A stretch of 64,000 nt of DNA from Ylistrum balloti (lineage: Eukaryota). Below the pieces are notes generated by a model. The model was not told where the DNA came from. It saw only the letters and a program-made list of their open reading frames with translations, and did no database searches. The position numbers and the translations under genes are program-made. The DNA lies in contig NW_026781975.1 in the NCBI RefSeq assembly GCF_031769215.1, positions 620,001 through 684,000 on the forward strand, read 5' to 3'. Positions 1 to 64,000 of the stretch are shown piece after piece (positions within the stretch are counted from its first letter, which is position 1; each line of letters opens with the position of its first letter).

Positions 1-2884
1 ATATACCACGTCCTTTTACTGTACAGAACCGGTATGCTTGTTTCTGAGTATATCAATTCAATGTATCAATATTTACCATCGGGATATTTGAGAAATCATA
101 TATATATATTCATATAATTGTGAAACCAACGTTATATAAAGGTGATCATAAACAGGTGTAATTAAATCTATTCCACGTTTGTTATCATATGTAGTTATCT
201 GTGTTTCAGCAGGTACAGATAGGTCAGATTCCATCGTACGCGTACACAGCGTCTTCACTAGACTACTTTTATTTCATCCTTTAAGTTATACAATGATGTA
301 CGTAAACGTATGTTGTACACTTAACCTGAAACCCTGAAATACATAATAAAGGCCGTGCTAATTTTGGCAAGTCATTCAATATCGCTCACCTCGATCCTAA
401 CTGATTAATAACATCAAACCCTAATATCTTTTTTCCTCAACATTTTGAATCTAGAAATTGATTTTATATACTCTGTTGTTTGTTCCCAATATTACGAAAT
501 ACATTGTATTCTGTTTCATTGTGTCAGTATGGAAATGATTCAAATATTGGTTCAATGCACCTTCCTATTTATAGTTTAGCATTGATGTGTGCCGATTTTG
601 TTTGTTTTTTTTTCATCCGAAATCGCCTACTAGACTCCACTTTTTTCACCTTTAGGCTACGGCAGTCGGATTCACTTATGTGATGAGATTCTTATGCACA
701 ATTGTAATACATATTTTATCTGGTGCTTTTGTAAAATATATTGATAACAAGAAGATAAATTTAATTTTCATTGAACCCAAGCAATAATCATCTTTACTTC
801 CGACCCCATATCCCATTACCGGAATGTTCAGTGTTTCGCTAAATGTAAAAAGACGGTATGGTTCAGTACTGAACCCTTCGTTGGATGCGTATTACTGGAA
901 CAGATTTTTAATTTTTCAAATTCTCAAGGCAACCTGCCCCTTTATCAAAACACAAACATTACATAAATTACATCACATACATCGAACATAAAACAAATAC
1001 AAAGTTACAAATCTAAATCGAGAGCGGTGGTGTAATTTTAGATGTCCCGATAATCCCTTCGGCCGATAGACGGGACATATCTATATATATCTATAAGGGA
1101 CAAAAATCCACTCTAAGTTGTTGTATGGAAGATGGTGACTAAAATATCAAAAATGTTTTATATCAATCTCAGTATGTCTTGCACTGTAGACACTGAGCAT
1201 ACATGTGATTGCAACGAAAATAATTGCATGTCACACTCGGAGGAAAGTTGTCTACCGGTACATCTCGGCCACACTCTAAATGAAGAATTGCTTGATTTAG
1301 AATAAGAAAATTTATTGTGAAAAAATAACAAATGTATGTGTAGATACAATAAAATTTAATTTGACAAAAGTCACCAGTTAAATGCACAAAACAAATGTAT
1401 ATATATGTGATATTATTTTGAATATGGTCAAATAGTCTCCAGGTTCGACAACTCGCCCACCGAAAATTTTAAGAATTAAACTCTTAGACTTTCTACTTTG
1501 ATACTATCATTATTATTGTTATTTTTATTATTATTTCAATCTTAACGGCCCGTCAACACCTAAAAGGTAATTAAGGCCATCACCCGGTAAAACACACAGC
1601 AATCCAAAAGGAAATAACATCAAACAAACTAAAGGTAAAAGACAATGCTAAAAATTGCAAGTCATAGTCTATAACACAGACCAACACCTTTCAGATAACC
1701 TAGAACTATATTGCGATCTTAACAGTTTCAAAAACGGTCTTAAGACTACTAACGTTACGATAAAGAAATTCTCGAGTAGACAGAAGGCCAATGCTTTTAC
1801 CTGTAAATACTATCTGTTGATTAAGTGTTAACACTTATGGGTTCAAGTTTATTAATTAAACATTTATATAAGTTTTTTTATGGATACAAAGGAACTTTTC
1901 TTCCTCTCCATCCATCCATGAAACTCATTTATTCATCTCTCGCCATACAACTTGCTACTTAAATCAAATCTGAAATGAGGCATCAAACGTAATGATTTTA
2001 ATATCACCACTTTTCAATATAAGGCATACATGTTTGGATTCTGTAGCCAAAAATTTGCAAACAGAAGTGGCCTATTATCCATGGCTGATTTTTATTCACT
2101 TGACAGACGACAATAAAACGCCGACATCCGAGGATTGATTAATAGGTTATTTCATCATATTTGAGAGGTTGTTTCACACTTAAAACTTTGTATAAAGAAA
2201 AAAATACACAAATTTACCAATGAATATATACTCATAATATTTTTAGTGAATTGTTTAACTAACAATATTTTCTTTTTTCTGGAATCTTGGCATGTAACAG
2301 CTACCAAAATTATCAGAACGCGATGCAACGCAGGTCAATAGTTCATGTGATATCGCTTGACAAAATGGTCGTTCCGAAATACACAACGGCCCGGAACCGA
2401 TATCCAGACGATATTGACCGCAGGTAAATTTAACAATTCTAATTAAGTGGCACCTGTCCCTCCTGCATTTGATATTTAACATACATGGACAAAATGCTAT
2501 GGGAAAAAAACTTTGCGACACTACGCCAGAAATACTGGTAAAGATATATATATTACTTGACCGGTCAAATTTCCTCATGGCTAACAAAGAGACGATCTTG
2601 TATTGTTGACTAAAATAAACTTGCCTCTGTCACAAGGACATTATAGTTAGCTTGTTACAGGTTTTCCGTCTCCGCGACTCCTCCCGTTTGCCAAGTATCG
2701 TCTCACTGACGAATGTCAGTGTTCTGGAGATGTGCATACACAAGGGCAATAATTTGTTACAGGCTAGGTGAATATGGACCTATTCTGGTCTGTATCATGA
2801 GAATTAGTCACAGCTGAGTTAAATATGGACCTGATGTGCCACAGGCACCTGATAATTACTAACAGTACATGTGAATATAGACTC

Positions 2885-3085
2885 ATCATGATTGTTTAAC
2901 AGGTTAGTAGACGTTTTTGTGGTGTACAAGATAGATGTGAAAATAATTCATGATTGTTTAACAGGTTAGTGGAGGATTTTGGTTTCTTTGGTGTACAAGG
3001 CTGATGTTGTGAAAATAATTCATGATTGTTTAACAGGTTAGTAGACGTTTTTGGTTTCTTTGATGTACAAGGCTGATGTTGTGAA
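2885..3085. repeat. Short degenerate tandem repeat (about 3 copies of tcatgattgtttaacaggttagt...gtgaaaata)
   Basis: Three recurrences of catgattgtttaacaggttag, near 2888, 2950 and 3022. Confidence 0.8.
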
Positions 3086-3524
3086 AATAGAACGAATAGG
3101 GATTTGACTTGGACTAAAAGATTTCTTCGCAAATTTTACTTTCGTACATTTGCTAATCATCGACAAGTATATCGCCTGCTTTTATGCAAGATTGTTAATG
3201 TTCTTTACCAGGGATATGTCATTGATTTCCCCTTAATTCCGTGTAGATATATTGTTCAGTGTTTTAAATATCGTTACTACAAGACTGTGTCAATGAGACA
3301 GATGTTTCGTACACAAAAACATTTTATCTTAGACTTACACAGTTAGCTCCCTTCGTTCAGTAAAAGTGTTTTCGATAACCACTGTCAGTCTGTGACTGAA
3401 TTTGAGAGTACTTTTAATGGCCAGTTCAACTGTCAAAGATGAGTTATGGTTCTTTGTCAATCAAAATCTTTTGTGTGCAATTATGTTCAAGTTGTTAAGA
3501 GAGGAAGTGTCATTGTGTATAATT

Positions 3525-4627
3525 AACCAGGAGACATGTAACCAGGAGAGAATTTACCAGGAGATATGTAACCAGGAGATAGGTAACCAGGAGATATGTA
3601 ACCAGGAGAGAATTAACCAGGAGATAGGTAACCAGGAGAGAATTAACCAGGAGATAGGTAACCAGGAGATATGTAACCAGGAGATAGGTAACCAGGAGAT
3701 AGGTAACCAGGAGATAATTAACCAGGAGATATGTAACCAGGAGAGAATTAACCAGGAGATAGGTAACCAGGAGATATGTAACCAGGAGATATGTAACCAG
3801 GAGAGAATTAACCAGGAGATATGTAACCAGGAGATATGTAACCAGGAGAGAATTTACCAGGAGATATGTAACCAGGAGATAGGTAACCAGGAGATAGGTA
3901 ACCAGGAGATATGTAACCAGGAGAGAATTTACCAGGAGATATGTAACCAGGAGATAGGTAACCAGGAGATATGTAACCAGGAGATATGTAACCAGGAGAG
4001 AATTAACCAGGAGATATGTAACCAGGAGAGAATTAACCAGGAGATATGTAACCAGGAGATATGTAACCAGGAGAGAATTAACCAGGAGATATGTAACCAG
4101 GAGATATGTAACCAGGAGAGAATTAACCAGGAGATAGGTAGCCAGGAGATAGGTAACCAGGATATAGGTAACCAGGAGATATGTAACCAGGAGATATGTA
4201 ACCAGGAGATAGGTAACCAGGAGAGAATTAACCAGGAGATAGGTAACCAGGAGAGAATTAACCAGGAGATAGGTAACCAGGAGAGAATTAACCAGGAGAT
4301 ATGTAACAAGGAGAGAATTAACCAGGAGATATGTAACCAGGAGAGAATTAACCAGGAGATAGGTAACCACGAGAGAATTAACCAGGAGATAGGTAACCAG
4401 GAGAGAATTAACCAGGAGACATGTAACCAGGAGAGAATTAACCAGGAGGTATGTAACCAGGAGATATGTAACCAGGAGAGAATTAACCAGGAGATAGGTA
4501 ACCAGGAGTTAATTAACCAGGAGATAGGTAACCAGGAGAGAATTAACCAGGAGATAGGTAACCAGGTGAGGATTAACCAGGAGATAGGTAACCAGGAGAG
4601 AATTAACCAGGAGATATGTAATCAGGA
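3525..4627 (+). repeat. 15-bp minisatellite, about 73 units (aaccaggag + atatgt/ataggt/agaatt variants)
   Basis: Tandem units are directly visible. They generate the 434-aa NQEIC/NQEIG/NQERI ORF and the antisense ORFs. Confidence 0.97.
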
Positions 4628-6607
4628 TGCTCGACAACTGAGTACATGTAATTGCAACATCATCGTGATTTTATTCGGCAGCGTTAATCGCGGAAATGAA
4701 GAATAGTACAAATGCTGAATCTGGTCACCATATTTGTTACGAAGCACATACCATAACGTAGAGGAATGGTTTTTCATGACGGTACAAGTGATCATTGGAG
4801 ATAATCCTGTATATATGGTTACCGATTTTAGTTGCTATTCTTTAAGGTAAGATTGTGACGTGATGCTGTGTTTGATAACGTTACATGTGAGGTTAAGTAC
4901 ATTTGTTGTATCCTGGTTTAATTCAGGAATACTGAACGAATATTAATACACAAAAGAAATCAAAATTACCCGTACGGAATCATATGATTGGGTTTTCATT
5001 TTTGTCTTTTTTTTTAAAATTTGTATGTCTTCCAAAATCACGAATGTATATAAAAGCAAATATTCTTGTGCTGGTTTGTATGAAAACCATGTAAAACAAT
5101 TTGTAACAATTCGGGATTTTAGGATATTTATATTTTTTATAGTAAACAAACGCCGGAGTAAATAGTAGTGTTACTATGATATCTTCATAGGATCAGGTGT
5201 TCGCCATGATGAGAGCCGTGTGGAGGATGGTGGAATCCAATGAAAGCAGCAACAGCATTGCATAAACACCAAGGGTAGACACTGTTGCGGTGTTGCAAAC
5301 TTTCGAGTGTCTAAAATCCTAGGTTGACGCTACCTAGTGTTCAAGCCTCCGTCGTAAAGTTGTTTATGAAATCAACGATCCAAATTTAGTGAGAACAAAT
5401 CTAATAGATCTCCCCTATTGTTTAATTAGCTTAAAGGTTTAATCAAACACTAAAAGCCATTTATGGTTACGTTCACCAGTAAAAATAGCATAATCCAAGT
5501 TTACAGAGCAATAGTGATCGTAACCCGTGGAATATCGAGGACGTTTTTTTGGTTCTAGGTTTAAGTATTAAACCAATAAAAATCGTAAGTTCGAAAACAG
5601 CAATATTTACAGTAATAGGAATTATTCTGACGGTATAGAGACTTTCTATATCGAGCTGAAGTCGAGAAATCGTCCGATGTTCATCAACTGTAGACAGATA
5701 TAGTGTAGTGAATAGAGCGTCAGAATAATTCAACCTATATTTAAAGTAAATAGGTAAGACGATAAATAACTGGATAAGCTGATTGTGATAAATAATAATT
5801 TTATCCTTAACATTGTATCTCCCTAAAGCCCTGTCTTCACCTGACCAACTCCTAATTGTTCTTGATATTGGATTATACTACATACAAGTGTAACGAACTC
5901 ACTGTAACAAACGATTCTACAGTTCATTTTTCATTACTTTTTTCCCTGCCTCATTTCTCCATGTTATATATTTGTCCTCCTTTCATGCGTCTAAGCTCTG
6001 ATCCATGACTGATTTAAACTCTTATCATTGACGAGTCCTAGAAGGACGAAACAGCAGTTTAATCCATTTTTTAGTTGTACTCAAAATTATCAAAATCTGC
6101 TATTCACATGTATGTATTTTGTACAATGTTAATAGTGAATGGTAATATTTCAATGTTAATCACCAAGGAATTAACCTGAATGGTACATCTGTTGTTGATC
6201 AATGTTTACATTGAAATATGATAGTATTATTTACATATGTATCAACTTTAATCACTTTAGTATAGAGAAGATGTCAAGAGAAGATATATAAAGTTTGTAC
6301 GTGAGTAAAACCTTTATGTAGAGCGTCACTGTTGTTAGAAGGCAACAGTGCCTAGAAAACAATGAATATATTAACATATAACACAAAATGCAGCGCATTT
6401 GTTTGTAATATTTTATTGCAATAAAGAAATTAAAACAATTTAATAGAAAAGAAACAAATATTACCCAATGGAGAATTAGCGCTCTGAAATCCTTAATGTT
6501 CACGGGTCTATGGCACACACGCTGTCATGTTCACAATCACAATAACATCACAAAATATACAATACTTCTTCACATCTCAGAGTAAATGGCAAATTTTCTG
6601 TATCATT

Positions 6608-11541
<4,934 letters not shown>

Positions 11542-13068
11542 ATCTGAAAAAGACGTTTTAAATAAAAATTAGAAAAGGGAATGCAACCTCAAAATTAAAT
11601 ATTTTGTTCTGGACGGGTAAGTCATTTCTGCTTTTCCGACATCAAGGCTCTAATATTTCCCTTCTTCTCCATATCTATCTTTCTCAATTTAAAACAAAAA
11701 GAAAAGCTACCTGATATTTTGATAATGTAACTCAACTGTAATTTTAACATTGCATCGAAGATTTTGTTAAATTTATACAATTTACACAAGGTAATTCTAA
11801 GACAATGGGTAGAAAATTACCAAAAACTGATGTGTTTTGTAAAGACTCACCTGCAACCATGCTGATCTTTCTTTGTGATACGTTGAATTGTCCAAGATTT
11901 CCAATGTGTATTAAGTACATGCATCTGACGATTTGAATTCGTTCAGCATTTCTATCTGTATTTATAGTTTTTTGACAGACGTAGACAAACAAGTCTCACG
12001 GATGTTTTCATCGTTGACGTAGGTAAACAAGTATTGCGGCACTATTCTGAACAATCCACAAGAATATTAGTCAAAATCATTATTATGATACGAACAACAC
12101 CAGGATATTATCTAATCGTGTGTGTGGACGTCACTTTTATTCAAATGTATCAACAAACTAGTGTTCTTATGTAAAAAGAATTACACAAATCCTTGGTCAA
12201 TTGGTGTATATCTATATCGGATATAATCTTTCCCTTGGAGCGTAAAGTGGTCGTCGCTATATACACATGTGGTTAGACCTTTAAAATACGGACAATGGTC
12301 AATCTGGTCACTTCGACCTTGGGAACAATGTGACGTACATAGCGTAACATTTCGATCTTTTCTACGTCACAACATTTTTCAAATCGTATCTTGAAGAAAA
12401 AACAAATAAGAAGGCATTTTTAAGACATAAAATGCATTGTATAAAATCTGACAAATGACAAAATCTTTGATGAATATCAAAACATGTAAAAAGTACTTCG
12501 TGTGCTAATGTTTGGAGACAACAGTATAAAATTGAGATAGTTTCTATAAGAATTCTCTATTATATATAAATGTATTGTACCAACTTCAATTGTCAACATG
12601 TAAATATGACGATCATTGCATTTTATTCATTTCTCAAAGTGCTTTATCAGTCACTTTTCGACCAATAAACAAATACCCTATTTGGTCATAAACATATTTG
12701 TCCAGTTGAACATATTTTTCTTCGTTGGTCAAGAATTATGTACATCGGATGTGGGTGGTGTTTGTGTCGCAAATGTGTTAAGTAGAGCGTGTAAGCCTGT
12801 GTATTGGTCTGTCCATATAAGTACTAACGTATGGAATAGGTATAGAATAAATGGGAATGTAATATGACCAATAAAAAACATATTTAGCTATTTAGGTTCA
12901 TTAAATCATTACAATGATTCTGTGTTCTTTTTTCATTTCAAAATTTTTAAAGACATCTAATTAAAATTTCGAGACCTTCAGCAGTACTAAGTACATATCA
13001 TGGATATCATTAATGCATTATTTTTTAAAGTCTGGCGTAGCAAGAATATCGAGAGTTCCGATATACTT

Positions 13069-13629
13069 AAACCGAATCAGGAAACGTTGACACTTTCCAT
13101 AAATGAACATTATCTTGCTTCTAGCTCCAAACCAGGAGAAAATAAAATAAGATTACTTCATATTCTGATTCGTTCTGTTTTCTAAAATGTTTTAGGACCA
13201 TTCAATTCAAACCATAATGCGTATGTAATTTTAACATCCTGCACAAGAATGACATGTAAATGTTAACACAACCATTTTTCACAAATAGAAAACAATGTAG
13301 TTAAAAAACTTAATTTAACTTCATGGAATATGAGCACAAGCGGAAGCCCGTAAGATAATATGTCTGTTGACAATGAAAAGATATGAAATATCTTATAAAT
13401 GTTTAAATGTAAGGTTAGCCGCGGATATTGTTTTATTTGACAGGTCAGACCAGCCACCAAAACTGAGCCCACAATATGAAAAAACAGCCAGATTGACAGA
13501 AAAAAAAATTAAAAGTAGATTATACACATGTAAAATTCAGAAGGACGAATAATTTGACTCTACTGTCTTTAATGTTAAGGTGCTATTGAATCGTATGTTT
13601 TTGAACATCTAAACGAAAAAATTACTGAT
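13069..13629. repeat. About 560-bp dispersed direct repeat, copy 1
   Basis: Highly similar to 15792-16353, from aaaccgaatcaggaaacg to aaaattactgat. Confidence 0.95.
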
Positions 13630-13984
13630 GTACAAAATATAAAATGAAGACAATCATTCAATGTTAAGACAGATGCTGCTGCAGCTGCTGCGGATGATGA
13701 TGGTGATGATGATGATGATGATGACATAGCTTCAATCTCGTCTTTCAAAAGTACACATTCAACTGCGTCAGTACATTTGGTCTTGTGGTCAAATCTATTT
13801 TTAGATATGGACCGCCACACTCTAGATGATATACTTACTTAGTGTATACTAGCATTAGTTATACCCCGTGATATACAAATAAAACCAGGACACCTGACTG
13901 TATAAAGTTATGATAATGTAAACAATTACAGGTGATCATTAAGTGACATGTGAGATAATCAGTATGAGATGAGTGTTGTGGTTC

Positions 13985-14059
13985 CATCTTCGCTAGCCAA
14001 GGCCACTTAGTTTCACGGCATTCGGCCGTGAAACTAAGTGGCCTTGACTAGCGAAGATG
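13985..14059. mobile_element. 75-bp palindromic mini-MITE/hairpin
   Basis: The 35-bp arms (13985-14019 and 14025-14059) have one mismatch around an attcg loop. Flanks tgtggttc / tgtggtat resemble a decayed 8-bp target-site duplication. Confidence 0.7.
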
Positions 14060-15179
14060 TGTGGTATCATTCAAACAATTATTTTGAGGAAAGTATCAAA
14101 TTGTACATGTAGAAAATACAATGCAAAGTATTGAAGTTGCTGCAACAGTAACATTGTGAACATTTATAAAGAAGGTAGGTTACAAAATTAACTTGTTTTT
14201 TATATCATAAATACTACAAGAGCATAAAGATGTAAATAGATAAAAATGATAATGTAACACGTCTTTTTTCATCAGGACACGGTGTTATCATTTCTTACAA
14301 ATTTATATTAAAGTAAAAGTTTAAAGAGAAAAATACCCCGTTTCATACATTTCATCACCAAATATGAAGAAAAGAAATATACACAGAGAGACGGAGACCC
14401 ATGAGAAAGGCTGCTTCATCGACGAAAACCCGTCATGAAAAGCTTTGGTAATCCATGTAAATAACTGTTCAGTGATTAGAATAATCTACCAGTGAGACTA
14501 GCATCATACCGATCAATTTCATATATCATAAACTTATATATGGTTATATGTTTATGGAGTTCCACGTGAGATCGTTGCGACAACCATAGAACTTCTCTAT
14601 AATCCTCTAGTTTTACATGTTGCTGTTGTTTCAGGTTGAAAAGTCTAATTTAGAATTTCTTCTTTCTATCATAGTTTTTGCCGTTTGATTTCAGGGTGTT
14701 TGAAACTCATGTTTGACCGGAGGCATGGCACGACTCAACGTAACGTATGTTTCTACGTGTTACCATAGACTTTTGTGCATTGGTTTGTCACCAATAGTTG
14801 TAACTATATCCAAAAGTGAAGCACTTAGATACGACGTGTGGATCACATTTTGCGAAGACGTGGTTAAATTTTATCGTCAACAATTTGGGCTACTTCTCTT
14901 GCGTATACCTCAGAATTCTTTAAAAAAAACAACAACAAAAATCCACAAGAAACACAATCTTGTGCATGAAATACCACCTCAGATCACACTAGAAATATAT
15001 AAATGATGACTTGGTGGATCATTTTTCTTGAATTGTAGGACCAATATATACTAAATAAACTGAATATTGGTATAATTTACTATAAGTAAGTAAACAAAAC
15101 AGAATCAACAGGGTGTCATCTTACATCTATTTAACACCACCTCAGTTGATATGGTTATTGTACCAGCACCGTCTTGAAT

Positions 15180-15790
15180 AGAAATCAGTTTTAACAGACG
15201 TTCTCGAAACAAAGGTCAGCTCAGCAATACCGTGTATGTCCACCATTGGAATCGATGAATGCGTGACAACGAAGCCTTATTGATGCCTACATTGTGCTGA
15301 AAGACGCCTGGGGAATACAATTCCATATTCTCACAAGCGCACGTGACATGTCAGGTAACGTCAACGGCTGATTTTGGAGGCGACGTGATGCGACGCTGCA
15401 TCTCATCCATCACGTGTTCTATTGGCGACACATCCGATGACATTGCAGGCCAAGGAAGCACATTCACATTGTTCAGGATCATGAAGTCGATGACGACCCG
15501 CGCGATGTGTGGGCGAGCGTTATCCTGTTGCAGCGCGGTGTTACGTTGCTGCACTAATGGAAGGACGTGAGGCCGGATGATTTTCTCATGAAATCTGATG
15601 CCTGTAAATGTGCCTTCCACAGCCAGAATACCTGTTCTGCCACGGAATGAGATGCAATCCCATACCATGACACTACCTCGAATGGACGTTGTTGAATTAC
15701 ACAACTGGCATGGAAACGTTCACCAACATAAAGGTACACTCTAGAACAACCGTCGTTGCTGTCGAGTTAAAACCTGTACTGATCCGTGAT
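15180..15790 (-). mobile_element. Tc1-family transposase relic
   Basis: Translation includes VMVWDCISFRG, LQQDNARPH and LPWPAMSSDVSPIEHVMDEMQRR. The first-Asp region is degenerate (ITDQYRF*LDSNDG) near 15760-15790. Confidence 0.9.
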
Positions 15791-15791
15791 A

Positions 15792-16353
15792 AAACCGAAT
15801 CAGGAAACGTTGACACTTTCCATAAATGAACATTATCTTGCTTCTAGCTCCAAACCAGGAGAGAATAAAATAAGATTACTTCATATTCTGATTCGTTCTG
15901 TACACACTAAAATGTTTTAGGACCATTCAATTCAAACCATAATGCGTATGTAATTTTAACATCCTGCACAAGAATGACATGTAAATGTTAACAAAAATCA
16001 TTTTCCACAAAAAGCAAACAATGTAGTTAAAAGGCTTAATACAACTTCATCGAATATGAGCACAAGCGGAAGCCCGTAAGATAATATGTCTATTGACAAT
16101 GAAAAGATATGAAATATCTTATAAATGTTTAAATGTAAGGTAGCCGCGGATATTGTTTTATTTGACAGGTCAGACCAGCCACCAAAACTGAGCCCACAAT
16201 ATGAAAAAACAGCCAGGTTGACAGAAAAAATTTTAAAAGTAGATTATACACATGTAAAATTCAGAAGGACGAATAATTTGACTCTACTGTCTTTAATGTT
16301 AAGGTGCTATTGAATCGTATGTTTTTGAACATCTAAACGAAAAAATTACTGAT
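15792..16353. repeat. About 560-bp dispersed direct repeat, copy 2
   Basis: Highly similar to 13069-13629; bordered on both sides by Tc1 transposase-like sequence. Confidence 0.95.
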
Positions 16354-18938
16354 ATCGAGCGTTATCCTGTTGCAGCACGGTGTTGCAATTTTGCAAAAAA
16401 TTCTATTTTAAAATCAATGGAGAATTTATGCTTTAAAATGAAATTGAAAAACAAAATGTATTTCGAGTTTTCGTTTTTTGTTTGTTTTTTTGTTTTTTGG
16501 TCCATTATCTAAGTATCATTCCATTGCATGCATCTTTAATGACAAAAATGAAAACGGAACTTGGATGGAAACAAAAATACGAACAAATGTAAAAGAAACA
16601 AAAATGCATTTTGACGTCTGTAGCGTCAACAGAAGAGCAGCGACAAATTGTTTTTGTTGATTATTATTTGTTTTACTTTTTGTCATCTAATCTTTCAAAC
16701 TAATTTTCGTAGTAGTTTATGTTTGAAGTACATTTATAATAGATAAATAATACAATATTATTAGCATCCTAATTACACTCCGTCGGATACATGACACAGA
16801 ATTACATCTTGTATAAACACGGAGATCAAGTCTTGTTGTTAATGACTAAGGCATCTTAGAGAGTTTTCAATTTTAATGAAAGAAAACTGGGAAGTGGCAA
16901 CTTAAGATTTTAATTTTTTTTTTAATTTAATCATAAATGTATCTAATCATCCAGTAAAAATATTATAACTAAAAAATACAATAATTGTAATCGCAATATC
17001 CGTCTTTTTTTTCATTTATGATTACCAGTTTTTTTTTTAATTTCCTCTTGAATGATATACATGTAATTCAATACTTTCATCAAATTTTATATTCGATATT
17101 CCAGAGCTTGTTCCTTATATCACGATTATCGTACAAAATACCAACAACCTACAGATAAATTCACAACAATGAACTTTGAAAAGAATAGGTCGAGAAAATA
17201 TTTGAGATAGTTCTATCGTCGTTTGGAAGTACTTCATTTCATTGTAAGACATGGAATTGGTGGTGTGTGATGCTCGTCCCTGTGTTTGGTGATCCTGTTG
17301 CTGTTTATCTGTACTCTGGACATATTTTCAATTGGTCATTTTAATGGTATTACTCGAGTGGATTAAAATGTAAAATGACATCCTATATTATTTCGAGTTT
17401 CCGTTTTCATTTTCTTTACTGAAGTACAATAAAAGGCAGTGACGTCATTTTTGCGTACCGTGAAAAGGGTCCTGTTAATGAACTAGACAGGCTTCAGAAA
17501 ATGTTCGTGGCTACATTTTTCAGTCGACAATAAACTCTGAACATCTACCTTAGTTTTATACGGGATGGTCGTTAAAAAATATCTGTCACATTTGATTATA
17601 GCGAAATGATCGTGTACAATATATCTAAACCGTATGTTATCACTGATTCAGTTGTACTCTTTATCCTCAAGAAAATTATTAAAACTGTAAACAACGTTCG
17701 CACTGTCAAAGGTATACGTGATAATGTCCTCCATGTCAAATGACTAGAGGATTGACCATTGTTAAAGCTCTAGTCACGTGTGTATATTTATAGGACCGGA
17801 GATATTTAAACTCGGTACAGTATATAACGACGTCCAATAACAATTCATTACACCTGCTAATCATCATGCCTATGGTCTTTCCTTCTATTTTTGCGACAGA
17901 CGCTGCGTTAATCTATACAATTGAAAATCAAACGATGTTTTTAAGTGAGAAAGTGCATGTAAGGGTGTTACGAAATTCAAACAAACAAATCTAGAATAAA
18001 GAGAAGAAATGTGTTTTGTTCTATGAGATAATATTTTAATATCACACTGACTGATTTCACTTAAAATGTTGGCAACTTTATTTCTTACACATATTTGTGA
18101 TTCACATTTATCGTAATATCAGGAATTCACATATGAGAAACGGGCGGGCTTTATTTTCATTACGTATTTTTCTCTTATAGATTTACATGTACGTGTAGTC
18201 ATAAAAATGCTTGTTTTGTGTGTTTCATACCGAAAGTATGCCTGCAACGTATTGTTTAAAATTTCTGAACCAGTATCAAGTTTACGAGAAAGCTTAATAA
18301 CAACACCTGTTAAAGTATGCGGTACAATTTATAATTATTCGTTTTTTAATTGATTTTAAAATGCTGCATTTTTTAAAATTTAGTCGTTTCAAACCCCGTT
18401 GATATTTTTCTGTCATGGCTTTGGATGAAACGTCCATAATGTTTTGAATCTTTGGCTTAAAAACAATCGGTACATCGTAACTAACCCCAAATAGAGGTTG
18501 ACAAGTTTTCTGCTGATACAGTCCGGGAGGCCTTAAATTATCTAATGGGCATCTTTAGCTTCTTGTCTCAGTGCTAGGTCATCAAAGGCAATTTAGATAC
18601 GTGTTATCAGCAAATCTGTATAGTATAGGCCTACCGTTTACAAAATGCATTTTATTGAAAATCTCACTAAGCAAAATATCTACATCCCCATTATACTGCC
18701 GTATACAATAAAACATACAACATCAGCTCAGAAGAGACATTTGCCGATGTTAGAATGAAAAAAGGACAATTGTCAGTTACTATGAAATAATGTGTCTGCG
18801 TTCAATCGGTGATCAGATATATATATATATATCAAATAGTTCATTCGGAAAGCTCGAAGATTGCCGGAAACTTACGATTATATGTAAATGTGTGAGAGTT
18901 ATGTCCCTTTACTAATTTTCACTTCCTTTGTCGGCAAC

Positions 18939-21900
18939 ATGGCCAAGTTGAATGAAAAGGAGCTGCGAAGAGCTGTGAAAGGTTTGTTCTATGGTTTATT
19001 TGGTATCAGATAAATTGTATGTTAACATTGTAACTTGACGAAGTCAATAATTTCTATTATTTCAACATTAAAACTGTTCAAAAGTTACTGTCTTTTCCAG
19101 AGATGCTGAAGGGAGCGGACTTGAGTACTTTGTCCGCGAAAAAGATTCGACTAAAACTTCAAGAAAAATTCAACACAGATTTAACTGAAAGGTAAGGTTT
19201 ATGCTACAAAAATATCCTACAGAGATCATCAGAATATCTAATGGTTTACATTGCAAAATAACAACAAACAAAGTTCAAAAGACTTTTAAATTCATAGATA
19301 TTTTTATGTACATTGTACAGTTGGGGGTTTGTGTGCATGATTTGCCTATTCTTAATAGCATGACATAACCTCTTTATTTTTTCCAAGCAAAGCATACAAA
19401 ATCCAAAATAATGGCGAAACTGATTAAATAAAACACTTCGAATAATGCATGATGTACTTGTACACTGTACATGCAGTTAGTCACCCATGGGATCTGATGG
19501 TACATAGATTTGCTTCAGCAAAGTATATAGGAGAAGTATTAGCTTATAAAGTATGATTTAAAATTGGAACGTCATGATGTAATGCTAGTTTCATAATAAA
19601 AGGATATTTGTTGTACTCATCCAGTTTTTATGAAGAATGAGATACATATGTGTCTGGAAAAATTAATGGGTACACCAGAAAAAGCTCAACACACATAAGG
19701 CATATATGTAAAAATAATAAAATTGGAAACACTTCTGGTAAAATTATTGTTAAGTGCTTTTTTACCAAACTTTTCAGAAGTGCTCAAAAAAATACCTCAA
19801 ACAATCTGTACTCTTCCCTTACTGTTCAAAGCATCATTTTCTCCACTAGTCTTCCTGAGGATGCTTCTATAATCTCATCTAAATCACATGTCATTGATTT
19901 AGCACTTGATTATACTGGTAATTTATATCGAACATTATATTCAAGTTGATACAATCATGGTCTCAGACTTAAACAGTTTAAAGTCACAAAACTTAAAAAA
20001 TAAGGAATTTGTATGCAAGCTTGTTATTAAGAATACATATAGTATGTCAAACCAAAACATAGATTTATCTGGATCCCAGGACACATGGGAAACCCTAGCA
20101 ATGATACAGCTGCAGTTAAAAATGCTCTTAAGGTCCTTTACAAGATAACATTAAACTGCAGGATGATGACCCACCGGTCTGTTTTGTGCGCAATTCCATG
20201 ATTACAATGGAACATGTATTAATTGACTGCTCTGATTCTTTACAAATTGGATAGCTTTTCACCTAGGCTGGTATGGATGAAATACTAAATTATATTAGAG
20301 AGATTGGTGTCTTTTATGTAATTTGGCCCAGTGTTAAAAGTAGACTTACCTATTTGCTCCGGTCATAAACATATTTGTAACTACTTGTTATTTTAGCATT
20401 CATATGCTATTGTTTGGTTTTACTTTTAAATATGTTTCAATAAATTATTTAATGATTAAAGGAAAGAAAAGAAAAACAAAGCTCTGCACTGCATTTACAG
20501 CTGCATATGTTACCAAGAAAAAGATTGCTAAAAAGAAGACTTTGACCATGTTTACTCCTCTAACTCATTGATATGTATATATGTGATCAGTTTTCTGTCT
20601 ATAAGGGCATGTTATTGCAATCAGCTGGTTTCACTCAATTACCAGTTATATTGGTATTTGATGTGCCAAGCTTTTCTTAGATATGTTACTGAGATCAATT
20701 ACTGGATTTTCCACAAATTCTATATTATGAATTATTTTTAAAAACAAATCGCTGTAATCAACTAATGGTTATAGAAGACAAATTTTGTAGATTTTCAGCA
20801 GTAACTAATTTCGAGGCCATGAATGGTTGCTGGTAACATTGCTATATATAGTGCCATTTTATTGTAAAACTGCTAAGGAAGATTTGAAAGTAGTCATTAG
20901 AAGCAGAGAATTGTAGCTCCGACACTTGTTTGATTTATCAGTTTTCTGTCTGGGTCAGCTACTCCTAACTAGTTTTCTGTCTGGGTCAGCTACTACTAAC
21001 TAGTTTGGTTTGGTTCAGATTTGATTGTAGTCTATGGCTATTTTTCCTGTTGACCAGCTGTTGTAGGTTAATTAGCCATATCCACTTTGATTACTTCATC
21101 AAAAGAATAGGTCATAAGGTCATGTGATCAGCTCAATTACTAATGTCGAGATTTACCTCAGGGCTCCATCTTTTCTCTAATCTTTAATCAGGAAGAAAGA
21201 AATTGATACCATAGTTATGGAGTTACTTGATGATGACGAAGATAGTAATGATGATGATAAAAGTAATGGCAAAGATAAAAAGAAAGAGGAAGAAAAAGAA
21301 GAGGAAGAGGAGAGTGAAGAAGAGGAGGAGGAAGAAGAAGAGGTTGGTTTTATGACAAGTTTTGTTCTTGGATTTTTCAGCTCTTTCATATAATCATAGT
21401 ATGATGTGTCATCATGTACAGACTGAAATATAAATTATTTCCCTTGGAAAAATTTTTCTCAATATAATGCAGAATGACACCATATTCAGGTGACAAACAA
21501 GTATATCACCTTACAATAATAAGACTAGCAACATTAACAATAAGACTAGCAATAATTAATTTGCAATTTGATGATTAAATAACCCCCATATTGTTGCAAA
21601 ATAAATGTGAAAAAAGACAATAAGAAATTCAAGAAAATTCAAAATTGATCATATTTGAGACTCAGGCCAATTTGGGAAAGATTTGTTTGCTGATATTACA
21701 TTGCCCTGTAACAGTCTTCAGGATAATTTTTAGATGGAGTCTCCCTTTTGTAGCTGATATAGCCCAGATCTTAGAACAGTATATTGGAGGCCCACTGGAT
21801 ACACACATAACTTAAAGCAGATAACAAAATCAGCACCCTATTAATTTTGCTTTGCAGGAAGAGGAACCACCTAGAAAGAAACCCAAATCTCAAAGACAAA

Positions 21901-24900
21901 TAGAAAACGAGAGCTTGGGTGAGGTAACGGTAAGTGTCATTCTTTTCTTTTGGTCTGATTTTGATTTTATCAGGTTTTTGTCAGAGAAAAGCTAATAAGA
22001 TGTGGGATTTCTTTGGAATTATGGCAATAGTGTACCCTGACTTTTTCATGATAGGAGTATAAAAATAAAAAGATTTCCTCTACTTATCTTCCTACTTATC
22101 TGGCCGAAACAGGAAGACCAAGAACATTTATATCTCACCAGTGATCTTGTTGACATGTCAAATATCAAGTTCAGAAAAATATACCTGGCAGGTCAACCAA
22201 TACCTGACAAGAGTCTAAAGAATCATAACTATTAAAATCATACACGTAATAGAGCTCCATACTTCATGCAGGTGGCTGGGGGATCTTTAGCATCATTCCA
22301 ACCAATCGTCATTTTACTAAGAATATGTATAGAGGACTCTCTGCCAACGGTTGGGTCAGAATAGTAGAAACACGGATGTTTGTTTTAGGTCACAGTATAA
22401 ATGTACTAAAGGTAATTTCATTCAAATATAAGGCTTTCAATTATTTTATAGGATGGTATGGATGACGAAGAAATAGCACGACAACTACAGGAGGAAGAGA
22501 CTGGTCCTCGTCGTAGTAGCCGTACACCTAAACGACCACCTGTAGGTTATTTTTTAATACCCACTAAGTGTTGCATGCTAAGGCATCTTTTGTTACTATA
22601 AATTAAGTTAAGGTTCTCTCTGTTAAGTTTGTATATATTGCTTATCTTTCTTGATTTTTGTCTGACATTCAGCAAACTTGATGTTTTTTTAAATGTGTTA
22701 TGGACACATGTACTGCATCATACTCCTGCATCTCACTGAAATAAGAAAACTTTTAGTAACTTCTAAAAGTCTAGTGTTGCATGTTCAATTGTGTTTCAAG
22801 TATAGAGTCATATAATGTTACAAAATGTACATGTGAATAAAACAAAGGGAGATAATCAGATTACTAGTTCTCGGAGAGTAAGGATCAAATCGGAACACTA
22901 ACCTTTTACTTTCCTTAGAAAAATGAAGTATTCATGAAAGATTTCTTTGTATGGAAGTATGAACGAAAGATTTAAACAGTTATGATGAGTTATAAATGGA
23001 TCCTTGATAATGATAGGATGGTGATTGGATACAGTCAATTATTTAATTGAGTAACCTCATCTGATTTGATGATTAATTATAAATTTTTACGTATAATCAG
23101 TCGTCATTAATACTTTCTTGTGTTTCAGCAAAACTAAAATTGATATTAGGAGTAATAAAAAAGCCAATTATATTCATCGTTATGTTAAAAGTTAATTCTA
23201 GATAAGTAAGGTACCTGTATTTCATGTTAAAGTTTCAAATAAGAAAATGTTACTGCAACAGAGAATGTCTATTGAACACAGTCGATTATGTAAACAATTA
23301 ACTACATTGGAAAGCCTATCTAATTATAACCGTTAATCGATTATGGATTTTAACTGATTCCTGTTACAAATACCAGATTAACTGTTATCAAACACAACAA
23401 TGGGTTTTAACTGATGCCAATTACAAGTATCAGATTAACTGTTATCAAACACAACTAATGTTCTACCACCATTGGTTGTTTTGTTACTTGAATAAAATAA
23501 ATTTTGATAGGTGATACATATTTGACCACTTGAAAGGCAGTTGCCACAAATAGCTTTGCAATAGCTTTTTGTTCAGCAATGTCCTTCATGAATCCTTAAA
23601 CATTTTACATTTTTCAAATTCTGGAAAATGTTGAACCAATTTTCTATGAAATAGCGAAATTGTAAATGATATGTTCCTCACCGCTCAGGAACCTTAGAGC
23701 CTTGGCCAAAAATTCGAAAATCTTCTCAAAAATCAATAATCTTTATGGACAGAAGGGCCTAGAAGGGGTTTACTTAACATGTAAATTCCTTGACCCAGTT
23801 GCAACTTGAGTAAAACTCTTCTGTCTCTGTTTATAAACATTTTCTATTTTCTACACTAAAATTTCTTTCAAATTTTTTCAATTGTTGAGTTAATTCAGTT
23901 GACCTTTTGGGCTTCTGCACCTCTTGTTAGTTTAAACAATTTTATTATTAAGAAATTATTATAAAAAGTACTGAAACACTCAAGATCATCCAGAGTATAT
24001 GGCCTGTAGCCTGTTCAGGTAACCTTAAAGTACTTTGTGATATTTCAAATACACTTACCTGTAAGAAACTTCAGGTTCTTTGAAGACCAGAAATTTCAAT
24101 AATCTGGGATACTTCAAAATCTAGTTTCAATTATCTGATGTACACCAGATTGCATCTCACTACTTGATGTTAAAAGTGAATGTATAATATATTATTAATC
24201 TGTTTAGTATTCCTGACTGATAGCAAGCTGTTAATAACTCTCATTCTCGTTCATTCTTAATATTACATGGCATTTGATTTAAATACTGATAAAAAGTTGT
24301 GGCAGTATAACTACAACATACAACCCAGAATCTAATGAAAAACATGAATGATGTGAGTGACCCACAACTGACCCTGACGTGTCATGAAAATGATGTGAAG
24401 AACAATTATGTGAATGAGAAGTCAATAGACTTTCACTTCTTTTTTAATCTTATTGATGTCAAAAATTCCGACAAAATGTCTCAAATCTTTTCCAAAATGC
24501 TTAATGTTTAAATGTTAACTTATTTTGCTGCAAAATAATCTTAATATTCCATCTCAAGTTTCAAAATGCAATGGGGTTATCTCCTAAAAATTTGTCCAGA
24601 AGTTTGAAGCAATTCTGAATTTTCACATTTTCATGACCCCTGTACTAATAATTTGACCTTTAATCCTATTGTTTAGAAACCAAGCAAAAGAAGCAGAGAA
24701 TCTAAAGGCGATGGTGAACGAAAAGGTAAAGAAATGAAACAAAGGGAAAAACACAATTAAATTTACTTTGTAATAGAAAGGTTATTGTACCCTGATTCAA
24801 TATACATGCAGATTATACCAATTACAATGTTATTCTTGTTAGTTATGTAATATCCAGTTATGATTTTGCTGGAACTGAATTCAGTTTTGTACATCTGAGT

Positions 24901-27900
24901 ATATATGTCTGTATTTATCCTGCTTTAAGACTCAGATACTCAATTGATAAGTGAAAATATTCCTTCTTGTATCTCTCTGATCTTTGTTTCATCTCTAAGT
25001 AAAGAACCCTACTTCTACATCCTTTCTCATCAAGCCAATAAGACTATTCCATTTAGTTTATGTAATGTTTACATACCTGTTTCTCAATTAGTTTTAAAAA
25101 AAATGTTTTAATGTTGAAATTTTGGCAAATGAATGTTTTTGAGTCTTATATTCATTTTAAAAGTTATAAATTAAAGTTGTTTTATTATTGTTACTACAGT
25201 TTTCTTCTTACATTGAATATCGATGATCAAAAAGCTTTTAACATTCTGTCTTCATTTCCATCAATGTAGGACTGGGAAAATTGTGTTTAGTCGATGTCGA
25301 ATTTGTATCATGATGATAAAAATTGTTATTCAGATTTAAGAAATCAAAGCAAATTATTTGATTTTTGTAAGACAGGGCTAAGGAAATCCTTGTTTACTGT
25401 TTAAGTGTTTTATCATTTGTACATGAAAGTAAGGGCTATAGAAAACCTTGTGTTTGTTCGTGTTTTGTCGTTAAGGGCTTCGGGAAGCTATGTTTATAAT
25501 TGAAGTGTTTTTGTTTTGTATGTAATGGATATGGGAAGTGTTTTTTGTTTTGTATGTAAGGGATATCGGGAGTGGTTTTGTTTTGTATGTAAGGGATGTG
25601 GGAAGTGGTTTTGTTTTGTATGTAAGGGATATTGGAAGTGTTTTTGTTTTGTATGTAAGGGATATCGGGAGTGGTTTTGTTTTGTATGTAAGGGATATCG
25701 GGAGTGGTTTTGTTTTGTATGTAAGGGAATAGTGTTTTTGGGGAAGTGTTTTTGTTTTGTATGTAAGGGATATCGGGAGTGGTTTTGTTTTGTATGTAAG
25801 GGATATCGGGAGTGGTTTTGTTTTGTATGTAAGGGATATGGGAAGTGTTTTTGTTTTGTATGTAAGGGATATCGGGAGTGGTTTTGTTTTGTATGTAAGG
25901 GATATGGGAAGTGTTTTTGTTTTGTATGTAAGGGATATCGGGAGTGGTTTTGTTTTGTATGTAAGGGATATCGGGAGTGGTTTTGTTTTGTATGTAAGGG
26001 ATATCGGGAAGTGTTTTTGTTTTGTATATAAGGGATATCGGGAGTGGTTTTGTTTTGTATGTAAGGGATATCGGGAGTGGTTTTGTTTTGTATGTAAGGG
26101 ATATGGGAAGTGTTTTTGTTTTGTATGTAAGGGATATCGGGAGTGGTTTTGTTTTGTATGTAAGGGATATCGGGAGTGGTTTTGTTTTGTATGTAAGGGA
26201 TATCGGGAGTGGTTTTGTTTTGTATGTAAGGGATATCGGGAAGTGTTTTTGTTTTGTATGTAAGGGATATCGGGAGTGGTTTTGTTTTGTATGTAAGGGA
26301 TATCGGGAAGTGTTTTTGTTTTGTATGTAAGGGATATCGGGAGTGGTTTTGTTTTGTATGTAAGGGATATGGGAAGTGTTTTTTGTTTTGTATGTAAGGG
26401 ATATCGGGAGTGTTTTGTTTTGTATGTAAGGGATATCGGGAGTGGTTTTGTTTTGTATGTAAGGGATATGGGAAGTGTTTTTTGTTTTGTATGTAAGGGA
26501 TATCGGGAGTGGTTTTGTTTTGTATGTAAGGGATATCGGGAGTGGTTTTGTTTTGTATGTAAGGGATATGGGAAGTGTTTTTTGTTTTGTATGTAAGGGA
26601 TATCGTTTTGGAGTGGTTTTGTTTTGTATGTAAGGGATATCGGGAGTGGTTTTGTTTTGTATGTAAGGGATATGGGAAGTGTTTTTTGTTTTGTATGTAA
26701 GGGATATCGGGAGTGGTTTTGTTTTGTATGTAAGGGATATGGGAAGTGTTTTTTGTTTTGTATGTAAGGGATATCGGGAGTGGTTTTGTTTTGTATGTAA
26801 GGGATATGGGAAGTGTTTTTTGTTTTGTATGTAAAGGATATGGGAAGTTTATTGTTTAAGTGTTATTGTTTTGAAATTAAGATTATGGACAGCCTTGTTT
26901 ATGATTGAAGTGTTTTCATTTTTGTAGTTAAAGGCTATGGGAAGGCTTACTTACTGTCTTTGTGTATGTGGTTTTTATATAAGGGCTTTGGAAGGCTTGT
27001 TTTTGATTTTAGTGTTTGTAATTTGTAGGTAAGGGCTATGGGAAGCCTTGTTTACTGTCTCCAGCACTGGCTGACATCATGGGTACTGATCAGGTGAATA
27101 TTCACTCTCAGTTTCTATAAACAACACAACTAGAAATATTTCTGTTTTGATATAAATCAACTTCTTATTTTGTATCTAACAGTTTAAAAGAAGTAGATAT
27201 TTTTTTCTTTTAAACCAATTAGAAATCAACCAGGTATTGAATAATTTTAAAGGCATGAAAGTTTCCGACTAAGTAGTAGTGTTTGATAACTAGATAATTT
27301 GTAGCTGATTGAAATGGGGTCATACAAATACATGTTGTAGGTAAACAATCTATCATCATCTAAAAATATAGGCTATAGGTAAAAAATTGATATGTTCAAA
27401 TAGAGGCTTAAGATACAATTCAGGTTTTGGGTAAAAAATTAATTGTTCAACCACAAATACAGACATAAGGTAAACAATCGTTGCAGTCATCCACAGATAC
27501 AGGCAATAAATAGCCAGTCAGTAGGATCATCAACAAATATAAATAAGTCATACACAAACACATGGTAACCAGTTGATGCAGTCATACACAGACACAAGGT
27601 AACCAGTTGATGCAGTCATACACAGACACATGGTAACCAGTTGATGCAGTCATACACAGACACATGGTAACCAGTTGATGCAGTCATACACAGACACATG
27701 GTAACCAGTTGATGCAGTCATACACAGACACATGGTAACCAGTTGATGCAGTCATACACAGACACATGGTAACCAGTTGATGCAGTCATACACAGACACA
27801 TGGTAACCAGTTGATGCAGTCATACACAGACACATGGTAACCAGTTGATGCAGTCATACACAGACACATGGTAACCAGTTGATGCACTCATACACAGATA

Positions 27901-30900
27901 CATGGTAACCAGTTGATGCAGTCATACACAGACACATGGTAACCAGTTGATGCAGTCATACACAGATACATGGTAACCAGTTGATGCAGTTATACACAGA
28001 CACAAGGTAAATGTAACCAGTTGATGCAGTCATACACAGACACATGGTAAATGTAACTAATTGATGCAGTCATACACAGACACATGGTAAATGTAACTAA
28101 TTGATGCAGTCATACACAGACACATGGTAAATGTAACTAATTGATGCAGTCATACACAGACACATGGTAAATGTAACTAATTGATGCAGTCATACACAGA
28201 CACATGGTAAATGTAACTAATTGATGCAGTCATACACAGACACATGGTAAATGTAACTAATTGATGCAGTCATACACAGACACATGGTAAATGTAACTAA
28301 TTGATGCAGTCATACACAGACACATGGTAAATGTAACTAATTGATGCAGTCATACACAGACACATGGTAAATGTAACTAATTGATGCAGTCATACACAGA
28401 CACATGGTAAATGTAACTAATTGATGCAGTCATACACAGACACATGGTAAATGTAACTAATTGATGCAGTCATACACAGACACATGGTAAATGTAACTAA
28501 TTGATGCAGTCATACACAGACACATGGTAAATGTAACTAATTGATGCAGTCATACACAGACACATGGTAAATGTAACTAATTGATGCAGTCATACACAGA
28601 CACATGGTAAATGTAACTAATTGATGCAGTCATACACAGACACATGGTAAATGTAACTAATTGATGCAGTCATACACAGATATTTGGTAAATGTGGATTA
28701 ATCAGTGAGGTCATCCACTAATCACTTAATTATCACATATATTTAATTATTAAGACAATTGTAACATTTTGTAAATATTTTCAAATTTGCAACACGAATA
28801 CGAAGTATCAAACTGAATTTTGAGCTTGTAAGATGAAGAAAAGACCCCAAACTTTACTGAATTTCTTTTTAGATATTTTGCGGGTCAGTGTTCAGGAGAA
28901 TAAATATATATATGTGTTACTGCAATAAATTCTGTACATATTCTTAGCAGATGTACCAATGGTTGTCATCTAATTTGCTAATATATTGGCGATATTATTG
29001 TTTTATGCTCTCATATAATCTTGGTAAACATAGTGTAAATCTACATAATTTAGTGGTACATATTTTAGTGCTTTTTATTTTGAAAGATTTATGCTTAAAT
29101 ATGATCAACCTAATGGTATTGCATTTACATAATTCATAATTTCATAAGCTAGTTTGTTCAGAATTGATGAAGGGCTGAAATTTAATTGCAATAAAATAAC
29201 TTTGTTAAAGGTAGATGAATTTTGGGTGGATGTTGTACACATGTCAAAACATTTTTTCCATTGTGTTATCACTGTTGTATAAAACTTGTTTATTTTTATC
29301 AACAGATGCCCAGATGTGATGTTGTGAAAAAAATTTATGAAATTGCCAAGGAAAGCAGTCTTCTGGTAAATAAAACCAAAGCAATGAATATTCTAATTTT
29401 GTTAATCATAAGCTAAGTGGTGGAAGAATAACTTAACTCATAGCAATGCATTAATGCTTGCCATAGTTTAATGGTGGATTTTTGTTCAACGGATTTGAAG
29501 ATCAAATTTTGAAAACTAACTTTATTGCTGTGATGATTCTGACTGAGACACGTTCTATGCTTGTTTCTCTATTTTTCAGGACCCAAAGAACAAACAGTAT
29601 ATGATCTGTAATGATGACTTATTTCGTGTGTTTGGTAAGATATTTATGATGTGATATTACAGTCTACAGTAATGTCAAAGGGTTCAAAACTGTCAGTCCA
29701 AGTACGATTGCCATGCTATTTTAAACTGGTTTAAATTCTATTTCACTAGCAAATCTGGTGTTCAGTGGAGGTAGGAAATGTTGGTCTTGGTTCTTGATCC
29801 ATCCTCACCAGTACCAAAAAATTGTCAGAGTGTGACCAGGTGACTGGAACAGACTTGTATACATTATATGCAAAAGTTGCTTGAGGTCTGCAGCCAGTCT
29901 TCGTCAGCTTCATACTGATTCTGTTTTGTATTTAATGAATAAACCCTATTATTGTATAACCTGTTTTGAGGTCAAGATATAAAGCCAAAGGAAATTGGTT
30001 GGAATTGAAATAAAAGTTAATTCAATTTTTACCAAATGTTCTTTTTAAGATATTAAACTTGGGTAAGGTTGGGAGATATACAGAAAGACTTTGTGTGTTT
30101 GTCTGTACACACATCCGCGCATATGTGATAACAAGATATCTCATTAAGGGATTAGAAAATTCATATGTGATAACAAGATATCTCATTAAGGGATTAGAAA
30201 ATTCAGTACATATTCTCACCATAGCATCACCCCACTAAGGTCTACACCTGATAAGATCTACAGTGCCCCTGATTACTTTGTTTTTATTTCCATTTCATGC
30301 ACATTTTGATTTATAAATCCCTTAAGTTTTTTTTTTTAGATCACTTGGCCCAAAGGCGATCCGGGAAATCAGTTCTGTAATAAATGTAGGTCTCGGCCCC
30401 ATGGGGACTTAGGGGCAGGACCCAAAAGGGGAAATAGAATAAATTCTTTAAAATCCTTCTTCTGCTGTAGGAATACCTTGATGTTGTCCCAATTTGGCCT
30501 AATGCATGTTTAGGTAAAGAGGTATCAAATTTGTAGGAACGATGGATCTCAGCCTTGTATAGGGGGAATGATTGAACCCAATAGGGAAAGTAGACAAACT
30601 CTTCTAGATTATTCTTCTTACATAGGAATGCCTAGATTCTGTCCCAATTTGGTGTGAGACATGCTTGGGAAAAGAGGATCAATTTTGTATGAGCAGTGGC
30701 CTATTGGGTCAGAAGGGTAGGGCCATATAGTGGACATACAGCAAATTCTTTGAAATCTGTATTATGTTGAGAACTTAGATATTTTCAGATAGCTGCATTA
30801 AAGCCCTTTTAAAGGAGGGTCAAGACTGTTACGGGAAAAGAGATACAAGTGTTTTAAATAATTTTCTCTTGGTCAAAATAAATCAGTTTCAGCAAAGTAA

Positions 30901-31492
30901 ACCAGATGAACAATACAGGCCCTTTGGGACTCATTTTTGTCCATATTGTTGGTCTGCTTTCATATAATCTCATTTGAAATGTAAACTTATGTAAGATCAT
31001 ACATGGATATTTCCCCTTGTTATCTCTCACAGAGTTGTAGTGGAGGTGATTTCTTGGCAAGTTAGTGTTTGATACTTAGCATTAATGATTTGAGTTTGAA
31101 AGATTTATCTTGTACATCTACTTGTCTTTGACCTCCACTGAGGTATTTGTGTTCATGTTTACCAAGCTGTATAGTGATATTGTGATATCCTGGTTCCTCC
31201 ACCATGTGTATGATGAACTTAAAGTATATCAAATAAACAAAACAAATTCAGACTTTTTCTCCCTCTTCCAAAACCAAATTATACTATACAGTGTGCATGA
31301 ATCACACAAATACCTATATAACTACATACATGATACAAATGTTTGAAGTTTGTGTTTTCTAGCATCTGACAAACTGAAGACAAAAAATAACACTCTGACA
31401 ATGTTGTAGGTAAGCGACGAGTGCGTATGTTTGGAATGATGAAACATTTGACTGACCACATTACAGACCCTCACAAGATTGATAAAAGCTGA
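18939..31492 (+). CDS. spp27: DEK-C + acidic linker + SWIB/MDM2 domain protein (upstream activation factor subunit UAF30/spp27-like), 252 aa
   Basis: Ten exons: 18939-18981, 19101-19191, 21192-21342, 21858-21929, 22452-22541, 24677-24725, 27029-27093, 29306-29365, 29580-29634, 31410-31492 (759 nt). DEK-C region: MAKLNEKELRRAVKEMLKGADLSTLSAKKIRLKLQEKFNTDLTERKKEIDTIVM. SWIB region: LLSPALADIMGTDQMPRCDVVKKIYEIAKESSLLDPKNKQYMICNDDLFRVFGKRRVRMFGMMKHL. The symbol is a family label, not demonstrated orthology. Confidence 0.92.
23500..23928 (-). mobile_element. Probable non-autonomous HINE/MITE-like element (degenerate)
   Basis: Ends in ...gggcttctgcacctcttgtt, the reverse of an aacaagagg-type 5' end. 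Internal cttgacc/aaaatcttct motifs are typical of these elements. Boundaries are approximate. Confidence 0.4.
25505..26850 (+). repeat. 33-34-bp minisatellite, about 40 copies, in intron 6 of the SWIB gene
   Basis: Unit gatatcgggagtggttttgttttgtatgtaagg and its variant gatatgggaagtgtttttgttttgtatgtaagg. It explains the CFVCKGYREW and VLYVRDIGSG ORFs. Confidence 0.97.
27548..28690 (+). repeat. Two-part minisatellite: 34-bp units changing to 40-bp units
   Basis: gtcatacacagacacatggtaaccagttgatgca runs to about 28005, then gtcatacacagacacatggtaaatgtaactaattgatgca runs to about 28690. Confidence 0.97.
30327..30830. mobile_element. Probable HINE-like non-autonomous element
   Basis: Starts with ttttttagatcacttggcccaaagg, a T-tract plus hairpin end like that at 61430-61468, and has repeated tcttct/ccaatttgg cores. 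The far boundary is approximate. Confidence 0.45.
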
Positions 31493-31920
31493 TAAATCTT
31501 GGACAAGGTGTGCTAGATGATATGGTAAGTGATTTCCATATGCTTTTATCTCAATATTGCAGTTTATTATAATATTATTGTATTGCTTGTGAGAATGTAG
31601 TTAACCTGGTGACAAGTTGTCAGGGGTTTTGATCCACCTGTTTGTATGTAAATATGTATCGATGACTTCATTGCTTTGCTGAATTTATTTAGGATAAGAT
31701 TGTTTTAAGCACATCTCCACAGTACCAGCTTCTTAATTCAATATTTTCCTTTGGTTTGGAAACTAATTAGTCCCTCATAAAAGATGGCTTTTTAGCATGC
31801 TGTTAATAGATGGTGGAGTATTCAAATTACACCCCATCCATAGTCAGTTCCTCTTAACAATTCTTGTTATCATGATTTCAGAAGATGTACTGGATGATGC
31901 ATTCTCAGAACTCCTACATA

Positions 31921-32068
31921 GGTCCCCCTTGGATCTTTCAGAATAGGTCCCCCTTGGGTCTTTCAGAATAGGTCCCCCGTGGGTCTTTCAGAATAGGTCC
32001 CCCTGGGGTCTTTCAGAATAGGTTCCCCTTGGGTCTTTCAGAATAGGTCCCCCTTGGGTCTTTCAGAA
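31921..32068 (+). repeat. 25-bp minisatellite, about 6 copies
   Basis: Repeats of ggtcccccttgggtctttcagaata. Confidence 0.95.
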
Positions 32069-33285
32069 TTGTTGTTATGGCTATTTCTTTAGAAGTAATT
32101 ATATTTTATGTAAGATGAACCTAAAGGAAAAAAAGAGAAAAATCCAACTGATAAAGGAGAAACAATGGTAGGCAACGAGATAACTCTTGGATGTCTTGTT
32201 GGTTATAAATTAGCATCTTCCTGATGTTACATTCGAGCATAATGCATTTTCAACTAGTGCCAATTAGATCAAAAGTGAAAGGTGTATATTAATATTTCCC
32301 CGTATGAGGACAGACTTTGACTTCTCTCATATACTTTGCAGAGCTGCTCTTTTGTAAATATAATTTGCTAATGCTGTTTGTAGGAAGAAGGTAAAAGCTG
32401 TCAGGAAAGGGAATGAAAGGTGTGGAAACTGGACAGGAAAGGTTCTACACATATTTAAACTACGAAGGAAACTTACCCAATTCTCACAGAGCTTGCCCAG
32501 AAAACCTGCACTCATATTTTTATAGACAACTTGCTTTTTTCGTTTTCATATCTTATATATGTGATGGTATGTGTTTGTGAAATATATATCGAGTCATGAT
32601 ATTGTGTTCTAGTTAAAATGTATATACCAGGTGTGTATGGTTATCTTAATACTGTATGTCAATGGTAGATCATAGCTGTATTTTTGAACAATTTCTCTAT
32701 TTGTGTATATATACATGGAGTATTTTGATTTTAAAAGAACATGTCATATGTGTTAGAGTTTGTATGGTATTATGTAGCATAATCATTATATGATTTATAT
32801 TTTAACAGAAATAGCCTGAGACCTAAAATGGGGTCACATGCTTAACTTCTCATTAGTGTAAATAGGAAAATATTATGGTTAACTTTCCTCATTACTACTC
32901 TTCAGTAGTTAACTTTCACAGAGCTTAATGATTGGAGATGTCACTCTCTGATCTCTTTGCAGAGATAAAATTTTATCCTGTATAAATGTTTTTGTTACAA
33001 TGTAACAGATAAAATTTCTGAATCATTGTGTGTTTATGTTCTGATAAATTGTGTTGATATTTGCTGAGGTTTTAATTCAGATAACTGCAGACATTGCTTA
33101 ATCAAATATTTTATGACCATCGCTTACTTCTCTGTGTGATGAAATGTTGGCTATTTGGGTTGTCATACTTAACATGATTCCTTATATCTTTTAACTGATA
33201 GTAAATATAGCCCTCTTGTACTGGAAAGCAAGCTTCCCGATCAGTGGAAATAAAAGTTCCTACTAAACAGAACAAGTTATCTATA

Positions 33286-34232
33286 CTAGTGGAAAAATGA
33301 AATGCAAGTTTATTTTTCATAATTATTTTACATGATTCATTGATGATTAGTTCATCGTTTGGGTTTTTTGATTTTCTAATTTTATTACTGAATACATTTT
33401 GATGATTTTTGTTGTCCTATCACAGATGGCATTTGCATGAATAGCGTTAAAACAAGGATACCCTATGCTCTTCTGTGATCTAAATTTGTGGCATGTGTGC
33501 CCACCCCAGGCTTCAGTCACTGCTCTTACTCTCCTTAATATTGACCCCATTAAGGTGTTTATTGTCCTTTGATGGATATTATTCCACTCCTGAATAAGGG
33601 CCTGTGTGAGTTGAGTAATGGTATATGGGGAGTTGACACTCTTCCTAACCCTTCTGTCCAGCTCATCCCACAAATGCTTGATTGGGGACAAATCTGGACG
33701 GTATGGTGGCCAATCAAGAACTGGGATGTTGTTTTGAGCCAGAAAGTCATGACAAACCTTAGCAACATGGGACCTCTTGTTGCCCTGCTGTAATGTAAGG
33801 TAACATTGATTGATAAGAGGTCGACAATGAGTGCCCGCATTTGATATCGGTTGTCTGTTGTACACAATGTTGCTGGGCTACATGATGTTTTGAATGCCCC
33901 TTCATTATCAGACAAAATGGTACTACCCCTATCAAGTTCATTCATTCTCAGCATTTCCCTCTACAATCACTTCAAACAGAAATGTGTAGCTGATCTTTAC
34001 TGTTCCAATGTTCAATTTGTAATGATTTACCAGCACATATGGTGCATGAGTACCCAGCTTTCTTGAAAAATCTGCTGAAAGCATACAGGGTCAAGCAGGG
34101 TCACAGTTGAATCTTACCTGAGGAACATTTTCACAGTGGACAGAGGTATCTCAGTGTCAAATTTAATTAAATTTCGTCCACATGTCTAAAAGTTATATTA
34201 CAAAAACTGCACTTGCGTTTCTTTTTCCGTTG
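33286..34232 (-). mobile_element. Internally deleted Tc1 element with TIRs
   Basis: Transposase remnant VLDWPPYRPDLSPIKHLWDELDRRVR. The ends ta-ctagtggaaaaatgaaatgcaagt and acttgcgtttctttttccgttg-ta are imperfect inverted repeats flanked by TA. Confidence 0.88.
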
Positions 34233-34340
34233 TATAGATGTATATGACATAGCCAATTTCATTTTCTTTCTATTTCCATGTGTAGGCCTCATCATTTCTA
34301 TTTGCTGAGAGTGTTTACCAAAAAAGAGATATTGAAAACC

Positions 34341-34811
34341 TTAATTAGTCCACCATAATCAGATGGCTGGCAAGTCAAATTGCCCCATGTTTGTCATCCA
34401 TCGTCCATTTGTAAACAATTTTTGTTTTGCTAATCCTTGAGAAAGACTGGTGGATCTTTCTCACATTTCATATTTAGGCTCCTCTTGTTCTCTCTGTACC
34501 CATTTGATTTTATGACTGTTCAAAATAACAAAATGGGTGACAGGAGGCCATTTTGTAGGTTCCCCTTGTGTACTTGGTTGTTCCCATTTATTTTGAAACT
34601 GATCAGAAAAACAAAATCGCTGCTAAGCGACCATCTTGGATTTGACACTAAAAGATTATTATTAGTAGTTCTGTAAAGAAATGTTCAAATTTTATATCAT
34701 TCAGAGCAAAAACGGAGGAGAGAAGGGGAAGAATGGAAAAGACGAACTTTTAAAGAACAAATAAAGATCAAACAATATTGGCTGCCAAGATCCCACTGGG
34801 ATCTCATGTTT
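34341..34811 (-). mobile_element. HINE-like non-autonomous element, same family as 38967-39797
   Basis: Shares the cat(a/c)atcagatggc end, the ccatcttggatttt core and the aagatccc(a/t)ctgggatctc hairpin with the copy at 38967-39797. Confidence 0.6.
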
Positions 34812-35954
34812 TCATATATACCAATCCCTTCCTATGTCTTATCATGGTTAAACTAGCTTCTTTTAACTAGAAGACATTTCTTTTAAACTCAAATGGTTTT
34901 GAACTTGGCTACACACTATTGTCAGGTTTAGTCATATCAATGGGTTTATCAATTTTTTTTATCAAATTAGTCTTTGGTAGATCAATGCATTTTTCAAAAC
35001 GAGATTAGACATCACTTACTAGGAGAGATTTGTCATTTTCTCTCCTTGAAACTGTTTTAAATCTTTGCTATGGAATATCTTATCATACATTTTTGGGGGG
35101 ATTACATACCTAGTTCTGTATACAGTCACAAAATCACAGATGTAAAGTGGCTCTTAGATCTGTGTGAATGAGTAAAAAATAGTTTTCATTTTAAAATGAT
35201 TTCCTTTTAACTTTTTAATATTAAAAGGAAATTAAATGGCAAATGATAAAGGAAAAAAAGACTCTAGGAAAGATACTTTTTATTTATACAATTATGATGT
35301 TCATTTCCAAATATCTTTATTTTGACAGGTTCAGTTTAAGAGAAAAGCACTGGCTGGTTTTTAAATGTTTACCATGTAAGTAATTATCATATAAGATTTT
35401 TTTGGTCCTGATAGTAGGGGTTTCTTCTATTATGCCTATGAGAATTACTTAATTTGTTTACTAACATTCCTTCATCAGATTGAACTTGTTGGGGTTTTTT
35501 TTACATTAGATCGTTCTTGGAGGGTGAAAATATATTTGCCACAAAAACAGGTACATATGAATATATTCTGATATTTTTGTCAGAAAGGTGCTTCAAATAT
35601 TATGACCCATACAGTATTTGGCTTATTCATTTATTTTTACAGATGCCAATTTTTTTTTAAACAGGAAAACTAAAGAATTGTGAAAGAAAAAAGAAATGTT
35701 CCAAAAATTGAAAAAAAAATAAAAAATAAAAACAGATAAATGAAAAAGGGAGTACCATATTTAATCCAAAGAATAAAAAATATCACTGGATTCAGTGATT
35801 TTGCGACTCAGTGTTTTAGTCCTAGACTCCTGCTTTTCCTGTAGGGCTCATCAGTGTTTTAGTCCTAGACTTCTGCTTTTCCTGTAGGGCTCAATGGAAT
35901 TTTGGGACCCTTCTATATCCCTTATTATTGGAACTCATCAAAAATCTGAATACT

Positions 35955-35976
35955 GGGGGGGGGGGGGGGGGGGGGG
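35955..35976 (+). repeat. Poly-G tract (22 G)
   Basis: Direct count. Confidence 0.9.
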
Positions 35977-38966
35977 ATGGTCAATTGCAAAAGCACATGC
36001 ATGAAACTTAAAATAATATCTTTGACTCATGGCCTGAGATATATATATGGCAAGCATCTTTTGAAGGATATTTTTGTATTCCATGCTTTGTTGAAAAAAA
36101 TAGGCCTGCCTTTTATTGTTTACATATAAGACACAGTCAGTCCAAGTAACACTTTGACATGACTTGTACCAGTTGGCTGATCACCTTATTGAATACAAGT
36201 ATAATTGACTGCCTAAAAACAGGTATCTTGACATATTTGAAAGGTGTCGTGTAGGTGGAAATGCTATTTAGATTATGATGTAACATAATGAAAATCAAAA
36301 CACTTTAATTGGAAGATACTGTTTTCAGTTTACCCAGTTACCCAGTCATCCCTCTGTCACTTGTGCTAGAGAACAATAAATACCCTTTGTATATACACAT
36401 ATGAGTTTCAGGCAAAACTTGAATGGCACCTGCATATAAAATGCTAGGAACAAGGAATATGAAAATCTATCCCTTATTAGTTACAGACATTTACCATTTT
36501 ATCAATGTATGTTGTCCAATTTTGGTGTTTTTGTATTATGTTAATTCTTTGTGATTTCCTGACATTGTCAACACTTCCACATTTCTGATTGGCTGATGCT
36601 AGCATTTTCTCATTTCTGATTGGTTGATGCAGATTATATCCTCAAATCTTACAAAGTTACATTGTCTGGACCTGCAAGTAATATTACGATGTCATTAAGG
36701 TAGCAGTGAACAATATCGTTTTGGTGAAATGGGTGATTTTTTTAAACAATGTACCTTGTGTCTTGTATTATTGAAATGCAATTGCAGATTTGGTATATAC
36801 CCATGTTGAGATTGACTATGTGGGGTTTTTTTACCAGTAGTTTTCAGATATAAAGATATTTTGTAGAGGTAACACTTTCATGATTTTCGAAAATTTAAGT
36901 CAACACTACAATAATAATTTCAGCCATCACTTCTGTTATGTTAAAGGGGATGTTTAGTTTTCAGTTATTTTACTGGAAACCAGTTCTTTGCAAAATCAAC
37001 TTTAACACAATTACAATCACCCTCTTAACAGTTGCTATTGTAATATGAATTACAAACTTTATGTGTCACAGACATGTCCCAGATTTTCAGGATCATGCCA
37101 TGTCTTCTGTACACTGCTAATTGCAGATAGAAAACATCATTACCACAAATTGTTTTGAACTTGAACAAAATATTCACAAAATGAAGATCCAGTTAGGTTA
37201 GGTACATATGGGTACAGCATGTCACACTTTGATATGGATCAGTTTTATATATCAGAGGTATGGCAGATTTTATATGGAATATTAAATATTAACAAATAGG
37301 GAATTTTATGTCAAAATGTATCTCTTTGCAATATGTGTTGAACTTTCAAACCACACTCTGAATTTCTGATGGTTTAACTACAAACAAAAAGTATCCTAGA
37401 CTTTAATCTGTAATGGTTGAGAAGAAAACATGGTGTGTTTGTAAAAATTATGGACAATGAATCCTTATGAAAATAGATTACATTTAATTAGAGAATCTAA
37501 TTTTACATATTCGAGTTGCTGAATTGCTCCTACATTTACAAAGATAGTGACGATTGATCTAATGGCTTTGGATCTGTCTCCTACATTATGCAGGATTGTG
37601 TACTCCATTGTTCTTTATCTTCAACTTGTTTACATGTACTAATGATATTAGTAAACTCCTTTTCTGCTGTAACATAGATAAGTGTTAACAGTATGATTCA
37701 TGATTTTTTATCCTTTTTTTATTATCATTCATTATAGGGTCATGTTGAGGTGGAGTCTCCTGGTAGTAGCTAGTAACTACCTCACAAATAGACATAGGGT
37801 ACATGCCATTCACAGCTATTCAGTAAAGTGTCGTAATAAAGACACAAACATTTTAGAAACTAATGGTCCGATTTAGCTTTCTGTAAAACAAAAACACCAT
37901 GTTGCACCGGGTACTTGACAACTAAACTCCAATGGCTATTCCTGACTTGTCGCGAATTGTTCTTCCAAGGACATGTTAAGGAAGACCATTTTTTAATAAG
38001 TATCTCCAGGGACATAAAATAGAGTGTATTTATAGTTATTTTTTAGAAATTTTCTAATTGTCCCTTTTAATCAATGTCTACATTAAACTCTGTTAGGAAA
38101 TACTTGTTTCTTGATAATCATTTAGTACAAATTATAATGTAAATATATTTTAAACTTAAAGGTTACCCTTGGATGTAAGTACTATATCACATGATAGGAA
38201 GACAAAAGTATCATGGCCACATTCACCAAATTTTCATACATTTTGTAAATTTCAATTTAATTAGGGTTGGAAATTAAGGAGGTGCTTTATATCTAAATTT
38301 TGTGGGAATAATTAGTAATTAATAAAGATATTTTTTGAAATTATTATTATATCTAAGTTGTATCAAAAATGTGCATTGTTTGATCACACAATGTTTTACA
38401 AGAACAAGCAAGCCTAAGTCTTGATATATTGTATTGGTGTATATTAGCACAACTAAGTGTTAATCATGTACAGCGAGCTGTATATAATCATATCAACATA
38501 CAAACTGTATTTACCATTATTAAGTCTCGCGGACTGCAGTTGGGTACTTCATGATTTACAACATAGATCAGTCCTTCAGTTATAGAAAATAAATGTTATT
38601 TTTCTTTTGAAAGGAGATACAACTACATATGTGCAAAACAGAAATTGTCTTCTGGGGATTGTTATAGAGATGGTGTTAGAACATTCTGAATTCATTTATG
38701 TTTATTGGTTTTAATTTTATATTTCATGGTAATTTAAAAAATGAATTTTGATACAGATTCATTACATGTAAAGAATATGTTGTAGAAGACTGCATCGTTT
38801 GTGGACTTTTTATTCATGTTACCATCAGATCAGCCTTAGCAGTTTACCAATAAACATATTTGTTCCTATGGAAATTTTTTCTTGTTATTGGTTTGTAAAT
38901 ATCTCTTCAGTCACTCTATAAACATATTCTTAAAGGATTAAAATAAATGGAGCACTTCTTTTAGAA

Positions 38967-39797
38967 TTTTTAGCCCAACATCATCAGATGGCGAACTATT
39001 CAAATCGCTCTGTTTCTGTGGTCCGTCGTCTGTCCGTCCGGCCATTTTTGTTATCACTATTTATAGAGAAGTACTGGATGGATATTCATGAAATTGTATA
39101 TGCCGGTTCCCCTTGGTTCCAAGTTGTGGCCGTTTGATTTTGGGACTGATGAAAAGATGGCCGACAGTCAGCCATCGTAGATATTTTCAATGAAGTTGGT
39201 TTTCACTATTTCTTGAAAAGGGATGGATCTCTTTCAAATCTTTATATGTAGGATCCCGTTGGTCTCTAGTGCCCATGTTATTTTGGGACTGATCAGAAGT
39301 ACAAAATGGGCTACAAGCGGCCATCTTGGATTTTGACTTCGAAAGCTTGTTATCACTATTTTTGAGAACCCCTCTATAGATCTTTCTCAAATTTCATGTT
39401 CAGGTTCCTTTAGGCCCCTAGTTGTGCCTGTTTGAGGATTCACAAAAAATTACAATGGCCAACAGGTAGCCATCTTGGATTTTGCCTAGTAAGGATTGTT
39501 ACTGCTATTTTTAAAGAAGTACTGAATGGATATCTCTCAAATTCCATACGTATGTTCCCTTTGGTCTCTCCTTCTGTTCGTTTAATTTTGGGACTGATCA
39601 GAAGAAACAAAATGGCTTCCAGGTGGCTATTTTGGATTTGGCAGGTAAATATTATCAACGTTATTTTTGCAAAGGAATATTCAAATGTCTTATCATTAAC
39701 AGCTAAACCAGATAAAAGAAGTGAAAATCCATCTTTACAAGGGCATAAAAAAATCAAACAAAGGTGTGCACCAAGATCCCTCTGGGATCTCTTGTTT
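38967..39797 (-). mobile_element. HINE-like non-autonomous element with gtcc microsatellite and tandem cores
   Basis: T-tract end, gtccgtcgtctgtccgtcc microsatellite, repeated gccatcttggatttt cores, and terminal hairpin aagatccctctgggatctcttgttt. Confidence 0.7.
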
Positions 39798-39973
39798 TAT
39801 ATCCTTTTCTCTCTAATATTTCTAGTTGTTGATTTTGAACCTTTGCTTTGTGTTCTTAAGTCTTAATAGGGTCCTTATTATTGTTAGACAGAAAATATTG
39901 TTGTAACTTAACGACACTTTCTCATGTGGAATATCTCCTCAGTGCTGAGTAGGATGTTGTAGGTTAAGCATGT

Positions 39974-40547
39974 TCATGACAGAAGACTTCGGTCAAACAG
40001 GTAGAGCCCTAAATTTGGAGATGTGCTATCTTTAATCCTTTTCAAGCGAGCATGAATGTCAGCGATCTCTTTGATCTTCAGGTACTTCTGGTCCATACAT
40101 TCGTCCTCTAGAAAATGTTTCAGCTGAAAATATAAGATAAGAAACTTGAAAGAGCTCCTGCAAATCCTGCCTCTCGGAATGATAGGATCAAAGAAGTTGA
40201 TCTATATAAAACTCGTGTGCAACTACGACACGTAATTCAAATCTGGAACATTCGAATCAACAACATTTCCTCATATTATGCTTTGTGTTAGGTTATTGAT
40301 ATCATTGGCCATTATAACAAACATAATGAAGGAAGACAATTGTTTAGTCTTGCTCGGACTCGCGAGCTATGACACCAGATCACATAGCAAAGAAATTGCA
40401 GACTGCCTAGCCATTACACCGCCACGACTTCCCCAAAAAAGTATGTCTGGAAGTTGTACTATAATAGACAGCTAGAATTTTCTGGAGATGACAACATGAA
40501 CACAGTTGCAACTTGTCTAATTACGTGATATGAACACCTGGGTCGCA

Positions 40548-40587
<40 letters not shown>

Positions 40588-43500
40588 ATACGAATTATAC
40601 ATACAACACATATCAAACTCTGGTACAATTACGACAAGTAATCAAAAAAATAATAAAGCATATATGACACCTTTGACGTTATAAATACATGATACTACCC
40701 TAGTGTCTTAATTGTAAAAATGTAAGCTTCCTGAGTGTTGATCACTATCGACATGGCGTCAAAATGAGCGAGTGTTTCGCACAACTATAATGCAGGTTTG
40801 GTTTGCACGTGTATTTGTATATCGGACATTCATGTATTCTAAATCTCAAATTAACAAATTAGAACATTAATGAATTTGTGCACTCATGCCAAGGACTTTT
40901 CTTTGTCCAAATAGAGCGTACATGTACATGAAAACAATGTTTAGAGGCGTAAACAACACCGTGTTCAAGTTGTAGAAAACAATGTTTACATACAGGAGAA
41001 CAAATATTTCGAGGCGCACAAAACACCCTGTACATGTAAAAGAAAACACTGTTTCGAGACAGAAAACAATGTTTCGCGGCGCTCATAATACCGTGTACAT
41101 GTAGCAGAAAACATTGTTAAGAGGCGCACACAATACCGTGTACATGTAGCAGAAAACAATGTTTCGAGGCGCAAACAATACCCTGTACATGTAGGAGAAA
41201 GCAATGTTTCGAGACGCAAACAATACCGTGTACATGTAGCAGAAAACATTGTTAAGAGGCGCACACAATATCGTGTACATGTAGCAGAAAACAATGTTTC
41301 GAGGCGCAAACAATACCCTGTACATGTAGGAGAAAGCAATGTTTCGAGGCGCACACAATACCGTGTACATGTAGCAGAAAACATTATTTCGAGGCGCACA
41401 AAACACCCTGTTCATGTAAAGGAAAACACTGTTTCGAGGCAATCACAACCCGTGTACATGTAAAAGGAAACATTGTTTCGAGGCGCACAAAACACCCTGT
41501 ACATGTAAAGGAAAACACTGTTAGGAGACAGAAAACAATGTTTCGAGGCGCTCACAATACCGTGTACAAGTAGTAGAAAACAATGTTTCAAGGCAGAAAA
41601 CAATGTTTTGAGGCGCTCACAATACCGTGTACATGTAGCAGAAAACATTTCGAGGCCACAAAGCACCCTGTTCATGTAAAGGAAAACACTGTTTCGAGGC
41701 GCACAAACACCCTGTTCATGTAAAGGAAAGCACTGTTTCGAGGCGCACAAGCACCCTGTTCATGTAAAGGAAAACACTGTTTCGAGGCGCACAAGCACCC
41801 TGTTCCTGTAATGGAAAACACTGTTTCGAGGCGCACAAGCACCCTGTTCATGTAATGGAAAACACAGTTTCGAGGTGCACAAGCGCCCTGTTCATGTAAA
41901 GGAAAACACTGTTTCGAAGCAATCACAACCCGTGTACATGTAAAAGGAAACATTATTTCGAGGCTCACACAATATCATGTACATGTAGCAGAAAACATTG
42001 TTTTAAGGCACTCACAATAACAAATACTGTAGTGGAACTTAACAGAAAGCTGTAGTTAACTTATAAAATGCTAATTAGGGTTGCCACTGAAATATATAGC
42101 TGACAGAAGCCTTAAGACAAAGCGTAATCGTGTACTGAGATAATTAAAGCAGACTAACTTACATGTGGGAAGTCATTCGTAACCGCAGCATAGTGAGTTT
42201 TCTTGAGTAGGTTTAATCTATGCTTCTGGTCACCAAGAGCAAAGTCAATTACACTCATAACGTAACTCCATTCAGTTGCACCAGTATCGGCGCGTTCATA
42301 GCACTGCAAAAGAACTTCGACAGATGAAATAGGCCGGAAATCATATTAAATATTTAATGACTTTGGCTCATGTAAAGAAAGAAGTCAACATGCAATGTAC
42401 CAGTTCTGTAGTCGTTACACATCAAATTTAGTTTGAAACCAGCATCAATACATAGCATGCGATGTACATTTACAGTAAAACACATTTTATTGAACTGCAT
42501 AATTTTGTCCTGCAGCCTATACGACATTTTTTTCACTGCAAAACAAATCTGAAACTTCTTTTTATAACAGTAAATATTGATATTCTAAACTGTTTGAAAA
42601 CTGCCAGTCTATACCTCAAGGTATGACTAACCATTGTCTTTATGATTGTTTTAAACCATGTATCCATGATCGTTTTAAACCATGTATGTGGGTGTTTTGA
42701 CCTGTTTTCAATTTTTTTTATTCACATTTCGGTAAGAAATTTTTTGTCCACTTGTTGACCCTATAATGATCTGTTATGTGTTGATGGACCGTGAAGAATA
42801 TCATATTGTTAACTGTAACTCTAACCAGAAAAAAAACTAGTTACTCTCTTTATGACAATAAAATTTATCTCGTTATTACGACTTCAGCGATCTCGTTATG
42901 ACAATAAAATTTATATCGTTATTACGACTTCAGTGATCTCGTTATGACAATAAAATTTATATCGTTATTACGACTTCAGTGATCTCGTTATGACAATAAA
43001 ATTTATATCGTTATTACGACTTCAGTGATCTCGTTATGACAATAAAATTTATATCGTTATTACGACTTCAGTGATCTCGTTATGACAATAAAATTTATCT
43101 CGACTTTGATCTCGTTATGACAATAAAATTTATCTCGTTATTACGACTTTTTCGTTATGACAATAAAATTTATATCGTTATTACGACTTCAGTGATCTCG
43201 TTATGACAATAAAATTTATATCGTTATTACGACTTCAGTGATCTCGTTATGACAATAAAATTTATCTCGTTATTACGACTTCAGTGATCTCGTTATGACA
43301 ATAAAATTTATATCGTTATTACGACTTCAGTGATCTCGTTATGACAATAAAATTTATATCGTTATTACGACTTCAGTGATCTCGTTATGACAATAAAATT
43401 TATATCGTTATTACGACTTCAGTGATCTCGTTATGACAATAAAATTTATACCGTTATTAAGACTTCTTTTTGATTTTTTTGTCTTTATATTCTTTTTTGT

Positions 43501-46500
43501 TATTACGACTTCAGTGATCTCGTTATGACAATAAAATTTATATCGTTATTACGACTTCAGTGATCTCGTTATGACAATAAAATTTATATCGTTATTACGA
43601 CTCTCTCGTTATGACAATAAAATTTATCTCGTTATTACGACTTCAGTGATCTCGTTATGACAATAAAATTTATATCGTTATTACGACCTAAAAGATCTCG
43701 CTATGACAAAAAACTCGTTATTACGACTTAAGTGATCTCGTAATGACAAAAACGTTATCTCGTTATTACGAAATAGCTGGCTATCTCTTTCACTTTACAT
43801 GAACCATTTCCTTTTTACCTTTGATGCGTTCGCGCGTTTCGAGCCCTAACGTTAATCATTTCTTATAACTGTATGACACAGTATTCTTGTCATTCATAAT
43901 ACTGGTATATAAAATTACCCCGTAAACATGTGAGGCGATTTAATATTGTGGTTCTTTTTTTCAAATGGAAGATGCAGGCGGAATATATTAAAACCAGGTA
44001 AAAAATAAAAAACAATCACTTTTTTAAAACTATATGCGCTTTGAAGACATTGATAACATGATCAAGGCTGCCGTTAAATGTACTAGAGTTTGTCTATATT
44101 TTTGTGAAACTTTGAAGAAATTACTCTAGATTCTCGACTCCGTAAAACTGATAATGAATTATCCGGTCTCCATGGCAATACGTATGCTACCGGCGTAAAA
44201 TTGCACGCTCTCGGTCAACGATTAATGGAGTTTCTCAAGTCTCCGTTCAAAAAAGAAATGACAAAACGACTCTAACATAAAAAAATATAGCTTCCGTAAA
44301 AGGTCTACATACATATACAACTATTCACCAAAAACGATGTACAGAATAACTACATAAGTAATAGAGTATATAGAAATATTCTACTGTAAAATGCTGTTTA
44401 TTATCATCGCTTACAAACATTGTAATGGTTTTCATTTAGCTAGTTTTAAAATGTAACAGTAAATGAGAATTTATTTTATCTTCACTGTCGCTTTATAACA
44501 ATGTAATGAGTTTTTTTTAGTCAATCCATAGAAAACTATTTTTGAACAATGTACATAATTTTTCTCTAGTTCGGTCGGTGTCCTGCTGGTTATTAACGCT
44601 ATTGATGTTTTTTCTTATTTTTTACTAACAAACTATTTCTCCGGTTAACCTACCTGTGAAGATAGTTTCTTACTGGGATTAATAGAATGAAACTCGAAAG
44701 TCATCCCTCTCTGTATCATGTATAGCATGATTTTCTCTGCATTCTGTCGCTCCATCTCCGTGTAGGATCGGAACAATTTCTCGAAACCGGGAAGCGAGAT
44801 ATTGTGACGTGCGAAACAATAGGACTGAAACAGTTAAGCAATCATACAAATGTAAAATAAAGATAAAAGAAATAGAGGAGCGTTGTATGACTTCAAACAA
44901 TTCGATATATAGTCTAGTAGTACAGCTTATTGACAGTAAATCATTCATTGCAACCAGCCACTGAAGAACAGTATAGTGTCCGGCCAGAAATCAAAAGTTG
45001 TGAACTCCAGCGAGAGCACGACACTTTCCATTACTCTTTCCTATTATGCGTTTATCGACTATGTGTTAATTTGTGTCTTTTTATCACACACAGGTAGAAA
45101 CAGGTAGCTATTTACCACATCAATGAATATTAAACATATGCCAACGCATTCATATTTGTACATTTCACATTTAAATCGTAACGTCATATATAGAAAATAA
45201 AATAAGTACTTCAACAGTTAATGATACTGAAAACCAGCGTGCGTTGAACTACGATTTTATTTAATAGATATTCGGATATTCGAATATATGTTATATAACT
45301 TTCAAATTTTCTCACAAATGTAATACAACTGTAAAATTGTCAGCTACAATACGAAGCATAAATTTTGCGCACTGATACTTGTACCAGTCGCTGTTCATGT
45401 CAACACTCAAACTGTTGTTTCTCGACCTCGCAGTACAAATGTAATTAAATAATTGATAGACAAACATACTTGTTTAGGATAGTAGATTTACATAATGCAC
45501 AATATCCTGTACATTAGCTTATCTACTTATTTGAAGTATTCTGACAGTCATAACATAATAAATGCCAATACACTGGTTATGGCGAATGCTTCTGAAAGTT
45601 TACATTGGGCTATAAACATTAGTCTGTAAATTTTGACTTTGATAGTTGACATGAAAAAAATACATTACAATTGCCAGGTACGTGTAGTAGGACTGGAATG
45701 ACGTCTTGATGTTTTTGACCATAAAAGAACGTGCCTTCACCTCATCAAAGCCATAAAGTTCATTAGCTGGTTCAGGGTCTGTGTAAAGAATAAGACACGG
45801 GTAATGTGTGATCTGAATCGTCATATCAAGATGGCGAAAATAGATAACACACACAAACTCACAAATAATTCAGTCTGTTAGTGCACTCAAGTACGTTTCA
45901 TTCTTTTAGACAAAACCAGTTCAGCATTTTGTGAATGTTTATAATTTACTTATTGGAATAAAAACATCCTTTGACGAATTAAAAGAAATAATAACAGCAA
46001 ATAGATTTTTAAATCAGAAAGAAATATATTGGTATGATGCTTGCAAATGTGATCTCTTCTTATTCAATAAAACATTGTGAGGACGTCTCGAAACACAAGT
46101 GTATCATTAAGAAGTAGGGATAGAAGCAATGTTCGTGAAAATTGTGTTCAGAGATGCCCAACGGTGCTTCCTAGGTTTTCATGGGGATGATTCGTGAGTA
46201 AGTATGTAAAGACTTCTTGTGGCTTTTGGTTAGCTAATAATCCCTGCCGGTTATAATGATACTTTATATCATGATGCATTGTACTCAACCACCATTTTAT
46301 CTTAAGGATATTATGCGCACTGCTGTACCCATCTCTGTAACCTGGGACTTCATTATCAAGTTAAAAAATTTATTCAAAATCCGTGATGATTTAACTTGTT
46401 CTGTCGTGATCGAGGTAATTACATAGAAGTCACAATAAAAGTTTGGTAACTAAACTAGCTTGACCCGGCTGCTATGAGAAAGCTCTACCTGAGAGGTGAT

Positions 46501-47089
46501 GCATGCGTAATTTACTACAATTTGAATATTTTGTGAAAGATCGGTTAATGCATGTTTTACGTGAATTATTATAATGTGATCACGACATATTTGACGCCAG
46601 GGGTAAAGTTGGATATAAATCATTTTGCGAGTTCACACACAAAAGGAATATACAAATATATTGAAATACTAGGTGTATATTAGCAAAGTACCCAAACTAG
46701 TGTTTACATCTTACACGGTAATGACACGCGAATGTACAGTACAACGTATTACCCACATAAAACTTCCTACAACCCTTACATTGTACTGGGTTGATGTAAG
46801 CATCTTATTGACATAATCGTTCTACACGGTGATATTCTTTTTTAAATATCAGTACACGTCACTAAACACCCCGATTTTAATGTTCCTGCTATCATGTTTG
46901 ACACTTGTCATACGAAGTTAAATAAGCTGTAAGAAATACAAATGTACTGTTAATTTAACATGATATATACATCATAAACGTACCTGATTTGACTGGAGGC
47001 GGCACTTGTGGAGACTGACTATTGCCCGGCCCCACATACGTCAGCCACGCCAAAATCGACACCAACACACCCACTGAATACATCCTCAT
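39974..47089 (-). CDS. Secreted ferritin-family subunit with degenerate ferroxidase centre (light-chain-homologue-like), about 225 aa
   Basis: Five exons: 47089-46984 (MRMYSVGVLVSILAWLTYVGPGNSQSPQVPPPVKS), 45778-45669 (helix A, IKTSFQSYYTYLAI), 44824-44654 (SYCFARHNISLPGFEKLFRSYTEMERQNAEKIMLYMIQRG), 42303-42163 (EWSYVMSVIDFALGDQKHRLNLLKKTH...FPH), 40123-39974 (LKHFLEDECMDQKYLKIKEIADI...LGLYLFDRSLLS*). The frame is open and splice sites are canonical. A small extra exon in intron 3 cannot be excluded. Confidence 0.88.
40960..42010. repeat. About 45-bp minisatellite in intron 4 of the minus-strand ferritin
   Basis: Variants of gtttcgaggcgcacacaataccgtgtacatgtagcagaaaacaat. It explains the overlapping Cys-rich antisense ORFs. 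Confidence 0.95.
42852..43770. repeat. 46-bp minisatellite in intron 3 of the minus-strand ferritin
   Basis: Repeats of tcgttatgacaataaaatttatatcgttattacgacttcagtgatc. Confidence 0.96.
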
Positions 47090-47739
47090 GTTTAATTATC
47101 TGTTTCTATTATAATTGTTCTAATTAGTAACCGGTATACAGATAGGATAACTGTCTATCCCTGAAATACATTTGTACTATGACACGGAATAAACATACGA
47201 TAACAGTGTTATCTTTCTGAAGGTGCGTGCAACGTCAACATAATTGTACTTCTGTTCATCTACCGTATTATTCATAATAGTGTACTCCTCATTATACTCG
47301 ACCTTCTTAATCATGATATTGTTTCAATGATATACATAAACCCGACCTTATTTTTCTCGAATTTTATCATTTCAATATACTTCTCATAGTTTTATGATAT
47401 CATTTCAATATACCCCTCACCGCACAAGATTTTTTACTATATAATAAAATCATTTCAATGCACATGACCATTTATTTTCGCCCGTATTAGGATTTCAGTG
47501 TCTCTCCCGCAGTACCTGATGATTTTTTCCTTCAGTTTTCTTATGTATCCTCCGCTGTACCAATCCACTTTTTCTTGCATCACAGTTTCTAGCATCATGA
47601 CGTACTTATCTATTTTTTCCTCGTATTTCTCCCTCACTCTACCTATTTTCTTATTCTAATATTAGCATTTCAATGTTACCACCGCACTACCTGATCATTT
47701 TTCTCTAATTAGCCTTTCAATTATCCTCTTAGTACCTTA

Positions 47740-48335
47740 CCATTTCTTCCGTCTATTAGCGTTTCAAGCATCCTTTCAGGTCCTGACCATTTCTTCCTTG
47801 TATTAGCGTTTCAAGCATCCTCTCGGTGCCTAACCATTTCTTTCTTGTATTTGCGTTTCTAGCATCCTCTCAGTGCCTGACCATTTCTTTCTTGTATTAG
47901 CATTTCAAGCACCCTCTCAGTGCCTGACCATTTCTTCCTTGTATTAGCGTTTCTAGCATCCTGTCAGTGCCTGACCATTTCTTTCTTGTATTAGCGTTTC
48001 AAGCATCCTTTTAGGTCCTGACAAGTTCTTTCTTGTATTAGCGTTTCAAGCATATTCTCAGTTCCTGACAAGTTCTTCCTTGTATTAGCGTTTCAAGCAT
48101 CCTCTCAGTTCCTGATCATTTCTTCCTTGTATTAGCGTTTCAAGCACCCTCTCAGTGCCTGACCATTTCTTCTTTGTATTAGCGTTTCAAGCATTCTCTA
48201 AGTGCCTGCCCATTTCTTTCTTGTATTAGCGTTTCTAGCATCCTCTCAGTTTCTGACCATTTCCTCCTTGTATAAGCGTTTCAAGCCTCATCTCAGTGCT
48301 TGACCATTTCTTCCTTGTATTAGCGGTTGAAGTAC
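47740..48335. repeat. 47-bp minisatellite, about 12 copies, in the inter-ferritin spacer
   Basis: Variants of gaccatttcttccttgtattagcgtttcaagcatcctctcagtgcct. Confidence 0.95.
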
Positions 48336-48482
48336 CCGACCATTTTCTTCTCCCATATGGCCAATTCAGTGCAACCAATTATAATTTAAATTAATCATCA
48401 TTCTAACTCTCCTATCAAAATTTACGGAAGTTCGCCTCGTTTGCATCTTAACTGTTCCAGGGGTTACTAGCAATATCGCTCT

Positions 48483-48875
48483 CAGCACCCCTGGAACCAT
48501 CCTCGATACTCCAGGGACTACGATCACGATGGTTTTCTGTACCCCTGGAACCATCCTCGACACTCCAGGGACTACGATCACGATTGTTTTCTGTACCCTT
48601 GGAACCATCCTCGACACTCCAGGGACTACGATCACGATTGTTTTCTGTACCCTTGGAACCATCCTCGACACTCCAGGGACTACGATCACGATTGCTTTCT
48701 GTACCCCTGGAACCATCCTCGACACTCCAGGGACTACGATCACGATTGCCTTCTGTACCCCTGGAACCATCACGAATACTCCAGGGACTACGATCACGAT
48801 TGCTTTCTGTACCCCTGGAACCATCCTCGACACTCCAGGGACTACGATCACGATTGCTTTCTGTACCCCTGGAAC
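48483..48875. repeat. 54-bp minisatellite, about 7 copies, each with an internal hairpin
   Basis: Unit ctgtacccctggaaccatcctcgacactccagggactacgatcacgattgcttt; ccctgga and tccaggg are inverted within each unit. Confidence 0.96.
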
Positions 48876-49132
48876 ATTTCATGGCAAAATCGAAGATTCC
48901 ATGTGCGGCACCTTGTGGATTAGTCGATAAGACTGGTTTGTTCCCTTGATTTGCATCAAACAAATATCGAGGCCGCTTAACTGTATGTGGTAATGGCTTT
49001 GAAGTTGGGTGTCGCGCCTTTTTAATCTTCAAAGTCTGCGATTAGTCAGTTGTTTTTCCTCCTGAAACCAGCTCCAGACCAATAAAATCACTTCGCTTGT
49101 GCCAACAATTCGGCCATGAAATGTTCCAGGGG
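48866..49132. mobile_element. 267-bp MITE-like element with perfect 20-bp TIRs
   Basis: cccctggaacatttcatggc (48866-48885) is the exact reverse complement of gccatgaaatgttccagggg (49113-49132). No clear TSD was seen. Confidence 0.65.
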
Positions 49133-50281
49133 CAGTGAGAGCGATAGTGTATTGTAAGTTTCAACGGTCATGATATCATTATGTGTTCCGTGTAGTGCCG
49201 TATATGTTTTCATCTCATTAACTGTCGTTTCAAGTATCCAGCACACCTGTATAGAGCGCTATAACGAGCAACTACGGTACAAATCAAATGCGCATATGTG
49301 GTCATATCGAGGTCAATTATCATTAAGATATCACAGGTAAAACACCGGTTATCTAAATAAGTCGTATCTGATATATAATTCAGATCTCCATGAAACCATC
49401 TGATGTCAGAGTAATGATACTATTCACTGCATTATATGCGGTATATATTACATTGCATTCACATGAATAGTGGAAATTGTGGCGTTTGTTACATGTAGTT
49501 TGCTGCGTTTATCAACCTCTGAGCACCCAGTGTCATTTTGAGACGGCGTATCCTTGTAGTAGCTGGTGGCTACCTCGTTGAACAAAACTAGGGAGGCACT
49601 CCCATGACATCCAGATTAATTGATGTTAAGTGTCTTGTCCACTAACTGCCATACACCTGTGTCATGGGTAGGGTGTACCGAACCGCACACCTCGGATACG
49701 ATCTTTGCGTTTTCATTAACAAAATGAGCTATTGCGACAGCCGAAATCAAGGCGTATTTGAGGAATCTAATGTTTTTCAAGTAGCTTAATCGGTATTAAT
49801 GAATGCTGATATCAATTTCTTTTTTTAATTGAAAACTTTTCCACTACTTAGTGTTAAATAAAGATGGTATTCCTAATTAAAGTTCCTCGATTATTGACAA
49901 TTAAATAGATCAAAGATGATTTACATGTTATAATTCAGATATGTGATGGTAGGTTGTGTATACTGTGTATAAGTACGATGTTACGTTTTCAGTTGTCTAT
50001 CTTCTCTATTTGGTTTCATTCTGTTCGAGTATTTTCCTCCTAAAAGACGGTACTGTACTTCATCCACATCCCAATGGAACAAGACTATAGAATTAAAAGG
50101 AAATTCTAAGTAAAAATATCTGAAAATTATCGTCCGTCACTCAATTCTACAGTGTCCGTGAACGTTCGGCGTCTGATCTCTGTTACACTTAACCCAAAGT
50201 ATGATGTTAGAGTCATATTTGCAAGATAAATGTATCAGTGGGTAGATGTCAGAGGTTTTGTTAAACTATGCTATGTACTTG

Positions 50282-50427
50282 TATATATAAGTTATCGGTC
50301 AATGCTCGCACTGTTATCCTCATTCGTGATACAGTTACCTTGATCGTTACGCGCACCTGACAAGGTTCATACAGGCCGGGCATTATCAATAAATGATGAT
50401 AATCCATTGACATCATCATATCACGTG
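50282..50427 (+). promoter_or_regulatory. Candidate promoter motifs of the plus-strand ferritin: TATA-like tatatataa (50282-50290) and CACGTG E-box/HRE-like site (50422-50427)
   Basis: Motif matches 100-240 bp upstream of ATG 50525. They are short motifs that could be chance. Confidence 0.3.
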
Positions 50428-50524
50428 AGAGTCAAACTACGTTAGAGCTATCCAAGTCCACCAGTATCATTACAAAAACCGACGCCATTAGGCAAAAGAA
50501 ATCTATCGAACACACAACGAAGTT

Positions 50525-53500
50525 ATGAGGACGCTCATCATTTTTGTTTGCCTTTTGGCCTTTTGCTTTGCAAGTGAGTATCCAAGAAACAATGTTGATA
50601 TTTTGAATATCCTGCTCTTTTCTTTAAATTTCATATGTTCTATAAAATGACATTAACTCATTTCACGCGCGTTATTTGGCTTTCTGAATCCTGTTGAGAA
50701 TGAAATTCAATCTAGTAATTGAACTTTTCATATATTGTACAATGTTTGATATTATGTACACGAAACAAATTATGTCGTTTTTACCTTCGTTAAATGATAT
50801 CGTTGTAATTGTTTGTAATATCTAATAGATTTACAGAGTAAGCACCATAACATACTATCTTAACATGTCGGAAGTGAAACCAAGTCCTGACAGGGAAAGC
50901 GTTCCTTGTGGTATATTCGTCACTTCTGACGACCACCAAATATATATATATATATATACTTGGGCTATAAGTTAGGTAAAACCCACGTCTTAGTTTGGGA
51001 TTAATTTGATGTATTTTAGAAAAAAATATTCAATTAAATCTCAACAGGCTATACAGGAATGTGTTTAAAGTACGAAACTATACACTGTCAATATATCGTT
51101 TTAAAAAGACGTGGTAAAAAGCCATTCTAAACGTCTAGAACAAAAGTTTTACTTTAATTGGCTTTTATTAACAGATATGTCATTAAATCACCAACATTCA
51201 ACTTGACCAAGAAAATTAACTACATGAGATATAAACGACTTTCGCTGGATACAAAAATGTCACTATTGGTTATAGCTTACACGTTTTTAGTCACTGTAAC
51301 CGTGTTTGTGACCGTCTTCTCATGTCATTGACCGGACACAGAAGCTTGTTCTGAGGAAGTTCCTGCCACTCTTGCATCTTGTATCCGACAGAGTTCTACA
51401 CATGCGCAATCGGGATCATATCTGGTGGCATCTCTATCTTGTTGAAGATACTCTTGCAAAAGGCGGGCTCTGTGTGGTTTGTCATTGTTATTCATTAAGA
51501 TAGGACAACTGCGTATAAATGGGAATCGAAATGCGGAACAACTAAAGGTCGATCGCAGTATGTCTGTACATTTAAACTTTTATCAAGGACACGTAACCAA
51601 ACCTACATTTAAGATTAAAAAACATCCCCAGACTGTAACATCGCCACCATTATCTTATAGCATGCCATATTTCTTCAAACACGGAACTGCCTAATCAAAA
51701 CGTGACTTTCATCAGATCAATGGACACTTCGCCAAAACCTAAAAATGTCATGTTTGATGATCATGAGCCCATTGCAGTTTTGCTTGTTTGTGCCTTCCAA
51801 TCAACAAGGAACGTTGTACTGGTCAACGAGAGTAAAGTCGCCTGATGTTCAAACGTGTGTTGACGTCGGCTAATACAAACATTAACTTCCCACTATTCCC
51901 GAATCTGATGGCAGAGATGAACGGGGCTCGTTTTGCCTGCCAGAAGTCTTTCTTGTCAAATTGAAGTCTTCCGAGGTCTGCCATTCCTGGGACACTAGTC
52001 AACATGTGTGGTTTTGTTAAGACGATGCATTGACCGAGAAATAATGCAATGGCTGACATCAAAACGTGAAGTTTCTTTAGGTGACGACCTGAGCTTTGTT
52101 AGAGTACGGGACATTCCAGTTTAATACGGGTAATCGTTGTGTTATATGTATCTTTTTGTTGCATGCTGCATCAAACACAAAAGGAAACAGTGCAAAAAAA
52201 AAAAAAAAAAAAAACCAAAAGACAAAAAGAACAAAAATGCAAGGTTTATTTTTACATGAAATAAGTTTTGATTACAATTTTCATAATGAAATTGATTACG
52301 AATTGGTTACCAATGCACGAGGGAATATTTTTGTCACATTTATTTGACATAACCTGCCAATCTCCTTTCTTACGATAGTATATAATGTATACTATATTCT
52401 TTATTCATAGTTGGACCTGATTTAAACGACACAAATACACAAATTAACTTTTCCATTTGTAGGTTTATAAACAGGTGATTGCGTGTTACATATACAATAC
52501 ATCTACACTGTTATATATCACTTGGGTACTTTCTTCTAGTCAAACGACGGGAGCTAACTAAAAGACAACTCTTATTATCATATCGACTTAGGTTAACAAC
52601 ATCTAAATAAATCCTACTTGTAAAATACTAATTGCTTGGGTGTGACATACTTTATTATAAGCGAACAGGTGCACCTACATGTCACCTTTTAATTCATTCA
52701 AATAGTGGATTCGGAATATACACACATACTTGGCGTTCTTCTGAAATTACCAGATACTTGTATTTGAAAACTACGAAATTTATTGAATTAATATACACCA
52801 CAATTTATATACTGACATTTTTTTCCGATCACTATGTAGTCCTCATATGTTTCAAAATTTAGACAATGGGTGTCGCTGAAGCTGTAGTATGCAGTTTAAT
52901 TTGTTGTTTGGCTCTATGGTATCTAATTATAAATCTGTATTAAAAATTGCTATTTACTTGAGTATTGTTACAACTTACTATCTGTATTTATCCAAAGTAT
53001 GATTGAATAAAGTTTACATTTAATAAATACTGCAATGGTATTTCTTTGCTTTTAATAAAGGGCAGCCGACGAAAAATGTAGATACCGTTAGGGACCAATT
53101 TGTGGACACCAACATAGAACATGTGGTAAACCATATCAACAAGGAACAGTTAGCCAGCTACTTCTACCAGGCCTATGTAAGTATCTCATACAAATATAGA
53201 ATGATATATTAAACAACTAACAGCCAAAACTATAAGCAATTGTATCAATCATGACCTGCCAAATGGCAATGTTTTATTTATTCAAGTAGTGAATACACAT
53301 TCACAAGGAACTCATCAACATAGAACCATCATCATTTGTCATGAAGTATACCTTCACCAAAATTTACATCGCATGTGTCATCGATGAAGCAGAAGACGCT
53401 TACTTTTCCAAAACACTTTGTCTTATTCTTTTTCAGGGGTTTCCGTGTAAATCTTTCTTTTGTTCATATTTCACCCTTGTTTTATGGAATTTGAGTTTGA

Positions 53501-56500
53501 ATTATGATTATGTTGCTATGTTGGTATTTTCTTGATTTTTTCATCAACTTCTTCATTCATTTCCTCTGACAAAGGTCATGGGCATTAAAGAAAGCATCGC
53601 TGTTGTTTTCATTGTACTTTCTCCTTAGAGGCCATTTAAATTTCGCTGTCGTGAATTTTTTTTACTTGTTTCATCGATTTTCACTAAGAATTACAAATAG
53701 ATATGAATCAAAGTGTCACACTAAGGAAACCTGCCATAATTTGTTCAGCCCAAAGGCTTGTATCAACGAAGACTAGCATTCCTTTAAGCACTGAAATAAC
53801 TGATATTTGCCATAGAAATCGAAGCAGTAGGTTATCTATTACAGAGTAAATTTTTCAAGCGTGGCGATATTGCTTTGGATGGCTTTGCCAAGTGGTTTTC
53901 TGCAGCGGCTAAAGAAGAAAATGATCATGCCGAGAAACTGATGAATTACCTCAATATGAGAGGAGGAGAGGTTGACCTCAATACCATTACAGTAAGGACT
54001 GCTAGTGCACACAATTTTTTAGAAAACGAATTTTCAATCCTGTTCGGTATTCTTTTCTTTAAACTAGAAAAGAAGAATGAAACATATCTTTAGGATCTAA
54101 ATATTCATCTGATCGTATAGCTCAAAGTCAGCTAAATAAAACCGATTCAAGACTTTCTTTGATATATTGAAAACGTAACACTATGCATGAATTAACGTGA
54201 ATGTCGGTTATACAACCTAATCGATAAAAGACAATTGATGTTCATAATCTACACTTATTTTACAATATTGTTATAACTCACATATTGTTGTTGGATCAAT
54301 GAAATGTTTTTTCTTATATTTCAAAGCTTCAAGATGTGTGCGACACAGTGTCAACAAAGCTGGCGGATTTTCCACAATTCAACAGACAGGAAGCCTGTGT
54401 AAGTCGAATTAACATCAGTAGAAAGTCGAAACAAGCCCATAATGCTCTCGACATATCTCGTATATGTGCGATGCATAAATTTACTTTTTGCTCAGGAAGA
54501 CATTATCAGTATTACGTACACACATACATATAAATCATATTTCAAAAGCATAAACGCTCTATAAAGCAATTCAAGCAAGTCTCCGTTTAATCGGTTTAAT
54601 GAGCTTATACGTTTGTTATGGATTATACAGTTGTAACTCATATAACATAAGTTTATTTTACAGCTAAGCTAGCTGTGAATAAAAGGAATAGTAAATGTAC
54701 ATATAACAAGTTTATTAAGCTATTCCTGCTGAAACTTTTCTTAGCTAGCTATAGGTGTTTACCGACGAATTTGTAACAACTTGTTAACCTACTTTCGGCG
54801 CAGTTATGATAGTGTATCCTTACTCCGAATAAAAAAAAAAAACCAAACAATTTTGATAATCAAATAACTTTTTTCCGTCCCATGGTATAATCACATATTT
54901 AAAACATATTTCCCGATTCTTATCCCTATCCCGCTATCATTTTTGAAGCTTATTTCCTGTTTCTTACCATTATCCCGCACGCCTGTGAAAAAAATTATTT
55001 CCTGTGTCTTACCCTTATCCCACACGTATGTTTAAAGCTTATTTCCTGTTTATTACCCTTATTCCGCACGCAAGTTTAAAGCTTATTTTCCGTTTCTTAC
55101 CCTATCCCGCACGCAAGTTTAAAATATATTTTCTGTTCCTTACTCTTTCCCGCACGCATGTGTAAAGCTTATTTCCTGTTTCTTACCGTTATCTCACACG
55201 CACATTTAAAGCATATTTCCAAGTAATGTATCGTTGATTTGTTATTCTCTTATGCTTTTGATCTACGAGAGCTGATGATAAGGTAATAGCCTCATATTAA
55301 AACTTTGACTTTTAGCTGACATATTGCATTGTTTTTCAACATGGTACCTTTCAGTATCTATACACTTTTGTCAGCGATGTTTAAGGGCCTCATTTCCACT
55401 TTTAAAGTTCTTTTCTCGAATGTTCAAAAAGTTCTCCACTGCATGAATGACATCATCATCTGACCGAAAGTAGGTATTGGAAATCGTCTTTTTCAACTAT
55501 GGAAATAGACGAAAGTCTGATGGAGCGATATCAGAAGAATAAGGCGGATGCTCAATTAAATCAAAGCCACAATCGTTCATGGCAGCTGTGACAACCACAG
55601 ATTTGTGAACAGGGGCATTGTCCTGGTCAAACAACACTTCTTTACTGACCTTTCGCAGCGCCTTAGTTTGATATTTTCTCTTAATTGCCTTTGAGGTGAT
55701 GCATAATATGTGTCATTGATTGTTTGACCCTTTTGCAGATAATTTAATGTATCCCGGAAAACTGAGGCCATAACCTTTCCAGATGATGGAACAGTCTTTG
55801 CCTTCTTTGGTGGGAGTGAACCAGAGTGTTTTCATTGTTTAGACTGTGGTGGGCCTCTTGGGTAAAATGGTGGACCCATGTTTCCTCCATAGTCACAAAC
55901 CTGCGCAGAAATTTAGCAGGATCTGCCTCAAAAGGATTCATATTAGCACGTGGCAACGTCCACCCGGTGTGCTTCTGATCTAGAAACAAGATCTTAAATC
56001 CGTAAGAACGAAATGTGCTCTTTGGTGTGGAATCCCAACTGTACTGAGTAAATCTCTATATAATGTACTTCACTGACCATTTCTGGGGAGGCAACAGTGA
56101 CAGGCCTTCCAGGACAGGCGTAATCCCCAAGGTCTGCGTACTACGCATAAATTCCGCCACCCACCATTTCACTGTAACATATGAATAGGCACCACACCCT
56201 GGTGTTGCTACCATATCAGTAAGGATGTCCTTAGGTGATATACCTTTCTTATACAAATATTAAATCACTGCTCTTTCAGCTGTTTTGTCCACTTCGAAAT
56301 TTCACTTGCCTTGTTTACTTTAGAGTTCTGCATTGTCGACATGAAGTGATCAAATGACACAAGTCTTCGGCTACACAGCTTTTAAGGGTCAGGAAATAGT
56401 TGAAAAAGGATATCCCTGCTCAACTCCTTCAAAATTTGCCAACCACGTTTGTTCTTTGTGCTGAATTCCCCATTTTTACTTTTCTTATTGTAGATTTGCA

Positions 56501-57338
56501 ACTTTATGTCGAGAGAAAAAAGTCATTCAGATGCGACATGTTCGGTATGTATGTAATGATGAAGTCATATGTATGTTTACCAGATGTGTTTTTCTATAAT
56601 TAATATTTAATTTACCAGTATGTACTTGGAAAACATGATGATAAAACCCCATTTCTAAAGATATAATAATTTCAATAAATTGCAAAATTTATGTAATTAA
56701 ACAACGTACATGATATATCAATATAAAATAGACGACATGACATGCTTTGCAAGTAAAACAGAAGAGAATGCAAACTCCCGAATATTTAAACGTGCAAGTT
56801 AAAATAGTGTATATAACTAGCATAATAATGTAAACATGATACACTGTATATTTATAGCCGCACGAAGTCTAATTGACAACGTATTTGAGTGGTATTTCAC
56901 TAATGTTTGTAGAAGGATCACAGTACGTGGTTTTCGGGGCTCCAAGCTATGCAAGACTCCTTAGTGCTTGAAAGATATGTCAACGATCAACTTCTTGATC
57001 TCCACAAAAATACATCAAGCGACCCTCACGTAAGTGGCTAAAATGATAGGACCACAATTGTAAGATAAATGCAGGTTAAAGACGGCGTAAGGCAATTCTT
57101 GTCAACAAGAACGAGAAACATCACAATTTTGTTTGAATTAGAACCTGGCATTGAATACATTGCTACATCCGATACATTATCGATACTATGTATTTGTTGA
57201 CAGCTGAGTCACATGTTGGAGCACGATTTCCTTGATGAACAGATTGATTCCATTAAAACATATGGCGACTACATCACGATCCTTACTCGTGTGGGAGCAG
57301 GTATTGGCGAATATGAGTTCGACAAAAGTCTTCAATGA
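50525..57338 (+). CDS. Secreted ferritin (yolk-ferritin type, Cys-rich BC-loop insertion) with intact ferroxidase centre, 228 aa
   Basis: Seven exons: 50525-50573 (signal MRTLIIFVCLLAFCFA), 53061-53176 (HINKEQLASYFY), 53845-53991 (AKEENDHAEKLMNYLNMRGG), 54327-54398, 56494-56544, 56913-57029 (SLVLERYVNDQLLDLH...DPH), 57204-57338 (LEHDFLDEQIDSIK...GIGEYEFDKSLQ*), 687 nt in total. Equivalents of human H-chain E27, Y34, E61, E62, H65, E107 and Q141 are all present. AATAAA occurs downstream near 57507 and 57581. Confidence 0.94.
51290..52130 (-). mobile_element. Decayed Tc1 element in intron 1 of the plus-strand ferritin
   Basis: Minus-strand remnants GRPRKTS, WRSVH*SDESH, GGDVTVWGC and MPPDMIPIAHV*, with stops and frameshifts. 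Boundaries are approximate. Confidence 0.8.
54900..55222. repeat. About 46-bp degenerate minisatellite in intron 4 of the plus-strand ferritin
   Basis: Variants of tttaaagcttatttcctgtttcttacccttatcccgcacgc. Confidence 0.88.
55266..56365 (-). mobile_element. Decayed mariner (DD34D) transposon
   Basis: Remnants KGISPKDI...SYVTVKWWVAEF, FVTMEETWVHHF, YLQKGQTINDTYY and HPPYSSDIAPSDFRLFP*LK. The terminal repeat begins ta-cgagagctgatgataagg at 55264. Confidence 0.9.
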
Positions 57339-59518
57339 TATATCCAGCGCAGGCTTCCGTATTCTACGACTCTGTAAAAATGACGCTTTCCAAATCTATT
57401 CCAGAAGATACTGTGGTGCGTCAAAACATAGTTAGAAAATAATGTCATGGCCACTATGCATGTCCATGATTTTAGAGATGAATGTTTTGTTTTCTTGTTT
57501 TTTTTAATAAAGCTAACTTTTGTGACCACTGGAATCGTTTTCTCTCTCATCTAGCATATACAATGTATTTAGGTAAGTTCAATAAACAAACTCAAAGCAA
57601 AGAAATAGAATATTTAAAGAACACGGAAAATGTGACATGACACTCTTGTGTAGTTTGGGTGAGGTCACAAAATTATCTCGATAATGAAAAATGTATCATC
57701 CTAATAGGAAAAATAACAAGAAAATACCAAAATGTCAACATAATCATAGCCAAAGCTGAAAAAACTAGCACACAATATGAACAAAAAGGAAAACTTTACA
57801 CAGACACTCCAGAAAAAATACATGGAGAATGCGACGACACTCGGCAAGTAAATTGTGGTTAAGCCAATTAAGTAATGTCAGGTTCTCAGGTATGAAACAA
57901 CGGAAACAACGAGTATCAAACACGTCCAGCTTCATAACGCACAAAGAAATAGAGTATTATTCAACATAAGCCTGTCGTATAGAACAACATACATAATATC
58001 GACATGTTGTCTGAATCTTAATTCAATGCCAAGTTAATAGAATTAGAACTTAATATGACCTACCCCTTAGAGCAGTCCCTGGTGATGTCGCTGACGCAAT
58101 AAACGTTTATTTTAAAGGTAAACGTAGGTAAGGACCCAGACTTTAGTATTTTCCTTTCTGCTCATTTCTAACGAATAATATATTAATATCAGTAAAGATT
58201 CAAAAGTATTTCGGTCAGGATGAGATCATAACATCTACAATATGTAACACTACAACAGACACAGTCGTTTTTCATGTAGGCAATGCTGTTGTTTTCATAG
58301 AGATGCATTGGTTAAGTCGTAATAGATTTTGTTTTTTTTTCTTTTGAAATGTTCCTCTTGACGTCTTGTGTATAAATGAGATTTAAACAACTACTGTTAG
58401 AATAACTAGAAGCATTTGGCAAATCTTAATCTATAGTAAGCGTTAAATAGCAAAAGTGTTATGGAGCCAAATAGTATAGAAATATCTCATTTGTAGGTGT
58501 GTTTCTAGTACGAGTTAGACCTGTAGCTTTTCAAATGAATGGATTTTAATTTTAATCTAAGGCGCGAAGTCGTAATAGCATTTGTCTGTTTTAATAACAT
58601 GTGTTGCACGGGTAATGTAATCAAATTTTGAAGCAAACATATATCTGGTAACATATAAATGAAAACGTTTTAACACTGGTCAAATTTCCTCTTTTGTATC
58701 CTAAAGTTTCCTATTTATCAAAACTGGGACACATCGTGAGAAACTTTGCTTCATTGTCACGATATCGTGAGCTTTAGTATTTAAAAGGCATACCAATAGA
58801 GCAACCGGTTACACCTATAAAAATCGTCTTATAGTTCCATCCGAATGACCACCGTACTATAAATAGAATATATGTGCTTAGTTTTTGAACCAGATCTCGG
58901 CGCCGGACTATATACATAACAACGCATCGAATCTGCGGACAGGTGTACTGAATGGATTCTTACTGAATGAAACCACTGCAAAATAAGGTATGTATAACGT
59001 TATTATATTTTCATCCGTGTCCTTAATTAGGTATGTCTATGTAATCAATCAATCTGTAAAAACAGATACAATAATAAGAGGATTTTCGATATAGTTAGCA
59101 GGTCCGAGGTTATCATTATTGTCAGTATAATGGTTTCAATAAGAAGAGTCACTAACAGTGACAATGATGTTACCAAAGTTTATCATCCAGTACCTTCCTT
59201 TTCAAATTCTCGTGCATCAGGGAGTTACGGTCCAAAATCTTGGCCTTAAATGTTTGCTCATGAGGGTTTGCGATTACGATCCAGTGCATATATAACATCG
59301 ACAGCAGTGGTTATACAGAGAACACTCATGTTGTTATATTTTGCCTCGGTTGCTAGATTTCCTCGTTCTTAGGAAATTCAGTGTCAATTGACGTTTTAAA
59401 CGTCTAAATATCAGTAACTGTCAGCATTGTATAACAAATGAACCTCGTCGTAGGTGACCAAAGGAATTATTAATTGGTAAGTACATTTTCATTTCTGTTT
59501 CCAGGGTATTGTAGGAAA

Positions 59519-62500
59519 ATGCTTGTCCAAAGAACACTTCTGGTAAATGTACTGTCAATGACAGTTTCGTGCATATATGCCAGCGGTAAGTTGTAAACCA
59601 ATACATTTTTTCTCTGAATATAAATTTGATTTAAAATATCCTTATATTATTAAATCATAAGACAATACATATATGTAATAAATAAAAACAAGCCAACCTG
59701 TCAATCTGTTTGATATAAAATTTATCATTGATATGTATTATTGCAAGTGTATACAAATGTAGGTTGCTGTATACTATATATATATATATATACTGTGCAT
59801 ATTGTATGAGAGATGTGTGAGAGTTATCTCCCTTTATTTGGTTTTCCTTTTTTTCCCTTTCTGTGTTTAGAAATTCACTTTTATTTCAAATTATATAATT
59901 TATATCATTGCTCTAAAACTTGGTTAACTTTGGCTTCGTGGGAAGAATTTATATAGGCTTTGCCTGTTATTCAATCCACATTGACTGTACCATCTTTGTC
60001 AATAAAATTTGTTGAAATAAAAATAAAGTAAGACCTACTATGACTGGCAGAATTCACCTTCCAAAGTGCTCTTCGGACTATTTATATATGTGTAGTTAAA
60101 CTTGTAGATACTAAGTGAATCGAGTCAATAATTGAAGCATCATCACAACACGGAAAATATTTTCTTCTAATGTTAGTGGAACATAACATTTTCCGTATTG
60201 ACATCATTATTCAGTTAGGAACACAAATACCTAAACATTTGGTCAGTTTATGTCGAAGAGGCAGCACTATAAAGTAAACAAGGCAAGTGACTTTTGCAAA
60301 ATGAACGAAACCGCTGAAAGAGTTGTGATATAATATTTGGAAGCACCCTTGTTCACCCCCGCCAACGGAAGGCAAATACTGTTCTACCAGCGTGAAATGT
60401 TATTGGCTCTGTTTTCTGGGATACTAATGGTATTCTGATGTACGGTTATCTGCAAACGGGACAAGCAATCAATGACACATATTATGTATCACTTAACTCA
60501 GACTCAAGTCTGTCATTGCCATGGCTGCCATTAGAATTGTAACTTTGAATTGATTGAGCGCCTGTCATATTCTTCTGTTCTCACTCAATCAGACTTTCAT
60601 CTATTTTCAAAATTAAATATACGCGGTGGAGGACTTTCTGAACAGTAAAAAACAGGACTGTTGAAAAAGTGGCATTGGGGCCCTTAAACATTGCTGGCAA
60701 AAGTGTATAGATACTGAACGGGATATTGTTTAAAAAATAAAGCAATATGTCCACCAAAAGTCAAACCATTAAATATGAGGCTCTCAACTTATGAATCAGC
60801 CCCCGTATCTATGTCACAGTAAGCAGATATAAGGGTTTTGTAATACAAATTAAATCATTATGAATGCAGCAGTTTCGTGAATTCGTCCAATATGATATTT
60901 GAACAAGCGTTTGTCAATAATCCACAACCTTTTAGTCGTTCTCTGGAAAGGGCCAATTAAACCTCATGGAAACCTGATTTCAAATAAAAATTATGAATTG
61001 TTATTACAAAGCGATGTAGTAATATCTTACTAGACACAGAAATTAAACAAGAGACCCAATAGTTCTGCAGCGCTCACCTGGTATATATATACCAATCAAA
61101 TACCATAGCTCTAAGCATTTTAGTTTCATTTAAATGTTTTAACAAGTTTGACCTTAAATATTATTTAATGATATTTGTCGGTCTCTATTTGGGAACATAC
61201 CAGCCAAATATCATGCCTTTAGGTCTTTCAGTTTGACCCCTTTGACCTTGAATATAAGTCAAGGTCATTTCTTTCCGAGAACTTTGTCGGGCTTCATCCA
61301 AAACAGCCAAATATCAAAACATTTGGTCCATTGGATATTGAGAAGAAGTTGTTTTCAGGATGAAGGTGATATCTCACTATGGACGGACGGACGGCCGGAC
61401 GACGGACGACGGACGCCGCGCCATGGCATAAGTTCACTTGGCCCTACGGGGCAGGTGAGCTAAAAAAATGTTTTTAACCAAAATCTTCCATAACCAGGGC
61501 CCCGATACAACATATCAGTGCCTTAGTACAGTAACAAAGTGATGCACTCATGTCTTCGATATTTTCACCAAAATGTTAATATTTTATAAGGCACAATTAT
61601 CTAATTGGAAACAAAAATACATGTCATAAACTTGGCTTTCTCCCCATAAGATCCTTTGAATAAACTCCAAGAAAAGATACAAAATATCAGTATTCTTGTG
61701 TAATTATGTGATGTACAAATGTCAACACTTGCAACAAAAATTGAAAACTAACTCGATACGGATGAAGTTCTATTAATGTTTAATGAAATGTAGAGATTTA
61801 TCGGAATTCTACGAACTCGTGAGTTCATTTGTTATGTCGTTATAGTTTATTAAAAGCGTTTAAACCCCATTTGTCTTATCTTCAGTTCTTGAAACCCATT
61901 GTTTTTCATCTTCAGCTGTATCCAATATAACTGAAATTTATGAATAAAACGTAGAATGTCCTAACAATCATCTAGAGGTCAAGTCATCCTTATGATACCG
62001 ATTTTCACCACAGAGTTATTTTCACAAGCTTTGTAATCAGATTAAAATATTCACGTTTGTTTTACGTAACAGGATTGACGTCAGAGGAACTCGGTTATTT
62101 CCAAACAACTGGTAGATACAATGCTACTGTATCCATCAACGAACAAACGGATCGGTAAGAACCAGGAACGTAAGGAAAGGGTATTTAATTGATAAACACC
62201 GTGCTGATGTTACATACATAACAACGTGACAATGGCATAGAAAAATACCAGAAAACATGTTGTATAACAAACAAAGCAAACATGGTGGTTCTGTTGTTCA
62301 TCTTGGTCTCATTTGAGAATGTAATATCACTTTGATTGACCACCATTTACATGGAGGGTGTCTATGAAGCAGAAATATTTGTAAAGTTTTAGTTTATTAA
62401 TCGTTTAGTTCATATGTCGGCATTTTTCATTACACAGTAGTGTAAATCGCATCCTCTGATCAGCATTTTGTGTTCTGGAAATATTCATACACAAACTTAA

Positions 62501-64000
62501 ATACCGTTCAATACTGAGACTAACAAAGTTGATTGTCGCTATAAATAGTTAAACTATTGTATCTCATCCAGATACATGATAATAGCCTCCGGTGAACCTG
62601 ATCATCAGTGGGAGATGGTAAACCCTAACAGACCTACCCATCAGAACTATAATATCCCAATTCCAAAACATCCTACAATAGAAACTGTTCCTGGTTGTCT
62701 TTCCTTGGGCATGATCGGCATTGCCAGGACTGGGGTGGCTCTCTACAACCCGCTTGATAGTCAAAACCAAAATGCTGTGGAAGGACCTGGTGCCGAGATA
62801 TTAGATAGTTGCGATGGTCACGCAAGTCCGAATGGCGCTTACCACTACCACAAGCTTCCTTTTAACTGTCTTTACGAGGGTCAAATAGATGAATTCATGG
62901 GGGTCGCGGCAGATGGGTATGCTATATACGGGCCTAAGGTACAGGAAAACGGCATTGTAAAGAATCTAACATCGGCCGACCTGGATAAATGCCACGGCAG
63001 GATCGGGTCTGACGGAAGATATCGGTATCATATGACCTTTACCTTCCCCTACATCCTAGGCTGTTTCCGAGGCGCAGTACTATATGACATGACCCGCACT
63101 CAAGCTGTCTGTTCATCTGATACCTCGGGTAAATATCATTTCCCAACATTTTCGTCACTGCTATTGATAATGACTTTACACCACCCTCTTTGGTAACCTA
63201 GGTGCACTAAAGGTCAAGAAACAATGATAAGCTTTGCACGGTTTTCACAAATTGGACAGCAAAACTTATTATCCTTGCATCATATTGATTGATTGATTAA
63301 AAATTACGTCATAAACATATCATTGATTGGTAGTATAGGCATTGAAATATTTTCAATATAAAACATAAATGACATTATTCTTCATTTATGCTCTTCTGCC
63401 CCCATACTCTGCGGTATACATCAACAAATAATGTTTTTCGAGTTGATTTTTCTCTGTTTAATGAATTATATGAATGAATCTATAATACATGACAGCAAGA
63501 TTGTGTTTACTGATATTATTTTTTGATTTATTGGTATTACATCTTTAATGCACAACGAAACGTGTTTCTGGTAACACAAAAGAAAAATAGCTATAGCCTC
63601 ATATTACTGCATTAATAGAAAGCCGTCCTTGTATTTCACATTTATATCGTGTTTCCAGTATGGGATGGAGTTTACGGTCACTACTTGTGTAACTGTTCGA
63701 CAACAACCACGGGAAACACCAATGGTGACTGTCATCCTTCTAACCCAGACAAGCCTGCAAGTTGTTGTAATAGGCCAAGGCCACCCCCATATTGCAGCCA
63801 AACAACCGTGAGTCCAGCCACTACAACTGCAAGACCAGCCACTACAACAGCCAAACCACAAACTACAACTGCAAGACCAGCCACTACAACTGCCAAACCA
63901 CAAACTACAACTGCAAGACCAGCCACTACAACTGCCAAACCACAAACTACAACTGCAAGACCAGCCACTGCAACTGCCAAACCACAAACTACAACTGCAA
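59519..64000 (+). CDS. Secreted YHYH-domain protein with Cys-rich module and Thr-rich mucin-like repeat (3'-partial)
   Basis: Phase-consistent exons: 59519-59585 (MLVQRTLLVNVLSMTVSCIYAS, signal-like), 62073-62154, 62572-63128 (IGIARTGVALYNP...DSCDGH...GAYHYHKLP...ADGYAIYGP...DLDKCHG...YRYHMTFTFPYILGCFRG), and 63659 to the window end (WDGVYGHYLCNC...DCHP...SCCNRPRPPPYC, then PATTTAK/PQTTTAR repeats). Confidence 0.88.
60232..60805 (+). mobile_element. Internally deleted mariner of the same family as 55266-56365
   Basis: Shares taaagtaaacaaggcaagtga, caatcaatgacacatattatg and cagtatctatacacttttg (on the opposite strand). Ends in cttatgaatcagcccccg-ta. Confidence 0.85.
61045..61468 (+). mobile_element. 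HINE/DTC84-like non-autonomous element typical of bivalves
   Basis: 5' aaacaagag end, subterminal inverted repeats gctcacctg (61072-61080) and caggtgagc (61452-61460), tttgaccttg core, ggac microsatellite, terminal hairpin and A-tract. Confidence 0.8.
63814..64000 (+). repeat. 21-bp (42-bp higher-order) coding repeat, PATTTAK/PQTTTAR
   Basis: In frame with the YHYH gene exon that starts at 63659. Confidence 0.85.

What the first reader, a model, noticed from the sequence alone, without database searches (positions are those of the whole stretch)
39974..57338. Head-to-head pair of secreted ferritins, one catalytic and one ferroxidase-degenerate: a possible molluscan counterpart of the insect HCH/LCH system
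Seen: two signal-peptide ferritin genes are divergently transcribed, with ATGs 3.4 kb apart (47089 and 50525). They share three intron positions: phase 1 in the N-terminal region after the signal peptide, phase 0 after helix A (QAY|S versus LAI|S), and phase 0 at DPH|L versus FPH|L. This points to an old inverted duplication, yet the proteins are highly divergent. One has 7/7 ferroxidase residues and the other 2/7. Established: insect secreted ferritin is a heteropolymer of HCH (catalytic) and LCH (non-catalytic) chains whose genes lie head-to-head, as with Drosophila Fer1HCH/Fer2LCH. Inference: this locus may encode a co-regulated, heteropolymeric secreted ferritin in a bivalve, either convergent with or ancestrally related to the insect system. 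Secreted ferritin subunits are known from molluscs, so the novelty would lie in the gene pairing and co-assembly.
Basis: partly seen in the sequence, partly recalled or inferred. Interest (0 to 1): 0.85.

Follow-up and report, generated by a model that had tools for sequence, protein, structure and literature searches.

The report
Conserved head-to-head secreted ferritin gene pair
A scallop genome carries two back-to-back genes for secreted ferritins, one an acidic iron-oxidising subunit and the other a basic subunit with a dead active site; the same pairing is kept in mussels and an oyster, which suggests but does not prove a two-subunit blood or yolk ferritin like that of insects.

Summary
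The window is Ylistrum balloti (saucer scallop). The plus-strand gene A (50525-57338) is the RefSeq 'yolk ferritin-like' protein (228 aa). The minus-strand gene B (47089/47083-39974) is 'soma ferritin-like' (219 aa). Their ATGs are 3.4 kb apart, both have a signal-peptide first exon, and the ferroxidase residues are 7/7 versus 2/7.

The pair is not scallop-specific. The divergent arrangement is also present in Mizuhopecten, Argopecten, Pecten, three Mytilus assemblies (CDS gap about 310 bp) and Ostrea. It is absent or rearranged in Solemya, Mercenaria, Elysia and Pomacea. The partners form one clade. All have lost E27, E61 and H65. They evolve under purifying selection (omega about 0.25-0.37) and still fold as ferritin. 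Their cores are neutral to basic, whereas the 46 other ferritins compared are all acidic.

Two secreted ferritin subunits were already cloned from Yesso scallop in 2014, so the genes are known. I found no report of the conserved pairing or of the split between a catalytic acidic subunit and a dead basic one. Co-assembly, co-expression and any relationship to insect HCH/LCH remain untested. The scan had flagged gene B once before, on this same DNA.

The parts
50525..50573 (+). Gene A exon 1: start codon and signal peptide (16 codons plus 1 nt), phase-1 donor GTGAGT
   Evidence: protein P0007 threads exactly
53061..53176 (+). Gene A exon 2: N-terminal extension and helix A (holds E27 and Y34), ends QAY|
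53845..53991 (+). Gene A exon 3: helix B with E61, E62 and H65 (KEENDHAEK)
   Evidence: Pfam PF00210 E 2.9e-10; PDB ferritins E 8e-12
54327..54398 (+).
   Evidence: exact threading of P0007; insertion conserved in bivalve orthologues
56494..56544 (+).
56913..57029 (+). Gene A exon 6: helix C with E107, ends DPH|
57204..57338 (+). Gene A exon 7: helices D and E with Q141, and the stop codon
46984..47089 (-). Gene B exon 1: two in-frame ATGs (47089; 47083 used by RefSeq), signal peptide, phase-1 donor GTACGT
45669..45778 (-). Gene B exon 2: helix A with E27 replaced by S, Y34 kept. Two candidate acceptors 12 nt apart: 45778, or 45766 as in RefSeq
   Evidence: the Argopecten protein P0005 keeps the equivalent of the longer form
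44654..44824 (-). Gene B exon 3: helix B with E61 to M and H65 to N, E62 kept
   Evidence: Pfam PF00210 E 1.5e-4; PDB ferritins E 7.5e-7; 100% match to P0001
42163..42303 (-). Gene B exon 4: scallop-specific loop extension (QCYER) and helix C with E107 to Q, ends FPH|
39974..40123 (-). Gene B exon 5: helices D and E with Q141 to K, and the stop codon
47090..50524 (.). Intergenic region between the two start codons (3435 bp), holding two minisatellites (47708-48332 and 48487-48875)
50312..50524 (+). About 200 bp just upstream of the gene A ATG, conserved among scallops (73-75% identity); holds a TCACGTGA E-box and a TATTGATAA GATA-like site shared by all four scallops
47148..47277 (-). About 100-130 bp upstream of the gene B ATG, conserved among scallops (67-76% identity)

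Best explanation
The locus is an old, conserved, divergently transcribed pair of secreted ferritin genes.

Gene A is the bivalve orthologue of molluscan yolk (secreted) ferritin. It is an acidic subunit (core pI about 4.9) with a complete ferroxidase centre and a 41-aa four-cysteine insertion in the B-C loop.

Gene B is a fast-evolving but constrained paralogue. It keeps the ferritin fold and a signal peptide, has lost three of the metal ligands (E27, E61, H65) in every species examined, and has turned neutral to basic (core pI about 9.0 in this scallop).

Most likely mechanism (inferred, not shown): both chains enter the endoplasmic reticulum of the same cells and co-assemble into a mixed 24-mer. 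A supplies iron oxidation. B acts as a non-catalytic partner that tunes cage charge, stability or receptor recognition. This would be a functional analogue of vertebrate H/L and insect HCH/LCH ferritin.

The gene arrangement, the loss of the active site, the charge shift, the fold prediction and purifying selection are shown here. Co-expression and co-assembly are inference.
For: Gene models and identity.

Head-to-head partner in other species:
- Mizuhopecten, 222 aa partner, gap 3.6 kb;
- Argopecten, 221 aa, gap 1.45 kb;
- Pecten;
- three Mytilus assemblies, 211 aa, gap 307-312 bp;
- Ostrea, 215 aa, gap 2.5 kb.
My Mytilus and Ostrea partner models reproduce the annotated protein lengths with intron phases 1, 0, 0, 0. 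The Mytilus model is the top-ranked solution. The Ostrea model is the second-ranked one, chosen by hand for its intron phases and intact signal peptide.

The B partners form one clade (100/97), and Mytilus plus Ostrea still pair when the scallop rows are removed.

Ferroxidase residues: all 14 bivalve A proteins and all six named gastropod yolk-ferritin-like proteins score 7/7. The six B proteins score 2-3/7 and always lack E27, E61 and H65.

Net core charge: -2 to -14 in the 46 other ferritins in the set; -1 to +10 in the six B proteins.

Selection on B: omega 0.25-0.37 between scallops.

Fold of B: AlphaFold2 mean pLDDT 85 with helices A-E. Foldseek target-normalised TM-score 0.89-0.90 to oyster, shrimp and human ferritins.

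Context from papers: native secreted ferritin purified from chiton contains four secretory subunits, and its authors raise heteromeric cages as a possibility. A similar pairing arose again in Pomacea, a 7/7 copy next to a 3/7 copy with pI 7.9. That recurrence fits a general advantage of pairing catalytic and non-catalytic secreted chains.
Against: There is no expression data for this species and no protein-level data for any bivalve pair.

In scallops the two start codons are 1.4-4.7 kb apart. Only the roughly 100-200 bp next to each ATG is conserved, and no 7-8-mer is shared between the two sides. A single bidirectional promoter is therefore credible only for Mytilus.

The arrangement is not universal in bivalves. 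Solemya and Mercenaria have the second ferritin in another orientation or further away.

B has no specific sequence or fold similarity to insect light-chain homologues. Its best solved-structure matches are ordinary cytosolic ferritins.

B lacks the cysteine loop of A, and its own cysteines are not conserved outside scallops, so an insect-style inter-subunit disulfide is not evident.

Synonymous divergence (dS) exceeds 1, so the omega values are rough.
Confidence: 0.5

Rival explanations
1. B works on its own, not as a partner of A. In this reading it is a secreted, non-iron-oxidising ferritin-fold protein with another role. Candidates are an immune or acute-phase iron or metal binder, a carrier recognised by a receptor, or a structural or shell-associated protein. 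The adjacency to A would be a leftover of the duplication, kept by shared enhancers or by chance.
For: The basic charge and the loss of three metal ligands make B unlike any iron-storing subunit in the set.

The scallop promoter-proximal blocks are separate and share no motif.

The 2014 scallop paper is titled as concerning 'immune defense' (reference list).

Linkage is broken or re-oriented in Solemya, Mercenaria and Elysia.
Against: The divergent arrangement has been kept across three pteriomorph orders. In Mytilus the gap is only about 310 bp, which is hard to explain without a regulatory or dosage link.

B keeps the full five-helix ferritin subunit fold, including helix E, and twelve columns that are invariant across all 42 aligned ferritins.

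A basic homopolymer would be poorly suited to mineralising iron, yet nothing else in the sequence suggests a new activity.
Confidence: 0.3
2. The bivalve A/B pair and the insect HCH/LCH pair descend from one ancestral protostome head-to-head secreted-ferritin locus. This would mean true orthology rather than convergence.
For: Insect HCH and LCH1 genes lie head-to-head (PMC5751084).

Published trees place molluscan secreted ferritins with insect secreted ferritins, with 96% bootstrap in PMC10799875. The chiton preprint shows a common 'secretory' clade.

In my tree B branches outside the clade that joins bivalve A with gastropod yolk ferritins, which allows an old split.
Against: No insect sequence could be included here, so this reading was not tested.

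The AU test does not reject a duplication inside bivalves (p 0.335). B's deep placement is the kind of result long-branch attraction produces.

The protobranch Solemya, the heterodont Mercenaria and two gastropods lack the divergent arrangement.

Pomacea shows that a degenerate copy can arise independently.
Confidence: 0.1
3. B is a decaying duplicate, in effect a pseudogene or a gene drifting without function.
For: B evolves about twice as fast as A at the protein level. Between Ylistrum and Argopecten, dN is 0.295 for B against 0.133 for A. B has lost most catalytic residues.
Against: The reading frame is intact with canonical splice sites in at least six genera separated by hundreds of millions of years.

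Omega is well below 1.

Orthologue protein records exist, at least one of them apparently assembled from transcripts.

The same three ligand losses and the charge shift are shared across the clade.

The fold prediction is confident.
Confidence: 0.03

Closest known systems
Molluscan yolk (secreted) ferritin: Lymnaea stagnalis yolk ferritin, Biomphalaria glabrata yolk ferritin, chiton secretory ferritins
   Same: Gene A has a signal peptide and a roughly 40-aa non-helical insertion in the B-C loop. No iron-responsive element (IRE) was detected. It sits inside the clade joining bivalve and gastropod 'yolk ferritin-like' proteins (100/95). These are the hallmarks listed for yolk ferritin in PMC10799875, PMC6351634 and the chiton preprint.
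   Different: PMC6351634 states that secreted-type ferritins have their metal-binding residues replaced. Here that holds for B and not for A. All 14 bivalve A proteins and all six named gastropod proteins sampled keep 7/7. B has the signal peptide but not the 40-aa insertion: the extension is 13 aa in scallops and absent in Mytilus and Ostrea.
Insect secreted ferritin: Fer1HCH/Fer2LCH of Drosophila and HCH/LCH1 of Aedes, a 12+12 heteropolymer
   Same: In both cases two signal-peptide ferritin genes lie head-to-head, one with a ferroxidase centre and one without (PMC5751084; PMC4508113 abstract).
   Different: Co-assembly is not shown for the bivalve pair. No IRE was found near the catalytic gene, whereas the insect HCH transcript has one. 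B shows no specific similarity to insect LCH in the structure searches. The basic charge of B and the cysteine-rich loop found only in A have no described insect counterpart that I know of. Orthology was not tested.
The two secreted ferritin subunits of Yesso scallop (Sun et al. 2014, Fish Shellfish Immunol 37:53) and the secretory subunits of Crassostrea gigas (Huan et al. 2014, Gene 546:80)
   Same: P0004 (UniProt W5U1X7, 216 aa, 62% identical to B) and P0009 (228 aa, 75% identical to A) are Mizuhopecten proteins. By length and species they are most likely the subunits those authors cloned. [quoted passage not shown]
   Different: Neither paper is held in the library, so I could not see whether gene linkage, orientation, loss of the active site or charge were described there. 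No paper in the searchable library links 'head-to-head', 'ferritin' and 'bivalve'.
Vertebrate ferritin H and L chains
   Same: The division of labour is the same: a catalytic chain and a non-catalytic chain on one fold. B matches L-chain models about as well as H-chain models (TM by hit 0.88).
   Different: Vertebrate H and L chains are cytosolic and both acidic. As far as I recall they are also unlinked and IRE-regulated, which I did not check here. B is secreted, basic and adjacent to its putative partner.

Membership tests
Eukaryotic ferritin subunit (Pfam PF00210) | Sequence match to the ferritin-like domain | tested here: met
   Exon 3 of A scores E 2.9e-10 and exon 3 of B scores E 1.5e-4 (22.2 bits, just under the 24.5 cut-off for that piece alone). 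Full-length P0001 and P0007 carry PF00210 in the precomputed table. P0001 matches PDB ferritins at E 8e-19.
Eukaryotic ferritin subunit (Pfam PF00210) | Four-helix bundle plus a short C-terminal helix E | tested here: met
   The AlphaFold2 model of B has mean pLDDT 85 and helices at 43-71, 78-104, 134-165, 169-201 and 206-218. Foldseek target-normalised TM-score is 0.89-0.90 to C. gigas, shrimp and human H ferritins. A was not modelled.
Eukaryotic ferritin subunit (Pfam PF00210) | Di-iron ferroxidase centre (E27, Y34, E61, E62, H65, E107, Q141), which defines H-type chains | tested here: met
   Met for A (7/7). Not met for B (2/7 in scallops, 3/7 in Mytilus and Ostrea). B is therefore not an H-type chain.
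Eukaryotic ferritin subunit (Pfam PF00210) | Assembly into a 24-subunit cage | not testable with these tools
   No multimer prediction and no experimental data are available here.
Molluscan yolk/secreted ferritin | N-terminal signal peptide | tested here: met
   In both genes the first exon encodes a short charged start, an 11-13-residue hydrophobic core and a small-residue cleavage context. This was judged by eye and hydropathy, without a dedicated predictor.
Molluscan yolk/secreted ferritin | Insertion of about 40 aa in the B-C loop | tested here: met
   Met for A: 41 aa with four Cys, on two mini-exons. Not met for B: a 13-aa extension in scallops and none in Mytilus or Ostrea.
Molluscan yolk/secreted ferritin | No iron-responsive element in the 5' UTR | tested here: inconclusive
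   No Rfam match at E up to 1 in 46000-51500, both strands. The transcription start sites are not mapped, so a UTR exon outside that range cannot be excluded.
Molluscan yolk/secreted ferritin | Placement in the yolk-ferritin clade | tested here: met
   A lies inside the bivalve plus gastropod clade (100/95). B lies outside it as sister with 94/59 support, and that position is unstable when rows are removed. For B the result is inconclusive.
Insect-type HCH/LCH secreted heteropolymer system | Two secreted ferritin genes in head-to-head orientation | tested here: met
   Seen in the window and in eight further assemblies of six genera.
Insect-type HCH/LCH secreted heteropolymer system | One catalytic and one non-catalytic chain | tested here: met
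Insect-type HCH/LCH secreted heteropolymer system | Obligate co-assembly of the two chains (1:1, disulfide-stabilised dimers) | not testable with these tools
   No protein data. The cysteines of B are not conserved between scallops, Mytilus and Ostrea.
Insect-type HCH/LCH secreted heteropolymer system | Common descent with insect HCH and LCH | not tested
   No insect ferritin sequence was returned by any search. Sequences from memory were not used.

The most novel reading that the evidence does not exclude
The divergent pair of a catalytic and a non-catalytic secreted ferritin gene is an ancestral protostome locus. On this reading, bivalve A/B and insect HCH/LCH are orthologous pairs kept head-to-head for more than 500 million years because the two chains must be made in fixed proportion for one heteropolymeric circulating ferritin.
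Probability: 0.1. Interest if true: 0.8.

Novelty: new variant of a known kind. Interest (0 to 1): 0.55.

Why it matters
How invertebrates move iron through blood and into eggs is well worked out only in insects. There, a secreted ferritin is built from a catalytic and a non-catalytic chain whose genes sit head-to-head.

A second animal group with the same gene layout and the same division into an active and a dead chain gives two things. First, it provides a natural replicate for asking why secreted ferritins need two chains and why their genes stay together. Second, it gives a concrete candidate composition for bivalve haemolymph and yolk ferritin.

The unusual basic charge of the dead chain is a testable handle. 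It predicts charge-complementary A-B dimers and cages with altered surface or cavity charge.

Practically, studies that treat 'ferritin' expression in scallops, mussels and oysters as an immune or metal-stress marker should distinguish these two secreted genes from each other and from the cytosolic ones.

Tried and rejected
1. A spliced protein has no reference in these tools. I therefore searched exon 3 of B alone against the 1.84-billion representative library. It returned only the window's own protein, one 4001-aa oddity and a fragment, because the scallop orthologues share B's 50% cluster. This says nothing about rarity.

2. A profile mixing B proteins with A's exons (A1) was used only to retrieve identifiers. 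Its E-values for A-type proteins are inflated by construction and are not used as evidence.

3. My first unconstrained exon-chain search gave wrong models for everything except Mytilus, and a second attempt timed out. The final Ostrea and Pomacea partner models come from anchored searches constrained by the annotated protein length. The Pomacea loop insertion remains uncertain. The Mizuhopecten proteins did not thread exactly onto the genome, presumably because of allelic differences, so they were left out of the dN/dS calculation.

4. A look-up for the Pomacea yolk ferritin returned only short contigs about 1.1 kb long from assemblies of sequencing runs. The genomic context came from its paralogue.

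5. Sun et al. 2014 could not be opened, and Huan et al. 2014 is not in the library.

6. The search for shared promoter motifs between the A and B sides found none. Counts of MRE, ARE, HRE and GATA consensus hits were unremarkable, and I draw nothing from them.

7. Full-length B against PDB and Swiss-Prot models ranked ordinary cytosolic ferritins first. Insect ferritin did not appear in the lists shown, so I found no specific insect-LCH resemblance. A ranking of this kind is not a phylogeny.

8. The pseudogene reading was considered and rejected (see rivals).


Full report
**What is in the window**

Six-frame reading and splice-site inspection show two intact ferritin genes on opposite strands, transcribed away from each other.

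The minus-strand gene (B) starts at 47089, with a second in-frame ATG at 47083. It runs through five exons to a stop codon ending at 39974. The plus-strand gene (A) starts at 50525 and its stop codon ends at 57338. Every intron I modelled is GT-AG.

Exon 3 of each gene matches Pfam PF00210 and solved ferritin structures.

A search with B's exon 3 returned a 219-aa protein identical over that exon. It is RefSeq XP_060063949.1, 'soma ferritin-like' of Ylistrum balloti, the saucer scallop. The contig look-up returned the window's own locus, with a 228-aa ferritin as the divergent neighbour. That neighbour is P0007, 'yolk ferritin-like' of Ylistrum balloti.

- The ATG distance (3436 bp), the orientation and the three shared intron positions and phases are correct.
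- A fourth phase-0 intron in the B-C loop is also shared.
- The ferroxidase count is correct. A keeps all seven residues. B keeps only Y34 and E62.
- The correction concerns gene A. Exact threading of P0007 onto the window gives seven exons.
- That insertion is conserved in all bivalve orthologues. It is the hallmark of molluscan yolk or secreted ferritin (PMC10799875; PMC6351634; chiton preprint).
The Argopecten protein P0005 keeps the longer form, so both acceptors may be used.

**Is the pairing conserved?**

A ferritin gene lies head-to-head with the yolk-ferritin orthologue in each of the following.

| Species | Partner length | Gap between CDS starts |
|---|---|---|
| Mizuhopecten yessoensis | 222 aa | 3.6 kb |
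| Argopecten irradians | 221 aa | 1.45 kb |
| Pecten maximus | 211 aa | 4.7 kb |
| Mytilus (three assemblies) | 211 aa | 307-312 bp |
| Ostrea edulis | 215 aa | 2.5 kb |

In scallops a YHYH-domain gene follows downstream of A, as it does in the window.

The arrangement is not universal.
- Solemya has a DEK_C gene upstream and a second ferritin in tandem downstream.
- Mercenaria has a second ferritin tail-to-tail about 9 kb away, with another gene in between.
- Elysia has no ferritin neighbour within 10 kb.
- Pomacea has two ferritin genes in tandem.

An HMM scan of those loci found no unannotated ferritin exons. The divergent pair is therefore shown for three pteriomorph orders: scallops, mussels and oysters.

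**Are the partners the same gene?**

I rebuilt the Mytilus and Ostrea partners from the loci. Both models reproduce the annotated lengths, have a signal-peptide first exon and show the same intron phases as B. The Mytilus model was the top-ranked solution. The Ostrea model was the second-ranked solution, which I chose by hand for its intron phases and intact signal peptide.

In a 52-sequence maximum-likelihood tree, the four scallop B proteins, Mytilus B and Ostrea B form one clade (100/97). The Mytilus-Ostrea pairing survives removal of the scallop rows.

All six lack E27, E61 and H65 and keep Y34 and E62. They also share a K-x-F-[IL]-[ED]-D motif at the start of helix D. Synteny, tree and shared derived residues therefore agree on orthology.

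**Where B comes from is less clear**

B is sister to the clade joining bivalve A with gastropod yolk ferritins, but only at 94/59. An AU test does not reject a duplication within bivalves (p 0.335). With some rows removed, B's position relative to cytosolic ferritins is unresolved. Long branches are involved throughout.

The shared phase-1 intron after the signal exon and the adjacency favour a local duplication of a secreted ancestor. I believe the other shared intron positions are general to animal ferritin genes. That is my own knowledge and was not tested here.

**Properties of B**

It is not decaying. The reading frame is intact in six genera and omega between scallops is 0.25-0.37. dS exceeds 1, so those values are rough. 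B's dN is about twice that of A.

An AlphaFold2 model has mean pLDDT 85 with helices A to E. It superposes on oyster, shrimp and human ferritins with a target-normalised TM-score of 0.89-0.90.

The most striking new feature is charge.
- The 46 other ferritins in the set, from plants, vertebrates, cytosolic molluscan forms and the yolk type, have a net negative core (-2 to -14, pI 4.8-6.1).
- The six B proteins range from -1 to +10 (pI 6.7-9.7).
- The Ylistrum pair reads pI about 4.9 for A against about 9.0 for B.
- The independently degenerate Pomacea copy (3/7 ligands) is also near neutral (pI 7.9).

**What this suggests**

A basic chain without a ferroxidase centre is a poor candidate for an iron-storing homopolymer. 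An acidic catalytic chain and a basic dead chain, both secreted and encoded side by side, fit co-assembly. On that reading B would be a non-catalytic partner.

Supporting context is indirect.
- Native secreted ferritin from chiton radula holds four secretory subunits, and its authors raise heteromeric cages as a possibility.
- The recurrence of a catalytic plus degenerate pair in Pomacea points to a general advantage.

Against it:
- There is no expression or protein evidence.
- The scallop promoters appear separate. Only the 100-200 bp next to each ATG is conserved, and the two sides share no motif.
- The A side carries a conserved TCACGTGA E-box and a GATA-like site, and the B side carries neither.
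- No iron-responsive element was found.

I put co-assembly at about one half. An independent role for B is the main rival.

**Relation to what is known**

Gene A is a member of the known molluscan yolk/secreted ferritin family, and in bivalves it keeps a complete active site.

Two secreted ferritin subunits were reported from Yesso scallop in 2014 and secretory subunits from Pacific oyster in 2014 (citations seen). P0004 and P0009 are most likely those scallop proteins. I could not read either paper.

No paper in the searchable library connects head-to-head ferritin genes with bivalves.

The insect HCH/LCH system shares the layout and the division of labour. Common descent could not be tested, because no insect sequence was obtainable through the tools and I did not use sequences from memory.

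**Verdict**

The pairing is real, old and constrained, and B is a conserved dead and basic subunit. Heteropolymer formation, co-regulation and any link to insects remain open.

The finding is a new variant of a known kind of system. It is of moderate interest to iron and invertebrate biologists and can be tested directly with existing RNA-seq data and simple protein biochemistry.

Noticed in passing
window 54327-54398 and 56494-56544 (+): The two mini-exons for the Cys-rich loop of gene A are both phase 0 and multiples of three (72 and 51 nt). Skipping them leaves an in-frame 187-aa ferritin without the insertion, so an insertion-less isoform is possible. A 180-aa Mytilus record (P0024) is a shortened form of the Mytilus A protein.
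   Followed up: partly
window 55497-55989 (-), inside the 56-kb-side intron of gene A: ORF fragments there resemble a mariner/Tc1-type transposase (for example the motif HPPYSSDIAPSDF), so the intron probably holds a decayed transposon.
   Followed up: no
window 40925-42019, 42845-43771, 47708-48332, 48487-48875, 54894-55220: There are five minisatellite arrays with periods of 44-54 nt (about 7 to 22 copies). Two lie in intron 4 of gene B, two in the intergenic spacer and one in an intron of gene A. The long repeat-derived ORFs in the ORF list come from these arrays.
   Followed up: partly
L014 15954-19906 (+), Pomacea canaliculata CM009762.1: A second yolk-ferritin-type gene lies in tandem 2.5 kb downstream of a 7/7 copy. 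It keeps a long loop insertion but has only 3/7 ferroxidase residues and a near-neutral core. This looks like an independent origin of a catalytic plus degenerate secreted pair. My exon model for its insertion is uncertain.
   Followed up: partly
L010 23700-24563 (-), Mercenaria mercenaria CM038767.1: A 213-aa ferritin lies tail-to-tail about 9 kb from the yolk-ferritin orthologue. Its last two exons resemble the Mercenaria A gene closely, but Q141 is replaced by P. Only part of the gene lies in the fetched locus.
   Followed up: no
protein P0002: A 4001-aa predicted protein matches B's exon 3 at three separate stretches (E 1e-13), which suggests repeated ferritin-like domains in one very long product. 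Its origin is unknown.
   Followed up: no
window 59519-64000 (+); L002 21221-26892; L003 25720-29433: A YHYH-domain gene (PF14240) follows gene A downstream in Ylistrum (earlier scan note), Mizuhopecten and Argopecten. The conserved block in scallops is therefore B, A, YHYH.
   Followed up: partly
window 50312-50524 (+): Upstream of the gene A ATG, all four scallops share a palindromic TCACGTGA E-box, a TATTGATAA site and a 13-nt block (ACAGTTACCTTG). These are candidate regulatory elements. None of them occurs on the gene B side.
   Followed up: partly
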